Source: Alphaproteobacteria bacterium (GTDB taxonomy: Bacteria > Pseudomonadota > Alphaproteobacteria > UBA828). Taken from it: a DNA stretch of 64,000 bases. How positions within the stretch are numbered: the stretch's first letter is position 1; each line of letters opens with the position of its first letter. The notes below the pieces were generated by a model that saw only the letters and a program-made list of their open reading frames with translations, was not told the DNA's origin and did not search any database. The stretch is taken from the NCBI GenBank assembly GCA_963422645.2, contig CAXXVO010000007.1, positions 512,001 through 576,000 on the forward strand, read 5' to 3'. The position numbers were made by a program, and so were the translations under genes. Positions 1 through 64,000 of this stretch are shown in pieces.

Positions 1-747
1 GCGCCCGCCCAGGAACATCGCACCCACCGCGGGGTCTGCGAGAAGCGCGGCGCCGCTGCCGTCCAGGCGGTTGCGTCCGTCGACGAGGATGTAGCCGCGA
101 TCAGCGATGCCGAGGGCCTGGCGCGCGTTCTGCTCCACCATGAGGACGGGGACGCCGCGCGTGTTGATCTCCCGCACCACGCGGAAGATGTCGCCGCGGA
201 AGCGCGGAGAGAGCCCTGCGGTCGGCTCGTCCAGGAGGAGCACGACCGGCTCCACCATCAGCGCCTTGGCGATCGCCACCATCTGGCGCTGGCCGCCCGA
301 GAGGTATCCGGCGGGGCTGCGGCGGCGCTCCGCGAGCGGCGGAAAGAGCTCGTACATCTCCTGCATGCGGGGGCGGAAGTCGTCGCGGCGGATGTAGGCC
401 CCCATCTCCAGGTTCTCGTTCACGGTGAGGTTGGGGAACACGTTGGCGGTCTGGGGGACGTAGCACACGCCCTGGCGCACCACCCGATCGGGGGCGGTAC
501 CGGTGATGTCCCGGCCCTGGAGGCTCACCCGCCCGCCTGCGAGCTCAAGGCGCCCGAGAACCGCGTTCATCACCGTGGACTTGCCCGCCCCGTTGGGGCC
601 GACGAGCACGACGATTTCGCCCGCACCGACGCTGACCGAAACTTCGTGAATGATCTCGGCCCCGCCGTAGCCCCCGGTCACGCGCTCGAGCGCGAGCACC
701 GGCGCTCCCGCCCCCTCTTGCGGCGTTCCGCTGCCTGCCTCGCTCAC
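1..747 (-). CDS. livF: Branched-chain amino acid-type ABC transporter ATP-binding protein (LivF-like), runs off the window start
   Basis: Manual translation from GTG at 747, which overlaps the upstream TGA: MSEAG...VLALERVTGGYGGAEII...GPNGAGKST...LSGGQRQM...LLDEP...AMFLGGR. No stop before position 1. Confidence 0.85.
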   Translation of the reverse strand, partial: MSEAGSGTPQEGAGAPVLALERVTGGYGGAEIIHEVSVSVGAGEIVVLVGPNGAGKSTVMNAVLGRLELAGGRVSLQGRDITGTAPDRVVRQGVCYVPQTANVFPNLTVNENLEMGAYIRRDDFRPRMQEMYELFPPLAERRRSPAGYLSGGQRQMVAIAKALMVEPVVLLLDEPTAGLSPRFRGDIFRVVREINTRGVPVLMVEQNARQALGIADRGYILVDGRNRLDGSGAALLADPAVGAMFLGGR

Positions 748-1607
748 GGAGCGGACCCTCCCCCATCTGCTCCCGCCGCGGGTTTGGGGCCGGCATGACC
801 CTCGTCCTCGTCTCCGCCGAGATAGGCGTCGAGCACCCGCGGGTCCCGACGCACCTGCTCCATGGGACCGTCGGTGAGAACCGCGCCCTGCGAGAGCACG
901 ATAACCCGCTCGCAGAGCGAAGCGATGAAGTCCATGTCGTGCTCGATGACGACGAAGGTGTAGCCACGCTCTCGGTTGAGCTCCAGGATCATCTCCCGCA
1001 GGCGGACGAGCAGGGTCGGGTTGACCCCCGCCCCTGGTTCGTCGAGGAGCACGAGACGGGGCGAGGTCATCATCGCCCGGCCGAGCTCGAGCAGCTTCTT
1101 CTGGCCGCCCGAGAGGTTCATCGCGAGCTCGTCGCGCAGATCCCACAGGGTGAGGAAGCGTAGCGCGTCCTCAGCCCTCTCGCGTACCTCGCGTTCGCGC
1201 CGGGCGACCGCGCCTGGCGCGAGCCACACCGGCCACAGGCGCTCTCCGGGCTGGGCGGCAGGCACTGCCATCAGGTTCTCGAGCACCGTGAGGCGGCCGA
1301 ACTCGTGCGGAATCTGGAAGGTGCGCACGATGCCTCGGTGGAAGAGCCGGTGAGTCGGGAGGCCCGTGATGTCCTCGCCGTCGAAGAGAATCCGGCCCGC
1401 GCTTGGAGGCAGCGCCCCCGCCACCATACTGAAGATGGTGGTCTTGCCCGCGCCGTTCGGCCCGATCATCCCGGTAATGCGGCCTGCCTCGATCGTGAAG
1501 GAGCAGCGGTCCACTGCGGTCAGGCCGCCGAAGCGGCGGGTCAGACCCTCGACTGCGAGAATCGGCGCCGGCGAACGGCCGGGCTCGGGCTGCGGGGCGG
1601 TATTCAT
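744..1607 (-). CDS. livG: Branched-chain amino acid-type ABC transporter ATP-binding protein (LivG-like)
   Basis: Walker A GPNGAGKT, signature LSGGQKKL, LLDEP, EHDM and C-terminal DPRVLDAYLG. Start placed at ATG 1607. Confidence 0.88.
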   Translation of the reverse strand: MNTAPQPEPGRSPAPILAVEGLTRRFGGLTAVDRCSFTIEAGRITGMIGPNGAGKTTIFSMVAGALPPSAGRILFDGEDITGLPTHRLFHRGIVRTFQIPHEFGRLTVLENLMAVPAAQPGERLWPVWLAPGAVARREREVRERAEDALRFLTLWDLRDELAMNLSGGQKKLLELGRAMMTSPRLVLLDEPGAGVNPTLLVRLREMILELNRERGYTFVVIEHDMDFIASLCERVIVLSQGAVLTDGPMEQVRRDPRVLDAYLGGDEDEGHAGPKPAAGADGGGSAP

Positions 1608-1740
1608 GACGAGGCCAATGGTAGCCTGCTTGCTTCGATGGGCGCGCAAGGAAAAACTCGGAAATGATAACGCCTGGATACCCCGGCGGGGCTACAATGA
1701 TCAGGACTGGCCGGGGCAACGCGCGGCGAGGGGAGTTGCG

Positions 1741-2919
1741 TTGAACGACGAATCGAGCCCGGATGCGGTCCGGGAGGCCGGAGTGCGAGGTGGGGCGACA
1801 CCGGACTGCGCTCCGGGTGGCACGGCACGGGCCGAGCTGCTCCTGCCGAGTCGCGACCTGCACGCAGATCTCGCCTTCTTCCGCGAACGGCTGGGCTTCC
1901 GTCTCGATTCCATCTTTCCCGCCGACGACCCCGCGCAGGCGGTGCTGTCGGGCCACGGTGTGCGCATCCGGCTCGAACGCGGCGGCGCCGAAGCCCCCGG
2001 CGCGATCCGGCTGCACTGCGAGGACCCGGGCGCATTCGGAGATGGCGAGCGGGAGCTCCACGCCCCCAACGGCACCCGCATCGAGCTTCGGGACCTCCAA
2101 CCCCGCTTGCAGCGCCCGCTCACCCGCCACGCGCTGGTGGTCCAGCGCCAGGACGCGAAGGGCGGCGCGTGGGTGGTGGGCCGCGCCGGCATGCATTACC
2201 GGGACCTCATTCCGGGGCGCCTCGGCGGGGCGATCATCGCCTCGCACATCCGCATCCCGGAGGCGGGACCGGTGCCCGACGACGTGCACTACCACATCGC
2301 GGCATTCCAGCTCATCTACTGCTACCGGGGCTGGGTGGACCTCGTGTACGAGGACCAGGGTCCGCCCTTCCGCCTCGAAGCCGGGGACTGCCTCATTCAG
2401 CCCCCGCAGATCCGCCACCGGGTGCTCGAGTCCTCCGCCGGCCTGGAAGTGATCGAGATTGCGGTGCCGGCGGAGCACCTCACCGCGCTCGATCACGCGC
2501 TGGAGCTTCCCACCGGCCAGTTGCGTCCGGATCGTGACTTCGGCGGCCAGCGCTTCTGCCGCCACTTGGCGCGCGACGCGGTCTGGAACCCGGCCCGCCT
2601 TCCCGGGTTTTCCGCCTGCGACACCGGAATCGCCGCCGCCACCGGCGGGGTGGCGAGCGCGCAAGTCGCGAGACGCACTGACGGCGGCGGCGACGCTGCG
2701 GACACCAGCCATGACGCGGACATCCTCTTCACCTTCGTCCTGGAAGGCGGAATGACACTGCGCGTGCCGGCGCGCGAGACCTGCGCGCTTCGGGCGGGAG
2801 ACGCCTTCGTGCTGCCGCCGGGCCTTCGCAACGCCTATGAGCGCTGCACGGACGACCTCGAGTTGCTGGAGGTATCCCTGCCCGGCGCCTTCGTCACGAC
2901 CATCCACCAAGACCCTTGA
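1741..2919 (+). CDS. Cupin-domain protein with an N-terminal VOC/glyoxalase-like segment and two cupin folds
   Basis: DLAFFRERLGF (VOC-like); DDVHYH...FQLIYCYRGWV...QPPQIRH (cupin); second cupin HDADILFTFVLEG. Start uncertain (TTG 1741 within ORF 1366..2919). Confidence 0.75.
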   Translation: MNDESSPDAVREAGVRGGATPDCAPGGTARAELLLPSRDLHADLAFFRERLGFRLDSIFPADDPAQAVLSGHGVRIRLERGGAEAPGAIRLHCEDPGAFGDGERELHAPNGTRIELRDLQPRLQRPLTRHALVVQRQDAKGGAWVVGRAGMHYRDLIPGRLGGAIIASHIRIPEAGPVPDDVHYHIAAFQLIYCYRGWVDLVYEDQGPPFRLEAGDCLIQPPQIRHRVLESSAGLEVIEIAVPAEHLTALDHALELPTGQLRPDRDFGGQRFCRHLARDAVWNPARLPGFSACDTGIAAATGGVASAQVARRTDGGGDAADTSHDADILFTFVLEGGMTLRVPARETCALRAGDAFVLPPGLRNAYERCTDDLELLEVSLPGAFVTTIHQDP

Positions 2920-2939
2920 CGGGAACTTTCGGCGCTAGA

Positions 2940-2964
2940 GCGCGTCCGTTCTTGACGGACGCGC
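2940..2964. repeat. 10-bp-stem hairpin downstream of the cupin gene (possible terminator or REP-like element)
   Basis: GCGCGTCCGT-TCTTG-ACGGACGCGC, with no U-tract. Confidence 0.4.
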
Positions 2965-3283
2965 GACAGGCCGCGACCGCGGCCCGCCGCTTAGCGGCGC
3001 CCTCGCGCGCCCGCGCGCGTATCCTCGCGACGCGGAGGCGCCGGCCGTAGGCCGGCTGCCGTGAGCGACAAAGAAGCAGAGCGTTTCCGTGTAGAGATCC
3101 AATTACGAGACTTCATCGTGATAGAGGATGATTCAATTTTCGTAACTACCCAGGTACCCCAATCCTGAGTTGAGGACGGTGATTATGGCGGCGGCCGCGG
3201 CCTGGTTCTGCCACCGCGATTGGTTCTTGACCTCATAGAGTTGCGGGACTATGGACTGCTCTCTCGCGTGACGGGAGCGGTCC

Positions 3284-3949
3284 ATGGGGTATTTCGGCTC
3301 GAAGGCGACAGCAGGTCTGTGCCAAGCGCTGATTGCGCTGATGCCGCCGCACTCCGTCTACATCGAAAGCCACCTTGGGGGCGGGGCGCTGATGAAGCGC
3401 AAGCCGCCGGCCGTGCGTTCGATCGGCATCGACCGCGATGCGCAGGCGCTCGAGGCCTTCGTCTGCGACTACCCGGTCGATCTGGTTCACGGCTGTGCCC
3501 ATGACTTCCTGGCCTCGTTCCCGTTCCTGGGCCCGGAGCTGGTTTACAGCGATCCGCCCTATCTGCACGCGACCCGCCGCTCGGCGCAGCGCTACCGCTT
3601 CGAGTACGAGGAGGCCGGCCACGTCGCGCTTCTCGCGCTGCTCAAGGCTCTGCCCTGCCAGGTCATGATCTCGGGCCATCCGTCGGCGCTCTATGACGAG
3701 GTGCTGGCGGGATGGCGCCGGCTGGCGCTGCAGGTCACGACCCAGGGTCTGGTGCGAACCGAGGTCGTCTGGTTCAACTACGCCCCCGACCGGATGCATT
3801 GGGCCAGCCACGCAGGCCGGAACTTCACCGACCGCCAGCGCATCAAGCGCAAGGCAGCCAACTGGGGCCGGCGCTACCAGGCCTTGCCGCCGGGCGAACG
3901 CCTCGCCGTGCTCGCCGCCATGATGGCCGTCGAGGCCGAAGACACGTGA
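3284..3949 (+). CDS. Short D12/Dam-class N6-adenine DNA methyltransferase
   Basis: GYFGSK (motif X), YIESHLGGGAL (motif I), GIDRD, YSDPPY (motif IV); 221 aa with little room for a TRD. Confidence 0.85.
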   Translation: MGYFGSKATAGLCQALIALMPPHSVYIESHLGGGALMKRKPPAVRSIGIDRDAQALEAFVCDYPVDLVHGCAHDFLASFPFLGPELVYSDPPYLHATRRSAQRYRFEYEEAGHVALLALLKALPCQVMISGHPSALYDEVLAGWRRLALQVTTQGLVRTEVVWFNYAPDRMHWASHAGRNFTDRQRIKRKAANWGRRYQALPPGERLAVLAAMMAVEAEDT

Positions 3950-5484
3950 CGGTGTCGCACTGGCACGAAGACCTCGCCGCCCGTAACGAGGCCTTCTGCT
4001 GCCTGAAGGAGCTTCTCGAGCCATCATCCCTCGCAACCACTGTCGTCGTTGCCGTCCGGGAATGGGGGCAGGGGCTGCTGCGATCAGCCACCGCGCTCGC
4101 CCGGGAAAATGCCGCACTCGAGCAGGAGAACGCGGCCCTGCGCGAGCGCATCGCCGAACTCGAGCGCAGCGCGGCCCTCAACAGCACCACAAGCAGCAAG
4201 CCCCCCGCCAGCGACGGGCTCAAGAAGAAAAGCGGAGCCCAGAGGCGCACCCAAAGCCAGCGCGGAAAGTCCGGCGGGCCCAGTGGCGGCCAGCCCGGCC
4301 ACAAGGGAACCACCCTCGCGCGGAGCGACAGCCCGGACCGTGTCGTCGATCACCACCCCTCCACCTGTTCCGGCTGTGGCGTCGAGCTCTCGGACGCCGA
4401 CCGGCAAGGCGCGCCCGCCTGTCGGCAGGTCTTCGACGTACCCGAGCCGCAGCCTCTCGAGGTCACCGAACACCGCGCCCATCGCTGCCTCTGCGGCGCA
4501 TGCGGCACGCTGACACGAGCCGCCTTCCCGCCGGGCGTCACCGCCCCGGTCCAGTACGGCCCTCGCATCACCGCTTGGGTGAGTTACCTGCTGTACGCCC
4601 AGTTCGTGCCCGAGAAGCGTCTGGCCGAACTCATGAGCGACATCTTCGCGGTGTCCATCTCCACTGCCACGATCGCCGCCATGGGCCGGCGCACAGCGCA
4701 GCGCTTCGAGGGCTTCCTCGACCATGTCGCCGATCTGATCCGCACGCAGGCGCCGGTCAAGCACCTCGACGAGACCGGCCTGCGTATCGCCGCCCGTACC
4801 CGCTGGCTCCATGTGCTGTGCACCCCGTTGCTCACCGTCCTGCGCATCGGCGAGGGACGCGGCGATGTCGAAAAGAACCTGAAAGGCATCCTCGTCCACG
4901 ACGACTTCGCCCCCTACTTCACCATCAAGGGCGTCCGCCACGGCGCCTGCAACGCACATCACCTGCGCGAACTCCAGGCCCTGATCGACATCGAGAAGGA
5001 GGAATGGGCGGCGAGCATGCACCGCCTGCTTCAGCGCGCGCGCAGGGCCGCCCGCTTCGCCCGTGAGAAAGACCGTCAAGTCCCCGCCTCCCTGGTGGCC
5101 CGCATCTCAAGGGCATGGGACCGTATCCTCGAAGAAGCCATCGCCTTCCATGAGGCCCAACCGCCGCTCCAGATCGCAAAGCGAGGGCGAAAGAAACGCC
5201 GCATCGGCCACAACCTCGCGCGCCGCCTTCAAAAGCATAAGGAGGGCTGCCTGCGCTTCCTCACCGACCTGCGCACGCCGTTCACGAATAACGAGGCGGA
5301 GCGTGACATCCGTATGAACAAAGTGCATGAGAAGATCTCAGGCGGCTTCCGCTCCCTGCAAGGCGCCTGCAACTTCGCCGGAATGCGCAGCGTCATCGTC
5401 ACCGCTCGAAAGCAAGGCTGGAACATCCTGCAAATCCTGGCGCACCCGGAACCGATGCAGCTGATCCCTATACTGCGCTCCTGA
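3946..5484 (+). CDS. IS66 family transposase (TnpC-like)
   Basis: NSTTSSKPPASD, GGQPGHKG, CxxC zinc motifs, HLDETG, CNAHHLRE, TNNEAERDIR. GTG start at 3946 overlaps the MTase stop (GTGA). Confidence 0.92.
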   Translation: MTVSHWHEDLAARNEAFCCLKELLEPSSLATTVVVAVREWGQGLLRSATALARENAALEQENAALRERIAELERSAALNSTTSSKPPASDGLKKKSGAQRRTQSQRGKSGGPSGGQPGHKGTTLARSDSPDRVVDHHPSTCSGCGVELSDADRQGAPACRQVFDVPEPQPLEVTEHRAHRCLCGACGTLTRAAFPPGVTAPVQYGPRITAWVSYLLYAQFVPEKRLAELMSDIFAVSISTATIAAMGRRTAQRFEGFLDHVADLIRTQAPVKHLDETGLRIAARTRWLHVLCTPLLTVLRIGEGRGDVEKNLKGILVHDDFAPYFTIKGVRHGACNAHHLRELQALIDIEKEEWAASMHRLLQRARRAARFAREKDRQVPASLVARISRAWDRILEEAIAFHEAQPPLQIAKRGRKKRRIGHNLARRLQKHKEGCLRFLTDLRTPFTNNEAERDIRMNKVHEKISGGFRSLQGACNFAGMRSVIVTARKQGWNILQILAHPEPMQLIPILRS

Positions 5485-5864
5485 ACTTCTCCGGCTCATC
5501 CTGAGTATCGCTGTCCTCTCATCTTGTTCGCGACGCGGCGTTCATCATCCTCTCGCGCTCAAGAGAGTAGGCACCCCCGCGGCGTGGGGGCGTTGACGCA
5601 AAAGGAACTGGCTTGTTCCATAAGAGAGAGGGGGTACCTGGGCAGTTACCAATTTTCGATGGTCATACGTTACGATGTTGTTTTAACAGGTGATAGTTGG
5701 TATGTCGACTGTTTAGATAGGATTTTTGTAACTGCCCAGGTTCTTGCTGTGAAAATTCTCTGGGATTCGGCACAACGCTACCCACGCGACGCCCGTGTGC
5801 TCCTCTGGGGTCGCCGGGTTTCACAGCTCACGATGCCCCTCTTGCGGACTGCGACCGGTAAGCT

Positions 5865-6887
5865 CAGACTTCCTGACCTCGTGATGCTGGCTGTTCTGGG
5901 CAGCGTGCCGGGAACTCCTTGAATTCTGATACATTTCGGTTGTTTCAGGCGGTTTTTCGCTGGGTGTCGCGCCCGAGGTCTGATAGTATAATTTGATACC
6001 AATTGCACGGTCTCAACCATGCCCAGTACCCTCCCAATGTGCCCTCCAGAGGCGGTCTCGATCGGCAACAGCTGCTTCGCCGTCCTGATCTCGGACGACA
6101 CCTTCACCTACTTTTCCAACCTCATTCCCTTTGACAGCCACGCCGCCGATGACCGCACGGCCATGCTCTTGCGGATCGGCCGCCTCGCGGCGATCAGCGC
6201 GGTCTCGCCGCAGGAACTGGCTGACGCTTTCGCTGTCTCGCGCGCGACGGTGCAGCGCGCACGACGGCGCTACCTGGCCGAGGGCGAAGCGGGGTTCATG
6301 AAGCCCCGGCGCGGTCGCGGGCCGTCGGTGTTCACTCCGGAGTTGGCGGAGAAGGCGACGGCGTTGCTGGCATCGGGCCTGAGCGGCTCTGCGGCGGCCC
6401 GGGTTCTCGGCGTGTCAGCGCCATCGGTCAACAAGTGGCGCCGTCAGGGACTGATCGGCAACACGGAGGCGGATGGGGAGCCCGGACGCTCAGCGCTGGC
6501 TGCGCCGCCTGACGCGGGTGCGGCTCCTGAAGGCCGTGTCGATGAAGAGAGTACCGGTGCCCCGGGGCCGGAGACGGCGCCGGGGCTGGAAGCGCAGCCG
6601 CAAACGGATCGCAGCGCGCGCGATCGGCGGGACCGGCAGGCGCCGATGGGGCGTGCGACTTGCGATGTTCCGGCTCGGGTTCTGGCCAGTTGTGGCCTCC
6701 TGCGGGTCCACATTCTTGGCCTCGCAAACGACGCCTGCGACCGTTGGATCGATGCGGTTCTGAGCGACCTGAACGCCACCGAAACGGTCTTCCCCGGCAC
6801 CCGTCTGCGCATAGTCTACGACATCGACGGGGCCTCGGAATCCGCGCGGCTCGTGTCACCTAAAATCAGCAGAGGTCAGGAAGTCTG
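5865..6887 (+). mobile_element. Internally deleted, non-autonomous derivative of the CAGAC-ended IS at 54189-56702
   Basis: 16-bp perfect TIR CAGACTTCCTGACCTC; TSD AAGCT at 5860-5864 and 6888-6892; the empty site GGTAAGCTACC is present in IS66-B copy 2. Confidence 0.92.
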
Positions 6888-6888
6888 A
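6019..6888 (+). pseudogene. Transposase with the catalytic core deleted (N-terminal HTH region fused in frame to the C-terminus)
   Basis: Matches the N-terminus (MPSTLP...VLASCG) and C-terminus (LLRVHILG...RGQEV) of the transposase at 54188-56546, joined at a TGG microhomology. Confidence 0.88.
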
Positions 6889-7023
6889 AGCTACCCCGAT
6901 GTGGCCCGAAGTCCGCCCGCGCGACGGGCACCGATTTTCATTCTATGGGGTGGTCCAGCACGGCGTCGACCATGATCGTTTATGAGAATGGCTCCGCTGT
7001 TGGAGAACCCGTGCCAGGTGAGC

Positions 7024-8529
7024 TTACGCGCACTTGACGGTGGCGATGAGCCGATCCGATGGGCTGGTCAGGGCTTCGATGATATTCCAGCCCTGCTTTC
7101 TGGCGGTGGTGATGACGCTGCGCAGGATGGCGAAGTTCTCGGCCCCCTGCGCGGACCGGAAGCCCCCGGAGATCTTCTGGCGCAGCTTCATCATCCGAAG
7201 GTCGCGCTCGGCCTCGTTGTTCGTGAACCCGACCTCGAGGTCGATCAGGAACCGGAGCACCGCGCATTTGTGGTCGCGCAGCCTCAAGGCCGGATTGTGA
7301 CCGATCCTTCGCTTCCGGCGCTTCTTCCTCTTGCCAGGCGAGAACGGTGGTTGGCTCTCGTGAAAGGCCAGCGCATCGGCGATGATCTCGTCGTATCGGC
7401 GCTCGATCAGCGCCACAAGCCTCGCCGGAACGGCGATATCCTTGTCCAGCGCGATGCGGGCGGCGCGATTGGCTCGGCGCAGGAGCTGCTGCATCCGCCG
7501 GGCCCAAGCCTCCCCTTCGATGTCCACCAGCGCCTGCAACTCCCGCAGGTGATGGGCGTTGCACAGGCCGTGCTCCACCCCTTCCATCGCGAAGTACGGC
7601 TTCCAGTGATCGTGCACGACGATGCCGGAGACACCCGAGAGCAGGGCGCCGCGCTTGCCGCTGACCCGGTACGCCGCCAGCAGCGGCGTGCAGATCACAT
7701 GAAGCCACTGCGTCTGACCGCCGATCCGCAAGCCGGTCTCGTCCATGTGTTTCACCCGCGCCGTGCCCGCCGCCAGGTCCTGTATGTGCAAGGCCGCGTC
7801 CCGCAGCCGCTCGGCCGCCCTCTCGCTCATCGTCGCCAACGTCGCAGCCGTCACCGGCGCGCCGAAGAGCTCGGCCATCACCTGCGACAGCCGATCCTCC
7901 GGCAGGAAGTGAGCGTGCTGAAGGTAGACCGCCACCCCGGCAATGCGCGGGCCGTACTGCACCGGCGCCGACACCCCGTCGGGGAACGCCGCCCGGGTCA
8001 CCGTCCCGCAATGCCCGCAGCACTTGGCATGCGCCCGGTGCTCGGTCACCTCCAGGGGGCTCGGCTCGGGCAGATCGAACACCTGGCGGGCGACGGGCGT
8101 TCCCGCCCTGGCCGCGTCCGAAAGCGGCGAACCGCATCCCTTGCAGGAAGCCGGGACGTGATCCTTCACCCGATCCGGGTGATCGGCGCGGCGCAGCGTC
8201 TTGCCCTTGTGGCCGGGCTGGCCACCGGGCTTGCGGCCCGATTTGCCGCGCAGGCTTCGGGTTCGCCGCTTCGAATTCGGCTTCCTCAGCCCATCGCTCG
8301 AAGGCGGCTTGCCGCTGTTGCCGCTGTTGAGGCCGAGACGGCGCTCCAACTCCTCGATGCGCTCGACGAGACGCGCGACTTGCTCTTCCAGCCGCGCGTT
8401 CTGCTGCCGAAGCCAGGCATTTTCCTCCCGAAGCCGGGCGTTCTCCTCCTCCAGGCGGGCGATCTTCTGCGCGGGCGTTTCGGGCGCTGCTCCCGTCGAA
8501 GGGCCGCGCGGCGACTCGGGATTGCTCAT
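7024..8529 (-). CDS. IS66 family transposase
   Basis: NSGNSGKPPSSD, GGQPGHKG, HMDETG, CNAHHLRE, TNNEAERDLR; 501 aa intact. Confidence 0.93.
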   Translation of the reverse strand: MSNPESPRGPSTGAAPETPAQKIARLEEENARLREENAWLRQQNARLEEQVARLVERIEELERRLGLNSGNSGKPPSSDGLRKPNSKRRTRSLRGKSGRKPGGQPGHKGKTLRRADHPDRVKDHVPASCKGCGSPLSDAARAGTPVARQVFDLPEPSPLEVTEHRAHAKCCGHCGTVTRAAFPDGVSAPVQYGPRIAGVAVYLQHAHFLPEDRLSQVMAELFGAPVTAATLATMSERAAERLRDAALHIQDLAAGTARVKHMDETGLRIGGQTQWLHVICTPLLAAYRVSGKRGALLSGVSGIVVHDHWKPYFAMEGVEHGLCNAHHLRELQALVDIEGEAWARRMQQLLRRANRAARIALDKDIAVPARLVALIERRYDEIIADALAFHESQPPFSPGKRKKRRKRRIGHNPALRLRDHKCAVLRFLIDLEVGFTNNEAERDLRMMKLRQKISGGFRSAQGAENFAILRSVITTARKQGWNIIEALTSPSDRLIATVKCA

Positions 8530-8651
8530 GTCGTTGTTGAGTCATTTCCCGAAATTCCCGTCAAGCCCTTTCCACCAACTCCGAACGAGAAACGCCTCAA
8601 TCCACTGGCCCAAAATGACAAATCAGACGACCTGGGCAGTTACCATTTAAG

Positions 8652-10540
8652 GTAACTGCCCAGGTTCTTGCTGTGAAAATTCTCTGGGATTCGGCACAAC
8701 GCTACCCACGCGACGCCCGTGTGCTCCTCTGGGGTCGCCGGGTTTCACAGCTCACGATGCCCCTCTTGCGGACTGCGACCGGTAAGCTACCCCGATGTGG
8801 CCCGAAGTCCGCCCGCGCGACGGGCACCGATTTTCATTCTATGGGGTGGTCCAGCACGGCGTCGACCATGATCGTTTATGAGAATGGCTCCGCTGTTGGA
8901 GAACCCGTGCCAGGTGAGCTTACGCGCACTTGACGGTGGCGATGAGCCGATCCGATGGGCTGGTCAGGGCTTCGATGATATTCCAGCCCTGCTTTCTGGC
9001 GGTGGTGATGACGCTGCGCAGGATGGCGAAGTTCTCGGCCCCCTGCGCGGACCGGAAGCCCCCGGAGATCTTCTGGCGCAGCTTCATCATCCGAAGGTCG
9101 CGCTCGGCCTCGTTGTTCGTGAACCCGACCTCGAGGTCGATCAGGAACCGGAGCACCGCGCATTTGTGGTCGCGCAGCCTCAAGGCCAGATTGTGACCGA
9201 TCCTTCGCTTCCGGCGCTTCTTCCTCTTGCCAGGCGAGAACGGTGGTTGGCTCTCGTGAAAGGCCAGCGCATCGGCGATGATCTCGTCGTATCGGCGCTC
9301 GATCAGCGCCACAAGCCTCGCCGGAACGGCGATATCCTTGTCCAGCGCGATGCGGGCGGCGCGATTGGCTCGGCGCAGGAGCTGCTGCATCCGCCGGGCC
9401 CAAGCCTCCCCTTCGATGTCCACCAGCGCCTGCAACTCCCGCAGGTGATGGGCGTTGCACAGGCCGTGCTCCACCCCTTCCATCGCGAAGTACGGCTTCC
9501 AGTGATCGTGCACGACGATGCCGGAGACACCCGAGAGCAGGGCGCCGCGCTTGCCGCTGACCCGGTACGCCGCCAGCAGCGGCGTGCAGATCACATGAAG
9601 CCACTGCGTCTGACCGCCGATCCGCAAGCCGGTCTCGTCCATGTGTTTCACCCGCGCCGTGCCCGCCGCCAGGTCCTGTATGTGCAAGGCCGCGTCCCGC
9701 AAGCCGCTCGGCCGCCCTCTCGCTCATCGTCGCCAACGTCGCAGCCGTCACCGGCGCGCCGAAGAGCTCGGCCATCACCTGCGACAGCCGATCCTCCGGC
9801 AGGAAGTGAGCGTGCTGAAGGTAGACCGCCACCCCGGCAATGCGCGGGCCGTACTGCACCGGCGCCGACACCCCGTCGGGGAACGCCGCCCGGGTCACCG
9901 TCCCGCAATGCCCGCAGCACTTGGCATGCGCCCGGTGCTCGGTCACCTCCAGGGGGCTCGGCTCGGGCAGATCGAACACCTGGCGGGCGACGGGCGTTCC
10001 CGCCCTGGCCGCGTCCGAAAGCGGCGAACCGCATCCCTTGCAGGAAGCCGGGACGTGATCCTTCACCCGATCCGGGTGATCGGCGCGGCGCAGCGTCTTG
10101 CCCTTGTGGCCGGGCTGGCCACCGGGCTTGCGGCCCGATTTGCCGCGCAGGCTTCGGGTTCGCCGCTTCGAATTCGGCTTCCTCAGCCCATCGCTCGAAG
10201 GCGGCTTGCCGCTGTTGCCGCTGTTGAGGCCGAGACGGCGCTCCAACTCCTCGATGCGCTCGACGAGACGCGCGACTTGCTCTTCCAGCCGCGCGTTCTG
10301 CTGCCGAAGCCAGGCATTTTCCTCCCGAAGCCGGGCGTTCTCCTCCTCCAGGCGGGCGATCTTCTGCGCGGGCGTTTCGGGCGCTGCTCCCGTCGAAGGG
10401 CCGCGCGGCGACTCGGGATTGCTCATGTCGTTGTTGAGTCATTTCCCGAAATTCCCGTCAAGCCCTTTCCACCAACTCCGAACGAGAAACGCCTCAATCC
10501 ACTGGCCCAAAATGACAAATCAGACGACCTGGGCAGTTAC
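8652..10540 (-). mobile_element. IS66 element 'B', copy 2, in tandem with copy 1
   Basis: Same TIRs; separated from copy 1 by 8 bp (CATTTAAG); TSD GGATTTTT at 5720-5727 and 10541-10548 flanks the dimer. Confidence 0.92.
8920..10426 (-). pseudogene. IS66 transposase frameshifted by +1 near 9701 (real or a sequencing error)
   Basis: TCCCGCAAGCCG here versus TCCCGCAGCCG in copy 1; the ORF is split into 8876..10426 and 8920..9702. Confidence 0.85.
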
Positions 10541-10749
10541 GGATTTTTTAGAACGTATAGGACAGAATTTATTTCGGGGAGACAGTTGCATTGGGGTGTC
10601 AGATGAGTGCGTGTGAGAGTATGGCCGACGTGGGTTATGGTATCCAATGGATAGGTGCCATTTGATATATATTTGGGAATTCTTACGATTTCGGTCGAAT
10701 TTGAGGGTAATCTATACGGTATTGGGACGACGGACGACGGGGCACGGAC

Positions 10750-11070
10750 ATGGCGGGTCCGGGGGGCGAGAAGCGGAAGCGGCGCTGCGTGATGGCGACC
10801 GATGCGGAGTGGTCGCGGATGCGCGGGAAGGCGCAGGAGGAAGGGACGTCGTGCTCGGAATTCATCGTGCGGCGCTGCCTGGCCGACGGGACGCCCGCCG
10901 CGCAGGCGCCCGCCTTGCAGGTGCCTGAGCTGCGCCACATTGCGCGCTCGGTGCTGGCGCTGGGGGATATGGAGCGGCTGCGGTCGATCGGGGAGGGCTC
11001 CGAGGGGGACTGGAACGCGGCGCTCGAGCGGGCCGATCGCTGGCTTGACGGAGAGACCTCTCTGGGGTGA
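10750..11070 (+). CDS. Ribbon-helix-helix (MobC/CopG-like) protein 1
   Basis: KRRCVMATDAEWSRMRGKAQEEGTSCSEFIVRRCL fits the beta-alpha-alpha RHH pattern. Confidence 0.65.
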   Translation: MAGPGGEKRKRRCVMATDAEWSRMRGKAQEEGTSCSEFIVRRCLADGTPAAQAPALQVPELRHIARSVLALGDMERLRSIGEGSEGDWNAALERADRWLDGETSLG

Positions 11071-11083
11071 TCGGTAGGGCGCG

Positions 11084-11413
11084 GTGAGACTCGCGAAGCA
11101 GCGCGGCATCCACTGCACGCCGGAGAAGTGGGAGCGGATCCGGCGGCGCGCCCGGAAGAACAACGAGACGATCTCGCGCTTCGGCGAGCTCTGCTGCCGG
11201 CGCGCGGCGGAAGCGTTGGGCGCGCCACCGTCAGTGCCGCCGGGCCATCCGCTGGCGCTGCCCGAGGACGACCAGCGGCGCCTGCTGGCGCACAGTCTTG
11301 CGGTGCAGCGCAGGACACGTGTTTCGATCCGGGCGCCGGGGGGAGAGCGCGTCGACCTGCCGCTCGACGCGGTGATCCGCTTCCTGCTGCTGTGCGAGGA
11401 GGAGGGCAATTGA
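11084..11413 (+). CDS. Ribbon-helix-helix (MobC/CopG-like) protein 2
   Basis: RGIHCTPEKWERIRRRARKNNETISRFGELCC. Confidence 0.6.
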   Translation: MRLAKQRGIHCTPEKWERIRRRARKNNETISRFGELCCRRAAEALGAPPSVPPGHPLALPEDDQRRLLAHSLAVQRRTRVSIRAPGGERVDLPLDAVIRFLLLCEEEGN

Positions 11414-11862
11414 GCAAGCCGAGAAAGAAGCCGCCCGCGCGCAAGGAGTCGCGCGGGAGGACGTACACGATCTCGTGCACCGACGAGCAGTGGGCGGCGA
11501 TTCAGGACGGAGCGGAGCGGGCCGGCAAGAATGTCTCGACGTGGTTCGTCGAGTGCGCGCTGACCGTGGACCCATGGCCCAGGAAGCACCGCCGGCTGGT
11601 GCTGAACGAGAGGGAGCAGCGCCGCCACGCGCGGGCGGTGGCGGTGAGCGCCCGGAACCTCGGCGCGGACGAGGCGGACGGAGCCGGCGATGTTGGGGCC
11701 GAACTCAGGGCGCTCATGGCCGCGCGGCTGCGCGGGATGGACCGGCGCGGCCGGCGCGAGAACGCGCTGGCGCTGCTGCGCCGGGCGTTCGGCGACGATG
11801 CGGCGCAAACCGTCACCGCGGCGTTCATACCGGACGCGCTGTTGAGCGGCGTGGAAAAGTGA
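11410..11862 (+). CDS. Ribbon-helix-helix (MobC/CopG-like) protein 3, 3' end replaced by an IS21 end
   Basis: TTG start overlaps the previous TGA; TYTISCTDEQWAAIQDGAERAGKNVSTWFVECAL; last codons lie in the IS21 IRL from 11840. Confidence 0.6.
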   Translation: MSKPRKKPPARKESRGRTYTISCTDEQWAAIQDGAERAGKNVSTWFVECALTVDPWPRKHRRLVLNEREQRRHARAVAVSARNLGADEADGAGDVGAELRALMAARLRGMDRRGRRENALALLRRAFGDDAAQTVTAAFIPDALLSGVEK

Positions 11863-12025
11863 CCCCCTATTGGAGATGCCGTAATGGGGCTTGGCGCCGG
11901 CGTGCAGCGTCTCGGCCTGTCGCGATGACGGCGAATCGGTTGTCGTTGCCCTTACACGCGTAGCGTGTTCACGGGGTCTTGCCGCAAGGCGCGCCCCAAT
12001 TCCTCTGGAGGAAAGGGCAACGACA

Positions 12026-13066
12026 ATGGACGTCTGTATCGGGCTGGATGTATCGCTGGCAAGCACGGCGGTTTGCGTTCTCGACGAGAAGGGCAAGATC
12101 GCGACCGAGGCGCAGGTCGCCAGCACGCCTGAAGCGCTGGTTGGGTTCCTGCACAAGCTGCCGCACGAGATCACCGCGATCGGTCTCGAGGCCGGTCCCT
12201 TGTCCCACTGGTTGCACAAGGGAATGACCGACGCCGGCTTCGAGGCCGTGTTGATGGAGACCCGGCAGGTAAAGGGTGCGCTGAAGGCCATGCCGATCAA
12301 GACCGATCGCCGGGACGCCGAGGGCATCGCACGGCTGTTGCTGATGGGGTGGTTTCGGCCGGTGCACTGCAAGTCGGTGTCATCGCAAGAGATGCGAGCC
12401 CTCCTGACCTCGCGCAAGTCCGTGCTGGACGCGATCATCCGCCTGGAGGTCTCGCTGCGCGGCGTCCTGCGTAACTTTGGCCTGAAGCTGGGCCTGATCT
12501 CGAAGGGCCGCTATGAGGCCCGAGTGCGGGAGTTGGTCGCCGGCAACGCGATGCTGGAAGCGGCAGCCGAACCGATCCTGGGCGCGCGGGCGGCCCTGCG
12601 CCGCGAGTTCGCCGAGCTGGAGAAGCTGGTCCGCACTCTGGCAAGGCAAGACAGGGCATGCCGCCTGTTGATGACCATGCCGGGCGTGGGGCATGTCATA
12701 GCCCTGACCTTCAAGTCCGCGATCGACGACCCGGAGCGGTTCCGAAGATCGAAGGATGTCGGCCCCTGGGTAGGGCTGACGCCGGCGCGGGAGCAGTCCG
12801 GGGAGAGGGATATTGTCGGCCGGATCACCAAGGCCGGCGATGCCGGTCTGCGCGCGGCTCTTTACCAAGCCGCAACGGTGATGCTGAACCGCACAGGGCC
12901 GAACTGGCTGAAGGCTTGGGCGCTACGTTTGGCGAAGCACAGGGGCAAGAAGCGCGCGACCGTTGCCTTGGCCCGGCGCATCGGTGTTGTGCTTCACCGA
13001 ATGTGGCGGGATGGAACCGAGTTCCGCTTTACGCGCGAGGAAGCGATGGCGCTTCGGACGGCATAG
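12026..13066 (+). CDS. IS110 family DEDD recombinase/transposase
   Basis: IGLDVS, GLEAG, KTDRRDA, MPGVG, GLTP..QSGE (catalytic Ser), ALARR. ATG at 12026. Confidence 0.95.
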   Translation: MDVCIGLDVSLASTAVCVLDEKGKIATEAQVASTPEALVGFLHKLPHEITAIGLEAGPLSHWLHKGMTDAGFEAVLMETRQVKGALKAMPIKTDRRDAEGIARLLLMGWFRPVHCKSVSSQEMRALLTSRKSVLDAIIRLEVSLRGVLRNFGLKLGLISKGRYEARVRELVAGNAMLEAAAEPILGARAALRREFAELEKLVRTLARQDRACRLLMTMPGVGHVIALTFKSAIDDPERFRRSKDVGPWVGLTPAREQSGERDIVGRITKAGDAGLRAALYQAATVMLNRTGPNWLKAWALRLAKHRGKKRATVALARRIGVVLHRMWRDGTEFRFTREEAMALRTA

Positions 13067-13129
13067 GCGCGGCTGCATCCCATCGGCAGTCAGCGAGGAG
13101 AGGAGGAAAGAGCCGCGCCTGAAGGTGGG

Positions 13130-13330
13130 CGAGCCACCAACGTCCCCTCGCCGGGACGCGGTCCCCGATGATGCACGTGGGCCCACTTGTTTGCCGAACC
13201 GGCCTGTCGTGTTCGAGCACGCTGTGGAGATAGGCACTCGGGAACCGATTTGGACTGGGCATGATGTTGGCAGCCGATGCGCTGACCACGGACAGAAGCG
13301 AGAACCCGGCGAAGGACACAAGACGTTGAG
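13130..13330 (+). ncRNA. Predicted seekRNA/bridge RNA of the IS1111-type element (boundaries approximate)
   Basis: GGGCCCACTT (13179-13188) and TGGAGA (13225-13230) match the target; GGCAT (13258-13262) and ACAGA (13292-13296) match the donor junction. Confidence 0.7.
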
Positions 13331-13534
13331 CAAGCGCGAGATCGATACGGTCGGCCCCATTGCACCTGACACCGGCAACCTCCTCCGCGCCTCACCCGGC
13401 GCCTCATAGCCAGGCCGAAGGAGCCCCTACACCACGCCAGGAAAACAACTGATTGGCGCGACAATGATCTATTGAAAATCGAGCTTGACGGGAAACGCCC
13501 CATTACAGAAGTGGGCCCCTGGGGTCGGACAGTT

Positions 13535-14688
13535 TCATGCGGCGGTTTTGACCGGGGTGCGGGGTTGTTTCTCCTCGAAGCGGTTGGGGCTCAGGTATCC
13601 GAGGGCGGAGTGTAGGCGTCTCTCGTTGTAGCTGTCGATGAAGCGGGGCAGGTGCTCCGCCACGTCTTCCGCGCTCTCGAGGGCCATGGGATAGACGCCC
13701 TCGACCTTCAGGGTCTTCATGAAGCTTTCCATCATGGCGTTGTCGTAGGGGTTGCCGCGCCGGCCCATCGAGCCGACCAGGCCGTGTTCGTCGAGCAGGG
13801 CCCGGTAGGCCTGGGCGGCGTATTGCGAGCCCCTGTCGGAGTGGTGGATGCAGCCGGGTGGCGGGTTGCGGCCCTCGATCGCCGTCGCCAGCGCCGCAAG
13901 GGTTAGCCGGGCATCGATCCGCCGGCCGAGGGCGTAGCCCACGATGCGCCGCGACCACGCATCCATGATCGCCGCCAGATAGACGAAGCCGCCCAGGATC
14001 GCGATGTAGGTCAGATCGGCGACCCAGAGCTGGTTCGGACCATCGACATCGCGCTCCCTGGAGCGGTCCGGGAAGACGGGCTCGTCGTGGTCGCTGTCGG
14101 TGGTGGCGACGAAGCGGCGCCGGCAGGGCGGATGCAGCGCGTGCTCGCGCATCAGGCGCTTGATCTTCTTGTGGTTCACCACCCAGCCGCGATGCCTCAG
14201 CGCCGCCTGCATGCGCCGCCAGCCGTAGGCTTCGAACTCATCCTTGATCGCGTGCATGGCCTCCACCAGCGCGGTGTCGTCTGCCGAGCCCTTGGGCTTG
14301 TCGTAGTAAGTAGAATGCGCGATCCCCATCAGTCGGCATCCTTCGGCGACGGAGAGGCCTTGGGGCCGGTGATGACGGACATGGGCGCGTTTCTCGGCCG
14401 GCGTCCTTGCCGCTGAGCCCCCTTTAGAAACTCGAGCTCCAGGGCCTGCTTGCCGACCAGGCGCTCGAGCGCCGCGATCCGGGCCTCGTATTCCTGGATC
14501 GTGTCGGCCGCCTCGGCGTCCTCGTCGAAGGCGCCGGCCTCGTACTTGTCCACCCAGATCCGGATCAGGGTGCGGGAGAGCTCGTGCCGACGGGCCAGGC
14601 CGTGCAGCGTCTCGCCGGCGAGATACTCCTGAACGACCTGGCGCTTGAACGCGATGCCGTGGGTGCGGTGGGTTCGGTGCTTTGCCAT
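13535..14688 (-). CDS. IS3 family transposase OrfAB (OrfA 14329..14688; OrfB ends 13535; probable -1 frameshift)
   Basis: OrfA HTH; OrfB WVADLTY, HHSDRGSQY, DNAMMESF DDE motifs; slippery-like TTTCTAAAGGGGG on the minus strand at 14418-14430. Confidence 0.92.
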
Positions 14689-14763
14689 GGGCGTCGATCC
14701 TTCGAATGCCCGGTGCACCGGTCAAATAAATTCAAGCCACCTGTCCGGCCCCAGGGGCCCACT

Positions 14764-16396
14764 TCTGTAATGGGGCGTTTCCCGTCAAGCTCGATTTTCA
14801 ATAGATCATTGTCGCGCCAATCAGTTGTTTTCCTGGCGTGGTGTAGGGGCTCCTTCGGCCTGGCTATGAGGCGCCGGGTGAGGCGCGGAGGAGGTTGCCG
14901 GTGTCAGGTGCAATGGGGCCGACCGTATCGATCTCGCGCTTGCTCAACGTCTTGTGTCCTTCGCCGGGTTCTCGCTTCTGTCCGTGGTCAGCGCATCGGC
15001 TGCCAACATCATGCCCAGTCCAAATCGGTTCCCGAGTGCCTATCTCCACAGCGTGCTCGAACACGACAGGCCGGTTCGGCAAACAAGTGGGCCCACGTGC
15101 ATCATCGGGGACCGCGTCCCGGCGAGGGGACGTTGGTGGCTCGCCCACCTTCAGGCGCGGCTCTTTCCTCCTCTCCTCGCTGACTGCCGATGGGATGCAG
15201 CCGCGCCTATGCCGTCCGAAGCGCCATCGCTTCCTCGCGCGTAAAGCGGAACTCGGTTCCATCCCGCCACATTCGGTGAAGCACAACACCGATGCGCCGG
15301 GCCAAGGCAACGGTCGCGCGCTTCTTGCCCCTGTGCTTCGCCAAACGTAGCGCCCAAGCCTTCAGCCAGTTCGGCCCTGTGCGGTTCAGCATCACCGTTG
15401 CGGCTTGGTAAAGAGCCGCGCGCAGACCGGCATCGCCGGCCTTGGTGATCCGGCCGACAATATCCCTCTCCCCGGACTGCTCCCGCGCCGGCGTCAGCCC
15501 TACCCAGGGGCCGACATCCTTCGATCTTCGGAACCGCTCCGGGTCGTCGATCGCGGACTTGAAGGTCAGGGCTATGACATGCCCCACGCCCGGCATGGTC
15601 ATCAACAGGCGGCATGCCCTGTCTTGCCTTGCCAGAGTGCGGACCAGCTTCTCCAGCTCGGCGAACTCGCGGCGCAGGGCCGCCCGCGCGCCCAGGATCG
15701 GTTCGGCTGCCGCTTCCAGCATCGCGTTGCCGGCGACCAACTCCCGCACTCGGGCCTCATAGCGGCCCTTCGAGATCAGGCCCAGCTTCAGGCCAAAGTT
15801 ACGCAGGACGCCGCGCAGCGAGACCTCCAGGCGGATGATCGCGTCCAGCACGGACTTGCGCGAGGTCAGGAGGGCTCGCATCTCTTGCGATGACACCGAC
15901 TTGCAGTGCACCGGCCGAAACCACCCCATCAGCAACAGCCGTGCGATGCCCTCGGCGTCCCGGCGATCGGTCTTGATCGGCATGGCCTTCAGCGCACCCT
16001 TTACCTGCCGGGTCTCCATCAACACGGCCTCGAAGCCGGCGTCGGTCATTCCCTTGTGCAACCAGTGGGACAAGGGACCGGCCTCGAGACCGATCGCGGT
16101 GATCTCGTGCGGCAGCTTGTGCAGGAACCCAACCAGCGCTTCAGGCGTGCTGGCGACCTGCGCCTCGGTCGCGATCTTGCCCTTCTCGTCGAGAACGCAA
16201 ACCGCCGTGCTTGCCAGCGATACATCCAGCCCGATACAGACGTCCATTGTCGTTGCCCTTTCCTCCAGAGGAATTGGGGCGCGCCTTGCGGCAAGACCCC
16301 GTGAACACGCTACGCGTGTAAGGGCAACGACAACCGATTCGCCGTCATCGCGACAGGCCGAGACGCTGCACGCCGGCGCCAAGCCCCATTACGGCA
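14764..16396 (-). mobile_element. IS110 family, IS1111-type element, copy 2 (inverted)
   Basis: Reverse complement of 11877-13509, same length, identical transposase translation. Confidence 0.9.
15207..16247 (-). CDS. IS110 family DEDD recombinase/transposase
   Basis: Identical translation to 12026..13066. Confidence 0.95.
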   Translation of the reverse strand: MDVCIGLDVSLASTAVCVLDEKGKIATEAQVASTPEALVGFLHKLPHEITAIGLEAGPLSHWLHKGMTDAGFEAVLMETRQVKGALKAMPIKTDRRDAEGIARLLLMGWFRPVHCKSVSSQEMRALLTSRKSVLDAIIRLEVSLRGVLRNFGLKLGLISKGRYEARVRELVAGNAMLEAAAEPILGARAALRREFAELEKLVRTLARQDRACRLLMTMPGVGHVIALTFKSAIDDPERFRRSKDVGPWVGLTPAREQSGERDIVGRITKAGDAGLRAALYQAATVMLNRTGPNWLKAWALRLAKHRGKKRATVALARRIGVVLHRMWRDGTEFRFTREEAMALRTA

Positions 16397-16493
16397 TCTC
16401 CATATTGGGGGTGATCGGCGTCCAAAATTGCCCCCCCCTGGATTTGTGTCCATGAACACACCTCGTCGTTTGGACGGACGAGGTGGGGGGGAG

Positions 16494-17402
16494 ATGCTGG
16501 TTGTGGAAACGATCGCGAAGATCCGTCGGGATCGTCTGGTGAAGGGCGTTCCGATCAAGAAGCTCGCCCGGGATTTGAGGGTTTCCAAGAACACGATACG
16601 CAAGGTGGTTCGGGGCGATGCGACCTCGCACAGCTACGCGCGCAAGATCCAGCCGATGCCGAAGCTTGGGCCGTGGGTCGACGAGCTCGAGCGCCAGCTG
16701 GAGGCCAACGAGAAGAAGAAGCGCCGGGATCGCCTGTCCCTGCTGCAGATCCATGAGGACCTTGGCGAGCTGGGCTACAAGGGCGGCTATGATGCGGTCC
16801 GGCGCTACGCCAAGGCGTGGCGGCGCCGGCGCCGTCTGTTATCGCCGTCGCAGGCCTATGTGCCGCTGATCTTCGACCCTGGCGAGGCCTACCAGTTCGA
16901 CTGGAGCCATGAGTACGCGCGTCTGGCGGGTGCGACGACCAAGGTGAAGGCGGCGCACATGCGGCTCTGCCACAGCCGGATGTATCTGGTCCAGATCTTT
17001 CCCCGCGAGAGCCAGGAGATGGTGTTCGAGGCACATGAACGTGCCTTCCGCCTCTTCGGCGGGGTCTGCCGGCGGGGCATCTACGACAACATGAAGACGG
17101 CGGTGAACACGATCTTCGTCGGCAAGAAGCGGGACTACAACCGCCGCTTCCAGGAGATGTGTTCGCACCATCTGATCGAGCCTGTGGCGTGCACGCCAGG
17201 GGCGAGCTGGGAGAAGGGGCAGGTTGAGAAGCAGGTGGGAGACCTTCGTGGGCGTCTGTTCGCGCGCAGCCCGCGGGGCCGCTCCTACGCCGAGATCAAC
17301 GAGTGGCTGATGGATCGGTGCATAGAGGAGGCCAAGAAGCAGCCGCATCCGACGATCCCGGGCAAAACGGCGCGAAGATGGAAACAAAAAGGAGTGGAGT
17401 GA
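16494..17402 (+). pseudogene. istA: Truncated IS21 transposase IstA
   Basis: Nearly identical to 47890..49404 up to HPTIPGKT, then diverges at ~17371. Confidence 0.88.
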
Positions 17403-17757
17403 GTCATGGGATGGGGTGGGTTGCTTTGGTTCCTGATTAAGCGTGATATTACTGGTAGTTGTGGATTGGTGCAAGAGGATTGTGGTGGTGGTGGGCTGAT
17501 GTAAGAGAGGGGAGTCTTGGAGGGGTGAGTTGCATTCTGGGAAGTAAATACGTATGTCTGAGTAGATGGATCTGTCTGAGTGGAGGGCATGCGGTGGATT
17601 TGCGTTTGGATAGAAGCGATAAGGCGCTGAGCTGGAGAGACGTATCGGGATGGGGATGGGTTATTTGCATTATAAGGGGTGGTGCAGGTGATTTTGACAA
17701 GAATGCGGGTCCGGTGAGCTGCGTCAGGCTTGGCTGCAAGGTTCTCGGGGCGCAATC

Positions 17758-17809
17758 ATGAGCCGCAGGCCGGCGGAGCGCCGCACCCAGCACGCGGTCA
17801 TGGCGACGG
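17758..17809 (+). pseudogene. 5' stub of an RHH gene paralogous to 10750..11070, cut by element 'C'
   Basis: MSRRPAERRTQHAVMAT versus MAGPGGEKRKRRCVMAT. Confidence 0.45.
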
Positions 17810-17959
17810 TGAGCGCGCGCGGTCTTTCAGCGGGGATCGGGGCCTGATCCGCTCGGATTTGTTGAGGTTTTGGGGCGGGTGCCCCTCGGCGAACTTGCAA
17901 GAAGTTCGCCGGGGGGCTTTGTCTCGTGGTGACGGTCACAATCGCCAGAGACGGCCCCA

Positions 17960-18577
17960 ATGTCGCACAACATTTTCCGCCACTCCATGCTTTGCAACGC
18001 CCTGGTCTGGGCCTGGCTGCGCGAGGTCGATGAGGCCGAGGCGGCGCGCTGCCGCGAGGCGGGCTGCCGACACTGCCCCGGCAAGCTGCACAGCGCGACG
18101 TATCCGCGCAAGCCGTACGGTCTGGCAGCCGAGTTGAGGGAAGAGGGCACGCGGCGGTTCAGCTTCTGCTGCGCGGATTGCCGCCTGCGAGCGACCCCAC
18201 CATCGGTACGATTCTTCGGGCGCCGCTTTTATCTGGGCGCCCTGTTCGTTCTGTTGAGTGCACTGGTTCTGAGAGGCGGGGTGCGGTTGCAGACGATCAA
18301 GCGGAAGTGGGGGGTCTCGGTCGCCACACTGCGCCGCTGGCGGAAGTGGTGGCTGGAGGCGTTCCCGGCGACGGAGCCCTGGGGAGCGAAGCGTGGCGAA
18401 CTGGTGATGCCACCCGAGGAGGTGCCGCTGCTCTTCGTGCTGCGGCAGATGCGGGGCGGACGCTTCGGTGAGCGTCTGTTCCTGAGCCTGATCTGGTTCA
18501 AGCCGTGGACGGGCTATTGCGGGCTCGGCGATGGCTCGGCGCCGCCCGCAGAAAGTGTTCCTGTCACGCCCGGATAG
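17960..18577 (+). CDS. Cys-rich (Zn-finger-like) + HTH accessory protein of transposon 'C'
   Basis: CRHC...CCADC and an HTH-like segment GVSVATLRRWRKWW; identical to 44507..45124. Confidence 0.7.
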   Translation: MSHNIFRHSMLCNALVWAWLREVDEAEAARCREAGCRHCPGKLHSATYPRKPYGLAAELREEGTRRFSFCCADCRLRATPPSVRFFGRRFYLGALFVLLSALVLRGGVRLQTIKRKWGVSVATLRRWRKWWLEAFPATEPWGAKRGELVMPPEEVPLLFVLRQMRGGRFGERLFLSLIWFKPWTGYCGLGDGSAPPAESVPVTPG

Positions 18578-18626
18578 GGCGTTCTACATGGGCATCTCTC
18601 CGATGCGGCGAGGGAGGGATGCCGGA

Positions 18627-19444
18627 ATGGACAAGGACGACGCAGGCGCCAGGCGCGAGAAGTGGGCCCGGCTGCGCTTTGCGGTGGTGGGGCCGCTTCT
18701 GGCTTCACCGCCGCCTGCAGGCCAGCTGGGGGCCGAGTTCGAGCGTCTGTCGCAGCGCGACTGGGAGCACCCGTCGGGCAAGGGGCCGGTGCGCTTTGCG
18801 GCCTCGACGATCGAGCGCTGGTACTACCGGGCGCGGGCAGAGGAGCAGGACCCGGTCAAGGCGCTGCGCCGGAAGCCTCGGACCGACGTCGGCCGCGAGC
18901 GGTCCATGTCGGCGGGGCTGATCGCGGCGCTGCGCGAGCAGTACCGGGTCCATCCCTCGTGGGCGGCGCAGCTCCACTACGAGACCCTCAAGGCTCATGT
19001 TGCGACCCATCCCGAGCTCGGCCCGATGCCGTCCTACGCGACGCTGACGCGGGCGATGCGCAATCGCGGCCTGGTGCGCGAGCGCCCCAGGAAGTGGCAC
19101 GAGGGTGAGGACAAGCCGGCGGTCGAAGCCCGCGAGGTCCTTAGCTACGAGGTGTCTCGCAGTCACGCGCTGTGGCACGGGGACTTCCACCACGGCAAGC
19201 GCCGCGTGCTGACGGCGTCGGGCGAATGGCAGACGCCCATCCTGCTCGGCTTCCTCGACGACCACTCCAGGCTTGGCTGCCACCTGCAGTGGTACCTGGA
19301 GGAGACCGCCGAGGTCTTCGTCCACGGGCTCTGTCAGGCCTTCATGAAGAGGGACTTGCCCAGGTCCCTGCTGACCGACAACGGCGGGCCGATGACGGCG
19401 GGCGAGGTCGAGGAGGGCTTGCACCGCCTCGGCATCGTGGGGGC
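18627..19444 (+). pseudogene. Truncated rve/IS481-like DDE integrase
   Basis: LWHGDFH, FLDDHSR, LLTDNG; lacks the NGKIE glutamate region; fused to a CAGAC-IS end. Confidence 0.85.
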
Positions 19445-19550
19445 GCGACACCCAGCGAAAAACCGCCTGAAACAACCGAAATGTATCAGAATTCAAGGAG
19501 TTCCCGGCACGCTGCCCAGAACAGCCAGCATCACGAGGTCAGGAAGTCTG
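19441..19550 (-). mobile_element. Isolated left-end fragment of the CAGAC-ended IS
   Basis: Matches 56593-56702 and ends GAGGTCAGGAAGTCTG. Confidence 0.88.
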
Positions 19551-19841
19551 AGATTACAGTGCCAGTCGGCGTCGAGCCCGCTTGCCGAACAACAGCGTGA
19601 CGCCCATCGCGGGACTCGAGGCCTGAATGCGGCCCGATCGTACCGGGCTCCCACGCCACTTCGCCTTGTGGGACTCCATTCATTCTGCTAAATTCCACAT
19701 CATGGCAGTGAACTGTCATCAATTGATGTTGTTCGCAACGCAACTTCTACCGAACTGTCGATCCGAAAAACAGGCAGACTAAGATAAGAACAACCACACT
19801 GCGTTGCTCGCTTAACGACAAGAATTTCGGGGAGGCTAGCA

Positions 19842-20990
19842 ATGAACATTGGGAAAAGGAAGAATGTACTGGTCGCCGGTCTGTTGGCGGTTTCCGCAAC
19901 AATGCTTGCGTTTTCTTCGGATAGTGGAGCTGAAGAATCGAGCTTGACGCCAGAACTCAGGGCTGAACTTCAGGCGTTGATAGACAGCTACCGGGGCGAG
20001 CCGGAGTTCGAGGCACCGGGAGATCCGATCGACATCAAGGCCGCTCTCGGCGGCAAGTTGATCTATGGAATCTCGGTGACGAGTGCCAATCCCTTTACCG
20101 AGGGTATTTACTCCAGCATCCGCGAACTCGAACCGATCATCGGCTTCGAGTTCAAGGACTGGCAGAATCAGGGATCGCTGGCCGAGCACCAGCGGGGGAT
20201 CAGCCAGGCCATCACCGATGGTGCTGCGATCATCGATCTTACCGGGGGCTCGGACCCGCGGCTCTTGGGTCCTCAACTTGCGGAAGCTCGCGAAGCGGGA
20301 ATCAAGGTGATGGATTCTCACGCGTCCGGCCTGACCCAGGGTATCTCGGCCAATGTCGACGCGACAGTGGGAGCGCCCTACGAAGTGTGTGGCCTCCTGC
20401 AAGCGGCATATACCGCGTTGCACTCCGAGGGCAATGCGCATGTGCTGATCATCAAGTCCGACGAGATCACGGGATCGCCGGTTCAGACCAAGGCTATCGT
20501 GGACGGGCTGGATAAGTACTGCCCGAACTGCAAGGTCTCGATTGCGAACGCGACCGTGGCGCAATGGGCGACGACAGTGCCTGCCGCGGTGCGGGGCGCG
20601 ATGTTGGCCGACCCGGAGCTGAACTACATCCTGCCGCTCTACGATCCGGAAACGCCCTACATCGTTCCGGTCCTCAGGCAATTGGCGGATCCCGGTACGG
20701 TTCACGTCGTCACCTATGCGGGGACGCCGTCGGTTCTCGATGAGATTGCCAAAGGCGACTACGTCCTGATGGATGTGGGCGAGAGCAACAAGCACATCGG
20801 ACTGTCACTCATTGACCTGGCCGCGCGACTCATGCTCGGTGAAGAAAGGCCCTCGGTCGATAGGAAGATACCGATGCGCATTTGGGATTCTTCGAACGTG
20901 GCCGAAGGCGGTACTCCCGCAGCGTACGGCGTTGGCTATGGGGATAAGGTCAGGCAAGGGTTCTTCAAGCTGTGGGGCCTCGAAGAATAA
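19842..20990 (+). CDS. Sugar-type (ribose family) ABC substrate-binding protein
   Basis: Signal peptide and periplasmic binding protein type I features; first gene of an ABC operon. Confidence 0.8.
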   Translation: MNIGKRKNVLVAGLLAVSATMLAFSSDSGAEESSLTPELRAELQALIDSYRGEPEFEAPGDPIDIKAALGGKLIYGISVTSANPFTEGIYSSIRELEPIIGFEFKDWQNQGSLAEHQRGISQAITDGAAIIDLTGGSDPRLLGPQLAEAREAGIKVMDSHASGLTQGISANVDATVGAPYEVCGLLQAAYTALHSEGNAHVLIIKSDEITGSPVQTKAIVDGLDKYCPNCKVSIANATVAQWATTVPAAVRGAMLADPELNYILPLYDPETPYIVPVLRQLADPGTVHVVTYAGTPSVLDEIAKGDYVLMDVGESNKHIGLSLIDLAARLMLGEERPSVDRKIPMRIWDSSNVAEGGTPAAYGVGYGDKVRQGFFKLWGLEE

Positions 20991-21032
20991 GCCCTAAGGC
21001 TTTGGTAAGGCGACCGATCGAGAATATCGGTC

Positions 21033-22610
21033 GTGGCTGTGGCTTCTGAAGTAGCGCTGGGGATCGAGAGTCTATCCAAGACGTTCGGAACAAACACCGT
21101 TCTCCGTGACGTTGGATTGGACCTCATCCCCGGCCAAATTCACGGTTTGCTCGGCGCGAACGGGTCGGGGAAGTCGACCCTCATAAGAATTCTATCCGGC
21201 TATCACGAGCCAGATCCCGGGGCGTCTGCCACGCTGTGGGGCTCGTCGCTCACCTTTCCCCTCAAACCGGGAGAGGCGCGCGGCCTTGGTTTGAGCTTCG
21301 TTCATCAGGACAAGGCCCTCATCCCGGAAATATCGATCCTGGAAAATCTCTTCGTGTCCGAAATCGCGTCGGGAAGGCGGAAGCAGTCGCGGAAGCAAAT
21401 GGCCCGCGCGACCAAGGAGATTCTGCAGCGATACGCGATCAACAATCGACCTGAGGATCCGGTGGCCACCCTGAGCCTGGGCGATCGCGCGCTGATCGCG
21501 ATAGCCAGGGCCATCAGGGAAGTATCGGGGCCGGACTCCGATGACCGCCGCGTATTGATTCTGGATGAGCCGACGGCGGCCATGAGTCTCGACGAGAAGC
21601 GCGATCTCTACCGAACCTTCGCCTCGCTTGCCGAGGCCGGACACGCGCTGATGCTCGTCTCCCATGACCTGGACGAGATCATGGAAGTGACCAGCGTCGC
21701 GACGGTCCTGCGCGATGGCGAGGCTGTCGGCACGGTCGAGACGGCGTCGACGGAGCCGTCCGAGATCGTGAGAATGATTGTGGGGCACAGTCTCGACAAG
21801 TCCGGGCCAAGAGCGGCCCGCTCGGTTGTAGAACCCCGCCTGATCGTCGCAAGTCTGAGCGCGTCCGGATTGGATGACGTTTCCTTCGAGGCGAGGGCTG
21901 GCGAGATCATCGGAGTCGCCGGGCTCGTCGGCTCCGGCTACGCCGACGTCAACGAAACCCTGTTCGGGCTGAAGGAAGACGCGTCGGGGGAGATCACTGT
22001 CGAAGGGCAACGCGCCGATCTCAAGCGTCACAAGCCCGACAGCGCGGTCAGGATGGGAATGGGCCTCGTTCCTCTCGAGCGGGACAAGGCCGGTATAGCG
22101 CTCGAACTCTCGGTAACCGACAATCTTACGGTCCAGCTTCTCAAGCCTCGCGCACGCGTAAATCCGTGGATCTCGCGACCCAAGCTCGGGGCGGCTGCCC
22201 GGGACACGGTTGCGCGATACGGGATCATAACGCCGGCCATGAACGCCCTGCTCAAGACGCTGAGCGGCGGAAACCGGCAGAAAGTCCTGGTCGCCAAGTG
22301 GCTCGCAGCGGGAAAGCGCGTTCTCTTGCTGGACGAGCCGACGCAGGCGGTGGACATCGCGGCGCATGAGGACATCCTGGACCTGCTCGACGCGTTCGCG
22401 AGCGACGGCGGCACTGTCCTCATCGCAAGCTCGGACTGGGAACAATTGGCCGAGATTTGCAACAGGGTTCTCGTCTTCGGCGGCGGCACCATACGGGCGG
22501 AGTTGAGCGGAGAAGGCGTGAACAAACGCTCCATCGGAGAGGCCTGCTACGAATGGGGATCTCGGGTGGCTTCAATGAACCGTCCGGTCCAAGCGGGCCT
22601 TTCGGCATGA
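21033..22610 (+). CDS. Sugar ABC transporter ATP-binding protein (two NBDs)
   Basis: GANGSGKS, ILDEPT, LSGGNRQK, LLDEPT. Confidence 0.92.
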   Translation: MAVASEVALGIESLSKTFGTNTVLRDVGLDLIPGQIHGLLGANGSGKSTLIRILSGYHEPDPGASATLWGSSLTFPLKPGEARGLGLSFVHQDKALIPEISILENLFVSEIASGRRKQSRKQMARATKEILQRYAINNRPEDPVATLSLGDRALIAIARAIREVSGPDSDDRRVLILDEPTAAMSLDEKRDLYRTFASLAEAGHALMLVSHDLDEIMEVTSVATVLRDGEAVGTVETASTEPSEIVRMIVGHSLDKSGPRAARSVVEPRLIVASLSASGLDDVSFEARAGEIIGVAGLVGSGYADVNETLFGLKEDASGEITVEGQRADLKRHKPDSAVRMGMGLVPLERDKAGIALELSVTDNLTVQLLKPRARVNPWISRPKLGAAARDTVARYGIITPAMNALLKTLSGGNRQKVLVAKWLAAGKRVLLLDEPTQAVDIAAHEDILDLLDAFASDGGTVLIASSDWEQLAEICNRVLVFGGGTIRAELSGEGVNKRSIGEACYEWGSRVASMNRPVQAGLSA

Positions 22611-22644
22611 CCATGCCGATGCCCTCACGCGCAATGGTGCGACC

Positions 22645-23673
22645 GTGGAGGTAGCTCGGCTCGACTACGGCCAACTCTTGCGGCGGCTCTCGGTGCCGCT
22701 CTGTTTTTTAGCCATCATCATATTTTTCGGCGTCATGGCCCCCAACGCGTTTCTCGTTCCGAGGACGCTAACATCCATTCTGGCCTCCGCCGCGCCGATC
22801 GTCGTCCTCACCATCGCTACGGTGGTCACCCTTAGAGGCGGCGATTACGACCTGTCGGTAGCCGCCGCCATGACTCTGTCGAGCAATATCGTCGGTGTTC
22901 TCAACATAAAGTACGGCATGGACATCGGGCCGGCGATCGGGATTGCCATTGCAATGGCGGTCGCCGTGGGGCTGGTCAACGCTTTCTTCTGCATCTTGGT
23001 GGGTATCGACAGTTTCATTATGACATTGGGCATGGGAACAATCTTGGCCGGAATTGTACTATGGATTGGTAATTCGAACTCCTATACAGGCCTCTCCGAC
23101 TGGTTGGTGGTCCTGATAACCAATCGCGACATTGGTGGTCTGCCATTTAGCTTCTACATTGCGGTCGCAGTCTCGCTACTTGTCTGGCTCGTCTTTGAAT
23201 TCACGCCGGTGGGGCGTCAACACCTGTTTGTGGGTAAATCGAGAGAAGTCTCGAAGCTCAATGGTATCGCGGTCGGTCGGGTTCGGACGCTGTCTTTCGT
23301 GTCCTGCAGCGTTCTAGCCGCCGTTGCGGGCATCATGTATGCGGGCGCGGCTGGCGGCGTCGACCCTACGTCGGCGCTCACCATGCTTCTTCCCGCCTTC
23401 GCTGCGGCATTTCTCGGATCCACCACGATCATGCCGGGTCAGTTCAATCCCTGGGGTGCCTTCCTGTCCGTGTATTTTCTCGTCACCGGCATAACGGGGT
23501 TGGCCATCCTCGGATTGCCGACGTTCGTGCAAAGCTTCTTCTACGGCGGGGCACTCATCATCGCCGTGTCGCTTGCTCAATTGAGCAGAACCGGCGGCGG
23601 CAATTTGAGGCGGCGCATGCTGCGTGTCCGGCGCAGTCGCGGAGACGAGCCGACCGCCTCTTCTGGAGAATAG
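22645..23673 (+). CDS. Sugar ABC transporter permease
   Basis: GDYDLSV, SFIMTLG, multiple TM helices. Confidence 0.9.
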   Translation: MEVARLDYGQLLRRLSVPLCFLAIIIFFGVMAPNAFLVPRTLTSILASAAPIVVLTIATVVTLRGGDYDLSVAAAMTLSSNIVGVLNIKYGMDIGPAIGIAIAMAVAVGLVNAFFCILVGIDSFIMTLGMGTILAGIVLWIGNSNSYTGLSDWLVVLITNRDIGGLPFSFYIAVAVSLLVWLVFEFTPVGRQHLFVGKSREVSKLNGIAVGRVRTLSFVSCSVLAAVAGIMYAGAAGGVDPTSALTMLLPAFAAAFLGSTTIMPGQFNPWGAFLSVYFLVTGITGLAILGLPTFVQSFFYGGALIIAVSLAQLSRTGGGNLRRRMLRVRRSRGDEPTASSGE

Positions 23674-23712
23674 CCAGTTGAGAGTCGGCCTTCGACAAGA
23701 GGAATCGCAGCA

Positions 23713-25062
23713 ATGGCAATAGGCAACTCCGTCAAGGAGACTGAGCGCTATCTCGACGTGATCGAGCGCTTCAACCCCGAACTCAATGCGGTGCTGACCG
23801 TAACGCCGGAGATGGCGCTCGACATGGCGCACCAGGCCGACCGGGCCGCTGAGGACGGGGAGTGGCTGGGCCTGCTGCACGGCGTGCCAATGCTGGTGAA
23901 GGACTGCCTCAACGTTGCGGGCACCCGGACGACGTTCGGCTCGGGGATGTATCGCGACAACATCGCCAATGCTGATTCCGAAGTCGTCCGGCGGATCCGA
24001 GGGTCGGGCCCAGTCTTTCTCGGCAAGACGAACCTGCCAGAATTCTGCTACGGCGCGACCACCCACAACGTTCACTACGGCAATTGCGTGAACCCCTGGG
24101 ACACAACCCGCGTGCCCGGAGGCTCGAGCGGAGGCACCGCAGCGGCACTGGCGTCGGGCATGTGCCGGATCGCATTCGGGTCTGATACCGGCGGCTCGGT
24201 CCGGGGGCCATCGTCTCTTTGCGGCATCTCGGGCATCCGCCCGACCGTGGGCCGCATCCCCAACACCAATGCCCTGGCGCTCACGATCCACGCCGACACG
24301 ATCGGCATGATGGCGCGGACGGTGGCGGACGTGGCCAGGGGCTTTGCTGCGGTCGCTGGCTACGATCCGGACGATTCATTGAGCGAAGACGTGCCTGTCC
24401 TCAATTTTTTGCCGACCCTCAGGGACGGCATAGAGAACACGAGAGTCGGTATCCCGACCTCATTCTTCTTCGAGAATTGCGAGCCGGACGTTGTCGCGCG
24501 CGTCATGGAGGCCGCAAAGGTTATCGAAGCCTGCGGTGCCACCCTGGTCGACATCGACATCGAAGGCGCTGAAGAGGCGCGGGTGGCCACCGGCCCCACT
24601 ATGCTCGCGATGGACATGGCGGACATGCATCGCGACGGCCTGCAGAACCATCCGGAAGAGTACGGTGATGAGGTCTTGAGGCGCCTTCGCGCCGGCGAGC
24701 CATTCAAGGGAACGGACTACGCGCACGCGCTGAGAATTCTGATCCGGTGGAAGCACCAGTTCAAACGGGTTTTCCAGGATGTCGACATGCTGCTGACGCC
24801 GACCACGCCGATGGTTGCGCCGAAGTGGACGGACGCAGAGGACCTGCAGAGGGCGACCCATTCCATCCTGCGCAATTGCGTTGGCCTCGGCTACGCGGGC
24901 CTGCCCGGTCTCAACGTTCCTGTCGGCCTGGACTCGCAGGGCATGCCGGTCGGCATGCAGCTCGTGGCAAAGTGGTTCGACGAGCCGCTGCTGTTCCGCG
25001 CCGGCGTCGCCTACCAGGAGCGCACCGAGTTTCACAAGCTGAGACCGAAGCTCTCGGCATAA
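23713..25062 (+). CDS. Amidase signature family enzyme
   Basis: LHGVPMLVKD, GKTNLPEF, PGGSSGG, GSDTGGSVR (Ser-cisSer-Lys triad). Confidence 0.93.
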   Translation: MAIGNSVKETERYLDVIERFNPELNAVLTVTPEMALDMAHQADRAAEDGEWLGLLHGVPMLVKDCLNVAGTRTTFGSGMYRDNIANADSEVVRRIRGSGPVFLGKTNLPEFCYGATTHNVHYGNCVNPWDTTRVPGGSSGGTAAALASGMCRIAFGSDTGGSVRGPSSLCGISGIRPTVGRIPNTNALALTIHADTIGMMARTVADVARGFAAVAGYDPDDSLSEDVPVLNFLPTLRDGIENTRVGIPTSFFFENCEPDVVARVMEAAKVIEACGATLVDIDIEGAEEARVATGPTMLAMDMADMHRDGLQNHPEEYGDEVLRRLRAGEPFKGTDYAHALRILIRWKHQFKRVFQDVDMLLTPTTPMVAPKWTDAEDLQRATHSILRNCVGLGYAGLPGLNVPVGLDSQGMPVGMQLVAKWFDEPLLFRAGVAYQERTEFHKLRPKLSA

Positions 25063-25120
25063 ACTGCCAGGGCGGGAATCGTCAGCTCAGCACCCGGTTG
25101 TCTTGCTCTGGCCGTCTCGT

Positions 25121-26047
25121 TCAGAGTCCGACCTCTCCGCCCACCGTCTTGTTCGACCCGAACGGCACTCTCTTGCGGAAGTCCGCCGCCATCTCGGCGT
25201 GGGTCACCATCCTGACACCGCGATGCCGCAAAATATGGTCGATGAGCCGCTCCAGCGCCAACATGAGGTGCGGCTTGGCTGCAGCATCCGGGTGTAGCGC
25301 CAACGGGTAAATGGCGTAGTCGTGGTTGCGGTAAATCCAGTCGAAGTAGTCGATCCAAATCTGACCGAGTTGTTGACCCGTGATCCAACCGTGACTGTTG
25401 GGTGCGGTCTTGACGAACATCGTGGGCGGCGCGTCGTCCAAGTGCCAACTGAGAGGAATTTCGACGATGTCGACTTCTTCCCCCGCTATCCAAGGCTTCA
25501 TCCAATCAGCAGCATTCTTGGTATAGTCGATTTTTGTCCAGCTGTCTCCCGTCCGCAGATAGTAAGGGAAACAGTCTTCTTCCATCATGCTGAACTCGTG
25601 CGAAAAGCCGCGTTCTAGCAACAAATCTACAGTAATATTAGTGAATTCTGCCCACGGTGTCGCATACCCTTTGGGGTCCTTACCGGTCAAACCTCGACAA
25701 AGTTCGATACTCTTGTCGAGAACATCCCTCTCTTGCTCGGGGCTCATCGCGAGCGGGTTCTCGTGAGAATAGCCGTGCACGCCTATTTCGTGGCCGTCTT
25801 TTGCGATCATCTCGGCGGCTCTTGGAAAACTCTCTATCGAGTGCCCCGTGATATGCCACGTCGTCGTGATCCCGTAGCGCCTGAAGAACTCCAGCAGGCG
25901 TGGGACGCCGCGCTTTGCGGCAAAAACACCACGCGAAATATCACAGGGTGAGTCTGCGCCGCCAAACGAGCCGAGCCAAAGGGATACGGCATCGAAGTGA
26001 GGATTAAAACAAACCTGTATATCCTTATCCTTAAATTCCGTCGTCAT
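25121..26047 (-). CDS. Polysaccharide deacetylase (CE4) family, PuuE/HpPgdA-like hydrolase
   Basis: FDAVS, GVPRLL, HEIGVHGYSHE, LDDAP, LHPD; ATG at 26047. Confidence 0.88.
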   Translation of the reverse strand: MTTEFKDKDIQVCFNPHFDAVSLWLGSFGGADSPCDISRGVFAAKRGVPRLLEFFRRYGITTTWHITGHSIESFPRAAEMIAKDGHEIGVHGYSHENPLAMSPEQERDVLDKSIELCRGLTGKDPKGYATPWAEFTNITVDLLLERGFSHEFSMMEEDCFPYYLRTGDSWTKIDYTKNAADWMKPWIAGEEVDIVEIPLSWHLDDAPPTMFVKTAPNSHGWITGQQLGQIWIDYFDWIYRNHDYAIYPLALHPDAAAKPHLMLALERLIDHILRHRGVRMVTHAEMAADFRKRVPFGSNKTVGGEVGL

Positions 26048-26464
26048 CGCATCCTCCTCAGCATTGATAACTTTCTTCAACGGCAACTCTAACGACGTAG
26101 GTGTAACCCGGCAAGGCTCAAGTCCAAACGCGCCGCTTGTGGCTGTTGGAACGCGCGATTTCGGAGGGCTCAGGGGCAGACTTAACCGTATCGGCCAACC
26201 GGCGATCGGCGAGGGGAATGTGGGGCTTCGCGCTGGCCGTGAGGGATGTCGGACGAGCCTTTCCGCCCACTGGTGACGTCGTCGTTCTGCCGGCGGCACC
26301 CACCTCCACTCATGGATGTACATCGTGAACGAGCGAGGCGCCCAGGGCCTGCGCTTGTTCGAGGAAACGCCGCTGCCTATGATTGCGGTGCCGGGACTGG
26401 ATGCGCGTTTGGCAACGGTCAACGACAAGAATGCGCGCGGGTCCGGCGGAACAAAGGGGAGGCT

Positions 26465-27592
26465 ATGGAAATGAGAAGATACTTGCGCAATGCGGCGCTT
26501 GGGGCTGCGGCACTGGCGTTTCTCGCGGGCGGCTTGGCGCCGGTGGGGTCCGCCACTGCGGATGAGAAGGTCAAGGTTTATGTGAGCCTGGGTTTCGAGG
26601 GCAACACCTGGATGGATGCGTCCACCAACCTGCTGAGCTCGATAGCAGGGACCATGGACTACAAGGACCGGGTGGATATCGAAATCCAGTCCGCGCGCGG
26701 CAATGCGCAGACCCAGATCCAGCAGATCAACGCGATGGTGCAGGCGGGTGCGCAAGTCATCGTCGCGTGGGCAATCTCGCCGACGGCGCTCAACCGCGCG
26801 ATCCGTAACGCGTGCCGGCGGGACGTGATCTTCATCACCTTCGACGCCCAGGTCACCGAGCCTTGCGCCCATCACGTCGGCATCAATCAGGATTGGGCCG
26901 GCGCGGGGCCGGCCGAATGGCTGGCAGAGGAGCTTGGCGGCAAGGGCAACATCGTCTTCATGGGTGGCATCCCCGGCAACATGGTCGACCTGCGGCGGAA
27001 TTCCGCGGCCAAGGCGGTGTTCGCCGATTTCACCGACATCACGATCATCGCCGACACGCCGAGCATGTGGAACAACGCCACAGCGAAGCAGAAGCTCACC
27101 GAGATCGTGGCGACCCACGGTTGGGACAAGATCGACGGGCTGTGGACCCAGACGGGCTGCTACGTCTTCACCCAGATGCAGGTGGACGAGGGCCGGGGCG
27201 ATCAGCTCAAGCCCTGCGCGGGCAACGGCACCAACGGTCACCGCGTGGCCCAGCTCGCGCCGGGAACGACCGAGGGCGCCTACGGGCTGCGCAGCGCCTC
27301 CATGGGCTCGCCGCCCTGGGCCGCGCCCTTTGCCTTCAAGCTCGCGATGGCGAAGTTCGACGGCGCCGTGATTCCGCGCGTCCACGAGATCCCGATGCCC
27401 CTGGTCACGCCGGGGCAGACGGAGCTCTGCGACACGGCGGACAAGGCCGAGCTCACCGCCAAGGAGTGGTCCTGCAATGCGGTGCCGCTCTCCGTCGCGC
27501 CCTCCAACTACTTCATCGACGTGTGGCATTCCGAAGTGCCCGAGCTGGACGTCTATTCCGCGCTCGAGGGCATGGTGCCCGACGGTAGCTGA
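26465..27592 (+). CDS. Sugar-type ABC substrate-binding protein
   Basis: Signal peptide; GFEGNTW, QIQQINAMV; paralog of 37307..38431. Confidence 0.87.
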   Translation: MEMRRYLRNAALGAAALAFLAGGLAPVGSATADEKVKVYVSLGFEGNTWMDASTNLLSSIAGTMDYKDRVDIEIQSARGNAQTQIQQINAMVQAGAQVIVAWAISPTALNRAIRNACRRDVIFITFDAQVTEPCAHHVGINQDWAGAGPAEWLAEELGGKGNIVFMGGIPGNMVDLRRNSAAKAVFADFTDITIIADTPSMWNNATAKQKLTEIVATHGWDKIDGLWTQTGCYVFTQMQVDEGRGDQLKPCAGNGTNGHRVAQLAPGTTEGAYGLRSASMGSPPWAAPFAFKLAMAKFDGAVIPRVHEIPMPLVTPGQTELCDTADKAELTAKEWSCNAVPLSVAPSNYFIDVWHSEVPELDVYSALEGMVPDGS

Positions 27593-27723
27593 TCCCCACG
27601 GGCGAGCAACGGCTCTGAGTCGGGCCGGTCCCGGCAGGATCGGAGGCGTAAGGGGCGCGGCGCTGGCCGCTGCGCCCCCTTCTCCCGGCATGACCGGCCG
27701 GCGGCGGCGCGCAGAAGCCGGCC

Positions 27724-29247
27724 ATGAATGAGCAGGCGCCGGCGGTCGAGACCCGCGGCCTGAGCAAGGCGTTCGGCGCGACCGTCGCGCTCGACGACGT
27801 CTCGCTCGCCATTCCGCGCGGCGAGGTCCATGCGCTCCTCGGCGAGAACGGCGCGGGCAAGTCGACGCTGGTCAAGATCCTGAGCGGTCTCAGCCGGCCG
27901 GATGCCGGCGAGATCGCCCTCTTCGACAGCCCCGCACACATCCATACGCCGAAGGATTCTCACCGGCTCGGCATCCAGACCGCCTATCAGGAGATCTCGC
28001 TGGTCGGCGACCTCACGGTCGTGCAGAACATGCTGCTACCCTACGAGCCGACCGGCCCCAGCGGGCAAATCAGGCGGCGCGAGTCGGAGCGGCACGTGCG
28101 GCGCGCCCTCGCCGACCTCGGCCTCGACGATATCGATCTCCACGCCGAGGTGCGGACCCTGGCGCTGCCGACGCAGCAGAAGATCGAGATTGCGCGCGCC
28201 GTCTCTCGCAAGCCGCAGTTGCTGCTGCTGGACGAGCCCACCTCGTCCCTCTCCGGCAACGACGTGCAGTGGCTCGGCGCGCTCTTTGAGCGGCTGCGCG
28301 CGGAGGGGACCACCATCGTCTTCATCTCGCACCGGATGCCGGAGGTGCGCGACTTCTGCGACAGCCTGACGATCCTGCGCAACGGCCGCATGGTGGGGAG
28401 CTTCAGGTCCGACGAAATCTCCGACGACCGCATGATCGAGCTGGTGATCGGGCGCTCGCTCGCGGCGACCTTCCCGCCCAAGCCGGCGCAGCTGGCAAAG
28501 CGCGGCGAGGCGCCGATTCTGGCCGGCGATGGACTGGCCATCGAAGGCGGCGTGCAGGACTTCTCCTTCGACCTCTGGCCCGGCGAGATACTGGGCGTCG
28601 GCGGGCTGGAAGGCATGGGCCAGCGCGACCTCTTCCTCGCGCTCTTCGGCATGGTCGGGCTCAGTGCGGGCGACATCCGGATCGGCGGCCAGCGGGTGAC
28701 CCTGCGGACACCGAAGGACGCCGTGAACAGCCGCATCGGCATCAGCTTCGTGCCGGAGGACCGCAAGACCGAGGCGCTCTTCCTCGCGCTGACGGGGCGG
28801 GAGAACATCTCGCTTCCGATCATCGAGCGCTGCGTGCGCTTCGGCCTCGTGGACCTGGAGCAGGAAGCGCAGGCGGTGGGCCGGGCGCTCGACATGGTGC
28901 AGGTCGACCGGCGGGCGCTCTATAGCGCCTGCAACGTCTTCAGCGGCGGCAACCAGCAGAAGATCGCCATCGCCAAGTGGCTGCTCGCCGAGAGCCGCGT
29001 GCTGCTCATGTACGACCCGACGCGCGGGGTCGATGTCGGCACCAAGGCCGAGATCTACGCCCTCGTGCGGGCATACGCGGACGCCGGCGGGGCGGTGCTC
29101 TACTACTCCACCGACGTGCCGGAGCTCGTGAACCTCTGTGACTCCGTGATGGTGATCTACCGCGGCCGCAAGGCGGCCTCGCTCAGCGGGGCCGAGATCA
29201 CCGAGGCCAGCATCATGCGCGCGGCGCTCGGCGAGGGCTCCCGATGA
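27724..29247 (+). CDS. Sugar ABC transporter ATP-binding protein
   Basis: GENGAGKS, LLDEPT, FSGGNQQK, YDPTRGVDVG. Confidence 0.93.
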   Translation: MNEQAPAVETRGLSKAFGATVALDDVSLAIPRGEVHALLGENGAGKSTLVKILSGLSRPDAGEIALFDSPAHIHTPKDSHRLGIQTAYQEISLVGDLTVVQNMLLPYEPTGPSGQIRRRESERHVRRALADLGLDDIDLHAEVRTLALPTQQKIEIARAVSRKPQLLLLDEPTSSLSGNDVQWLGALFERLRAEGTTIVFISHRMPEVRDFCDSLTILRNGRMVGSFRSDEISDDRMIELVIGRSLAATFPPKPAQLAKRGEAPILAGDGLAIEGGVQDFSFDLWPGEILGVGGLEGMGQRDLFLALFGMVGLSAGDIRIGGQRVTLRTPKDAVNSRIGISFVPEDRKTEALFLALTGRENISLPIIERCVRFGLVDLEQEAQAVGRALDMVQVDRRALYSACNVFSGGNQQKIAIAKWLLAESRVLLMYDPTRGVDVGTKAEIYALVRAYADAGGAVLYYSTDVPELVNLCDSVMVIYRGRKAASLSGAEITEASIMRAALGEGSR

Positions 29248-31325
29248 CGCCGCTCGGCGCGCTACGCGCACCCTACCTGCCGCCCTTCAGCTGGTCGCGC
29301 CAGCGCGGCACGATCATCGCCATCGCCGTGTTCGCCGCCACGATGATCGCGCTGCAGCTCATCACCGGCCAGGGCATCGCCTATTTCGACATCAGTAGCA
29401 TCAGCGCGAGCGCCGCGACCCTCGCGCTCGCCGCCCTGGGCGAGACCATCGTCATCCTCGCCGGCGGGCTCGACCTCTCGGCCGGCGCCGTCATCTCGCT
29501 GGTTAACGTGGTTCTGGTCACCCAGCTCAGCGGCGCCGCCGATATGGGAACCGGCCTCTTCACCCTGGTTGCCCTCGTCATCGCGCTTGGCCTGGGTGCC
29601 GCCATCGGCGCGGTCAACGGCTTCCTCGTCGCCTACGTCCGCCTGCAGTCGATCGTGGTGACGCTCGCCACCATGTTCATCGCCCAGGGCGCGGCCCTGC
29701 TCGTGCTCAAGTTCCCCGGCGGCGAGATGCCGTGGGACTTCAGCCTGGTCTTCACCGGCGACGTCATCACCGAGGGGCTGCCGGCCCCGGTCGTCGTCCT
29801 TGCGGTCGCCATCCTGTTCTGGCTCATGCTCAAGAACACGCGGATCGGCACCGGCATCTACGCCATCGGCAGCGATGCGGGATCGGCCGAGGCCAACGGG
29901 GTCGACGTCCGCCGCACCCGCTTCCTCACCTTCACCTTCGCCGGCATGTGCTACGGCGCCGCCGGGCTCTTCATCACCGCCAACATGGGCGGCGGCGACC
30001 CGCTGATCGGCGCCAAGATGCTGCTGCAGATCTTCGCCGCCGTGGTAATCGGCGGCACGCTCATCGGCGGCGGCCGGGGCGGCGCCGTCGGCACGATCTT
30101 CGGCGCGTTGACGCTCACCGTCGTGGTCAACATCTTCCTCGTGCTCGGCGTGCGCACCTATTACACGCCGATCGTCGAGGGCGTGATCCTGCTCATTGCC
30201 GTGCTCGGCTTCTCCCTCGGCCGCGATTCGCCGGTGGTGGAGATCACGCGCTTCTGGCGAGCGACGCTGCGCGCGCTCAAGGAGTCATCGCTCCCCTCCA
30301 GGCTGCGGGTCGTGGGCGAGCCGATCCGCCTGAGTGGGTTGGACCCGCCGGCGGGTGGCGCCGGCGCGGCAACCGTCCCCTGGCTTGACCGGCACCGGGC
30401 GGTGCTGCGCTTCGCCGTGCCGGCCTACCTCATCTACCTCGTCATCCTGGGAATCACGATCGGCATCTTCGGCGGCGACTTCTCGCCGCTGGCCTACCTC
30501 AACGCCATGCTGATCCTGACCGCCTTCCTTGCGATCCTCGGCCTCGGCCAGGGCACGGTCATCATCACCGGCGGGCTCGACCTCTCGGTGCCATGGACCA
30601 TGACCTTCCCGGCGATCGTGGTCACCACGCTCTGCAACGGCGTCGATGCGCCGGCAGCGTGGGTGATCCCGGCGGCGCTCGGGATCGGGATCGCCATCGG
30701 CTTCCTTAACGGTATGACCATCGTCCTCTTCGGGCTCTCGCCGATCATCGTGACGCTGGCCATGAACGGGATCCTGGAGGGCGTGTCGCTGCTCTTCAGC
30801 TCGGGCGCACCCATCGGCAAGGCGCCGCCCTCGCTGGCCTGGTTCGTGACCGGGCGCATCGGCGGCATCGCGCCGATCGGCTGGTTCCTGATCGCCTTCG
30901 TCGTCGTCGCGACGCTTTACCTGAACAGGAGCGCGCCGGGACGGCGCATCTTCGCGGTCGGCAACAGCCAGCGCGTCAGCCGCCTCTCGGGCGTGCGGAT
31001 CGGCTTCCCCATCGTCGGCGCCTACGTGCTGAGCGGCTTCTGCTCGGCGTTGGTGGGCGTCTTCCTCGCAGGCTTCAGCGCCCAGGCGTTCTACGGCATG
31101 GGCGACCCCTACCTGCTCTCGTCCATCGCCGTGGTGGTGCTCGGCGGCACCCTCATCACCGGCGGCCGCGGTCACTATCTCGGCATCCTGGGCGGCGCAA
31201 TCCTCTTCACCGGCCTCGGCATCATGCTCTCCGGCACGGTCCTGCCCGAGGCCGTGCGCAACATCATCTACGGCCTCGTCGTCCTCGGCGCAATCGTCGC
31301 ACTCCGAGAGCGCACAAATGCATGA
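29244..31325 (+). CDS. Fused double-domain sugar ABC permease
   Basis: Two GGLDLS-containing permease domains in 693 aa. Confidence 0.9.
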   Translation: MTPLGALRAPYLPPFSWSRQRGTIIAIAVFAATMIALQLITGQGIAYFDISSISASAATLALAALGETIVILAGGLDLSAGAVISLVNVVLVTQLSGAADMGTGLFTLVALVIALGLGAAIGAVNGFLVAYVRLQSIVVTLATMFIAQGAALLVLKFPGGEMPWDFSLVFTGDVITEGLPAPVVVLAVAILFWLMLKNTRIGTGIYAIGSDAGSAEANGVDVRRTRFLTFTFAGMCYGAAGLFITANMGGGDPLIGAKMLLQIFAAVVIGGTLIGGGRGGAVGTIFGALTLTVVVNIFLVLGVRTYYTPIVEGVILLIAVLGFSLGRDSPVVEITRFWRATLRALKESSLPSRLRVVGEPIRLSGLDPPAGGAGAATVPWLDRHRAVLRFAVPAYLIYLVILGITIGIFGGDFSPLAYLNAMLILTAFLAILGLGQGTVIITGGLDLSVPWTMTFPAIVVTTLCNGVDAPAAWVIPAALGIGIAIGFLNGMTIVLFGLSPIIVTLAMNGILEGVSLLFSSGAPIGKAPPSLAWFVTGRIGGIAPIGWFLIAFVVVATLYLNRSAPGRRIFAVGNSQRVSRLSGVRIGFPIVGAYVLSGFCSALVGVFLAGFSAQAFYGMGDPYLLSSIAVVVLGGTLITGGRGHYLGILGGAILFTGLGIMLSGTVLPEAVRNIIYGLVVLGAIVALRERTNA

Positions 31326-31397
31326 CGCGCTCCGAGAGCGCGCGAGCGCCTGACGCTCCTCCGTCCGGTTCCCGCAGGCACCGAGGCTATGGCGCAG

Positions 31398-32456
31398 TCA
31401 GTGGGTGAAGCGCGTTTCGGTGTCTCCGGTGCCGAACTTGCGGCTCGCCTCGTCGCTCCATTCCTGACCGGACGCCTGGCTTGCGAATTTCTCTGACATG
31501 TAATCGCCGGCGGAGATCGGCGGGTACTTCACCGGCTGATCGGGCCCGTGGCAGGTCGGCAGACACTCGATCACCGCATCGTGGTTGGGCTCGACGAAGT
31601 GGCAAAACGAGAGGCGCCCGTTATCGGCGCCGGGCGGGTTGAGGACACGGTGCCGCGTTGAGCGCCACCGGTCGTTTGTCCAGCGCATCAGGAAGTCGCC
31701 GATGTTGACCACGAATGACCCGGCGATGGCCGGCACGTCCACCCAGGCACCGTCCGGGCCGCGCGCCTGCAGGCCGGCAGGCTTCTCCTCGATCAGGCAG
31801 ATCGTGAGGTTGTCGTAGTCCGAATGCTCGCCTGCACGAAGCTGACCCGCCTCGGGCGCCGCGCGCTGCTCTGGGTAATTCAGCACGCGCAGGATGCTGA
31901 ATCCCCGTTGGAGGCTGTCATCGAAATGGTCTTCGGGCAGATCGAAGGCGATCGCCGCGAGTCGGTGCAGGTGGTGACCCAGCTCTTCAAGGGCTTGGAA
32001 ATACGCCTCGATCGTCGGGCGGAGCCTCGCTGGGTGCTCCGGCCAGCTATTGGCGGCATAGAGAGGTGCCGCGGCCTCGGTGCGGCAGGACGGATGGTCC
32101 GGCATCCGTAGCGGCCCGAACGAGATCGATTCCTTCAGATCTGGCGGCGTCTCCACACCGATCGTCGCAGAAAGCTGCTCTGTGCCGAGCGGCTCGTAGC
32201 CGCGCACGGCCATGTCGTCCTGCGCTCGCCTGATGGCCAGCTTCTCCTCCAGCGGCAGATCGAAGAACGCCCGCGATAAGCTGCGCGCCTGCTCGCAGAG
32301 CGCCGGGTCCACCCCGTGGCCCGAGACCATGAAGAAGCCGATCCGCTCGCAGGCACGGCTGATCTCGTCCGCAACCCGCTTCTTGTCGGCGTGGCCGCCG
32401 GCGAAATAGGGGCCGAGGTCGATGAGCGGAATCTCAGAGAGAGATCTGGTCGACAT
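31398..32456 (-). CDS. Isopenicillin N synthase-family 2OG-Fe(II) oxygenase
   Basis: IPLIDL, GFFMVSGHGV, HSDY, HRV, RLS. Confidence 0.9.
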   Translation of the reverse strand: MSTRSLSEIPLIDLGPYFAGGHADKKRVADEISRACERIGFFMVSGHGVDPALCEQARSLSRAFFDLPLEEKLAIRRAQDDMAVRGYEPLGTEQLSATIGVETPPDLKESISFGPLRMPDHPSCRTEAAAPLYAANSWPEHPARLRPTIEAYFQALEELGHHLHRLAAIAFDLPEDHFDDSLQRGFSILRVLNYPEQRAAPEAGQLRAGEHSDYDNLTICLIEEKPAGLQARGPDGAWVDVPAIAGSFVVNIGDFLMRWTNDRWRSTRHRVLNPPGADNGRLSFCHFVEPNHDAVIECLPTCHGPDQPVKYPPISAGDYMSEKFASQASGQEWSDEASRKFGTGDTETRFTH

Positions 32457-32546
32457 GGAAGCTCCTTTCTCTGCGCTTCGGGCTTTCCGCCGTCATCCCC
32501 GGCGCCTCGTGGCCTCGGGCCGGCGGCGCGGCTCGCGTCCTCCCGA

Positions 32547-33461
32547 CTATTCGGCGGCAGGCGCGCCCTGGGTCGTGCCGTTGAAGGGATGGCGGCGTTT
32601 GAAGTCCTCGGCCATCTCGCGCATCGTGACCATGCGCACGCCGGTATGCGCCAGCATGTGGTCGAAGATCCGCTCCAGCATCATCAGGACCTGCGGCTTG
32701 CCCGCGCAGTCGGGATGGATCACGCAGGTGTAGATCGCGTAGTCGTAGTGGCGGTAGATCCAGTCGAACTGGTCGCGCCAGATGTCCTCGACGTCGCGCG
32801 GGTTCACCCAGCCGTGGCTGTTGGGAAAGGTCTTCACGAACATCATGGGCGGCGCATCGTCGAGGTACCAGCTCGCCGGCAGCTCGACGAGATCGACCGC
32901 TTCGCCCGCGACCCAGGGCTTCATCCACGACGCGGCCTCCTGGGAATAGTCGATTTTGGTCCAGCTGTCGCCTGTGCGCAGATAGTGCGGCGTGTAATCG
33001 TCCTCCATGACGCTGCGGTCGTAGAGGAAGCCGCGCTCGAGCAGCAGGTCGATGGTGTTGGGGCTGAGCTCCCACCACGGCGCGACATAGCCCACGGGCC
33101 TGACGCCGCAGAGATCGGTCACCAGCTCGATGCATTTGTCGAGGACATCGGCCTCCTGCTGGCGGGACATGGCGAGCGGATTCTCATGGGTGTAGCCGTG
33201 CACGCCCAGCTCGTGGCCGTACTTCACGATCAATTCCGACTCTTTCGGGAAGCTCTCGATCGAGTGGCCGGTGATGTCCCACGTCGTCCTGATGCCGTAG
33301 CGGTCCATCATCTCCAGGATTCGCGGCACCCCCTGCCGCGCCGCAAAGACGCCGCGCGAGATGTCGCAGGGTGAATCGGCGCCGCCGAACGATCCGATCC
33401 AGAGCGAAACCGAATCGAAATGGGGATTGAAGCAAACCTGGATGTCTTTCTTCGTGGCCAT
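32547..33461 (-). CDS. Polysaccharide deacetylase (CE4) family, PuuE/HpPgdA-like hydrolase
   Basis: MATKKDIQVCFNPHFDSVS...HGYTHE; paralog of 25121..26047. Confidence 0.88.
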   Translation of the reverse strand: MATKKDIQVCFNPHFDSVSLWIGSFGGADSPCDISRGVFAARQGVPRILEMMDRYGIRTTWDITGHSIESFPKESELIVKYGHELGVHGYTHENPLAMSRQQEADVLDKCIELVTDLCGVRPVGYVAPWWELSPNTIDLLLERGFLYDRSVMEDDYTPHYLRTGDSWTKIDYSQEAASWMKPWVAGEAVDLVELPASWYLDDAPPMMFVKTFPNSHGWVNPRDVEDIWRDQFDWIYRHYDYAIYTCVIHPDCAGKPQVLMMLERIFDHMLAHTGVRMVTMREMAEDFKRRHPFNGTTQGAPAAE

Positions 33462-33547
33462 GATCTCGCCTCCCTCTGTCGCCGCAACGCGGCGGGTGTC
33501 GTCAGCCGGTGCCCCTGCCTCAAGCGTCCGCGCGCTCGCGGAGCGCG

Positions 33548-35679
33548 TTATGCATCTGCGCGCTCGCGGAGCGCGACGATGGCGCCGAGCAGCACGAGTC
33601 CGTAGATGATACTGCGCACGGCCTCCGGCAGCATCGTTCCCGTTAGCAGCGAGCCGAGCGCCGTGAACAGCAAGGCGCCGCCGAGGATGCCGACGAAGTG
33701 GCCGCGCCCGCCCGTAATGAGCGTGCCGCCGAGCACCACCACGGCAATCGACTGCAACAGGTATGGATCCCCCATCCCGAAGAACGCCTGCGCGCTGAAA
33801 CCCGAGAAGAGCACGCCCACCAGCGCGGAACAGAAGCCGCTCAGCATGTAGGCGCCGACGATGACGGAGCCTGTCCAGACGCCGGAGAGGCGCGCGACCG
33901 TGACGCTGTTGCCGACCGCGTAGAGCCGCCGCCCGAAGGCTGTCCGGTTGAGGAAGATCGTGGCTGCGATCGCGAAGGCGATCAGGAACCAGCCAATGGG
34001 CGCGATGCCGAGCAGCCGGCCCGAAACGAACCAGCGCAACACGGGCGGCGAGCCGCCGATCGGCGCACCGTCGCTGAAGATGAGCGAAATGCCTTCGAGC
34101 ATGCCCGCCATCGCCAACGTGACGATGATAGGTGACAGCCTGAACAGCACGATCATGAGGCCGTTCAGAAAGCCGATCGCAAGGCCGATCGCCAGCGCGA
34201 GCGGCACCGCCCAATAGGCCGGACCGTCCTCGCCGAAGCAGTAGGTGGTGACGACGATCGCGGGGAAGGTGATGGCCCAGGCGACCGAGAGGTCGAGCCC
34301 GCCGGAAATGATGACCGCGCCCTGCCCGAGACCCAGGATTGCGAGAAAGGCCGTGAACAGCAGGAGGACGTTGAGATAGTCGAGCGCCGACAGGTTCTCC
34401 CCGAAAATCACCACCGTGGCGATCACGATCACGGCGAACATGGCGTAAGTGGGCGTGATGTAGCGCAGCGTGGCCTGGTTGCGAGTGAACCAACCTGCAG
34501 CCGGGCGGGTCAGGTCGGAACCGCCGCGCGCGGCCGCCCGGCCCAGCAGATCCTGCAATAGCCCCTGGCCTCCCGCCGTCACGCTTGTTGCCGGGCCCGC
34601 CGCAAGGGCCCGCGTACTGAGCGCACGCCGCCAGCCGCGCACGGTTTCGACCACCGGCAGGTCCCTGCTCAGTGAAAGGCCGAGAACCGCGAGGATCAGG
34701 ATGGCACCCTCGGCGAGCGGCACGTACCAGGTGCGCATGCCGAGAAGGAGGAAGATCGTCAGGATGATCGTGAGCGTCAGTGCACCGAATATGGAGCCGA
34801 CGCAGCCGCCGCGCCCGCCACCGATCAGCGTCCCGCCGATGACCACCGCCGCAAAAATCTTGAGCAGAAACTTGGCGCCGATCAGCGGGTCGGCGGAGCC
34901 TATCTGGGCCGTCATGAACATGCCGGCGGCGCCGTAACAGACGCCGGCGATGGTGTAGGTCCAGAACTTCGTCATCCGCACGTCGGTGCCGCTCGCCAGC
35001 GCCGACTTCTCGTCGCTGCCGATGGCATAGATGCCTGTGCCCAGGCGCGAGTTGCGAAGCGCCAGCCACAACACGATGACGATCGCGAGCACGAGGATCG
35101 GAGCAGGCAACACCCCGGCGATGGCCTCGCCGGTGAAGAACATGCTGAATTCCCACGGCGCCTCGCCCCCTGCATGGGCCATCACCAGCAGGGCCGCGCC
35201 TTGCGCAATGAACATAGTGGCAAGCGTCACGACGATTGCCGACAGACCGAGAAAGGCTATGAGGAAGCCGTTGATCGCGCCGATCGCCCCGCCCACCGCG
35301 AGCGCGAGCGCGAGCGCCGCCCCGATGAACTCGGCGCCCGAGAGCGCGGCAACATCGGAAGAGAACTCGGAGCCGCCGCCGAGGAACTGAATGATCATGA
35401 CGTTGACGAGCGAGATCACCGCGCCTGCGGACAGGTCGAAGCCGCCGGCGAGGATGACGATGGTCTCGCCGACAGCGGCGAGCGCGAGCGTGGTGGCTCC
35501 GGTGACGATGGAGCTCACGTCGAAATAGCTGATCCCTTCGCCCTTGATGAGCTGCAGGATGATCAGCATCACCAGAAAAACGCCGACCGAAATCAGCAGG
35601 CCACGCTGACGGTTCCAACTCACCGCCGGCAAGCCGACGCGGAGCCACCGCGACGGCGGCGGCAGCAGCGATCGGTCGC

Positions 35680-35683
<4 letters not shown>
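33548..35683 (-). CDS. Fused double-domain sugar ABC permease
   Basis: Two permease domains in 711 aa; paralog of 29244..31325. Confidence 0.9.
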
Positions 35684-37215
<1,532 letters not shown>

Positions 37216-37306
37216 GGCAGCGCGTCAAGCCTGTTGGAGGCGTTCGTGCGAGACCCGCTTGCGCAGGTCCCGCACGGGACAGAGTGCCTCCCTGTCAGGC
37301 CGACTA

Positions 37307-38431
37307 CTACTGACCCTCCGGTACCTTGCCCTCGAGCGCCGAGAACAGATCGAGCTCGCTGACCCAGGGATGCCAGACATCGACGAAGTAGTTCGGCGGC
37401 ACCCCGAGATCCGGATGGTAGGTGTTGCAGTTACGCTCGAGCAGCTCCTCGCGCGTCCCCTCGGTGCACACAACCACCTGGCCCGGCTCGACCAGCGGCA
37501 TCGGCACCTGGGTGAAACGCGGAGGCTCCGCACCGCCGTCGGCGTAGGCCACGGCGATCTTGAGAGCGTATGCCCCCAGCCAGTTGGGCGAGCCCATGGA
37601 GCTGCTCTTCATGCCCAGCGCACCCGGCACTGTGCCGGGCTCGGCGATGGCAATGCGATGGCCGTTGGTGCCGTTGCCGGCGCAGGGCACGAGCTGGTCC
37701 GCCCGGCCTGCCTCGACCTGGATTTGCGAGAGCATGTAGCAGCCGACCTGGGTCCACAGCCCGTCGATGTTGTCCCAGCCGTGGGTGGCGACGATCTTGG
37801 TCAGCTCCTGCCTGGCGTGGGCGTTGTTCCAGTTGCTGTAGGCATGAACCAGGATTTCGATGTCGGGGTATTGGGAGAAGACCTCCATGGCGCCGTCGGT
37901 GCGGGCGTGATCGATGTAGTGCCCGGGGTAACCGCCCATGACTATGATGCTGCCCTCGCCGCCAAGCTCCTCGGCCAGATACTCCGCGGGTCCAGCGCCG
38001 GCCCAGGTCTGATCGAGGCCGATGTGGTAGGCGCAGGGCTCTGTCACCGATGCGTCGAAGGTCATTACGATGATGCCCCTCTGGCACGCCTGACGAATCG
38101 AGCGATTGAGCGCAGTGCGCGAGTTCGGCCACAGGATGATGATATCGGCATCGCCCTGAACCATGGCGTTGACCTGCTGGATTTGGGTCTGAATATCGGC
38201 CCGCGCAGATTGCATGTTGAGCTCCACTCGATCCTTGAAGGCCTTGGTCTTGGCCATGGAGCGGATGAGGTTCTGCGCCGCATCCATCCAGGTGTTGCCC
38301 TCGAATCCCACGCTCACGAAAACCTTGTACTTGTCGTCCTGAGCCGCCGCCGGCGACGGGCCGAAGATGCCGGTCACCGCCAGTGCCAGGGCAGCGATCG
38401 CTAGCACTGCGAGTCTCGCCCGTTTGATCAT
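37307..38431 (-). CDS. Sugar-type ABC substrate-binding protein
   Basis: Signal peptide; GFEGNTW. Confidence 0.87.
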   Translation of the reverse strand: MIKRARLAVLAIAALALAVTGIFGPSPAAAQDDKYKVFVSVGFEGNTWMDAAQNLIRSMAKTKAFKDRVELNMQSARADIQTQIQQVNAMVQGDADIIILWPNSRTALNRSIRQACQRGIIVMTFDASVTEPCAYHIGLDQTWAGAGPAEYLAEELGGEGSIIVMGGYPGHYIDHARTDGAMEVFSQYPDIEILVHAYSNWNNAHARQELTKIVATHGWDNIDGLWTQVGCYMLSQIQVEAGRADQLVPCAGNGTNGHRIAIAEPGTVPGALGMKSSSMGSPNWLGAYALKIAVAYADGGAEPPRFTQVPMPLVEPGQVVVCTEGTREELLERNCNTYHPDLGVPPNYFVDVWHPWVSELDLFSALEGKVPEGQ

Positions 38432-38500
38432 GATTCCCTCCCCTTGGTTATGAGCCTCTTGGCGGCTCTCTTGTCGTTGCTTGACGTATCGCCCGGCGCC

Positions 38501-39520
38501 TCAGGGCTGATCGGATGCCCGTTCGCCCGAGGCACCAATGGCGGTCATCATCAGGAACTTGTCGAGCAGGTTCTTGCCCGTGGTGACCGGCGGGTACTTG
38601 GCCGGATTGTCCGCGCTCTGGCAGGCCGGGAAGCACTCGATGACGGTGTCGTAGTTCGTATAGAAGAAGATCATCGACTGCCGGCGGCTGTCGTTCGCCA
38701 GATTCCGCGGCGGGTTGACGACCCGGTGCAGGGTGGAGACCCAGCGGTCGTTGGTCCACATCTGCATCTGGTCGCCGAGATTGATGCTAAAGGCGTTGGG
38801 CACGACAGGCACGTCCACCCATTCGCCGTCGCGGTTCATCGCCTGAAGACCGCCGGGCCTGTCCTCGATCGCGCAGATCGTGCAGGCGCCGAAGTCGGAA
38901 TGCGCGCTGGCGCGAAACTGGTCTTCCAGAGGCTGCTCCGGCTGATCCGGGTAGTTGAGGACCCGGAACTGGCTGACATGCTTGTCGACCCGAGTATCGA
39001 AATAGCCTTCGTCGAGATCGAGGGCGCTGGCGAAGATGCGCATCAGCGTGAAAGCGAGCTGCTCCATCGCGTCCCAATAGGCGAGCCACGTCTCCTTGAG
39101 CTCAGGAGGGCGCGCCGGCCAGCGGTTCTCGACGAAGTGCTGGCCGGCCTCGGCGCAGTGGTAGTAGGGCTCGTCCGGCACATCGGGCGGTCCGATGGTC
39201 AGCGATTCCTTGAGGTCTCCGGGGCCCCGCTCGCCGCGGCTCTCGGCCAGGCATTCCTTGAGGGCGGGGCTGTAGCCCCTGATGACGTCGTCCGCCCAGC
39301 GCTCGATCGTCATCTTCTCCGCCAACGGCAGATCGAAGAAGCGCCGGCTGACGTCGTGGGTCGCCCCGGTCAGCGCCGGGTCGATCCCGTGGCCGGTGAT
39401 GACGAAGAAACCGATATCCTCGCACGCCTGCTTGACCTCGGCCGCCACGCGCGCCTTGCCCTCGCGCTCGCCGCCGAGAAACGGCGAGACGTCGATAACG
39501 GGAACCTGGCGAAGGGTCAT
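38501..39520 (-). CDS. Isopenicillin N synthase-family 2OG-Fe(II) oxygenase
   Basis: VPVIDV, GFFVITGHGI, HSDF, LHRV, RQS. Confidence 0.9.
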   Translation of the reverse strand: MTLRQVPVIDVSPFLGGEREGKARVAAEVKQACEDIGFFVITGHGIDPALTGATHDVSRRFFDLPLAEKMTIERWADDVIRGYSPALKECLAESRGERGPGDLKESLTIGPPDVPDEPYYHCAEAGQHFVENRWPARPPELKETWLAYWDAMEQLAFTLMRIFASALDLDEGYFDTRVDKHVSQFRVLNYPDQPEQPLEDQFRASAHSDFGACTICAIEDRPGGLQAMNRDGEWVDVPVVPNAFSINLGDQMQMWTNDRWVSTLHRVVNPPRNLANDSRRQSMIFFYTNYDTVIECFPACQSADNPAKYPPVTTGKNLLDKFLMMTAIGASGERASDQP

Positions 39521-39609
39521 GCTTCAGCCCTCGTGTCCCGGTAGACGCAAAAGCTTGCCCGTTCGCGCGTTAACCCGTCAAGGCGCAATCGTGCCGTCGC
39601 GGTCTGCGC

Positions 39610-40470
39610 TCAGTCGGTATCGTTCTCGATTTGGGGGAGGGAGCGCACGTAGGCGAGGATCGCGCTGAGGTCCCGGCGGTCCATCGTGGCGTAGCGCTCG
39701 TAGGGCATCGGCGGACCAAGCTCATCGCCGTCGGGCCTTAGCCCCTTGGTGATAGCCGTGCGCATCTTGCGGCTGTTCCAGCGGCCGAGGCCAGTATCCC
39801 AGTCCGGCGTGATGTTGCGGGCCACGGTCTCGCCCCACGGCCCCTCCATCTCGTGGCCGCCGGCGCCGAGCATGTTCTCGTAGTCCCGCCAGCCGTCCGC
39901 GATCGGGGTATGGCAGTACGTGCAGTTGGCCATTGGGCCCGATAGATAGGCGCCGTAGGCGCCGAGATCGTAATAGGCGACCTCGGGCACCTCGCCGAGC
40001 GGCGGGCCGTAGTCGGCGGGCAAGTCGATGTCGTACTCGGAGGCCGGCACCTCGTTCCTGATCGGCGGGATGGAGCGCAGATAGGCGACGATGGCTTGCG
40101 CATCCCGATCCGAAATGCCGCGGTAGAGCCTAATTGGCATTGCGGGGCCGATGAGGGAGCCGTCCGGTCGCTTGCCCTCGCGGATCGCAACGATGATCTC
40201 CCCGTCGCTCCAGCCACCAATGCCAGTTTCGACATCGGGCGTGATGTTCGACGCGTAGGCCGTGTACTCGTCCTCCTCGAACATCAGGCCGCCAGCCATG
40301 TGCATATCGGCGAGCTGACCGTCCTCGTCCCACGGCGTGTGACAAACCGGGCAGGCGGCGACGCTCTTCATCAGATACGTCCCCCGCTCGAGAGGGGTCT
40401 CGGCGGCGCTCGTCCCGGCAAGCAGCAGCGCTGCCAGCATGACCGTAGCGGTCGCTGCAATCGTTCTCAT
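39610..40470 (-). CDS. Periplasmic dihaem cytochrome c
   Basis: Signal peptide; CPVCH and CTYCH; repeated NITPD..TG.G.W. Confidence 0.88.
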   Translation of the reverse strand: MRTIAATATVMLAALLLAGTSAAETPLERGTYLMKSVAACPVCHTPWDEDGQLADMHMAGGLMFEEDEYTAYASNITPDVETGIGGWSDGEIIVAIREGKRPDGSLIGPAMPIRLYRGISDRDAQAIVAYLRSIPPIRNEVPASEYDIDLPADYGPPLGEVPEVAYYDLGAYGAYLSGPMANCTYCHTPIADGWRDYENMLGAGGHEMEGPWGETVARNITPDWDTGLGRWNSRKMRTAITKGLRPDGDELGPPMPYERYATMDRRDLSAILAYVRSLPQIENDTD

Positions 40471-40761
40471 GGCGGCCTCCCACCGGCGGAGCCACCTCCC
40501 CGCTTCACAGGGAAGCGGCGCGCCCGAATACCGCAACGGTAGCACGGGAATCCGCCCGCGGCGTCCTCACTTCTGTGCCGGCACGACCTTGCCGGCGTCC
40601 GCGACCCGCCGGGCGGGAACATCGACGTCGCGGCACTTATTCCAGCTTCTCTTGCGCCAGTGCGGGCGCTATGCTCGCGCCATTCGGAACGATAGGGCCC
40701 GATCGTGCGGAAAACAAAAAGAGGGTAAGCCGGCACAGCGAGGCCACGCAGGAGGCGACCG

Positions 40762-41853
40762 ATGACCAAGCCAGTGCTGAACCTGACGGGCGATCCCGGG
40801 GATCGGGGCCGTGCCCACGGCGAGATCATGTCGAAGGAGATCGGCCAAAACCTCGAGCGCTATCTCAAGCGGTTCCAGATTCTGGGCTTCGAGAAGGATG
40901 CGCTGATGGCCGAATCCGCAAATTGGGCCGAGGCGTTGAGGCCGAAAGACCCGATCTTCTGGGACGAGATCGACGGCGTGGTCGAGGGCTCAGGGCGCAG
41001 CCTGGAGGAGATCACCCTTCTCAACGTGCGCTACGAAATGCTCGTCAACATGATGAAGAGCAATGCTCAGGCGCAGTTCCAGCCCACCGCCATGGACGCC
41101 TGCACCTCCTTCGCGGTGCTGCCCGAGCGCTCGAAGAATGGCGACACCATGATCGGGCAGAACTGGGATTGGGTGAAGGACATCAACACCGTGGTCTCGC
41201 GGGTGCATCGGGACGACGGGCCGGACTTCATCCATATCGGCGAGGTCGGCACCATCGGCGGCCTTCAGGGCGTCAACGAGAATGGCATCGGCGTGGTCAT
41301 AAATGCGCTGCTGACGCCGGAGGACGGCAAGTACGAATACGAGAAGCCCTACCGCATGCGCGTGCGCGACATCCTCAACGCCCGCAACATGCAGGAGGCG
41401 ATCCTCGGCGTGTGCGGCACCAACCGCTCGGTCAGCATGAACTTCCTCATCGCCCATGAGGACGGCATCGCAATCGACATCGAGACCAGCCCCGACAAGG
41501 AGGCCTTCATTTATCCCGAGGACGGGCTGCTCACCCACTCCAACCACTTCTGCGAACTGGATGTGGAATCGGAGGTGGTGAAGCTCTGGCCCAACACCAT
41601 GTACCGCCACGTGCGCCTGGAGCGGCTGCTGCGCCAGTCGCAGGAGCTGGAAGTCTCCACCATCAAGTCGGCGATGGCGGACCACTTCGCCTATCCGCAC
41701 TCGATCTGCGCACACTATGACGAGGACGAGGCGGAGACGCTGCGGCTGCAGAGCAACCATTCGATCATGATTTCGCTGAAGCAGCGGTCGCTCCACATTA
41801 CCGACACGCATCCCTGCGAGTCCGAGTACGAGGAGTATTCGCTCGCCGCCTGA
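40762..41853 (+). CDS. Peptidase C45 / acyl-CoA:6-APA acyltransferase-like Ntn hydrolase
   Basis: RGRAHG, LNVRYE, ACTS autoprocessing site, GQNWDW, HSNHF. Confidence 0.88.
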   Translation: MTKPVLNLTGDPGDRGRAHGEIMSKEIGQNLERYLKRFQILGFEKDALMAESANWAEALRPKDPIFWDEIDGVVEGSGRSLEEITLLNVRYEMLVNMMKSNAQAQFQPTAMDACTSFAVLPERSKNGDTMIGQNWDWVKDINTVVSRVHRDDGPDFIHIGEVGTIGGLQGVNENGIGVVINALLTPEDGKYEYEKPYRMRVRDILNARNMQEAILGVCGTNRSVSMNFLIAHEDGIAIDIETSPDKEAFIYPEDGLLTHSNHFCELDVESEVVKLWPNTMYRHVRLERLLRQSQELEVSTIKSAMADHFAYPHSICAHYDEDEAETLRLQSNHSIMISLKQRSLHITDTHPCESEYEEYSLAA

Positions 41854-41940
41854 TGGGCGGACTTGCGAGAGCGGTATCCAGTGGCCCGGCGGCGCACGGC
41901 GCGTCGCCGGGCCTCGCCGTTCAGGCCCCAGGAGGGCGCC

Positions 41941-42282
41941 ATGTGTGCGTTCTGCGCGATGATGGCCGACGGCACCGTCCACTGGACCGAGGCCGGCACC
42001 AACGCCGGCCAGGGCCGCGCGCCCGAGAGCGGGCGCGAGCGCTACCTCGGTCGGCTGCGCCGTGTCTCGCTGGTCAACCGCATCCTCGATCACTACGGCT
42101 GCCAGGCCTCGGACTGGGCCAACAACCAATACGTCGTCCGCAGCCGCGCCGGCCGCACGACCATGGTGGCGCACTTGCCCCAGGTCTGGGCGGCAGCAGA
42201 GGAAATCGCCGGGCGCCCACTCGACCCCCTGGATCCGGCGCTGCCCAATTCACTGCGCCACTCCACGCCCGTGCCGCGTTAA
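41941..42282 (+). CDS. Small protein with an N-terminal CxxC (MCAFC...HWTE...LDPLDP)
   Basis: RBS GGAGGG upstream of ATG 41941; function unknown. Confidence 0.6.
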   Translation: MCAFCAMMADGTVHWTEAGTNAGQGRAPESGRERYLGRLRRVSLVNRILDHYGCQASDWANNQYVVRSRAGRTTMVAHLPQVWAAAEEIAGRPLDPLDPALPNSLRHSTPVPR

Positions 42283-42373
42283 ACAGGCAAAGACGGATCG
42301 ACCGAAGCGGACGGCGCCACACCGTTCAACCCCGCCGAATCCGACATTGTTCCACCGCGCGAAAGACGCACCG

Positions 42374-43060
42374 ATGGGCGGACTGGAATCGGGACAGCCC
42401 GCGCTGGCGGTGGTCGATATGCAGAACGATTTCGTCGACCACGATGTCGGCTCTTACGCGATCGGAGCAGAGCGGAACGTGACGCGGGTCGGCCGGGTGG
42501 TGGCCGCGGCCCGGCGCGCACGAGCGCCGGTGGTGTTCAGCCAGGAGGTGTAGCGGGCCGACGGGGTCGGCGGCGGGCGTCTCCTCCGGGATGGGCGGAG
42601 CGGCTGGTTCACCGGCAAGCGTCCCAGCGCCGCGCACGGAGAGCCGCCGGCACCGCCCTGCATCGAAGGCGCGAAGGGCTTTGAGATCGTCGACGAGCTG
42701 GCGCCCGAGCCTGGCGACATCCGCATTCTCAAGGGGCGCTTCAGCATCTTCGTCGGCACCGAGCTCGACATGATCCTGCGGCGCATCGGCGTCGACACGC
42801 TGCTGACCGCAGGCGTGTGCGGCGGCGTCAGCATGCTGTGGACCGCGGGCGACGCCTATCAGCGTAACCACAAGGTGCACGTGTTGGAGGACTGCGTGGC
42901 CGGCGCCAGTCCGCAAGGCCACGACGCGGCGCTCACGCTCACCCGGCGCTCACCAATGCCGGCAGGTTGCCGAGGGGCCGCGCAGCCCACCGGACGGCGG
43001 ACCGCGGAGGGGTGCCGGAGTGGTCGAACGGGGCGGTCTCGAAAACCGCGGCATGCGTGA
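42374..43060 (+). pseudogene. Isochorismatase/cysteine hydrolase family gene with an in-frame TAG
   Basis: ALAVVDMQNDF...QEV*RADG...KGRFSIFVGTELD...TAGDA...VLEDCVA in one frame; TAG at 42551-42553; the 3' end runs into the tRNA. Confidence 0.82.
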
Positions 43061-43093
43061 GCGTACCGTGGGTTCAAATCGTCCCCTCCGCCA
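43006..43093 (+). tRNA. tRNA-Ser(CGA) with a defective T-stem (possible pseudo-tRNA)
   Basis: Acceptor GGAGGGG/CCCCTCC + G + CCA; anticodon arm GCGGT-CT-CGA-AA-ACCGC; long variable arm; T arm GTGGG-TTCAAAT-CGT cannot fully pair. Confidence 0.8.
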
Positions 43094-43246
43094 CCCATCT
43101 AAATGTAACTACCCAGGTACCCCAATCCTGAGTTGAGGACGGTGATTATGGCGGCGGCCGCGGCCTGGTTCTGCCACCGCGATTGGTTCTTGACCTCATA
43201 GAGTTGCGGGACTATGGACTGCTCTCTCGCGTGACGGGAGCGGTCC

Positions 43247-43912
43247 ATGGGGTATTTCGGCTCGAAGGCGACAGCAGGTCTGTGCCAAGCGCTGATTGCG
43301 CTGATGCCGCCGCACTCCGTCTACATCGAAAGCCACCTTGGGGGCGGGGCGCTGATGAAGCGCAAGCCGCCGGCCGTGCGTTCGATCGGCATCGACCGCG
43401 ATGCGCAGGCGCTCGAGGCCTTCGTCTGCGACTACCCGGTCGATCTGGTTCACGGCTGTGCCCATGACTTCCTGGCCTCGTTCCCGTTCCTGGGCCCGGA
43501 GCTGGTTTACAGCGATCCGCCCTATCTGCACGCGACCCGCCGCTCGGCGCAGCGCTACCGCTTCGAGTACGAGGAGGCCGGCCACGTCGCGCTTCTCGCG
43601 CTGCTCAAGGCTCTGCCCTGCCAGGTCATGATCTCGGGCCATCCGTCGGCGCTCTATGACGAGGTGCTGGCGGGATGGCGCCGGCTGGCGCTGCAGGTCA
43701 CGACCCAGGGTCTGGTGCGAACCGAGGTCGTCTGGTTCAACTACGCCCCCGACCGGATGCATTGGGCCAGCCACGCAGGCCGGAACTTCACCGACCGCCA
43801 GCGCATCAAGCGCAAGGCAGCCAACTGGGGCCGGCGCTACCAGGCCTTGCCGCCGGGCGAACGCCTCGCCGTGCTCGCCGCCATGATGGCCGTCGAGGCC
43901 GAAGACACGTGA
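43247..43912 (+). CDS. Short D12/Dam-class N6-adenine DNA methyltransferase (identical protein)
   Basis: Same translation as 3284..3949. Confidence 0.85.
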   Translation: MGYFGSKATAGLCQALIALMPPHSVYIESHLGGGALMKRKPPAVRSIGIDRDAQALEAFVCDYPVDLVHGCAHDFLASFPFLGPELVYSDPPYLHATRRSAQRYRFEYEEAGHVALLALLKALPCQVMISGHPSALYDEVLAGWRRLALQVTTQGLVRTEVVWFNYAPDRMHWASHAGRNFTDRQRIKRKAANWGRRYQALPPGERLAVLAAMMAVEAEDT

Positions 43913-44356
43913 CGGTGTCGCACTGGCACGAAGACCTCGCCGCCCGTAACGAGGCCTTCTGCTGCCTGAAGGAGCTTCTCGAGCCATCATCCCTCGCAAC
44001 CACTGTCGTCGTTGCCGTCCGGGAATGGGGGCAGGGGCTGCTGCGATCAGCCACCGCGCTCGCCCGGGAAAATGCCGCACTCGAGCAGGAGAACGCGGCC
44101 CTGCGCGAGCGCATCGCCGAACTCGAGCGCAGCGCGGCCCTCAACAGCACCACAAGCAGCAAGCCCCCCGCCAGCGACGGGCTCAAGAAGAAAAGCGGAG
44201 CCCAGAGGCGCACCCAAAGCCAGCGCGGAAAGTCCGGCGGGCCCAGTGGCGGCCAGCCCGGCCACAAGGGAACCACCCTCGCGCGGAGCGACAGCCCGGA
44301 CCGTGTCGTCGATCACCACCCCTCCACCTGTTCCGGCTGTGGCGTCGAGCTCTCGG
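43909..44356 (+). pseudogene. 5' fragment of the IS66 transposase
   Basis: Matches 3946 onward up to CSGCGVELS. Confidence 0.85.
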
Positions 44357-44506
44357 TGAGCGCGCGCGGTCTTTCAGCGGGGATCGGGGCCTGATCCGCT
44401 CGGATTTGTTGAGGTTTTGGGGCGGGTGCCCCTCGGCGAACTTGCAAGAAGTTCGCCGGGGGGCTTTGTCTCGTGGTGACGGTCACAATCGCCAGAGACG
44501 GCCCCA

Positions 44507-45124
44507 ATGTCGCACAACATTTTCCGCCACTCCATGCTTTGCAACGCCCTGGTCTGGGCCTGGCTGCGCGAGGTCGATGAGGCCGAGGCGGCGCGCTGCC
44601 GCGAGGCGGGCTGCCGACACTGCCCCGGCAAGCTGCACAGCGCGACGTATCCGCGCAAGCCGTACGGTCTGGCAGCCGAGTTGAGGGAAGAGGGCACGCG
44701 GCGGTTCAGCTTCTGCTGCGCGGATTGCCGCCTGCGAGCGACCCCACCATCGGTACGATTCTTCGGGCGCCGCTTTTATCTGGGCGCCCTGTTCGTTCTG
44801 TTGAGTGCACTGGTTCTGAGAGGCGGGGTGCGGTTGCAGACGATCAAGCGGAAGTGGGGGGTCTCGGTCGCCACACTGCGCCGCTGGCGGAAGTGGTGGC
44901 TGGAGGCGTTCCCGGCGACGGAGCCCTGGGGAGCGAAGCGTGGCGAACTGGTGATGCCACCCGAGGAGGTGCCGCTGCTCTTCGTGCTGCGGCAGATGCG
45001 GGGCGGACGCTTCGGTGAGCGTCTGTTCCTGAGCCTGATCTGGTTCAAGCCGTGGACGGGCTATTGCGGGCTCGGCGATGGCTCGGCGCCGCCCGCAGAA
45101 AGTGTTCCTGTCACGCCCGGATAG
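44507..45124 (+). CDS. Cys-rich + HTH accessory protein
   Basis: Identical to 17960..18577. Confidence 0.7.
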   Translation: MSHNIFRHSMLCNALVWAWLREVDEAEAARCREAGCRHCPGKLHSATYPRKPYGLAAELREEGTRRFSFCCADCRLRATPPSVRFFGRRFYLGALFVLLSALVLRGGVRLQTIKRKWGVSVATLRRWRKWWLEAFPATEPWGAKRGELVMPPEEVPLLFVLRQMRGGRFGERLFLSLIWFKPWTGYCGLGDGSAPPAESVPVTPG

Positions 45125-45173
45125 GGCGTTCTACATGGGCATCTCTCCGATGCGGCGAGGGAGGGATGCCGGA

Positions 45174-46652
45174 ATGGACAAGGACGACGCAGGCGCCAGG
45201 CGCGAGAAGTGGGCCCGGCTGCGCTTTGCGGTGGTGGGGCCGCTTCTGGCTTCACCGCCGCCTGCAGGCCAGCTGGGGGCCGAGTTCGAGCGTCTGTCGC
45301 AGCGCGACTGGGAGCACCCGTCGGGCAAGGGGCCGGTGCGCTTTGCGGCCTCGACGATCGAGCGCTGGTACTACCGGGCGCGGGCAGAGGAGCAGGACCC
45401 GGTCAAGGCGCTGCGCCGGAAGCCTCGGACCGACGTCGGCCGCGAGCGGTCCATGTCGGCGGGGCTGATCGCGGCGCTGCGCGAGCAGTACCGGGTCCAT
45501 CCCTCGTGGGCGGCGCAGCTCCACTACGAGACCCTCAAGGCTCATGTTGCGACCCATCCCGAGCTCGGCCCGATGCCGTCCTACGCGACGCTGACGCGGG
45601 CGATGCGCAATCGCGGCCTGGTGCGCGAGCGCCCCAGGAAGTGGCACGAGGGTGAGGACAAGCCGGCGGTCGAAGCCCGCGAGGTCCTTAGCTACGAGGT
45701 GTCTCGCAGTCACGCGCTGTGGCACGGGGACTTCCACCACGGCAAGCGCCGCGTGCTGACGGCGTCGGGCGAATGGCAGACGCCCATCCTGCTCGGCTTC
45801 CTCGACGACCACTCCAGGCTTGGCTGCCACCTGCAGTGGTACCTGGAGGAGACCGCCGAGGTCTTCGTCCACGGGCTCTGTCAGGCCTTCATGAAGAGGG
45901 ACTTGCCCAGGTCCCTGCTGACCGACAACGGCGGGCCGATGACGGCGGGCGAGGTCGAGGAGGGCTTGCACCGCCTCATCGGCATCGTGGGGGCCACGAC
46001 ACTCGCTTACAGCCCCCATCAAAATGGAAAAATCGAGTCGTTCTGGGGCACGGTCGAGGGCCGCCTGATGGCTCAGCTCGAAGGCGTCGACGCGCTCACC
46101 CTGAAGATGCTCAACGACGCCACCATAGCCTGGCTGGAGCAGGACTACCATCGGCGGGTGCACCGCGAGCTCGGCATGACGCCGCATGAACGCCTCGCCG
46201 GGAGCGTCAAGGCATCGAGGCCCTGCCCCGCCTCGGACGAGCTCAAGGCGGCCTTCCGCATCGCCAGGAAGCGCACGCTCAGGCGCTCGGACGGCACCGT
46301 CTCGGTCGAGGGCATCCGCTACCAGGTGCCACAGCCGTGGCGCCACCTGAGGACGCTCTGGGTCCGCTATGCGCGCTGGGACCTCAGCGGCGTCGATCTG
46401 GTGGAAGGCCGAAGCGGCGAGCGGCTGTGCACGCTGTACCCCCTCGACAAGCGCGGCAACGCCGATGGCGTCCGCCGTCCTGCGAGACCCGGCAGCGACC
46501 ATGGCGGCGCCAGCGCGGGCGTCGGCGAACTTCCGCCGCTGCTCAAGGGCGTGCTCGACGCCCAGGCCGCAACAGGCCTGCCGCCGGCCTGGGTACCCCA
46601 TAACAAGACGCCCGGTCCGGGCGAGGACGACGATCAGGGAGATCCGTCATGA
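45174..46652 (+). CDS. rve/IS481-like DDE transposase with a Mu-transposase-like C-terminal domain
   Basis: WHGDFH, TDNG, QNGKIESF, DGTVSVEGIRY. Confidence 0.88.
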   Translation: MDKDDAGARREKWARLRFAVVGPLLASPPPAGQLGAEFERLSQRDWEHPSGKGPVRFAASTIERWYYRARAEEQDPVKALRRKPRTDVGRERSMSAGLIAALREQYRVHPSWAAQLHYETLKAHVATHPELGPMPSYATLTRAMRNRGLVRERPRKWHEGEDKPAVEAREVLSYEVSRSHALWHGDFHHGKRRVLTASGEWQTPILLGFLDDHSRLGCHLQWYLEETAEVFVHGLCQAFMKRDLPRSLLTDNGGPMTAGEVEEGLHRLIGIVGATTLAYSPHQNGKIESFWGTVEGRLMAQLEGVDALTLKMLNDATIAWLEQDYHRRVHRELGMTPHERLAGSVKASRPCPASDELKAAFRIARKRTLRRSDGTVSVEGIRYQVPQPWRHLRTLWVRYARWDLSGVDLVEGRSGERLCTLYPLDKRGNADGVRRPARPGSDHGGASAGVGELPPLLKGVLDAQAATGLPPAWVPHNKTPGPGEDDDQGDPS

Positions 46653-47482
46653 ACCGCGAGCTGCTCACCTTCTACGGGCTCAAATGGAACCCCTTCGCCA
46701 CCGACCTTCCGGTCGACAGCCTCATGGTGAGCCCCGCCGTCGACAGCTTCTGCCTCAGAATCGAGCATCATCTTGTGCGCCAGGGCGGCTTCGCGTTGAT
46801 CGCCGGCGAGCCCGGCACCGGAAAGAGCGTGGCGTTGCGCGTGCTCGCCGACCGCCTCGGCCGCTCGGACGGGCTCAGGGTCTGTGCCATCACCCACCCC
46901 TCTTCCAGGCTGTCCGACTTCTACCGCGAGATCGGCGGGATGTTCGGCGTCGACCTGATGTACAACAACCGCTGGGCCAGCTTCAAAAACCTGCGCGAGC
47001 GATGGCTCACCCATGTCGACGACACCCGCATGCGGCCCGTGGTGCTCATCGACGAGGCCCAGGAGCTGCTGCCCTCGGTGATCTCCGAGATCCGCCTGCT
47101 GGCGTCCACCGACTTCGACTCGCGCGCCATCCTCTCGGTCGTCTTCGCCGGCGACAGCCGCCTGATCGACAGGCTCCGCCAGCCCGACTTGCAGCCCATC
47201 GCCTCGCGCCTGCGCCAGCGCCTGGTCATGACCCAGGCAGACGCCGGCGACCTCGCGGCCCTGCTCGACCATCTGGTCGAGCAGGCCGGCAATCCGGGCC
47301 TCATGAGCGCAGAGCTCAAGGACACCCTGGTCACCCACGCCGGCGGCAACCCCAGGGCGCTTACCGTCATGGGCGACATGCTGCTCGCCGCCGGCGCCGA
47401 GAAGAACCGCGAGGTTCTCGACGAGAAGCTCTTCATGGAGATCCTGGGCGAGCCCGCCAAGCCGAAGAGGGCACGGCGGTGA
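46649..47482 (+). CDS. ExeA-like AAA+ ATPase (probable transposition helper)
   Basis: FYGLKWNPF, GEPGTGKS, VLIDEAQ, GGNPR. Confidence 0.88.
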   Translation: MNRELLTFYGLKWNPFATDLPVDSLMVSPAVDSFCLRIEHHLVRQGGFALIAGEPGTGKSVALRVLADRLGRSDGLRVCAITHPSSRLSDFYREIGGMFGVDLMYNNRWASFKNLRERWLTHVDDTRMRPVVLIDEAQELLPSVISEIRLLASTDFDSRAILSVVFAGDSRLIDRLRQPDLQPIASRLRQRLVMTQADAGDLAALLDHLVEQAGNPGLMSAELKDTLVTHAGGNPRALTVMGDMLLAAGAEKNREVLDEKLFMEILGEPAKPKRARR

Positions 47483-47770
47483 AGGGCTTCCCGACACGGG
47501 CGCCGATGCAGCTCGAGGATCGCCCCCGGGCGCAACAGTGGATGGTGGACACGCTGTGGGCCGAGCAGGCCGTGGGCATCGTCGGCGGCGAGCCCAAGTG
47601 CGGCAAATCCCTGCTCGCGCTCGATCTCGCCGTCGCCGTGGCCACCGGCGTCCCATGCCTGCGCCACTACCGCCCCAGCGCAAGCGGCACCGTGCTGCTC
47701 TTCGCCGCCGAGGACGCCGGCCACAGGGTGCGCAAGCGTCTGCAGGGGATCGCCCGCGCCGCCGCCACCC
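47479..47770 (+). pseudogene. RecA-family (AAA_25/RepA helicase-like) ATPase, truncated by IS21
   Basis: WMVDTLW...GGEPKCGKSLLALDLAVAVATG...VLLFAAED; GTG start overlaps the previous stop. Confidence 0.75.
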
Positions 47771-47889
47771 TGTTGTTAAGCGTGGAAAAGTGACCCCCTA
47801 TTGGGGGTGATCGGCGTCCAAAATTGACCCCCTTGGATTTGTGTCCATGAACACACCTCGTCGTTTGGACGGACGGGGTGGTGGGGGAG

Positions 47890-49404
47890 ATGCTGGTTGT
47901 GGAAACGATCGCGAAGATCCGTCGGGATCATCTGGTGAAGGGCGTTCCGATCAAGAAGCTCGCCCGGGATTTGAGGGTTTCCAAGAACACGATACGCAAG
48001 GTGGTGCGGGGCGATGCGACCTCGCACAGCTACGAGCGCAAGATCCAGCCGATGCCGAAGCTTGGGCTGTGGGTGGAGGAGCTTGAGCGCCAGCTGAAGG
48101 CCAACGAGAAGAAGGCACGCAAGGATCGGCTGTCTCTTCTGCGGATTCATGAAGACCTTGTGTCGCTGGGCTACAAGGGCGGCTATGACGCGGTTCGCCG
48201 CTATGCCAGGGCCTGGCGGCGCCGGTGGCGGCTGTTGTCGCCGGCGCAGGCCTATGTGCCGCTGATCTTCGATCCCGGCGAGGCCTACCAGTTCGACTGG
48301 AGCCACGAGTACGCGCGTCTGTCGGGCGCGACGACCAGGGTGAAGGCGGCGCACATGCGGCTGTGCCACAGCCGGATGTATCTGGTCCAGATCTTTCCCC
48401 GCGAGAGCCAGGAGATGGTCTTCGAGGCGCACGAGCGTGCCTTCCGCTTCTTCGGCGGGGTCTGCCGGCGGGGCATCTACGACAACATGAAGACGGCGGT
48501 GAGCACGATCTTCGTGGGCAAGAAGCGGGACTACAACCGCCGCTTCCAGGAGCTGTGCTCGCACCATCTGGTGGAGCCTGTGGCGTGCACGCCAGGGGCT
48601 GGCTGGGAGAAGGGGCAGGTCGAGAAGCAGGTGGGTGACCTTCGCGGCCGCCTGTTCGTGCCCATCCCGCGGGGCCGCTCCTACGCCGAGATCAACGAGT
48701 GGCTGATGGATCGGTGCATCGAGGACGCCAAGAAGCATCCGCATCCGACAATCCCGGGCAAGACGGTGTGGCAGGTGTTCGAGGAGGAGCAGCCCTTCCT
48801 GATGGCGTATCGCGGCCCCTTCGACGGCTTCCATGCCAGCGAGGTGTCGGTCTCGAAGACCTGTCTGGTGCGCTTCGACAACAACCAGTACAGCGTCGCG
48901 GCCCGCGCCGTCGGCCGGCCGGTGGACGTGCGGGCCTATGCCGATCGGATCGTCATCCGCCAGGACGGCGAGACCGTTGCCGAGCACCCCCGCAGCTTCG
49001 GGCGCGGCCGGTTCGTCTACGATCCGTGGCATTACGTGCCGATCCTGACGCGGAAGCCCGGCGCGCTACGCAATGGCGCGCCCTTCAAGGACTGGCAGTT
49101 GCCCAACGCGCTCGGCCGCCTGCGAACCCGGCTCGCGGGCCACGACGACGGCGACCGGCAGTTCGTCAAGGTGCTCGCGGCGGTGCTGGAGGACGGACTG
49201 GAGGCGGTTGAGGCGGCCTGTGCCGAGACGCTCGACTGCGGTGCCTGCAGCGCCGACGTGGTGCTCAACATCCTCGCCCGGCAGCGCCAGCCGGCACCGC
49301 CGGCAATCATCCCGACGCCCGAGGGCCTGCAGCTTCGCCACAAGCCGGTAGCCGACTGTCAGCGCTACGACAGCCTGAGGGAGGCCGGTCATGGAGCGTC
49401 ATGA
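47890..49404 (+). CDS. istA: IS21 transposase IstA
   Basis: QFDWS, YDNMKT, EKGQVE. Confidence 0.95.
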
Positions 49405-50119
49405 TGTGCTGGAGATGATGACCCAGCTGAAGCTCGCAGGTATGCGCGCCGCTTACGACGACATCCTTGCCGACGGGCTCAAGCGCCGCCATCCGGTGCA
49501 ACAGATCATCGGTACGCTGCTGCAGGTCGAGATCGCCGACAAGAGGGCCCGCTCGATCAAGTACCAGATGGCCTCCGCCAAGCTGCCGACGGTCAAGGAG
49601 CTGGCCGACTTCGACTTCGCCGCCTCGCCGGTCAACGAGCCCCTGATCCAGGAGCTCGCCGGCGGCGGCTTCCTCGAGGGCAAACGCAACATCGTGCTGG
49701 TCGGCGGCACCGGTACCGGCAAGACCCATCTCGCCGTCGCCATCGCGCGGTCCTGCATCCGCAAGGGCGCGCGCGGCCGGTGCTACAACGTCGTCGACCT
49801 GGTCAACCTCCTCGAGGCCGAGCTTCGCGCCGGACGCCAGGGCCGCACTGCAGACCAGCTCGTCCGCCGCGACTTCGTCATCCTCGACGAGCTCGGCTAC
49901 CTGCCCTTCGCCCAGGCCGGTGGGCAGCTGCTCTTCCATCTGATGAGCCGGCTCTACGAGCGCACCTCGATCGTCATCACCACAAACCTCGCCTTCGGCG
50001 AATGGCCATCCGTCTTCGGCGACCCCAAGATGACCACAGCGCTGCTCGATCGCCTCACCCATCATTGCGAGATCATCGAGACCGGCAACGAGAGCTGGCG
50101 CTTCAAGAACCGCTCCTGA
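49391..50119 (+). CDS. istB: IS21 helper ATPase IstB
   Basis: [23 protein letters not shown]. Confidence 0.95.
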
Positions 50120-50321
50120 CCCGCCGCCGGCCTCCCTTGCGGCCCGGTTGCCCCGGTGGGCCAACAGGGACCCCCCACGCGGCTTCGCTCCGCGTAGCGC
50201 AGGGCGCCACACGAAGCCGCGCGGGTCCCCCCTATTGGCTACCGGGACAACCTCCGCCGTGCCACTCAGGGGGGTCAATTTTGCACGCCGATCGGGGGTC
50301 AGTATTGAAAGCCGATTGACA

Positions 50322-51470
50322 GCCGGATCGCCGCGAGCTGCGCCAGAAGCGCCGCCTGCTCCTCGATCGCGGCCTCCAGGCGGCGGCGCGCCTCATCCTC
50401 CAGCGCGCGCTCCTTCGCAAGCGCCTCTGCATCCTCCAGCGCCTTGTGCGGGGGATCGCCGGGAAAGCTTGGCCACGCGCCACCCGCGGATTCCATGAGA
50501 CCGTTCATCGCCGCGACGCAGCGAACGAGCAGGGCGTGGCTCTCCAGCCGCTCCTGCGCGGTGGTGACGAGCGCCGCGCCGTCCTGCACTCGGGTAAGTT
50601 GGGGACTCCCGCCGTCGGCCAGCATCGCTTCGCCGGTCGCGTGCAGCGCCCGTTCGGCCTCCGTCAGCGGGGCGTAGCCCGGAAGGTCGACGATCGAGAC
50701 GTTCTCTCCGGTCGCGGCCTCCGCCCGCAGCGCATCCCAGCGCGCCCCGTGCGCCTCGGCGCTCGCGAGGAAGGCGTCGACCTCGCGGCAGCGGCGGTCG
50801 TAGTCCAGAATCGCCCTGGCCCCCCGGGCCGCCGCCTCGGGAAGACCGGGCCGCGCCAAGAGCGCCCCAGCCTTGTCGGCAAGCTCGTTCCATTCCGGCA
50901 GATCGAACGTCGCCGTGCCCTCCGCGCGCGCCCGTTCCGCGATGCCGCCGTGCATCGCGCACAACTCAGCCCATGCCTCGTCGTGGCCGCGCAGATCCCC
51001 GAGCCGATCCAGATCGGCTTCGAGCGCCGCCTTGCCGACCGCGGGACGATCGAGATGGGGGTCCCGGGTATCCGGCTCGTCGCGCATCGCCTGCCAGCGT
51101 TCTGCCGCCGCCTCGCAGCGCGCAGACCAGACGGCATAGTCCGCGTCCCTGGTGTAAGGGACCAGCTGGTCCTCCGGAACCTCGCTGAGGGCGGCCTCCA
51201 TCTCGCCACGCTCCTCCAGAAGTTGGGTCGCTTCGGCGCGCAGCGCCACGATCTCCGCGCGGCGCCGTTCGCACGCCTTTGCGTCGGCGATGACCTCCCC
51301 GGCCGCTTCCAGGGCATGTGCCGGCAGGTCCGCCATTCCCGCCAGCGCCCTGGCGCTTTCGAGGAGCGCGTCGTGGCCCTCGGCGTAGTACGGGATCGTG
51401 TCCTCCGCCGCCGCCCATGCCGTGACCTCGTCCCGCAGCGTCTCAAAGGCGCGGTGCGCATCGTCGAGGG
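50322..51470 (-). pseudogene. Internal fragment of a large alpha-helical repeat protein (possibly a relaxase C-terminal region)
   Basis: Open frame with Ala/Glu/Arg-rich repeated modules, cut at both ends by IS sequence. Identity is inferred only. Confidence 0.4.
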
Positions 51471-51479
51471 CGTGCAGGG

Positions 51480-52472
51480 CAGGGAGCTGACCGAGGACCG
51501 CTCCCGCTGCGTCCTGCACATGCAGAAGGCGCTGACCGAGATGAACGTCAAGCTCGACTCGGTGATCGCCAACATCACGGGACTGACCGGCCAGCGCATC
51601 CTGCGCGCGATCGTCGACGGCGAGCGTGACCCGGAGCGCCTGGCGACGCTCCGCCACCGGGCATCAAGGCCGACGCCGATACGATCGCCGCGAGCCTTCA
51701 GGGGACGTGGCGCGAGGAGCATCTCTTCGCCCTCGAACAGGCCATGCAGCGCTACGACTTCCTGAGCCAGCAGATCGACGCCTGCGAGGCCCGGGTGATG
51801 GCCGAGGTCGAGCGCCTGACACCGCCGGACGATCCCCCGGACGGCGGCGCGCCGGACCCTGTCCCCGGCACGACCTCGGACACCGCGTCGGGCTGCTCCG
51901 CGAACGCCGCAAGCAACGACACCGGCAAGGAGGGCATCCAGGCCCTGGCGTTGCGCAAGATGATGGGCGTCGACCTCACTGCGATCCCCACCGTCGGTCC
52001 CGGTACCGCACTGGTGATCGCCTCGGAGATCGGCCCGGACTTCTCCGCCTTCCCCTCCGCTCAGCACTTCTGCTCCTGGCTTGCGCTCGCGCCGGGAACC
52101 AGGATCAGCGGCGGCAAGAACCTCCCCGGCACGTTCCCGAAGGCGGTCAACCCCGTCGGACAGGCCCTGCGCATGGCGGCCATGGCCGCGCGCCGCAGCC
52201 AGACCTTCATCGGCGCCAAGCACCGGGCCCGGCTCGCCCGAATGGACACCCCCGTCGCGATCAAGGCGACCGCCCGCGAACTCGCCTGCCTGATCTACCT
52301 GATGGTGACCGAAGACCAGGAATACGTCGAGCAGGGCATCGACGGCTACGAGAAGCGGCGCCTCAACAGAAAGTTCGCTCATCTCGACCGCCAAGCCCAA
52401 AAGCTCGGCTTTCAACTCGTCCCGAAAACGCAAGGAGAGGAAAAACAGAACCCAATGCTGTCAATCGCTTAG
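51480..52472 (+). pseudogene. IS110 family transposase, 5'-truncated and frameshifted near 51660
   Basis: HMQKALTEMNVKLDSVI, GERDPERLA, IPTVG, SWLALAPGTRISGGK, ATARELA. Confidence 0.85.
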
Positions 52473-52523
52473 GCAGCTGTTACTCAAGAGCACGCTTTGT
52501 TGACCCCCCGAAATCCAGCCAGA

Positions 52524-52930
52524 TCAATGGATTGCCGCGCCGATCGGCGCCGAACCCGCGCGCCGATCAACAGACTGGGCTCCAGCAGCGCTAGAAGACC
52601 TCCTTGGCGTGGATACCGCTTTCGCTTCATGCCGCTCTCCCCCGCTTGGGTCGGAGTGCGACAATAAGACTGCGTCGAGGAGAGAGCAGAGGTCACACAG
52701 AGCGGACAATGAGATACCCGGACAGTCCCTGATCGACGCCGTCGCGGCCGACGGCTCGCACATCCACGTCGGGATCTGTGCCAACGTTCCGTACGACTGC
52801 CGGACAACCAACATCGTCACGCCGCGAAAGCAGTGACGACGGATGACGTCGACCGACTGGCCGCTACGAGGGTGAAAGGGGTAGTGGATCGTCGCTACGG
52901 CACCCTGAACATGGGCAGTATGAGACTGGA
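52524..52930 (-). pseudogene. Remnant of a small mobile-element accessory ORF (Y4bD/DUF5372-like)
   Basis: TIHYPFHPRSGQSVDV...GTLAQIPTWM resembles the small ORFs found upstream of serine-recombinase elements. Recognition from memory only. Confidence 0.4.
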
Positions 52931-52932
52931 TC

Positions 52933-53636
52933 GACCGGCACCGGCAAGACCCATGTCGCCCTGGGGCTCGGGCTGGCCGCCTGCCAGAGGGGCCTCTCTA
53001 CGGGCTTCACCACGGCCGCCGCGCTCGTGCACGAGTTGATGGAAGCCCGCGACGAGCGCCGCCTCCTGCGGCTCCAGAAGCAGATGGTCGCCTGCAAACT
53101 GCTGATCATCGACGAGTTGGGCTTCGTGCCGCTGAGCAAGACTGGCGCCGAGCTTCTGTTCGAGCTGATCTCGCAGCGCTACCAGCGGGGCGCCACGCTC
53201 ATCACCTCCAACCTCCCTTTCGACGAATGGACCGAGACCTTCGGCACCGAGCGCCTGACTGGGGCACTGCTCGACCGTCTCACCCATCACGTCAATATCC
53301 TCGAGATGAACGGCGACAGCTACCGCCTCAGCCAAAGCCGCGCCCGCAGAAACAGGGCCGATAGCTGAACTGCAGCACGCAGCCGATCGGCCCCGGCCTG
53401 CAACGCGCCCCTGAGGCCCGGGTGGCGAGACCAACCCCAACCCGATAAACCATGCCGCCCTGCGGGCGGCCGGCGGGCGCGGACCGCTTGAGCTCTGCAT
53501 GGCTCCGCTGCCCGCTCCCGCCGAAAAGCCCTCGCACCGCGTCTCCGACTCCCAGCCTCACGCCAAGGTCAGACCACCAGCCCAGGTGGCAGTCTTTTGC
53601 GCCGCCCTTTGGCCGAATCTTCAACCGTCGTTGACA
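52933..53636 (+). mobile_element. istB: Right-end remnant of a second IS21 family element (istB 3' part ends 53368; IRR ends 53636)
   Basis: GTGKTHVALGLG...IIDELGFVP...LLDRLTHH; end GCCGCCCTTTGGCCGAATCTTCAACCGTCGTTGACA. Confidence 0.85.
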
Positions 53637-53719
53637 GGCGCCAACGCACTCATACGACATTGATGCTGTCAGCATACTGATCGATGCATGATCGTCTCGA
53701 AGTCGAGGCAGCGCGTTGG

Positions 53720-54187
53720 TCATTGTCCGGCTAGGCGGTCCGGTGCAATTGGCAGCGGTAACGGCGAGGGATCCACGAAGCGCCCAAGAACGTTGCCCAC
53801 CATGCGGGACACATTATTGTCGTAGTTGTTCCAGGGTAAGCTGCTAATGAAAGCGATGGAGCCGACCGAGAAAACCGCGCCGCCATTGGGTGTCTCGTAG
53901 AATACGATGTCGGCACGCACCATGTCATTGTCGATTCCGCTGATCGACGCGGATGACATGATTATTTCCTCGACCACCAGTAGGTAAAGAGGCCCATGGT
54001 TTTCCGAAGATGCCAGTACCAGAGCATGGGGCGGCGTGCCAAGGCGTTGATCAGCGCGGTCAATCTCGTTGCCAGCTGCCCCCCCGCCGTGATAGCCGAA
54101 GTCGCCGATCAGCTCGTCATCGCCGATGCCTTCGAAGATAAACCCTGCTCGAGGATCAAAGCTGTCCTCTGTCCGTCGGTAATAAGA
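53720..54187 (-). pseudogene. C-terminal fragment of an N,N-dimethylformamidase large-subunit-like gene
   Basis: FIFEGIGDDELIGDFG..GGGAAGNEID...GTPPHALVLASS...VRADIVFYETPNGGAVFSVGSI...NNVSR; 5' part missing beyond the IS. Confidence 0.75.
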
Positions 54188-56546
54188 TCAGACTTCCTGA
54201 CCTCTGCTGATTTTAGGTGACACGAGCCGCGCGGATTCCGAGGCCCCGTCGATGTCGTAGACTATGCGCAGACGGGTGCCGGGGAAGACCGTTTCGGTGG
54301 CGTTCAGGTCGCTCAGAACCGCATCGATCCAACGGTCGCAGGCGTCGTTTGCGAGGCCAAGAATGTGGACCCGCAGGAGGCCATTGCCAGGATCCGGCAG
54401 GATGTCGGCATCGGCGGTGAGCAGCGCTTGAAGCAGTTTCCGGGGATGGGGCTTGTGGCCCTGCGCCTGCATGACGGGAAGCATCATGCGGGTTTCGGCG
54501 CGGTAGGCGATCATCCGGATGACGTCGAGGAGGAGGCGCTCGCGCGCGGGCAAGGCATCGAGCTGCTCGGCTTCGTCGAGGTCGCCGGCCCGGCAGTGCT
54601 TGGGCGTCTCCCTGCGGCTGGCCCTGACGATGTCGCGGACATCCTGGAGGTCCCTGACTTCCCTCCTGAGTTCCGCCGTCGGCTGCTTCTTCCGGGCCGT
54701 GTCGGCGATGCGGTTGCGCAGGCGGCCAAGCTGGCGGTCGAGGCGATGGATTGCCTTGTCATAGGCCCGCCGCAGCGGGTTGACGACCATGGCGGCGGGA
54801 TCGAGAGGCTCGAGCTCGTGGGTCGGCAGGGCGTCGAGATTGAACTCGTCACGCATGTACTTGAAGAAGTTCTCCTGCGACCAGCGCGAGAACATGGCGC
54901 CCGCAACCTCAGCCATCGGCTTGTGCGGATCGGTGGTGATCAGCGGCACCTGACGGCCGTTGTCGAGCAGGCGGCGGATCTGGCGCACCCTGAAGCCGTT
55001 CGGCAACGTCACCGGCTTCTCAGCCAGCCGCATGGTGGCGCTGCCGTCCGCCGCCGGTCCGTGAATGGGAACGGTCATCGCGCCGAAGTCCTCGGCCGGC
55101 CAGTCCTCGCCCCTGAAGTTCTTGTGCCAGGTCAGGCAGGCGACGCCGCGCCTCGCCAGCCGGCGGAACAGATCCGGGCTCCAGCCCTCGCGGTCGAAGA
55201 CCAGGGTGAGCGCCGGCTGGCCGGGATGCTCGGCGGTCAGGTCCGGCGCCCCGGCGCCAACGATCCCAAGCTCCTGCAGCGCCGGCACCACGTCGGCTTC
55301 GATGGCCGCGACCATCTTCGGGTCCAGCGGCTTGTGCAGACAGAGCAGCGGCTTGCCGCCCAGAGCGTTGATCCAGTAGCTGGCGCTCGCCGGCAGGCAC
55401 AGCTTCTCGCGCGAGACGAAGTGCTTGGGCAAGCGCCCCTTGCGGCCGGAGTAGACCTTGACGTGCCCGTCGATGGCCAGCGTCGCCCAGAGCTCCGGCT
55501 CGTCGGCCTTGCCAGCGCCTGGCAAGGGCGAGCTGCCACGCCCGCACGCCGGCCTCGTCGTCGGCGATGAGAGCGATCTTGCGGCGCAGCGTCTTGACCT
55601 CGGGGCAGCGATCGAGGCCGAGAATGGCGCCCCATTCGCCCGGCGCCTGGTAGCGCAGGCTCTCGGGGTTGCGCACCCGCGCCAAGGTCATGAAGGCCAG
55701 GAAGAGCAGGATCGTAGGCAAGCCGTAATAGCCCTTCGGCAGCAATGGCAGGAGACCGGTCTCGGAGAGAAGACCTTCCTTCAGCAGGGCCGGCAGGGCG
55801 GCGAGCACGCCGCCGAAGCGGACACCGCGGGCGGCGGCGGCGAACTGCGGTTCGACCGGCCCCGCCTGTCCACAACTGGCCAGAACCCGAGCCGGAACAT
55901 CGCAAGTCGCACGCCCCATCGGCGCCTGCCGGTCCCGCCGATCGCGCGCGCTGCGATCCGTTTGCGGCTGCGCTTCCAGCCCCGGCGCCGTCTCCGGCCC
56001 CGGGGCACCGGTACTCTCTTCATCGACACGGCCTTCAGGAGCCGCACCCGCGTCAGGCGGCGCAGCCAGCGCTGAGCGTCCGGGCTCCCCATCCGCCTCC
56101 GTGTTGCCGATCAGTCCCTGACGGCGCCACTTGTTGACCGATGGCGCTGACACGCCGAGAACCCGGGCCGCCGCAGAGCCGCTCAGGCCCGATGCCAGCA
56201 ACGCCGTCGCCTTCTCCGCCAACTCCGGAGTGAACACCGACGGCCCGCGACCGCGCCGGGGCTTCATGAACCCCGCTTCGCCCTCGGCCAGGTAGCGCCG
56301 TCGTGCGCGCTGCACCGTCGCGCGCGAGACAGCGAAAGCGTCAGCCAGTTCCTGCGGCGAGACCGCGCTGATCGCCGCGAGGCGGCCGATCCGCAAGAGC
56401 ATGGCCGTGCGGTCATCGGCGGCGTGGCTGTCAAAGGGAATGAGGTTGGAAAAGTAGGTGAAGGTGTCGTCCGAGATCAGGACGGCGAAGCAGCTGTTGC
56501 CGATCGAGACCGCCTCTGGAGGGCACATTGGGAGGGTACTGGGCAT
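54188..56546 (-). pseudogene. Large (~785 aa) transposase with a +1 frameshift near 55510
   Basis: N-terminal HTHs; AIDGH, VFDREG, RWSQENFFK (DDE, IS4-like signature); TGG CAA G GCC GAC breaks the frame. Confidence 0.82.
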
Positions 56547-56702
56547 GGTTGAGACCCCGTGCAATTGGTATCAAATTATAATATCAGACCTCGGGCGCGA
56601 CACCCAGCGAAAAACCGCCTGAAACAACCGAAATGTATCAGAATTCAAGGAGTTCCCGGCACGCTGCCCAGAACAGCCAGCATCACGAGGTCAGGAAGTC
56701 TG
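54189..56702 (-). mobile_element. Unclassified DDE-type IS with CAGACTTCCTGACCTC TIRs, full length (2.5 kb)
   Basis: Perfect 16-bp TIRs; no TSD. Confidence 0.9.
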
Positions 56703-56882
56703 ATGTTTGGCTACCCGTACATCCTTCAACTGGGGGATAATGGGCGAAATACCTCCTCGAAAACGTGGTCGTGTCCCCGTGGCGTGGTGTAGGAAATTTT
56801 GGTGCCAGCGGGTATGGGGGTGATCGGCTTGCTGTAGCGACCGCCAAGAGTCTGGCGGAGGCAAGCCAAGTTGCCGGACCGG

Positions 56883-57197
56883 TCAGCCGATATCGACGTA
56901 GACGGACCCCTTCTCGATCCGCACCGGATAGACGGCCAGATCGTCGAGAACCGGGGCACCGAGCGCCTCGCCCGTCTTGTAGTGGAATCGGCCGTTGTGC
57001 TTCGGGCACACGATCACGTCGTCGAACACCATGCCTTCGGCGAGGTGCGTCTCCTCGTGGGTGCAGTATCCGTCGGTCGCATGGAACTCGTTGTCGGGGC
57101 TGCGGTAGATCGCGAACGTCCGCCCGTCGTGATCGAAGCGGATCACGTCCTCGGGCTCGATATCGTCGACAGCGCAGGCCCTGACCCAGTCGCTCAT
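56883..57197 (-). CDS. mocE: Rieske [2Fe-2S] ferredoxin (MocE-like)
   Basis: CTHE...CPKHNGRF; ATG at 57197. Confidence 0.88.
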   Translation of the reverse strand: MSDWVRACAVDDIEPEDVIRFDHDGRTFAIYRSPDNEFHATDGYCTHEETHLAEGMVFDDVIVCPKHNGRFHYKTGEALGAPVLDDLAVYPVRIEKGSVYVDIG

Positions 57198-57274
57198 CGA
57201 AATCCTTTCCTGACCGCCGGGCTCCTGCACCGCGCGCGTGCTGCGCTCGCTCGGCCGACGCCCCCGACGCCGGT

Positions 57275-58339
57275 TCACTCCGCCGCGGCTGCCGCCCTTG
57301 CTTCGGCGGGGGCCTGGGGCAGGTCCTTGTGGATCCAGAGCTCCGGGTCCCGGCGCTGCTTGAACAGAGTAGGAACCAGCTCCCGGTAGGCCGCCCAGAC
57401 GCTCGGGCAGGGTGGCGGGCAGTCCGCCTTGATCTCCTCGTGCAGCTTGGGCAGGGCATGGTAGGGCACCAGCGGGAACATGTGGTGCTCCACGTGATAG
57501 TTCATGTTGAGGTAGAGGAAACGCAGCACCGGGTTCATGTAGACGGTGCGGGTACAGAGGCGGTGGTCGAGCACGTCGTCGGCAAGGGCCAGGTGCTGGG
57601 TCACCCCGAAGAAGAGGGCGATCCAGAAGCCGACGAAGGGCGGCACCAGCACCAGCGCGATCGGCAGCACCGAACCGGTCGCGATCGCCAGCGCGATGAC
57701 GCCGAACCAGATCGCGATCCACACCCGCGCGGCCAGGTACACCCTCCACCACTCCGATTCCGGCACGAAGTCCTCTTCCGGGAAGGTCTTCTTGCCGCAC
57801 GCGTGGATGAAGACCTTATTGATCGCCTTGACTCCGATGTTGAGATTGAAGGCGGCGAAGAGCAGCGAGCGAAAGTTGGGCGGCCGCGGGGTGATGATCT
57901 CCGGGTCCCGGCCGACGATGATCGTGTCGGTGTGGTGGCGCGTGTGGCTCCAGCGCCAGATTGTCGGCTCACGCAGCAGGAAGAACGATGCGAAGTTGTA
58001 GACCGCATCGTTAACCCACGGGATGGCGGTCGCCGTGCCGTGACCGAACTCGTGCCAGCGCGGATCGGACGAGCCGCCGAGAATTGTGCAGTAGGCGAAA
58101 TAGACGGGCACCATCCACCAGGTGCCCCAGGTGAACCAGGTGAGGACGCCGAGCCCGGCGATCAGCGCAAACCAGAGGAAGAGATGCCAGAGAGCGGGGA
58201 AGTTGCGGCGCTTCATGAGCTCCTTGAGGCGCGCGCGCGGCACCGGGGACTGGTACCAGTCCGCCGAGACGAGGCCCTTCTCCCAGGCGCGCCTGGTTTC
58301 CTCGCCGTTCAGGCTGTAGTCCCGGCTTGCAATGGCCAT
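57275..58339 (-). CDS. mocD: Fatty acid desaturase-family membrane di-iron oxygenase (MocD-like)
   Basis: His boxes HEFGH, HTRHH, QH, YHVEHH; N-terminal RDYSL..E; adjacent to the Rieske ferredoxin. Confidence 0.85.
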   Translation of the reverse strand: MAIASRDYSLNGEETRRAWEKGLVSADWYQSPVPRARLKELMKRRNFPALWHLFLWFALIAGLGVLTWFTWGTWWMVPVYFAYCTILGGSSDPRWHEFGHGTATAIPWVNDAVYNFASFFLLREPTIWRWSHTRHHTDTIIVGRDPEIITPRPPNFRSLLFAAFNLNIGVKAINKVFIHACGKKTFPEEDFVPESEWWRVYLAARVWIAIWFGVIALAIATGSVLPIALVLVPPFVGFWIALFFGVTQHLALADDVLDHRLCTRTVYMNPVLRFLYLNMNYHVEHHMFPLVPYHALPKLHEEIKADCPPPCPSVWAAYRELVPTLFKQRRDPELWIHKDLPQAPAEARAAAAAE

Positions 58340-58731
58340 GCCTGCATCCCTCCTGTGCGTTCAGGCCCACGGGATTGAGCCGAGCCCCACCGCCTCGCGA
58401 GCAGCCGCCTACCGATATGAAGCGCACGCGGCGCTCCCGATCCGGCGGCTCTCGACGATCCTCCGGCCGACCCGATTGCGGCTGGCAACTGCCAACGGGC
58501 CAGGACCCTGACCGGGTTGTCCGGCCCGGATTTTAGCCCATGCTCGGCCTTGCGCTCCAATTTTTCTCCACGGCTCGGGTTGCGACCGGCAGTTGCGGCT
58601 TCCCGAGACGTCGCGCCGCGCGCCGGGTCGGCAGCGTTGTAATCCAAATTTGTGCTTGCTAGGGTTTCGAAGCGGCGGTCCTGGTTACCGTCACGGGTCC
58701 GGGCGCGCCGACGGGATCGAGGGAGAACCTC

Positions 58732-59664
58732 ATGGCGATCACCGACCAGCAGGTTCAGCAGTACTTCGACGATGGCTTTCTCATCGTGGAGGACTTGCTG
58801 ACGGACGACGACCTCCAGCCGGTCATGGACGAGCTTGAGCAGGTCGTGGACGAATGGGCCGAGAAGCTCTATCGGGCAGGCAAGATCTCGGACAAGTGCG
58901 CGGACGAGGACTTTTTCCATCGCCTCGCGAAGCTCGAGGAGCAGTGGCCGGGCGCCGCCCCGCTCGTTCACAACCGGGAGCAGGTTCGACCGGCACTGGC
59001 GAGGCTCTGGACGTCGGACAAGCTCCTCGACATTCTCGAACGCTTTCTCGGCCCCGACATCTGCGGCCATCCGATCAGCGCGATTCGGCCCAAGACCCCG
59101 AACACGCAGCTGATGACCGTCCCGTGGCACCAGGACGCGGCCTATTTCACCCCGGGAATGGAGCGCACGCTGCAGCCGGTCGCGTGGATCCCCTTTATCG
59201 ATGCGAACAGCGAAAACGGAGCACTCCAGGTGGTCCGCGGCGGGCACCGGTCAGGGCAGGTGTTCCGCCACCGCAAGGAGTGCGTGGTCGGGCATCCGAA
59301 GTCCTGGTACGTCTACATCGACGAGGCCGACCTCCCGGAAGGCGAGCGCGTCACCTGCGAGATGAAGATGGGCTCGGTCCTCTTCCACAACACGATGATG
59401 CCGCACCGCTCGACCGAGAATTACTCCGACAAGATCCGGTGGTCGGTCGACCTCCGCTATCAACGGCCGGGCGAGCCGGCGGGGTTCGACGACCGGCCGC
59501 TGGTGCAGATGCGATCGGCCGACGATCCCGATTTCTGTATCGACGTTGCCGAATGGGCGGAAGGGCAGCTCGACGACGTCCAGGCGTACCGGGGCCTTGC
59601 TGACGACAGCTTCGAGTACTCGTGCTCCGGGCCCTGGCTCGATCGTTGGGAGGAGGCGGCCTGA
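58732..59664 (+). CDS. Phytanoyl-CoA dioxygenase (PhyH) family 2OG-Fe(II) enzyme
   Basis: YFDDGFLIV, VPWHQD, ENGALQV, PHRS, RWSVDLRY. Confidence 0.9.
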   Translation: MAITDQQVQQYFDDGFLIVEDLLTDDDLQPVMDELEQVVDEWAEKLYRAGKISDKCADEDFFHRLAKLEEQWPGAAPLVHNREQVRPALARLWTSDKLLDILERFLGPDICGHPISAIRPKTPNTQLMTVPWHQDAAYFTPGMERTLQPVAWIPFIDANSENGALQVVRGGHRSGQVFRHRKECVVGHPKSWYVYIDEADLPEGERVTCEMKMGSVLFHNTMMPHRSTENYSDKIRWSVDLRYQRPGEPAGFDDRPLVQMRSADDPDFCIDVAEWAEGQLDDVQAYRGLADDSFEYSCSGPWLDRWEEAA

Positions 59665-59791
59665 CGAAGGTCCTGCGTGAATGCGATACGAACGACATGG
59701 GTGTTGGCGAACCCAGAACGGATGCCCGGCCGCGCTGGCCGGGTGTGCCGCGAAGACCGCCAGCCTTGAATAAGAGGGAGGAAATCAGACC

Positions 59792-60742
59792 ATGACTCGA
59801 AACCGGATCCTCGTCGCGCTTGGAGCGGCGATCCTCGGACTGTCGTTGGCCCAACCGGGTCAGGCCAAGCTGGACGACGACAATGTCGACGTGACCCTCA
59901 TCGTCCACTGCTGTCCGGGCAACGTCTTCTTCGAGCCGGTGATGTTCGGCGCGAGGGAAGCGGCGGAGCTCTTCAACGTCAATCTCGACATCCAGAATGC
60001 CGAGGGCGACCCGCAGCGCCAGATCAACATCATCGAGACCGCCATCGCCAACCGGCAGGACGGCGTGGTGCCGATGATCTCCGTCGAGGACGCGATGATC
60101 GAGGTCATCGCCAAGGCGCGTGAGGCGGGAATGGCGGTCATCTCTTCAAACATCGACGACCCCGATACCGCGCGCCAGGCCTTCGTCGGCCAGGACTTCA
60201 TCGCTTCCGGCTTCATCATCGGGTCGAGGATGATCGCGGAGCACGGCCTCAAGGAAGGCGATCACTGTGTCGCGCCGGTCGAGTTCCCCGATCTCATCTA
60301 CGCCGGCGAGCGCTACCAGGGCGTCAAGAATGCGCTGGACGCGGCCGGGATCACGAGCGAGATGATCGGCACCGGCGACCAGGTCGCGGAGAACCTCAAC
60401 ATCGTCGCCGAATACCTGCTCGCCAATCCGGATACCGACTGCGCCATCGGGCTCGGCAACGTGCCGACCTCGGTGCTGCCGCAGGCCGCGGAAGAGGCGG
60501 GGCTCGAGGGCCTGCCCAACGGCGGGTTCGACGTCAATCCGCGCATCATGGAGAACATCAACGCCGGACTGACCACGGCAACCATGGATCAGCAGCCCTT
60601 CTGGCAGGGCTTCCTGCCCGTCATGTTCATCGCCTACCAGGTCCGCTACAACCTGGCGCCAGGAGGCGTTGACACGGGCAACGGCGTCGTCGATGCGTCG
60701 AATGCCCAGGCGGCGACCGACTTCGCCGGAAGCTATCGCTAG
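59792..60742 (+). CDS. Sugar/polyol ABC substrate-binding protein
   Basis: Signal peptide; AFVGQD, GGFD, DQQPFWQG. Confidence 0.88.
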   Translation: MTRNRILVALGAAILGLSLAQPGQAKLDDDNVDVTLIVHCCPGNVFFEPVMFGAREAAELFNVNLDIQNAEGDPQRQINIIETAIANRQDGVVPMISVEDAMIEVIAKAREAGMAVISSNIDDPDTARQAFVGQDFIASGFIIGSRMIAEHGLKEGDHCVAPVEFPDLIYAGERYQGVKNALDAAGITSEMIGTGDQVAENLNIVAEYLLANPDTDCAIGLGNVPTSVLPQAAEEAGLEGLPNGGFDVNPRIMENINAGLTTATMDQQPFWQGFLPVMFIAYQVRYNLAPGGVDTGNGVVDASNAQAATDFAGSYR

Positions 60743-60854
60743 AGTTCCGGCCCCCGCCTGATTTGGGAACCGAAATCCCTCCCCGCGGCCGTCCACGGAC
60801 GGACGGTCGCGGGGACGGGCAGGCTCGGTCTCCGCTAGGGAATTCCCGACGGAC

Positions 60855-61907
60855 ATGAGCGCATCGGAATCGAACGCCGGCACGGAAGCGGGCGCGGGTC
60901 GCTATGTTCGCCAGACGCTGTGGACGCGCTTCCTCCGATACCCCGCCGCCAACATCGTCGTCCTCTACGGCACCTTCCTCCTCACCCTCATCGTCATCGG
61001 AATCGTGGTTCCCAGCGACTTCCGCTTCCTCGCCACCGGCAATCTCGGTGTTTTGTTCCAGACCATACCGACCCTCGGGATACTCGCTCTCGGCGTCGGA
61101 ATGCTGATGATTGCCGGCGAGTTCGATCTGTCGGTCGCCGGCGTCTACACCCTCGCCCCCTACTTGATGGGGCTGTCCATGAACGAATGGAACTGGCCGC
61201 TCTGGGCGGCGGTTCTGCTCGCCCTCTTCGTCGGCGTCGTGGTCGGGATCGTGAACGGGCTCATCACGACCAAGCTGGTGATCCCCTCCTTCATTGCCAC
61301 CCTCGGGATGATGTTCCTCCTGCGCGGCGTGGTCCGGTACTTCTCATCGGACCCCAAGTCGTCGTCGTCCGAGCAGGTATCGATCTATCCCGGCGAGACC
61401 TTCGAGGCGGTCCTCACCGGTCACATCGTGGGGCCGCTCCATGCCCAGTTCCTGTGGTTCATCTTCTTCGCGGTCCTCGCATATTTTTTCCTGAACCGGC
61501 ATCGGCTCGGTAATCATTTCCTTGCCGTCGGCGGCAACCGCGAGGCGGCGATCGCCGTCGGTGTCAACGTGAACCGGGTCAAACGGGCCGGATTCGTCAT
61601 CTGTTCGGTGGGCGCGGCAATCGCGGGAACGATCTCGGCAACCCGGGTCAACGCGATCATCCCCGCCCAGACCCTCACCGGGCTCGAGCTCCAGGCCATC
61701 GCCGCCTGCGTCGTCGGCGGCGTCTTCCTCTTTGGCGGTCGCGGCACGGTGCTCGGCATCTGTCTCGGTGTCGCCCTCATCCTCACCGTCGACGACCTCC
61801 TCATCCTGCTGCGCGCCCCCGGCGTCTACCTGCAGGGCTTCGTCGGAGCGATCGTGATTGTCGCGGTCATCGTCAACGCCTGGTTCGCCCGGCGGGTCAG
61901 CGGTTAG
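60855..61907 (+). CDS. Sugar ABC transporter permease
   Basis: GEFDLSV, PSFIATLG, VGGNREAA. Confidence 0.92.
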   Translation: MSASESNAGTEAGAGRYVRQTLWTRFLRYPAANIVVLYGTFLLTLIVIGIVVPSDFRFLATGNLGVLFQTIPTLGILALGVGMLMIAGEFDLSVAGVYTLAPYLMGLSMNEWNWPLWAAVLLALFVGVVVGIVNGLITTKLVIPSFIATLGMMFLLRGVVRYFSSDPKSSSSEQVSIYPGETFEAVLTGHIVGPLHAQFLWFIFFAVLAYFFLNRHRLGNHFLAVGGNREAAIAVGVNVNRVKRAGFVICSVGAAIAGTISATRVNAIIPAQTLTGLELQAIAACVVGGVFLFGGRGTVLGICLGVALILTVDDLLILLRAPGVYLQGFVGAIVIVAVIVNAWFARRVSG

Positions 61908-61928
61908 TCCGGCTGAGCGGGGCCCGGC

Positions 61929-62942
61929 ATGGCAGATTCCTGGAGCAGCAAAACGGCCCCCGATCGCTACGCGGGTGCAAACCTTCTCGATCGGTTCCGC
62001 GCCCATCCGGCCGGCAACGTCATCATCGTGTTCCTCGTGTTCCTCGCCGTCTGCGTCGTCATCTCGCTGCTCTATCCGAGCGATTTCCGCTTCACGCAGC
62101 CGGCCAACATCCGAATCCTGATGCGCGCGATCCCTCCGCTCGGGATCATGGCGCTCGGGGTCGGACTGCTGATGATCTGCGGCGAGTTCGACCTGTCCGT
62201 GGGCGCCGTCTTCATCGTCGCGCCCTATGTGATGGTGTTCGCCTACGTGAACGACGTGCCGCTTGCCGTCGCCATTCTCGCCGGCATGGTGAGCGGAATG
62301 ACGATCGGGTTGATCAACGGGCTCATCACCACCCGGTTCGGCATACCATCCTTCATAACGACGCTCGGCATGCTCTTTATATTGCGTGCCGGGGCACGCA
62401 TCATCGCCAACAGCCGCCCGCTCAGCTTCTTCCCGCCGGACGACTTCGAGGACGCGCTGACCGGGCGCCTCGGTTCGTACATGCAGGCGCAGTTCCTCTG
62501 GTTCATCGGGATTGCGGTCATCTGCTACTTCTTCCTGAACCGCCATCGCCTCGGCAACCACTTCTTCGCGGCCGGAGGCAACCGCGAAGCGGCGCTCTCA
62601 GTCGGCATCAACGTGGTGCAAACGAAGCTGCTCGCCTTCGTCCTCTGTTCCGGCCTCGCCACGTTCGCCGGCATCATCAGCACCACGCGAATTAATTCTG
62701 CGACGTCGACTCCCGTGCTCTATCTCGAGCTGGAGGCGATCGCGATCTGCGTCATCGGGGGCCTGGCGTTGGCCGGCGGGCGCGGAGCGATCATCGGCAT
62801 CGTCGTCGGGACCATCATCCTGCAGATGGTCAAGGACGTGATTATCCTGGCGAAGCTGCCCGGCTTTTATCTCGACATGTTCATCGGTATCGTCATTGTC
62901 TTCGGGGTCGTGCTCAACCAGATCGCCCGCAAGAAGTACTGA
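61929..62942 (+). CDS. Sugar ABC transporter permease
   Basis: GEFDLSV, PSFITTLG. Confidence 0.92.
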   Translation: MADSWSSKTAPDRYAGANLLDRFRAHPAGNVIIVFLVFLAVCVVISLLYPSDFRFTQPANIRILMRAIPPLGIMALGVGLLMICGEFDLSVGAVFIVAPYVMVFAYVNDVPLAVAILAGMVSGMTIGLINGLITTRFGIPSFITTLGMLFILRAGARIIANSRPLSFFPPDDFEDALTGRLGSYMQAQFLWFIGIAVICYFFLNRHRLGNHFFAAGGNREAALSVGINVVQTKLLAFVLCSGLATFAGIISTTRINSATSTPVLYLELEAIAICVIGGLALAGGRGAIIGIVVGTIILQMVKDVIILAKLPGFYLDMFIGIVIVFGVVLNQIARKKY

Positions 62943-62964
62943 CAGCGCCGGAGGAGGAAGGAAG

Positions 62965-63744
62965 ATGGCGGAAGTTCAAGCGGCAGTTGACGAGACCGGC
63001 AGCGTCGACGCGAGCGCACCGATCTTCGAGGTGCAGGGGGTATCGAAGTCCTACGGCCACGTGGAAGCGCTGATCGACGTCGACTTCCAGATCTATCCCA
63101 ACGAGGTGGTCGGACTCCTCGGCGACAACGGCGCGGGCAAGTCCACCCTCATCAAGATCATGTCGGGGGTGGTGCAGCCCGACTCCGGGACGTTCATACG
63201 AGACGGAAAGCAGATCTCCATCAACTCCCGGAGAGCGTCGGAGGCGGCGGGCATCGAGACGATCTATCAGGACATCGCGCTGGTGGGCTCGATGTCGATC
63301 ATGCGCAACATCTTCGCCGGGCGAGAGCTGGTCAACCGGGCCGGCTTCCTGCGCATCAAGGAGATGCGCGACACCGCGATGGAGATCCTGGACAAGTACG
63401 TCCGCATCGCGGGGATCACCTCGCCGGAGCTGATGGTGGAAGAGCTCTCGGGCGGACAGCAGCAGGCGGTCGCCATCGCCCGCGCGGTGCACTTCAAGCA
63501 CGACATGCTGCTGCTCGATGAGCCGACCAGCGCGCTCTCGGTGCGGGAGACCGAGAAGGTGCTCGGCTTCATGACCGAACTCGCGTCAACCGGGGTCTCG
63601 TGCGTCTTCGTGACCCACAACCTCTACCAGGCTTCTCAGGTCTGTCACCGCTTCGTGGTGATGGCCCACGGACAGGTGATCAAGGTCGCCCGCAAGGAAG
63701 AGACCACGATCGAAGAGCTGACGGAGCTCCTCGTCACCCACTAA
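62965..63744 (+). CDS. Sugar ABC transporter ATP-binding protein (single NBD)
   Basis: GDNGAGKS, LSGGQQQ, LLDEPT; ATG at 62965. Confidence 0.92.
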   Translation: MAEVQAAVDETGSVDASAPIFEVQGVSKSYGHVEALIDVDFQIYPNEVVGLLGDNGAGKSTLIKIMSGVVQPDSGTFIRDGKQISINSRRASEAAGIETIYQDIALVGSMSIMRNIFAGRELVNRAGFLRIKEMRDTAMEILDKYVRIAGITSPELMVEELSGGQQQAVAIARAVHFKHDMLLLDEPTSALSVRETEKVLGFMTELASTGVSCVFVTHNLYQASQVCHRFVVMAHGQVIKVARKEETTIEELTELLVTH

Positions 63745-63782
63745 GCCGCATCAGCGGCTCCGTCCCGAGCCGCGGGACAGGG

Positions 63783-64000
63783 TCAGCGGTAAGCGATCGG
63801 CGTCGTCTGGCCTTGGATCGCCTTCTCCGCCGCCTCAATCATGCAGAGCGCGTCGCGCGCGTCCGCGAGGGTGGAGAGCGGCGGCTCTCCCCCCGCGCCG
63901 AGGCACTTGCGAGCGAGATGTTCGTACAGGTGCCGGAAGCTCTCGTGGTAGCCGGCGCGGTCCCAGCCCGTCAGCGGCGCATCGCGGAAGTCGACGTCGC
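63783..64000 (-). CDS. C-terminus of a probable Gfo/Idh/MocA oxidoreductase (partial)
   Basis: ...PPLSTLADARDALCMIEAAEKA...* resembles the family's C-terminal helix. Confidence 0.45.
   Translation of the reverse strand, partial: DVDFRDAPLTGWDRAGYHESFRHLYEHLARKCLGAGGEPPLSTLADARDALCMIEAAEKAIQGQTTPIAYR

Follow-up and report, generated by a model that had tools for sequence, protein, structure and literature searches.

An IS66-family insertion sequence in the genome of an alphaproteobacterium carries, ahead of its transposase gene, a gene for a protein with the fold of DNA adenine methyltransferases (Dam). On balance, and going by comparison of sequences, this gene and its promoter probably form a portable autorepressor module that both drives and throttles expression of the transposase. 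The cassette consists of a promoter with an inverted repeat in its spacer and -10 region, a short leader, and the 221-aa Dam-fold protein, which would bind the CATAG-N10-CTATG dyad and shut its own promoter. The transposase, presumably in the same transcription unit as the Dam-like gene, would then be subject to this negative feedback as well. On entry into a cell free of repressor, expression would be high; it would be low once the repressor has built up, and lower per copy as copies accumulate. Autorepression itself has been shown only in a homologue, Upf31, according to the available text of Elg et al. (10.1101/2024.02.05.579024); for the present element we infer the binding, the co-transcription and the logic of the feedback.

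Structure of the element

The window, that is, the whole 64,000-nt stretch of DNA that was analysed, contains an insertion sequence of 2,508 bp at 3142-5649 (Table 1). Members of the IS66 family have terminal inverted repeats (TIRs) that start with GTAA and duplicate 8 bp of target DNA, and canonical members also carry the accessory genes tnpA and tnpB. Both the GTAA start and the 8-bp duplication are found here, and the two 19-bp TIRs, the right one reverse-complemented, agree at 18 of 19 positions. The transposase matches PF03050 (4.4e-41), NF033517 (289.7 bits, cut-off 180), zf-IS66 and DUF6444, so the assignment to IS66 made in an earlier sequence-only reading of the window was correct. 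Only two open reading frames with family support lie within the element, neither of them tnpA or tnpB, and it therefore fits the single-transposase IS66 subgroup, which we take to be the one named ISBst12-like. It shares with that subgroup the transposase domains, the GTAA.. ends and the 8-bp duplication, and differs by a 724-bp cassette between the left end and the transposase.

Table 1. Coordinates of features in the window
Feature	Position	Strand	Remarks
Target-site duplication, left copy	3134..3141	.	8 bp, CAATTTTC, read directly
Left terminal inverted repeat	3142..3160	+	GTAACTACCCAGGTACCCC; GTAACT.. end also in related IS66 loci
Portable cassette (promoter/operator, leader and Dam-like gene)	3227..3950	+	Defined by DNA similarity to loci L028 and L030
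Promoter-like site with dyad	3227..3255	+	TTGAC-NN-CATAG-N10-CTATG
Leader hairpin	3254..3282	+	3' arm contains Shine-Dalgarno GGGAG (3273-3277)
Dam-fold gene, Upf31 family, 221 aa	3284..3949	+	Inside the element ends
IS66-family DDE transposase, 512 aa from GTG 3946	3946..5484	+	Profile matches; without tnpA/tnpB
Right terminal inverted repeat	5631..5649	-	Reverse complement reads GTAACTGCCCAGGTACCCC
Target-site duplication, right copy	5650..5657	.	8 bp, CAATTTTC, read directly
Truncated second copy	43105..44356	+	1,252 bp, 100% identical to 3142-4393

A cupin-domain open reading frame lies upstream of the element and further IS lie downstream. The window also has copies of a neighbouring 1,889-bp IS, which share the end motif and contain no additional gene. 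The idea that the element is this 1,889-bp IS plus the cassette was rejected; once the terminal 14 bp are set aside, similarity is limited to the transposase core (67%).

The sequence-only reading had also placed the Dam-like gene within the TIRs and target duplication, coupled to the transposase through a GTGA overlap and lacking a restriction partner, and all of this holds. The TGA stop of the Dam-like gene (3947-3949) shares bases with the GTG of the transposase (3946-3948), and no restriction gene lies within the element. Of the 27 closest loci (L001-L027), 22 share this 4-base GTG overlap, and the N-terminal residues of the transposase are kept from residue 1 in L002-L023. No slippery run was seen by eye where the two frames overlap (3712-3949).

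A second copy at 43105 with an identical gene had been taken to show that gene and transposase move together. The gene there is indeed identical, but only the first 1,252 bp of the element are present, comprising the left end, the dyad (43190-43216), the complete Dam-like gene (43247-43912) and about 150 transposase codons. This copy begins 12 bp past a tRNA-Ser (43005-43092) and ends at the start of a different repeat that is also found at 17810-19451 (99.7% identity). Lacking a right end and a target duplication that could be checked, it is by itself weak proof of joint movement, and the proof comes instead from related loci.

Association with transposases

Linkage was surveyed in the best 79 of 354 matching loci, which come from 39 genome assemblies and all show 66% identity or more to the query; more distant members may therefore behave differently. 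All 79 are IS-linked. A transposase or transposase remnant lies directly downstream on the same strand in 76 (IS66 in 67, IS701 in 7, ISAs1-like in 1 and IS1634 in 1); the remaining three, two of which are contig ends, have nothing recognisable downstream and an IS66-like left end upstream. The IS1634 locus (L055) and the loci without a transposase were not kept as separate classes, as IS66 remnants or IS66-like left ends are present: N-terminal remnants of IS66 transposases occur in L032, L068 and L075, and an IS66-like left end precedes the gene in L036, L055, L046 and L064. The distance from the stop of the gene to the start of the transposase falls between -8 and +36 nt in 57 of the 79 loci, equals +67 nt in four IS701 loci, and is larger or undefined in the other 18, mostly where the transposase gene is broken or absent.

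Elements with the cassette are multicopy in many environmental genomes, with up to eight loci per assembly in the sample of 79, and comparison of the copies places the gene inside the ends, which read GTAACTAC.. with 8-bp duplications in the IS66 types and AGCTCGACTTTGT.. in the IS701 type. Joint movement of gene and transposase is borne out by these loci. DNA similarity to the IS701-type loci L028 and L030 (82-83% identity) is confined to 3227-3950/3952, and the unit shared between families begins exactly at TTGAC (3227). The ends of the different IS families have no common sequence and no dyad motif. Judged from these alignments, the linkage of the Dam-like gene to IS is systematic across transposase families and is no one-off capture, the outcome that the sequence-only reading had named as fatal to its proposal. 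An association specific to IS66 did not survive the survey, for the same cassette also accompanies IS701 and ISAs1-like elements.

The dN/dS of the Dam-like gene is 0.12-0.29 (11 pairs), and in most of nine pairs with same-type transposases it is equal to or lower than that of the transposase; at the level of codon substitutions the gene is under purifying selection. A search for fusion forms among proteins of 388-2,000 aa gave 31 matches, nearly all singletons and several joined to an IS66 domain. Fusions as a regular product were rejected, and we take the matches to be sporadic frameshifts or read-through.

Sharp borders at 3227 and 3950, together with the presence of the same cassette beside unrelated transposases, would also be expected of a selfish cassette that hitch-hikes beside transposase genes and brings the IS no benefit. 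Such a history would agree with the gene tree, a quick tree with open forks, on which 13 label changes are needed against a minimum of 7, and with the intact gene beside broken transposases in L026/27, L032, L068 and L075, although the loci were chosen by gene similarity, which favours intact copies. The cassette has, however, no recombinase and no ends of its own, and it keeps a fixed upstream position on the same strand, usually overlapping the transposase start or within 36 nt of it. A fixed position and orientation of this kind would be hard to obtain without selection for co-expression, and we regard pure hitch-hiking as very unlikely.

The Dam-like protein and its plasmid homologues

The 221-aa protein carries a GGG motif, a DPPY motif and a basic C-terminal stretch. 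In 54 diverse homologues (down to 40% identity) G32, D90, P91 and P92 never vary, and Y93, G34 and E28 hardly do. The four invariant residues are of the catalytic or SAM-binding type and would be superfluous in a pure repressor, which speaks against such a role. At the motif III-like position the IS clade has Cys, and the alignment consensus of the wider family and the two aligned plasmid homologues have Asp. The AF2 model (pLDDT 92.6) accounts for the whole chain with a Rossmann core at residues 10-164 and a helical hairpin at 181-220, and it contains no inserted target-recognition domain. Both the missing domain and the basic C-terminal extension had been noticed in the sequence-only reading; the extension is conserved among homologues and is no random tail. 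A homodimer prediction (two copies, alignment A3) scored 0.10 and 0.26, where the mark is 0.42, and speaks neither for nor against a dimer.

The top Foldseek matches of the model are 4rtj, 2g1p, 2dpm and 1yf3 (E. coli Dam, DpnM and T4 Dam), with E of about 2e-7 and TM of 0.5-0.56. Pfam gave no match for the protein, TIGR00571 scored 22.1 bits against a cut-off of 114.85, and a search of PDB chains by sequence found no match even at E 10; precomputed PF02086 matches exist for a few relatives. Identification as a DNA adenine methyltransferase thus stands as to fold and SAM/DPPY motifs but falls below the Pfam and TIGR00571 thresholds, and 'methyltransferase' is a name taken from the predicted fold and the motifs only. 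The wider family annotated as 'DNA adenine methylase' comprises 5,660 clusters at E <= 0.001. With the alpha class of Dam-type enzymes (E. coli Dam, T4 Dam, DpnM) the protein shares the Rossmann methyltransferase fold, and motif I and DPPY follow each other in the same order. It differs from them in its length of 221 aa, in the lack of an inserted recognition domain, in the additional C-terminal helical hairpin, in falling below the Pfam and NCBIfam thresholds, and in having a homologue, Upf31, for which the available text reports no GATC methylation (10.1101/2024.02.05.579024).

Upf31 of the IncP-1 beta plasmid pBP136 is a full-length homologue (46% identical). In the available text of Elg et al. 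(10.1101/2024.02.05.579024) it represses upf31p from 4.76 to 0.09 XylE units, gives neither GATC protection nor a SMRT kinetic signal in methylation-free E. coli, is predicted to have a Dam fold, and is suggested to work by way of KorB. This sole tested member of the family puzzled its investigators. Common to Upf31 and the IS protein are an N-terminal G-x-K, the GGG and DPPY motifs, the basic RIKRK..W helix (W194 aligned) and an ER..A helix, and the upf31 promoter carries a repeat right behind its TTGAC, reading TTGAC-AG-CATCG in the same register, with the half-site CATCG in place of CATAG. Upf31 differs in being a stand-alone plasmid gene with no transposase after it and in its proposed partner KorB, which is absent from an IS. 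A Xanthomonas plasmid homologue (56% identical) has a promoter with CATAG-N10-CTATG.

On the gene tree, with the open forks of a quick tree, the IS clade stands apart from two plasmid homologues (support 96). No near-identical element DNA was found in 72,556 plasmids, and since every one of the 196 plasmid protein matches is below 60% identity, the IS clade is absent from this collection. Conjugative plasmids account for 134 of the 196 records, and the plasmid homologues often adjoin RadC and ArdC-like genes, which are typical of plasmid entry regions. Because these homologues have no transposase linkage, control of IS cannot be the sole role of the family.

An invariant set of catalytic-type residues, a Dam fold and homologues common on conjugative plasmids, often by entry-region genes, are what one would expect if the gene were a passenger that encodes an active orphan N6-adenine methyltransferase, recognising a short and frequent target and either changing the methylome of the host or shielding the element from restriction while plasmids or phages carry it. 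A frequent short target should however have shown in the GATC and SMRT assays, in which Upf31 was negative according to the available text (10.1101/2024.02.05.579024). The protein also has no Dam-type recognition domain, an IS that moves within one genome is already host-modified, and a passenger role leaves the conserved dyad promoter and the placement directly before the transposase unexplained. We consider this view, the main one of the sequence-only reading, quite unlikely.

Promoter dyad, leader and co-variation

The promoter-like site consists of a -35-like TTGACC (3227-3232) and a -10-like TATGGA (3250-3255), with inverted half-sites CATAG (3234-3238) and CTATG (3249-3253) and 10 bp between them. 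In the window, as in 78 of the 79 loci (51 exact, 40 distinct versions), the motif is found no further than 131 nt ahead of the gene, and 2,000 random 130-nt pieces gave two matches. The five bases of each half-site are conserved to the same degree as the -35. Only two such sites occur in the 64-kb window, each in a cassette. A simple sigma-70 scan of 3100-5700 called no promoter; the -10-like hexamer is weak, and the scan misses the site because this hexamer has no final T. The half-site centres are 15 bp apart, which is unusual for a simple dimer. Folding of the leader hairpin gave -17 kcal/mol (z -2.5), and comparable hairpins of different sequence are found in most of 16 cassettes folded (z +1.45 to -3.4).

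All four loci with CGTAG..CTACG (L053, L065, L069, L072), which represent three distinct proteins mutually 78-85% identical, carry D180-H181. Where half-site position 2 is A and its mirror T, all 69 loci have F181 and 67 have N180. The dyad CGTAG..CTATC goes with A181 (L073/76/77). Across these aligned loci residues 180-181 co-vary with a base pair of the operator-like half-site, which lends indirect support to repression of its own promoter by the IS-borne protein; on the quick tree, one or two evolutionary events may be enough to account for the pattern.

The roles that the sequence-only reading had proposed, namely protection from restriction, marking of the element's own ends and an effect on the host methylome that depends on copy number, receive no support here; what the loci contain instead is an operator-like dyad in the cassette promoter that co-varies with two residues of the protein. 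Epigenetic regulation of the ends in particular finds no basis in ends that share nothing between families and are without the dyad motif. Methylation of IS ends as a general role was rejected, as IS66 and IS701 ends differ and CATAG/CTATG occur within the element at 3234, 3249 and 3691 only.

Methylation could act at the dyad itself. A methyltransferase restricted to its own promoter dyad might gate transposase expression by methylation that is reset at replication, much as Dam controls IS10 and IS50 but self-encoded, and could thus be carried into hosts that have no Dam. Conservation in the protein is highest at the SAM-binding and DPPY motifs, residues 180-181 track a half-site base pair, and there are adenines on both strands of the dyad, which overlaps the -10-like hexamer, the adenine of CTATG being its second base. 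If the target were a composite one of about 20 bp, the E. coli chromosome would lack it, which by our reasoning would explain the negative SMRT result in the available text on Upf31. Set against this, the IS clade has Cys at the motif III-like position where the consensus of the wider family has Asp, and the data are already explained by repression through simple occupancy. It is rather unlikely, in our judgement, that a reduced Dam-fold enzyme methylating only its own promoter dyad, at once repressor and epigenetic mark, has been adopted by IS and plasmids. Were it so, each round of replication would reset the mark for a short time and so allow transposase to be made, and a module with its own writer, reader site and promoter could have been adopted by IS66, IS701, ISAs1-like elements and conjugative plasmids each. 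The cassette would then be a plug-in entry sensor and copy-number sensor.

Discussion

Insertion sequences are usually described as a transposase gene and its ends, with control left to host factors or to what the transposase gene itself produces. In the present case one conserved regulatory module with a methyltransferase fold has been acquired by transposases of at least three families that are unrelated to each other. Transposase synthesis is limited at the level of the promoter both by Dam, in IS10 and IS50, and by IS-encoded repressors such as InsA of IS1. The proposed autorepressor cassette resembles them in that the transposase would be limited at its promoter through sites that overlap the -10, and differs from them in that the element encodes its own presumed regulator, which has the fold of a methyltransferase and can be exchanged between IS families.

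A methyltransferase-like gene within IS ends has a precedent in IS220 of the IS1380 family, a transporter IS with a methyltransferase passenger, as described in the available text of PMC11891212, which cites Siguier 2009. Compared with IS220 by that description only, the present gene is found with transposases of three families, together with a conserved promoter of its own, and has the look of a regulator, not of cargo. The evidence points to a regulatory part for this extra gene in transposase expression. Full-text literature searches returned no account of the cassette in IS, and the available text of PMC9296519 and PMC3925955 is silent on it.

If the autorepressor reading is true, the cassette would be a general and portable answer to the transposon's problem of jumping at arrival and then falling silent. 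A very large family annotated as 'DNA adenine methylase' would also gain a function and a definite target in DNA, and counts of orphan methylases in genomes and plasmids would include proteins that possibly carry out no bulk methylation.

The IS66 element and its neighbourhood

The insertion sequence at 3142-5649 has ends (left, GTAACTACCCAGGTACCCC; right, read on the opposite strand, GTAACTGCCCAGGTACCCC) that match at 18 of 19 positions, and carries two genes with family support, the second of which encodes an IS66-family transposase (PF03050, 4.4e-41; NF033517, 289.7 bits, cut-off 180). No tnpA or tnpB is found in the element, and the stop of the small gene and the start of the transposase share GTGA. 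The matching ends, the 8-bp duplication and the PF03050 and NF033517 matches bear out the sequence-only reading, in which an IS66 element carries the small gene within its ends and the small-gene stop overlaps the transposase start. That reading also placed a second copy at 43105; this stretch is 100% identical, but over only 1,252 bp, and is a stump that starts 12 bp past a tRNA-Ser gene and terminates within the transposase gene, at the start of another repeat.

Other mobile DNA lies nearby. Two copies of a 1,889-bp IS66-family IS follow each other in the same orientation, with exactly 8 bp (CATTTAAG) between them and GGATTTTT on both outer flanks, a layout that resembles a tandem IS dimer or an integrated circle junction. 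The first copy is interrupted by about 1 kb of DNA that matches part of a Transposase_29-type element at 99.6-100% identity. Two inverted 1,672-bp IS110-family copies (99.8% identical) enclose an IS3-type integrase ORF in a composite-like arrangement. The tRNA-Ser(CGA) gene is followed after 12 bp by the truncated element and then by a 1,646-bp repeat; 43005-48500 and 16400-19451 form a mosaic of mobile DNA shared between two places in the window.

Features of the window and of two related loci
Feature	Position	Remarks
Insertion sequence	3142-5649	2,508 bp
Target duplication	3134-3141, 5650-5657	CAATTTTC
Small ORF	3284-3949	221 aa; first gene of the element
IS66-family transposase	GTG 3946 to 5484	512 aa; PF03050, NF033517, zf-IS66 and DUF6444 matches
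Possible leader hairpin	3254-3282
Truncated element	43105-44356	followed by repeat shared with 17810-19451
1,889-bp IS pair	5720-10548	copies 5728-8643, 8652-10540
Insert in first copy	5864-6888	HTH ORF 6019-6888
Transposase_29-type element, fuller copy	54188-56564 (region 54188-56703)	two overlapping ORFs
IS110-family pair	11862-16412	copies 11862-13532, 14741-16412; integrase ORF 13535-14725
tRNA-Ser(CGA) region	43005-48500
1,646-bp repeat	17810-19451	also in tRNA-Ser(CGA) region; weak rve-type integrase ORF and AAA_25 ORF
92% repeat	47796-48500	with 16400-17104
Locus L040, two cassettes	3223-5214, 5940-8124	own dyad each
Locus L082, plasmid pCFD-1-3	2495-4771	Sphingobium

The small protein

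A Pfam search with the small protein gives zero matches, a sequence search of PDB chains finds no match, and the score against the NCBIfam Dam model, 22 bits, falls below the cut-off of 114.85. An AlphaFold2 model from 54 homologues is confident (pLDDT 92.6, pTM 0.87) and shows a two-helix hairpin (181-199, 203-220) behind a Rossmann core (residues 10-164); its closest structures are E. coli Dam, DpnM and T4 Dam (E ~2e-7, TM 0.5-0.56). The inserted recognition domain is absent from the model, as predicted earlier from the sequence. Among homologues down to 40% identity, G5, H23, G32, D90, P91, P92 and H113 are invariant and K7, E28, G34 and Y93 almost so; this set corresponds to the SAM-binding and DPPY positions. 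Residue 71 is Cys (G-C-A) in all 28 IS-clade proteins of one alignment, and its equivalent is Asp in two plasmid homologues and in the consensus of the wider family (G-D-A, or S-D-A in one plasmid).

A word-indexed search (E <= 0.001) puts the family at 3,706 proteins, the best 120 of which all have 70% identity or more and a length of about 220 aa; an exhaustive search gives 5,660 clusters at 50% identity. Rare single-member ORFs (P0121-P0133; 67-91% identity to the query) fuse the Dam-like protein to an IS66 transposase domain and are probably frameshifted or read-through copies.

Linkage to transposases

One genome per species was scanned, and the best 79 of the 354 loci found were kept; these come from 39 assemblies of Alpha-, Beta- and Gammaproteobacteria, Tectimicrobiota, Planctomycetota, Bacillota, Chloroflexota and Acidobacteriota. 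The linkage is systematic rather than a one-off: a transposase or remnant lies directly downstream in 76 of these best 79 loci, on the same strand, and is of IS66 type in 67, of the IS701 family in seven (NF049999, 300-313 bits), ISAs1-like in one (Pfam matches below cut-off) and IS1634 in one. No downstream gene is recognisable in the other three, two of which are contig ends and all of which have an IS66-like left end upstream. Such an end also stands upstream at the IS1634 locus, and IS1634 was therefore probably inserted later. The ISAs1-like pairing is found once more, in an additional cassette of L040 (80% nucleotide identity). The two L040 cassettes lie 2.7 kb apart, the first upstream of the ISAs1-like and the second upstream of an IS66 transposase, which they may drive.

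When copies within single genomes are compared, the elements have clear-cut borders with both genes inside, for example in IS66 types of 2,431 bp and 2,293 bp (ends GTAACTAC.., 8-bp duplications) and IS701 types of 2,790 bp and 2,537 bp (ends AGCTCGACTTTGT..). Small gene and transposase are -8 to +36 nt apart in 57 of the best 79 loci and +67 nt apart in four IS701 loci; the remaining 18, mostly with broken or absent transposase genes, have a larger or undefined gap. Transposases of the IS66 set fall into two deep lineages, 70-92% and about 31% identical to that of the window, and across both the small protein is 66-95% identical. In the gene tree, made by a quick method and with several open forks, IS701-linked genes are nested among IS66-linked genes (96-97% support) and the partner label changes 13 times against a minimum of 7; on this tree the cassette has therefore passed from one transposon family to another at least twice.

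The small gene is kept by selection inside these elements, with dN/dS of 0.12-0.29 in 11 pairwise comparisons; for the transposase, in pairs with related transposases, it is 0.14-0.49. That the gene is a pure hitch-hiker we regard as highly doubtful.

A conserved dyad in the putative promoter region

The window resembles the IS701-type elements in DNA sequence over 3227-3950 alone, and this stretch is the cassette common to both families; position 3227 is the T of TTGACC. The motif TTGAC-NN-CATAG-N10-CTATG (three mismatches or fewer) stands upstream of the gene in the window and in 78 of the best 79 loci, the sole exception, L047, having no upstream DNA. There are 51 exact matches and 40 distinct versions, 42-72 nt ahead of the start codon; two matches turned up among 2,000 random 130-nt pieces drawn from those loci, and within the 64-kb window the motif is confined to the two cassettes. 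TTGAC and TATGG(N) are 17 bp apart, the spacing of -35 and -10 hexamers. CATAG is the reverse complement of CTATG, and the spacer-side half-site equals the -35 in conservation. Dyad and hexamers have the layout expected of an operator inside a promoter.

Most cassettes also have a possible hairpin downstream of the -10-like hexamer and ahead of the start codon, with ribosome-binding purines in its 3' arm (examples are 3254-3282 of the window, L015, L026, L041, L055, L057, L037 and L033). Stem sequences vary by lineage and z-scores are modest; we consider it a secondary, unproven feature, which could block translation of read-through transcripts or form a second DNA dyad.

The strongest internal evidence that the protein may read the dyad is the co-variation between it and residues 180-181, with which the basic helix RQRIKRKAANW opens. 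A symmetric variant, CGTAG..CTACG, occurs in four loci (L053, L065, L069 and L072), and exactly these have D180-H181. F181 is found in 69/69 loci with the usual A/T pair and N180 in 67/69, while a third operator type, CGTAG..CTATC (L073, L076 and L077), pairs with A181. The three distinct variant proteins share 78-85% identity. That of L072 is equally close (81%) to the canonical L062 protein and to L053, so the pattern is not simply one of close kinship, though it may represent only one or two events.

Plasmid homologues and the proposed function of the cassette

On plasmids the family occurs in 196 of 72,556 records (134 conjugative), always below 60% identity. Five of six cases examined are stand-alone backbone genes without transposase link. 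In the sixth (L082), an IS1380-family ISSp1 transposase lies 200 bp downstream of a 51%-identical homologue; this neighbour is probably there by chance rather than a fourth IS family. The L082 protein is found on at least 13 sphingomonad plasmids. The pBP136 and Xanthomonas plasmid proteins stand apart from the IS-borne proteins in the gene tree (96% support). The plasmid genes include upf31.0, from IncP-1 beta plasmids; the Upf31 protein of pBP136 and the window protein align end to end at 46% identity, including DPPY and the C-terminal domain. The pBP136 promoter reads TTGAC-AG-CATCG in the register of the window cassette, and the Xanthomonas homologue (56% identical) has CATAG-N10-CTATG.

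Upf31 has been described as a plasmid regulator. For this protein, Elg et al. (bioRxiv 10.1101/2024.02.05.579024) report a Dam-like structure modelled with confidence, but neither GATC methylation in a dam- strain nor a SMRT kinetic signal in methylation-free E. coli. According to the same paper, Upf31 lowers the activity of its own 68-bp promoter from 4.76 to 0.09 XylE units, and has a C-terminal domain that is required for the phenotype and predicted to dimerise. An orphan methylase of frequent sites, the view of the sequence-only reading, seems unlikely. Methylation of the dyad itself by the small protein is a minor possibility: SAM-binding and adenine-methylation residues, superfluous for a plain repressor, are the family's most conserved, and the negative SMRT result is compatible with it because a target as long as the dyad would be missing from the E. 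coli chromosome. Autorepression is on record for the plasmid homologue only, and is proposed for the window protein.

Methyltransferase-passenger IS are a recorded category, with IS220 of the IS1380 family as an example (Siguier 2009, as quoted in PMC11891212). Full-text searches of the literature gave no account of a Dam-fold cassette as a recurrent, cross-family IS component, or of its dyad.

Control of transposases at the promoter level is known, including control by Dam at IS10 and IS50. With moderate confidence, we consider the most likely working of the cassette to be autorepression, with the transposase under the same feedback. The small protein would bind the dyad in its own promoter and repress that promoter. 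The transposase gene, which has no obvious promoter of its own and overlaps or abuts the first gene, would be expressed from a common transcript and so inherit the feedback. Entry into a naive cell would then give a burst of expression followed by a low steady state, and, as copies of the element rise in number, each would be expressed less.

What the first reader, a model, noticed from the sequence alone, without database searches (positions are those of the whole stretch)
11871..16402. IS1111-type element occupies both terminal inverted repeats of one IS3 element
Seen: two 1633-bp IS110-family copies in inverted orientation. Removing each, with the AGA core counted once, restores the IS3 TIR TGGAGA|AGTGGGCCCCTGGGGYCGGACAG at both ends, with TG...CA tips and a TAT target duplication. 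Both insertions are at the same TIR position and in the same orientation relative to the TIR. Known: IS4321/IS5075 (IS1111 group) target Tn21-family TIRs. Inference: this element is specialised on an IS3-family end, a target class I do not recall being described. It would inactivate its host IS by separating the tip from the transposase-binding region, possibly reversibly on excision.
Basis: partly seen in the sequence, partly recalled or inferred. Interest (0 to 1): 0.85.

Follow-up and report, generated by a model that had tools for sequence, protein, structure and literature searches.

The report
RNA-guided IS1111 element in IS3 ends
A small mobile element of the RNA-guided IS110/IS1111 kind has landed, in mirror image, in both ends of another mobile element (an IS3-family insertion sequence), and its own guide RNA spells out that end, so this is a real but fairly ordinary new example of one jumping gene that specialises in disabling another.

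Summary
The structure is real. Two identical IS1111-family elements sit inverted at 11874-13509 (+) and 14764-16399 (-), inside the two terminal inverted repeats (TIRs) of one 1260-bp IS3-family element that is flanked by a TAT duplication.

Vacant IS3 ends, 3 in this genome and 17 of 20 in relatives, read TGG|AGTGGGCCCC, not TGGAGA|AGTGGG. The element is therefore 1636 bp. It has the IS1111-typical 7-bp left and 3-bp right extensions, and the shared core is AG.

All 6 identical copies in the genome follow TGG. The 4 copies with an intact right end are followed by the IS3 TIR.

The 3' non-coding region holds two short blocks in a predicted internal loop. One is complementary to TIR bases 4-12. 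The other is identical to bases 1-5 plus the first two bases of the IS. Across 9 guide types in relatives, these two blocks change together with the flanks. That is the published seekRNA/bridge-RNA logic.

Precedents exist: IS4321/IS5075 in Tn21-family TIRs, IS1383 in the inverted repeats of IS1384, and ISEc21 in IS3-family transposase genes. This is therefore a new member of a known kind.

Extra finding: the IS3 itself often sits in the ends of an IS21-family element present at about 68 loci, which gives three-tier nesting.

The parts
11846..11867 (.). Outer part of the left terminal repeat (IRL) of an IS21-family element, into which the IS3 inserted
   Evidence: Matches the outer half of the uninterrupted IRL of the intact IS21-like copy at window ~47773-47830. 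69 uninterrupted copies of this site exist in the genome.
11868..11870 (.). TAT, left copy of the 3-bp target duplication made by the IS3
   Evidence: Read. The uninterrupted IS21-like IRL has a single TAT at this place.
11871..11873 (.). TGG, outermost 3 bp of one IS3 TIR, cut off from the rest of the TIR
   Evidence: Vacant IS3 ends read TGG directly followed by AGTGGGCCCC.
11874..13509 (+). IS1111-family element, copy 1 (1636 bp). 7-bp left extension 11874-11880; left subterminal inverted repeat 11881-11892; right subterminal repeat 13495-13506; 3-bp right extension 13507-13509.
   Evidence: Limits set by comparison with vacant targets. Six copies, 99.9-100% identical over the length each retains (two of them altered at the right end), lie in the genome.
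12026..13066 (+). Transposase/recombinase gene of copy 1 (346 aa, DEDD type)
   Evidence: Pfam PF01548 and PF02371. NCBIfam NF033542, 241 bits. The C-terminal domain matches ISCro4 (9t56) and IS621 (8wt6) chains. The translation contains GLTPAREQSG.
13145..13315 (+). Predicted seekRNA/bridge-RNA region in the 443-bp 3' non-coding region (13067-13509) of copy 1
   Evidence: RNAalifold consensus of 12 relatives, with two stems closing an internal loop that carries the two variable blocks. 96.6% of cells are paired, with little compensatory change.
13179..13187 (+). Guide block 1 (GGGCCCACT), complementary to TIR bases 4-12 (AGTGGGCCC) of the top strand
   Evidence: The block differs in each relative and follows that relative's right flank.
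13222..13231 (+). Guide block 2 (CTGTGGAGAT). Its last 7 bases equal TIR bases 1-5 plus the first 2 bases of the IS.
   Evidence: The block differs in each relative and follows that relative's left flank.
13510..14763 (-). Body of the IS3-family element: inner TIR parts 13510-13532 and 14741-14763; orfB frame 13535-14398; orfA 14329-14688
   Evidence: Pfam rve/HTH_21 and HTH_Tnp_1. NCBIfam NF033516, 299 bits. The orfA start was fixed.
14764..16399 (-). IS1111-family element, copy 2, the mirror image of copy 1 (transposase gene 15207-16247; predicted seekRNA region 14958-15128)
16400..16402 (.). CCA, outermost 3 bp of the other IS3 TIR
16403..16405 (.). TAT, right copy of the IS3 target duplication
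16406..17399 (+). Inner part of the IS21-like IRL, followed by a truncated istA-like gene (16494-17399)
   Evidence: Pfam rve. 91% amino-acid identity to 68 istA loci in the genome. The IRL was compared with the intact copy.

Best explanation
A 1636-bp insertion sequence of the IS1111 branch of the IS110 family is directed by its own non-coding RNA (seekRNA, also called bridge RNA) to the first 12 bp of the terminal inverted repeat of one group of IS3-family elements (TGGAGTGGGCCC).

It integrates between base 3 and base 4, always with its transposase-proximal end next to the TGG tip. Both IS3 ends carry the same 12 bp in inverted orientation. Two independent integrations therefore produced the mirrored pair seen here.

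Shown:
- the anatomy;
- the recurrence of the same junctions at several loci and in other genomes;
- the match of two guide blocks in the 3' non-coding region to the two halves of the target;
- the co-variation of these blocks with the flanks in relatives.

Inferred:
- the RNA is made and bound by the recombinase;
- transposition runs through a circle with abutted ends;
- the IS3 is immobilised because its cleavage tip is 1.6 kb away from the transposase-binding part of its TIR.
For: 1. Family assignment. The transposase matches both IS110-family Pfam domains and NCBIfam NF033542 'IS110 family RNA-guided transposase'.

2. IS1111 hallmarks listed in PMC11187229 (sections 4 and 6) are all present.
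- Subterminal inverted repeats: 10 bp perfect, or 12 bp with 1 mismatch.
- Extensions of 7 bp on the left and 3 bp on the right, once the limits are set against vacant targets.
- A long non-coding region downstream of the gene: 443 bp, against 152 bp upstream.
- A 346-aa protein that contains the GL-P----SG motif.

3. Flanks in this genome.
- 6 of 6 identical copies have TGG on the left, and 4 of 6 have AGTGGGCCCCTGGGG on the right.
- The outer flanks and the IS3 variants differ between the C8, C11 and C18 loci. This points to at least 4 separate integrations.

4. Guide blocks.
- An alignment with 85%-identical relatives shows a conserved non-coding region in which only two blocks are swapped.
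- Over 17 complete, distinct insertions of 9 guide types, cognate guide and flank agree at a mean of 4.76 of 7 positions on the right and 4.12 of 6 on the left. The 238 non-cognate pairings give 1.63 and 1.22.
- The order of the blocks (top-strand complement first) and their overlap at the core are as described for IS1111-family seekRNAs (PMC11187229 section 9).
- Both blocks lie on opposite strands of one internal loop in the consensus fold.

5. Unbiased retrieval by the guide motif.
- It found 1 further genome, the same as G011, and 3 metagenome contigs.
- All 3 readable right flanks are the IS3 TIR, and the one readable left flank ends in TGG.

6. A possible donor-binding position also co-varies. 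The non-coding region reads ACAGAAG where the right extension is AGA (2 sequences) and ACGGAAG where it is GGA (10 sequences).
Against: - No RNA, circle junction or transposition event was observed.
- Rfam has no matching family at E <= 1.
- The single-sequence fold of 13145-13315 is no more stable than shuffles (z = -0.5; 66 of 200 shuffles fold at least as well) and differs from the consensus fold.
- The two helices that close the guide loop are almost invariant, so they carry no compensatory support.
- Some cognate pairs score low. L016 and L033 have their block-1 register shifted by an indel. The right flank of L008 is a tandem second copy. L034 scores 3 of 7 and 2 of 6.
- Four exact 12-bp targets in this genome are vacant.
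- Public contigs could not confirm the long inverted arrangement.
- The circle-junction promoter that I can read (TTGACG, 17 nt, then a hexamer made of the last 2 and first 4 bases of the IS) matches only 3 of 6 in its -10 part. The integrated copy has no consensus promoter.
Confidence: 0.9

Rival explanations
1. The junctions are real, but the mirrored two-copy arrangement around one IS3 is an assembly error, caused by collapse or mis-joining of repeated IS copies.
For: - The arms are 1662 nt and nearly identical, and the genome has 6 copies.
- Public contigs laid on the stretch are short pieces. The short side of each junction piece is only 27-30 letters, below the tool's 31-letter rule, and the raw-read run gave no reads.
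Against: - The contig is 872 kb and resolves about 68 copies of a 2.5-kb IS21-like element. This speaks for long reads.
- The 1208-nt centre is not palindromic, and its two TIRs differ at one base.
- Outside the pair, the two halves of one IS21-like IRL and the TAT duplication fit together exactly.
- A second locus, C3:192710, has the same outer flanks and looks like a deletion derivative of the same structure.
Confidence: 0.05
2. The recombinase protein alone recognises the target, or a DNA structure of the GC-rich TIR makes it a hot spot. The matching blocks in the non-coding region would then be coincidental.
For: - No RNA was observed.
- GGGCCC is palindromic, so one block could match by chance on either strand.
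- Thermodynamic and compensatory support for the fold is weak.
Against: - The two blocks change together with the flanks in 9 guide types, while the protein stays about 85% identical at the DNA level.
- The same pattern is visible in a 73%-identical relative on a Leisingera plasmid, read by eye.
- The RNA requirement has been shown experimentally for four IS1111-family members (PMC11187229 abstract and section 7).
Confidence: 0.04
3. The nesting is the other way round: the IS3 inserted into a pre-existing pair of IS1111 copies.
For: None beyond the formal possibility.
Against: - The IS3 tips TGG and CCA, and the IS3-type 3-bp duplication, lie outside both IS1111 copies.
- Uninterrupted IS3 copies with a contiguous TIR exist.
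- IS1111 copies never occur without the TGG tip.
Confidence: 0.01

Closest known systems
[quoted passage not shown]
   Same: Same IS family features: subterminal repeats, a 3' non-coding region, and one fixed position and orientation inside the terminal repeat of another transposable element. Both ends of the host element can therefore be hit in mirror image.
   Different: The host element here is an IS3-family insertion sequence, not a Tn3-family transposon. The target is the outermost 12 bp, and the cut lies 3 bp from the tip. I saw the Partridge & Hall 2003 paper only as a title in reference lists; the paper is not held.
IS1383 (IS110 family), which integrates into the inverted repeats of IS1384 (IS5 family) in Pseudomonas putida H
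   Same: An IS110-family element whose specific target is the inverted repeat of another insertion sequence.
   Different: The host IS family differs (IS5 against IS3). I saw only the title of Mueller, Lauf and Herrmann 2001 in a reference list, and the family labels in one table row of PMC5141477. Position, orientation and guide could not be compared.
ISEc21 (IS110 family), whose target lies in IS3-family transposase genes
   Same: An RNA-guided IS110-family element that lives inside IS3-family elements (PMC11187229 section 12 passage). A sister of the present element (guide type D: L014 in G004, with left ends at L023 and L040 in G013) likewise splits the IS3 orfA after its 7th base.
   Different: [quoted passage not shown] The present element is of the IS1111 branch and hits the TIR.
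ISEc11, ISKpn4, ISPst6 and ISPa11 seekRNAs, and the IS621 bridge RNA
   Same: Two short guide segments match the two strands of the target and overlap at the insertion point. Natural reprogramming occurs between close relatives (PMC11187229 sections 9 and 10; PMC11208160 section 12 passages).
   Different: Those RNAs were shown biochemically; here the RNA is only predicted. Their targets are a short linear site, attC sites and REP sequences.

Membership tests
IS1111 family (branch of IS110 in ISfinder) | DEDD (RuvC-like) N-terminal domain plus the PF02371 C-terminal domain | tested here: met
   PF01548 at 1.5e-16 and PF02371 at 7.4e-24. NF033542 scores 241 bits against a cutoff of 140.
IS1111 family (branch of IS110 in ISfinder) | [quoted passage not shown] | tested here: met
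   11881-11892 against 13495-13506: 10 bp perfect, or 12 bp with 1 mismatch.
IS1111 family (branch of IS110 in ISfinder) | Terminal extensions of 7 bp (left) and 3 bp (right) beyond the repeats, with no target duplication | tested here: met
   Against vacant targets reading TGG|AGTGGG, the insert is AGATGCC + repeat ... repeat + AGA, 1636 bp in all.
IS1111 family (branch of IS110 in ISfinder) | The longer non-coding region lies downstream of the transposase gene | tested here: met
   443 bp downstream (13067-13509) against 152 bp upstream (11874-12025).
IS1111 family (branch of IS110 in ISfinder) | Transposase of 330-350 aa with the GL-P----S(t)G motif | tested here: met
   346 aa. The translation contains GLTPAREQSG. 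The criterion comes from PMC11187229 section 6.
IS1111 family (branch of IS110 in ISfinder) | Placement of the transposase inside the IS1111 clade of a family tree | not tested
The only solved relatives, ISCro4 and IS621, match the C-terminal domain alone.
IS1111 family (branch of IS110 in ISfinder) | Circular intermediate with abutted ends that creates a promoter | not testable with these tools
   A conserved TTGAC(G/A) lies 17 nt before the last two bases of the right end in this element and in its relative. The -10 part that would form matches 3 of 6 by my count. No joints were seen in public contigs.
seekRNA / bridge-RNA guided recombination | [quoted passage not shown] | tested here: met
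   Block 1 at 13179-13187 and block 2 at 13222-13231. Co-variation with flanks across 9 guide types. Both blocks lie on one internal loop of the consensus fold.
seekRNA / bridge-RNA guided recombination | The RNA is expressed, is bound by the recombinase and is required for movement | not testable with these tools
   No RNA run held more than 0.08 of the sampled words. No RNA run was laid.
seekRNA / bridge-RNA guided recombination | A second (donor-binding) loop matches the element's own ends | tested here: inconclusive
   One position co-varies with the right extension: A with AGA in 2 sequences, G with GGA in 10. The 2 sequences are close kin, so this is one event. The fold of this part is not secure.
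IS3 family (the host element) | orfA (HTH) and orfB (DDE, rve) in the -1 frame, TG...CA tips and a 3-bp duplication | tested here: met
   Pfam. NF033516 scores 299 bits. Tips TGG and CCA and the TAT duplication are read. An A-AAG-GGG heptamer lies in the orfA/orfB overlap, read by me.

The most novel reading that the evidence does not exclude
This is not one odd insertion but a lineage of RNA-guided IS1111 elements that keeps retargeting other mobile DNA.

Within about 85% DNA identity, guide variants sit in the following places:
- the IS3 TIR (this element);
- codon 3 of the same IS3's orfA (type D);
- an ORF with integrase-core and Mu-transposase C-terminal domains (type B);
- next to an IS66-type transposase domain (type G);
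- a TrwC relaxase ORF (type F).

The IS3 host in turn prefers the ends of an IS21-family element present at about 68 loci. This would be a three-level chain of mobile elements that parasitise and silence one another, with the top level reprogrammable by a few base changes. It would be a natural 'anti-transposon' guide system that could benefit the host cell.
Probability: 0.25. Interest if true: 0.6.

Novelty: new member of a known kind. Interest (0 to 1): 0.4.

Why it matters
The finding adds an IS3-family terminal repeat to the short list of natural targets of RNA-guided IS110/IS1111 recombinases.

It also gives a clean natural series of reprogrammed guides: 9 types within one close lineage, with their cognate sites. 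Such a series is useful for working out the guide code of the IS1111 branch, which is less studied than IS621.

It shows how a site-specific element can find a safe harbour that is repeated and harmless to the host, while probably freezing its host IS.

It does not open a new class. Elements of this family that land in the terminal repeats of transposons and of another IS family have been in print for about two decades.

Tried and rejected
- Rfam scan of 11000-17500 at E <= 1: no family matched.

- Single-sequence RNA fold of 13145-13315: not more stable than shuffles. I therefore do not use thermodynamic stability as evidence.

- Public reads. Contigs of runs X1, X2 and X6 cover the IS and touch both junction types, but only 27-30 letters lie on the short side. 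No joints (empty site or circle) were reported, and raw-read run X21 gave 0 laid reads. This is no test of the inverted structure, of excision or of expression.

- Plasmid collection search with the whole structure. Only distant hits came back (70-74% identity): an IS3 relative in Bradyrhizobium barranii and IS110-family genes in Leisingera, Paracoccus and Sulfitobacter. None of them showed this nested structure.

- Promoter and terminator scan of 11800-13620: nothing found.

- The idea that C3:192710 is an independent 'TGG + IS1111' transposon flanked by ATA: rejected. Its outer flanks are the same as at the window locus (97% over 2.6 kb). I read it as a copy of that locus that lost the IS3 and one IS1111 at a CCA microhomology.

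- The idea that the IS3 copy truncated at C7:231960 ends at the type-D target: the break lies 3 nt away from that site, and I did not pursue it.

- Literature.
  - Searches found no paper that describes an IS110/IS1111 element in an IS3-family TIR. The library lacks most subscription journals, ISfinder and TnPedia.
  - Supplementary files were not opened. The target logos for more than 300 IS in the supplements and code repository of PMC11187229 may already include such a target.
  - Partridge & Hall 2003 is not held.

- What I read of each paper.
  - PMC11187229: abstract, sections 4, 6, 7, 9 and 13, and passages found by term search.
  - PMC11208160 and PMC13626964: passages found by term search.
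  - PMC5141477: one table passage.
  - Mueller et al. 2001 and Partridge & Hall 2003: titles only.

Full report
WHAT IS THERE

The window region 11868-16405 is a nested set of insertion sequences. The repeat finder reports one inverted repeat with arms 11871-13532 and 14741-16402 (1662 nt), with 1208 nt between the arms. Reading, the arms differ at a single base (13525 T against C at the mirrored position).

Each arm carries a 346-codon gene, at 12026-13066 (+) and 15207-16247 (-). Both match the two IS110-family Pfam domains and NCBIfam NF033542 'IS110 family RNA-guided transposase' (241 bits, cutoff 140). The C-terminal domain matches the solved ISCro4 and IS621 recombinases.

Between the arms lie orfA (14329-14688, -) and orfB (frame 13535-14398, -) of an IS3-family element. 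Outside the arms are TGG and CCA, and beyond these a TAT on each side.

WHERE THE ELEMENT REALLY BEGINS AND ENDS

The genome says otherwise.
- Uninterrupted relatives of this IS3 at C5:89527-90780 (93.5% identical, both ends vacant) and C7:230786 (99%, one end present) read TGG directly followed by AGTGGGCCCC.
- The exact 12-mer TGGAGTGGGCCC occurs at 4 vacant places in the genome.
- In loci fetched from other genomes I found 22 distinct ends of this TIR type. Twenty are vacant. Seventeen of those 20 have TGG immediately before AGTGGG, and none has TGGAGA.
- A 73%-identical IS3 relative on a Bradyrhizobium barranii plasmid starts the same way.

The inserted DNA is therefore 1636 bp (11874-13509 and 14764-16399). 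Its structure is AGATGCC, then a subterminal repeat (GTAATGGGGC, 10 bp perfect or 12 bp with one mismatch), then the body, then the inverted copy of that repeat, then AGA. Only AG is common to the two junctions.

This is exactly the architecture given for the IS1111 family in PMC11187229 (sections 4 and 6). That architecture has subterminal repeats, extensions of 7 bp on the left and 3 bp on the right, no target duplication, a long non-coding region downstream of the gene (here 443 bp), a 330-350-aa transposase and a GL-P----S(t)G motif (here GLTPAREQSG).

IS THE SITE SPECIFIC?

BLAST of the element against the whole assembly gives six copies at 99.9-100% identity over the aligned length.
- All six have TGG on the left.
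- Four have AGTGGGCCCCTGGGG on the right: the two in the window, C11:61106 and C18:202917.
- One (C8:417734) lacks its last 7 bp. One (C3:192710) departs from the others in its last 4 bases.
- The C11 and C18 copies sit in different IS3 variants with different outer flanks. At least four integrations are therefore independent.

Outside this genome:
- A copy with the same guide in another species of the genus (G011, locus L045) and a contig start in G010 (L046) are followed by the same TIR.
- Left ends preceded by TGG occur in G001, G009 and G010.

A retrieval that does not depend on the flank, scanning for the guide motif, found only the G011 record among species-representative genomes and three metagenome contigs. 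The two metagenome contigs with a readable right flank show the IS3 TIR, and the one with a readable left flank shows TGG. I found no copy of this guide type at any other kind of site.

HOW THE TARGET IS CHOSEN

The genome also holds relatives about 85% identical in DNA (C8:627089, C16:189298). These have the same ends but other flanks. In the alignment the non-coding region is conserved, except for two short blocks that are swapped wholesale.

In the window element:
- Block 1 (13179-13187, GGGCCCACT) is the reverse complement of TIR bases 4-12.
- Block 2 (13222-13231) ends in TGGAGAT, which is TIR bases 1-5 plus the first two bases of the IS.

In the C16 relative the same two positions spell that element's own right and left flanks.

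I extended this to relatives found in 19 of 61 related genomes. That gave 17 complete, distinct insertions with 9 guide types. Rows lacking one flank were dropped (L005, L006, L009, L018, L021, L045, L047). Cognate guide-flank pairs agree at a mean of 4.76 of 7 positions on the right and 4.12 of 6 on the left. The 238 non-cognate pairings give 1.63 and 1.22.

The weak cognate rows have explanations, except one. In L016 and L033 an indel shifts the register. In L008 the 'right flank' is a tandem second copy. L034 simply matches poorly.

The order of the blocks, and their overlap at the shared AG, are what PMC11187229 section 9 describes for IS1111-family seekRNAs. 'Natural reprogramming' between close relatives is described there too.

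In an RNAalifold consensus of 12 relatives, the two blocks lie on the two strands of one internal loop closed by conserved stems.

The limits of this evidence:
- The stems are nearly invariant, so they give no compensatory support.
- The single-sequence fold is not unusually stable.
- Rfam has no model for it.
- No RNA was observed.

A second conserved domain (about 13249-13302) contains ACAGAAG where the right extension is AGA, and ACGGAAG where it is GGA. This may be the donor-binding part, but it rests on one evolutionary change.

CONSEQUENCES (INFERENCE)

The 12-bp target lies wholly inside the IS3 TIR. It is therefore offered twice, in inverted orientation, by every IS3 copy, which explains the mirrored pair.

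The insertion leaves only 3 bp of the TIR attached to the flank. IS3-family transposases bind the inner TIR and cleave at the terminal CA (established knowledge of the family, not tested here). The IS3 should therefore be unable to move, although its orfA, orfB and an A-AAG-GGG slippery heptamer look intact.

The TAT duplication outside the TGG and CCA tips shows that the IS3 arrived intact and that the IS1111 copies came later. Their mutual 100% identity says this was recent.

Whether excision restores the IS3 is open. IS621 excision regenerates the target (PMC13626964 passages). For the IS1111-family member ISEc11, however, the empty site was not detected (PMC11187229 section 7).

COMPARISON WITH WHAT IS KNOWN

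- IS4321 and IS5075 target the Tn21-family TIR.
- IS1383 targets the inverted repeats of IS1384. I saw this as a title only. IS1384 is listed as IS5 family.
- ISEc21 targets a conserved stretch of IS3-family transposase genes.

Five full-text searches found no report of an IS110/IS1111 member in an IS3-family TIR. ISfinder, most subscription journals and all supplements were out of reach. I therefore rate this as a new member of a known kind, not a new target class.

OTHER THINGS SEEN

1. A sister element (guide type D) splits the orfA of the same IS3 group after its seventh base. It was found as L014 in G004, with left ends at L023 and L040 in G013.

2. Other guide types sit in the following places:
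- an ORF with integrase-core and Mu-transposase C-terminal domains;
- next to an IS66-type domain;
- a TrwC relaxase ORF;
- one AtzD/TrzD-like ORF.
These are single observations, and several flanks gave no Pfam match.

3. The IS3 itself has a favoured site. In this genome all 7 ends of the close IS3 group, from 5 insertions, abut the motif TGACCCC(C)-NNN. This motif is the terminal repeat region of an IS21-family element that has 68 istA loci, 69 uninterrupted left-end sites and 72 uninterrupted right-end sites.
- The window IS3 sits in such a left end. The truncated istA at 16494-17399 belongs to that element.
- The same kind of flank is seen at the Bradyrhizobium copy and at 6 of 20 vacant ends in relatives (judged by eye). 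It is a preference, not a rule.
- The result is a three-tier nest: IS21-like, IS3 inside it, IS1111 inside that.

VERDICT

The mechanism is the published seekRNA/bridge-RNA one, with good comparative support. Novelty is modest.

Noticed in passing
window 11846-11870 and 16403-16440; intact copy at window ~47773-50322; G000:C5:89490-90820: The IS3 element itself sits again and again in the terminal repeat region of an abundant IS21-family element, just after TGACCCC(C). That element has 68 istA loci, 69 uninterrupted left-end sites and 72 uninterrupted right-end sites. All 7 ends of the close IS3 group in this genome are at such sites, as are 6 of 20 vacant ends in relatives and a Bradyrhizobium plasmid copy. 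This gives three-tier nesting: IS21-like, then IS3, then IS1111.
   Followed up: partly
L014 (G004:C1:4870252-4874696), L023 and L040 (G013:C1): A sister IS1111 element about 85% identical, with a different guide, is inserted after the 7th base of orfA of the same IS3 group. Its guide block 1 matches the orfA sequence of the window's IS3 at 9 of 9 positions.
   Followed up: partly
L007 (G000:C16), L016 and L033 (G011), L032 (G020): Other guide types of the lineage sit in ORFs with integrase-core plus Mu-transposase C-terminal domains, in a TrwC relaxase ORF, and next to an IS66 leucine-zipper domain. One sits in an AtzD/TrzD-like ORF. Several targets of the lineage are therefore mobile-element genes.
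   Followed up: partly
G000:C3:192710-194341: A copy with the same outer flanks as window copy 2, but lacking the IS3 and the second IS1111. The junction falls at a CCA shared by the subterminal repeat and the IS3 tip, so it looks like a deletion derivative of a duplicate of the window locus.
   Followed up: partly
G000:C8:627089-630308: A tandem pair of the 85% relative. A full copy is followed directly by a second copy that lacks its first 56 bases. I did not explain how this arose.
   Followed up: no
window 1-20000: The first 20 kb of the window is a graveyard of mobile elements: IS66-family transposase ORFs (3712-5484; 8876-10426), a NikA-like ORF (11128-11862) that runs into the IS21-like end, and a further rve-domain ORF (18531-19691).
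   Followed up: no
G000:C6:185890-185901: One exact copy of the 12-bp target lies outside any recognisable IS3 TIR and is vacant.
   Followed up: no
L053 (Leisingera thetidis plasmid NZ_CP109789.1, 130559-133549): A 73%-identical IS1111-type relative with the same end architecture. Read by eye, its two guide positions again resemble its own flanks.
   Followed up: partly

What the first reader, a model, noticed from the sequence alone, without database searches (positions are those of the whole stretch)
13067..13509. Readable seekRNA/bridge-RNA guides matching the IS3 tip and the element's own junction
Seen, in order in the 3' non-coding region: GGGCCCACTT (13179-13188, exact reverse complement of target AAGTGGGCCC), TGGAGA (13225-13230, the left target half), GGCAT (13258-13262, reverse complement of the element's left end ATGCC) and ACAGA (13292-13296, the element's right end). 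All four abut or include the AGA core. The TGGAGA match stops exactly at the IS3 tip, beyond which flanking DNA varies. Known: IS110/IS1111 recombinases use an ncRNA with target- and donor-binding loops, located downstream of the gene in the IS1111 group. Inference: a complete programmable recombinase system with an identifiable target. The two 5-nt donor matches are weak on their own.
Basis: partly seen in the sequence, partly recalled or inferred. Interest (0 to 1): 0.8.

Follow-up and report, generated by a model that had tools for sequence, protein, structure and literature searches.

The report
IS1111-type bridge RNA targeting IS3 ends
This is an insertion sequence of the IS110/IS1111 kind whose downstream non-coding RNA carries four short guides that match its own ends and the tip of another mobile element's inverted repeat; it is a well-supported new example of a system that is already known.

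Summary
All four strings are at the stated coordinates.

**What is there.** A 1636-bp IS1111-group element (window 11874-13509) has a second identical copy, inverted, at 14764-16399. The two copies sit in the two inverted-repeat tips of one IS3-family element.

**Target.** Uninterrupted IS3 tips elsewhere in the genome read TGG-AG-TGGGCCC. The shared core is therefore AG, not AGA.

**Guides covary with their DNA in homologues.**
- Across 45 de-duplicated insertions, both target guides track the flanks; 0 of 5000 permutations reach the observed score.
- The pairing shows as a clean per-position diagonal.
- The right-end guide equals the element's right end plus core in 60 of 64 loci, across four variant classes.
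- The left-end guide shows compensatory changes.

**Structure.** In a 42-sequence alignment, four helices are 95% paired and 16 pairs carry double changes. All four guides lie in the unpaired strands between these helices.

**Within the genome.** An 85%-identical sister element has different guides and matching different flanks.

**Verdict.** This is a genuine bridge/seekRNA system and a new member of a known kind. Transcription, RNA ends and activity were not shown.

The parts
11868..11870 (.). TAT, left copy of the 3-bp direct repeat made by the IS3-family element (partner at 16403-16405)
   Evidence: an intact IS3 copy in contig C5 has ATC/ATC
11871..11875 (+). IS3 tip TGG plus core AG: left target plus core at the left junction
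11874..13509 (+). IS1111-group element, copy 1 (1636 bp counting one AG core). It has a 7-nt left extension AGATGCC, sub-terminal inverted repeats GTAATGGGGC (11881-11890) and GCCCCATTAC (13497-13506), and a 3-nt right extension AGA.
12026..13066 (+). Recombinase gene, 346 aa. Pfam PF01548 (DEDD_Tnp_IS110) and PF02371 (Transposase_20). D8, E55, D94, D97 and S258 in GLTPAREQSG.
13149..13311 (+). Predicted bridge RNA (long form, 163 nt), closed by helix P0 (13149-13155 with 13305-13311)
   Evidence: DNA similarity to distant plasmid-borne relatives ends at window ~13300-13320
13158..13248 (+). Target-binding arm. Helix P1 (13158-13174 with 13234-13248), an internal loop, and hairpin P2 (13189-13198 with 13212-13222). 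At 91 nt it is the candidate short seekRNA.
   Evidence: size compared with the 70-100 nt seekRNAs in PMC11187229
13179..13187 (+). Right target guide GGGCCCACU, the reverse complement of AG+TGGGCCC
13223..13229 (+). Left target guide window. In this element only UGGAG (13225-13229) matches: TGG of the IS3 tip plus core AG.
13258..13262 (+). Right donor guide GGCAU, the reverse complement of the element's left end ATGCC; no pairing to the core
13266..13289 (+). Hairpin P3 between the two donor guides
13292..13298 (+). Left donor guide ACAGAAG, the same sequence as the element's right end ACAGA plus core AG
13485..13490 (+). TTGACG, a candidate -35 hexamer of a promoter completed only in the circular form (17-nt spacer, then GAAGAT across the junction)
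   Evidence: 35 of 37 distinct right ends carry TTGA(C/T)N. Inference only; the scan of the linear DNA found no promoter.
13510..13518 (+). Core AG plus right target TGGGCCC in the IS3 inverted repeat (right junction)
13512..14761 (-). Body of the IS3-family element, with orfA (HTH_Tnp_1) and orfB (rve, HTH_21)
14764..16399 (-). IS1111-group element, copy 2, 100% identical and inverted, in the other IS3 inverted repeat. Its bridge RNA is at 14962-15124 (-) and its right target guide at 15086-15094 (-).

Best explanation
Window 11874-13509 is an active-looking IS1111-group (IS110 family) insertion sequence. Its 443-nt region downstream of the recombinase gene encodes a bridge RNA (seekRNA) of about 163 nt (13149-13311).

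Target arm. This is helix P1, an internal loop, then hairpin P2. The 5' strand of the loop carries a 9-nt guide, GGGCCCACU, complementary to the top strand of core+right target (AG+TGGGCCC). The 3' strand carries UGGAG, identical to the top strand of left target+core (TGG+AG), so it would pair with the bottom strand.

Donor part. Hairpin P3 is flanked by GGCAU, complementary to the element's left end ATGCC, and by ACAGAAG, identical to its right end ACAGA plus core.

Proposed mechanism, inferred from IS621, ISEc11 and relatives:
1. The element excises as a circle whose junction reads ACAGA-AG-ATGCC.
2. The circle junction also completes a promoter.
3. The recombinase-RNA complex holds the circle junction with the donor guides and the 12-bp site TGG-AG-TGGGCCC with the target guides.
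4. It recombines at the AG core.

The site is the outermost 12 bp of the inverted repeat of an IS3-family element. This is why both ends of one IS3 copy carry an insertion in the same relative orientation.

Shown here: anatomy, covariation of guides with DNA, covariation in helices, and copy identity. Inferred: transcription, RNA ends, the circle and catalysis.
For: Family features:
- Pfam PF01548 and PF02371.
- The C-terminal domain aligns to the IS621 and ISCro4 transposases, with the GLTP....SG serine.
- Sub-terminal inverted repeats, and 7-nt/3-nt terminal extensions once the uninterrupted target is known.
- Long non-coding region downstream of the gene.

Target: 3 of the 4 empty exact sites in the genome are IS3-type tips. 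There are 4 complete insertions plus 2 with only the left junction, all in one orientation.

Target guides, over 45 de-duplicated insertions from 64 loci with a usable non-coding region:
- Right guide score 218 against 122.7 +/- 7.4 in permutations.
- Left guide score 150 against 34.8 +/- 6.9.
- 0 of 5000 permutations reach either value, and the same holds with one event per 36 RNA classes.
- Per-position diagonal: 13179-13187 complement target +7..+1, core G and core A in 0.60-0.93 of events, and nothing at +8 (0.09). 13223-13229 equal -5..-1 and the core in 0.53-1.00.

Donor guides:
- 7-nt identity with right end+core in 60 of 64 loci, across the four classes ACGGAAG, ACAGAAG, ACCGAAG and ATGGAAG.
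- GGCAU/ATGCC; AGCAU/ATGCT (3 loci); AGUAU/ATACC (3 loci, 4 of 5 pairs).

Structure: 33 pairs, 95.0% paired against 88.6 +/- 0.4 when shuffled and 30-44% when slid by 1-3 columns. 16 pairs have changes on both sides. Forcing these helices on the window sequence costs 0.7 kcal/mol.

Sister element, 85% identical: guides UUUGAAC and GAUCAG, right-end guide ACGGAAG; flanks GATC-AG-GTTCAAA and right end ACGGA.

Recent activity: 4 full-length copies are 100% identical, a 3'-truncated copy is 100% identical over 1624 bp, and a sixth is 99.9% identical.

The covariance model finds 9 loci in the genome, all inside the 6+3 element copies. It finds matches in 9 of 40 relatives' genomes, a patchy spread as expected of a mobile element.
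Against: - No direct evidence of an RNA. The only RNA-library data are assembled contigs of about 90%-identical relatives in two metatranscriptomes, which may contain DNA and cannot show ends.
- No sigma-70-like promoter or intrinsic terminator was found in the linear element.
- The single-sequence fold is not better than shuffles (z -0.58 and +0.71). Its minimum-energy structure pairs part of the right target guide.
- No Rfam 15 family matches.
- The left-end guide does not pair with the core (GA where CU is expected), unlike the IS621 model, in which all four guides include the core.
- The donor region is not a simple internal loop. It is bounded by hairpin P3 and a P0/P1 junction, and P0 is only 84.7% paired.
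- Not all insertions fit. Several loci (for example L001, L003, L008, L019) have a right flank that does not match their guide. 4 of 64 loci disagree at the right-end guide.
- This element's left guide is only 3 nt plus core.
Confidence: 0.9

Rival explanations
1. Only the target arm is used, as a short seekRNA of about 91 nt (13158-13248). The element's ends would be recognised by the protein through the sub-terminal inverted repeats, and the two donor matches (GGCAU, ACAGAAG) would not act as guides.
For: In ISEc11 the 82-nt short seekRNA alone supported mini-IS movement at 42% (PMC11187229, section read). The IS1111 group has long sub-terminal repeats that the IS110 group lacks. The left-end match here is only 5 nt and skips the core. 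The donor region has no simple closing helix.
Against: The right-end match follows the element's right end through four variant classes in 60 of 64 loci. The left-end match shows compensatory changes: AGCAU with ATGCT, AGUAU with ATACC. Both lie in unpaired strands flanking the conserved hairpin P3. Sequence conservation among distant relatives runs through this part, to window ~13300-13320.
Confidence: 0.08
2. The matches are DNA-level features or chance, for example internal copies of the ends that bind the protein as DNA, or relics of earlier insertions. On this reading they are not parts of a structured RNA.
For: The 5-mers are expected by chance. Single-sequence folding is unremarkable. 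There is no direct RNA evidence. In some relatives the right end is found joined to internal non-coding sequence next to the right-end guide (L025, L027), so this DNA can itself recombine.
Against: Helices P1-P3 keep pairing through changes on both sides; 16 pairs do so, and slid controls give 30-44% pairing. That is a signature of RNA structure, not of a DNA site. The guides change with the flanks at fixed register; 0 of 5000 permutations reach the observed score.
Confidence: 0.02

Closest known systems
IS1111-family seekRNA elements ISEc11, ISKpn4, ISPst6 and ISPa11 (Siddiquee et al. 2024, PMC11187229)
   Same: DEDD recombinase of about 340 aa with the GL-P----SG motif. Sub-terminal inverted repeats with 7-nt and 3-nt extensions. 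Long non-coding region downstream of the gene. The segment complementary to the top strand of the target lies 5' of the segment matching the top strand, and the two overlap at the insertion point. Natural re-targeting between close relatives, as with ISEc11 and ISXne4.
   Different: Different target: the tip of an IS3-family inverted repeat. That paper describes target matches only; here donor matches also covary. The recombinase is not close to any named element in the collections I searched. Plasmid relatives are at most about 70% identical in DNA and are annotated only as 'IS110 family transposase'. ISfinder could not be consulted.
IS621 bridge RNA (Durrant et al. 2024, PMC11208160; Hiraizumi et al. 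2024, PMC11208158)
   Same: One RNA carries a left and a right guide for the target and a left and a right guide for the donor. Left guides have the sense of the top strand and right guides are its complement. There is a 2-nt core shared by donor and target. The recombinase C-terminal domain aligns at E 5e-12.
   Different: The RNA lies 3' of the gene, not 5'. The guide order is reversed (right before left). The core is AG, not CT. The right donor guide does not pair with the core. The base after the right target guide (13188) is not conserved as a handshake position. The donor strands sit at a multi-helix junction rather than in a simple internal loop. Durrant et al. report predicted bridge RNAs in 93.0% of IS1111 elements, so the type is expected.
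IS4321/IS5075 (IS1111 family; Partridge and Hall 2003, seen only as cited in PMC11187229 and PMC11208160)
   Same: An IS1111-type element that inserts at a fixed position and orientation in the terminal inverted repeats of another transposable element.
   Different: Their host is the 38-bp inverted repeat of Tn21-family transposons (title only). Here the host is the outermost 12 bp of an IS3-family inverted repeat.
ISEc21 (IS110 family; PMC11187229)
   Same: Targets IS3-family elements.
   Different: [quoted passage not shown]

Membership tests
IS110 family, IS1111 group | DEDD (RuvC-like) N-terminal domain plus PF02371 C-terminal domain with the conserved serine in GL-P----S(T)G | tested here: met
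   PF01548 at 1.5e-16 and PF02371 at 7.4e-24. D8, E55, D94, D97; GLTPAREQSG with S258. The C-terminal domain aligns to IS621 and ISCro4; the N-terminal alignment to them is weak.
IS110 family, IS1111 group | Sub-terminal inverted repeats (7-17 bp) with asymmetric terminal extensions of 7 (or 6) nt on the left and 3 nt on the right | tested here: met
   GTAATGGGGC and GCCCCATTAC: 10 bp perfect, or 12 bp with one mismatch. The extensions are AGATGCC and AGA once the uninterrupted target TGG-AG-TGGG fixes the ends. Rule taken from PMC11187229.
IS110 family, IS1111 group | The longer non-coding region lies downstream of the recombinase gene | tested here: met
   443 nt downstream (13067-13509) against 152 nt upstream (11874-12025).
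IS110 family, IS1111 group | One specific target, one orientation, no target duplication beyond the shared core | tested here: met
   All 6 copies have TGGAG|ATGCC at the left. The 4 complete ones have ACAGA|AGTGGGCCCC at the right. Empty sites read TGGAGTGGGCCC.
IS110 family, IS1111 group | Circular intermediate with abutted ends that creates a promoter | not testable with these tools
   Sequence hint only: TTGA(C/T)N in 35 of 37 distinct right ends, 17 nt before GAAGAT formed across the junction.
seekRNA (Siddiquee et al. 2024) | [quoted passage not shown] | tested here: met
   13179-13187 (complement of the top strand) precedes 13225-13229 (same as the top strand). Both include the core AG. 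Order rule.
seekRNA (Siddiquee et al. 2024) | The RNA is made, co-purifies with the recombinase and is needed for movement | not testable with these tools
   Only contigs of relatives from RNA libraries were available. They do not show transcription or RNA ends.
Bridge RNA (Durrant et al. 2024) | The guides covary with target and donor DNA across orthologues | tested here: met
   with the counts given in the For line.
Bridge RNA (Durrant et al. 2024) | Guides sit in two internal loops bounded by helices | tested here: inconclusive
   The target loop is clearly an internal loop between P1 and P2. The donor guides flank hairpin P3 but are closed only by the P0/P1 junction, and P0 is 84.7% paired.
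Bridge RNA (Durrant et al. 2024) | [quoted passage not shown] | tested here: not met
   Met for the right target guide (core G 0.93, core A 0.64), the left target guide (1.00 and 1.00) and the left donor guide. Not met for the right donor guide: GGCAU is followed by GA, AA, AG or CA, never CU. This is a difference in detail from IS621, not from the IS1111 group, for which no such rule was seen in the text read.
Rfam families | Match to a curated covariance model | tested here: not met
   No relevant match at E up to 10 over 11000-17500. The only matches are two chance-level sR51 hits inside the recombinase gene.

The most novel reading that the evidence does not exclude
The element may be a dedicated parasite of one IS3-family lineage. 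Its left guide stops exactly at the IS3 tip, so recognition is independent of wherever the IS3 sits. Insertion 5 bp inside each inverted repeat separates the terminal bases from the rest of the repeat, which should immobilise the IS3. If so, the RNA-guided element would act as a natural silencer of another insertion sequence. The two inverted copies flanking the IS3 body might also serve as a substrate for guided inversion or excision of that segment.
Probability: 0.25. Interest if true: 0.5.

Novelty: new member of a known kind. Interest (0 to 1): 0.35.

Why it matters
It provides a ready-to-test natural RNA-guided recombinase of the less-studied IS1111 group, with all parts located:
- the recombinase gene;
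- an RNA of about 163 nt;
- a 12-bp target, TGG-AG-TGGGCCC;
- a donor junction, ACAGA-AG-ATGCC.

It also provides 36 natural RNA variants with their insertion sites. From these the guide rules for this clade can be read: right target guide 7+2 nt, left target guide up to 5+2 nt, left donor guide 5+2 nt, and right donor guide 5 nt without core pairing.

A sister element in the same genome has been re-targeted naturally. The finding adds the tip of an IS3-family inverted repeat to the list of mobile-element sequences that such elements home to. None of this changes the known picture of the family.

Tried and rejected
**Wrong turn on the IS3 tip.** I rejected this after finding the 3-bp direct repeats TAT/TAT in the window and ATC/ATC at the intact C5 copy. 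The IS3 begins at TGG. The conserved flank is a palindromic repeat, GACCCCC-N3-GGGGGTC, in which the IS3 copies sit.

**Steps that did not help:**
- Single-sequence folding was uninformative: z -0.58 for 181 nt and +0.71 for 443 nt.
- The Rfam scan gave no relevant family.
- The promoter/terminator scan of the linear element found none.
- My first anchor-based extraction of guide segments missed many loci. I replaced it with alignment columns.
- My first guide score required the whole core and under-scored loci whose right guide mismatches core A, for example the sister element and L043-L066. I re-scored without the core.
- A closing helix GTCC/GGAC for the donor region was considered by eye. 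I dropped it because TTGAAC variants break it without compensation (alignment).

**A handshake base after the right target guide.** 13188 is T here and would pair with the element's last A. In the alignment, however, that column also reads C or A, and it shows no diagonal signal.

**RNA evidence.** The run search returned 2 RNA-library runs with small shares, 5 runs of unrecorded kind that hold nearly all of it (0.95-0.98 of the words), and 3 guessed-RNA runs with next to none. Laying X1, X2, X8 and X9 gave only contigs of relatives, mostly under 95% alike. One X1 contig spans 12940-13318 and one X2 contig spans 13064-13273. These cannot show transcription, strand or ends, and I draw no conclusion from parts without cover.

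**Literature.** One search for IS1111 with 'inverted repeat', 'IS3' and 'insertion into' listed 15 of 106 papers, seen as titles and abstracts only. None reported an IS3 inverted-repeat tip as a target. That is not proof that it is unpublished.

**What I read of each paper:**
- PMC11187229: outline, sections 4, 6, 8, 9, 10 and 13, and passages.
- PMC11208160: passages only.
- PMC11208158: passages only.
- All other papers: search listings only.

Supplementary files were not consulted. Durrant et al.'s supplementary tables of predicted bridge RNAs for ISfinder elements may already cover a relative of this element. ISfinder itself was not available.
Full report
**1. What is in the sequence.**

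They are GGGCCCACTT at 13179-13188, TGGAGA at 13225-13230, GGCAT at 13258-13262 and ACAGA at 13292-13296.

They lie in the 443-nt stretch between the stop codon of a 346-aa gene (12026-13066) and the right end of a repeated element. The element's junctions read TTGG-AG-ATGCCGTAATGGGGC on the left (11870-11890) and GCCCCATTACAGA-AG-TGGGCCCC on the right (13497-13519).

A second, 100% identical copy lies inverted at 14764-16399. Between the two copies is a 1.25-kb IS3-family element with orfA (HTH_Tnp_1) and orfB (rve, HTH_21).

**2. Ends, core and target.**

BLAST of the element against the window's own genome (5.9 Mb, 23 contigs) gives the following:
- four full-length copies 100% identical, in contigs C8 (two), C11 and C18;
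- one copy in C8 that is 100% identical over 1624 bp and truncated at its 3' end;
- one copy in C3 that is 99.9% identical and has an altered right end.

All six have TGGAG|ATGCC at the left. The four complete ones have ACAGA|AGTGGGCCCC at the right.

Uninterrupted IS3 tips elsewhere (C5, both ends; C7, one end) read TGG-AG-TGGGCCCC. The target is therefore TGG|AG|TGGGCCC, and AG is the only sequence shared by target and element ends. It is a 2-nt core, not AGA.

Counting one AG, the element runs from 11874 to 13509 (1636 bp). It has a 7-nt left extension (AGATGCC), 10-bp sub-terminal inverted repeats, and a 3-nt right extension (AGA). This is the 7/3 rule given for the IS1111 family in PMC11187229.

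The IS3 carries 3-bp direct repeats: TAT/TAT in the window and ATC/ATC at the C5 copy. The IS3 therefore starts at TGG. Positions -4 and -5 differ among the occupied sites.

The exact 12-mer occurs unoccupied 4 times in the genome. Three of those are IS3-type tips.

**3. The protein.**

- Pfam gives DEDD_Tnp_IS110 (PF01548, 1.5e-16) and Transposase_20 (PF02371, 7.4e-24).
- The C-terminal domain aligns to the ISCro4 transposase (9t56, 4.8e-13) and the IS621 transposase (8wt6, 5.4e-12). The alignment includes GLTP....SG.
- The motifs place D8, E55, D94, D97 and S258.
- The N-terminal alignment to the solved proteins is weak.

**4. Do the guides follow their DNA in relatives?**

A protein-pattern scan of one genome per species returned 80 loci with recombinases 65-87% identical. 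In 65 sources (these loci plus the window and sister-element copies) the right end could be located by its conserved motif. 64 of them had a usable non-coding region. After removing duplicates and loci lacking one flank, 45 insertion events remained.

- **Right target guide.** Scored as the longest match between the RNA segment and the reverse complement of the right flank, starting next to the core. The sum is 218, against 122.7 +/- 7.4 when flanks are permuted among loci (maximum 152; 0 of 5000 reach 218).
- **Left target guide.** The sum is 150 against 34.8 +/- 6.9 (maximum 64; 0 of 5000).
- **One event per RNA class.** With one event for each of the 36 distinct RNA classes the result is the same: 176 against 96.4 +/- 6.2, and 121 against 23.4 +/- 6.1.
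- **Position by position.** Window positions 13187 down to 13179 complement core A, core G and target +1 to +7 in 0.64, 0.93, 0.69, 0.60, 0.71, 0.67, 0.62, 0.62 and 0.60 of events. The signal stops at +8 (0.09). Positions 13229 down to 13223 equal core G, core A and target -1 to -5 in 1.00, 1.00, 1.00, 0.91, 0.71, 0.53 and 0.80. The signal stops at -6 (0.20).

In this element only -1 to -3 match. That is exactly the part of the left target that belongs to the IS3.

Misses exist. Several loci, for example L001, L003, L008 and L019, have right flanks that do not fit their guide. One clade (L043, L044, L046, L048, L054, L065, L066) has CA where CU would pair with the core, although its non-core guide fits.

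**5. Donor guides.**

- The 7 nt ending at 13298 equal the element's right end plus core in 60 of 64 loci, through four classes. ACGGAAG accounts for 42 loci, ACAGAAG for 12, ACCGAAG for 4 and ATGGAAG for 2.
- Four loci disagree: L009, L032, L033 and L054.
- The 5 nt at 13258-13262 are GGCAU where the left end is ATGCC. They are AGCAU in the three loci with ATGCT. They are AGUAU in the three loci with ATACC (4 of 5 pairs). Three loci have a G-U-type wobble (L004, L006, L039).
- After this guide the RNA never reads CU, so it does not pair with the core.

**6. Structure.**

RNAalifold on 42 distinct sequences (alignment A1) predicts three helices:
- P1 (window 13158-13174 with 13234-13248), which closes an internal loop;
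- hairpin P2 (13189-13198 with 13212-13222);
- hairpin P3 (13266-13274 with 13281-13289).

I added an outer helix P0 (13149-13155 with 13305-13311), taken from the single-sequence fold.

Counting all 33 pairs gives the following:
- 95.0% of cells are paired, against 88.6 +/- 0.4 when shuffled (0 of 500 shuffles reach it) and 30-44% with partners slid by 1-3 columns.
- 16 pairs have changes on both sides (94 cells, against 27.2 +/- 4.9).
- Per helix, pairing is 84.7% for P0, 97.0% for P1, 96.9% for P2 and 99.7% for P3.

The structure was partly derived from these same sequences, which favours it in the slid control. The double changes in P1, P2 and P3 are the stronger evidence.

Where the guides fall:
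- The right target guide lies on the 5' strand of the P1/P2 internal loop and the left target guide on its 3' strand.
- The two donor guides lie on either side of P3.

Enforcing the four helices on the window sequence gives -65.3 kcal/mol, against -66.0 unconstrained. The unconstrained fold pairs part of the right target guide.

**7. A re-targeted sister in the same genome.**

An 85%-identical element is present in three copies plus a fragment (C8:627091, C8:628728, C16:190933; fragment at C5:45721).
- It has UUUGAAC where this one has GGGCCCA.
- It has GAUCAG where this one has UGGAG.
- It has ACGGAAG where this one has ACAGAAG.
- Its flanks are GATC/GTTC/GACC-AG on the left and AG-GTTCAAA or AG-GTTCC on the right, and its right end is ACGGA.

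This parallels the ISEc11/ISXne4 case in PMC11187229.

**8. Extent and distribution.**

- DNA similarity to plasmid-borne relatives (about 67-70% identity) ends at query 1426-1447, that is window ~13300-13320, just after P0.
- A covariance model built from A1 finds 9 loci in the genome. All lie inside the 6+3 element copies, and none is an orphan.
- The model finds matches in 9 of 40 other genomes sampled from the same genus to class (7 of 20 in the same genus), a patchy spread. Some of those genomes supplied sequences used for the model.

**9. Promoter hint.**

35 of 37 distinct right ends carry TTGA(C/T)N at a fixed place. In most of them a 17-nt spacer leads to GAAGAT, which is formed only when the ends are abutted. 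In the integrated state the same position reads GAAGTG here.

This fits the junction promoter described for these families. It is inference only: the scan of the linear DNA found no promoter or terminator.

**10. RNA data.**

No run of the organism's own RNA was found. Two metatranscriptome assemblies hold contigs of about 90%-identical relatives that cover the end of the recombinase gene and the RNA region. One X1 contig spans 12940-13318 and differs at 13179-13182, inside the right target guide. Such contigs can be DNA carry-over and show no ends. I do not count them as evidence of expression.

**11. Comparison with what is known.**

- **seekRNA.** The anatomy matches the IS1111-family seekRNA description: the non-coding region is downstream, the top-strand complement lies 5' of the bottom-strand match, and the two overlap at the insertion point.
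- **Bridge RNA.** It also matches the logic of left guides with top-strand sense, right guides as the complement, and a shared 2-nt core.
- **Differences from IS621.** The guide order, the RNA's position, the core sequence, the lack of core pairing by the right donor guide, and the absence of a conserved handshake base.
- **How expected it is.** Durrant et al. predicted bridge RNAs in 93.0% of IS1111 elements, so finding one here is expected.
- **Homing to other mobile elements.** IS4321/IS5075 target Tn21-family inverted repeats, and ISEc21 targets IS3-family transposase genes. In the one search I made, I did not find the tip of an IS3-family inverted repeat reported as a target.

**12. Verdict.**

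The finding is a well-documented new member of a known kind. Its value is as a fully mapped candidate system with a natural variant series, not as a new principle.

Noticed in passing
window 11940-11953 and 12013-12026: A perfect 14-nt inverted repeat (TTGTCGTTGCCCTT / AAGGGCAACGACAA) in the element's 5' region. Its second arm covers the GGAGGAAAGGG ribosome-binding stretch and runs into the ATG, so it could hide the start site in some transcripts.
   Followed up: partly
window 11855-11870 and 16403-16420; genome C5:89500-90800, C7:230760: The IS3-family element sits with 3-bp direct repeats in the centre of a palindromic repeat of the form GACCCCC-N3-GGGGGTC. That repeat recurs next to longer repeats (GTCAATCGGCNTTCAATA..., GGGGGTCAATTTTGGACGCCGATC). 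The IS3 itself therefore seems to be site-selective.
   Followed up: partly
genome G000:C8:627091-630117 (outside the window): Two copies of the 85%-identical sister element lie in tandem. The right end of the first (…CATTACGGA-AG) is joined to position ~56 of the second (CGAATCGG…), so the second copy lacks its left end.
   Followed up: no
genome G000:C3:192710-194339 and C8:417733-419356 (outside the window): Two copies have normal left junctions but abnormal right ends. The C8 copy stops at position 1624. The C3 copy reads GCCCCA and then the reverse complement of the flank seen to the left of the C8:417733 copy, which suggests a rearrangement between copies.
   Followed up: no
loci L025, L027, L012: In relatives the element's right end is followed by sequence from inside the non-coding region of the same element type. 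In L027 that sequence begins right after the right-end guide, whose DNA is identical to right end+core (ACAGAAG). The guide-coding DNA may therefore itself act as a pseudo-end in recombination.
   Followed up: no
window 18661-18669 and 45208-45216: Two copies of another repeated sequence contain GAGAAGTGGGCCC, that is the core and right target but not TGG. Both are unoccupied, as expected if both guides are needed.
   Followed up: partly
loci L043, L044, L046, L048, L054, L065, L066: In this clade the right target guide fits the flank (for example AAGCCCG with CGGGCTT) but reads CA where CU would pair with the AG core. Sister loci (L047, L050, L053) read CU. Pairing of this guide with core A therefore seems dispensable.
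   Followed up: partly
window 16494-17399 (+) and 11128-11859 (+): Next to the nested elements is another gene with an integrase core domain (rve, 1.8e-09). Upstream is an ORF with a weak NikA-like mobilisation match (23.8 bits, below the cut-off of 27). The neighbourhood looks rich in mobile elements.
   Followed up: no
window 13230-13231: The AU that follows the left target guide is invariant or nearly so in 42 sequences. It equals the first two bases of the element's left end, so the guide matches the left junction product TGG-AG-AT. Whether this is a bottom-strand 'handshake' cannot be tested, because neither side varies.
   Followed up: partly
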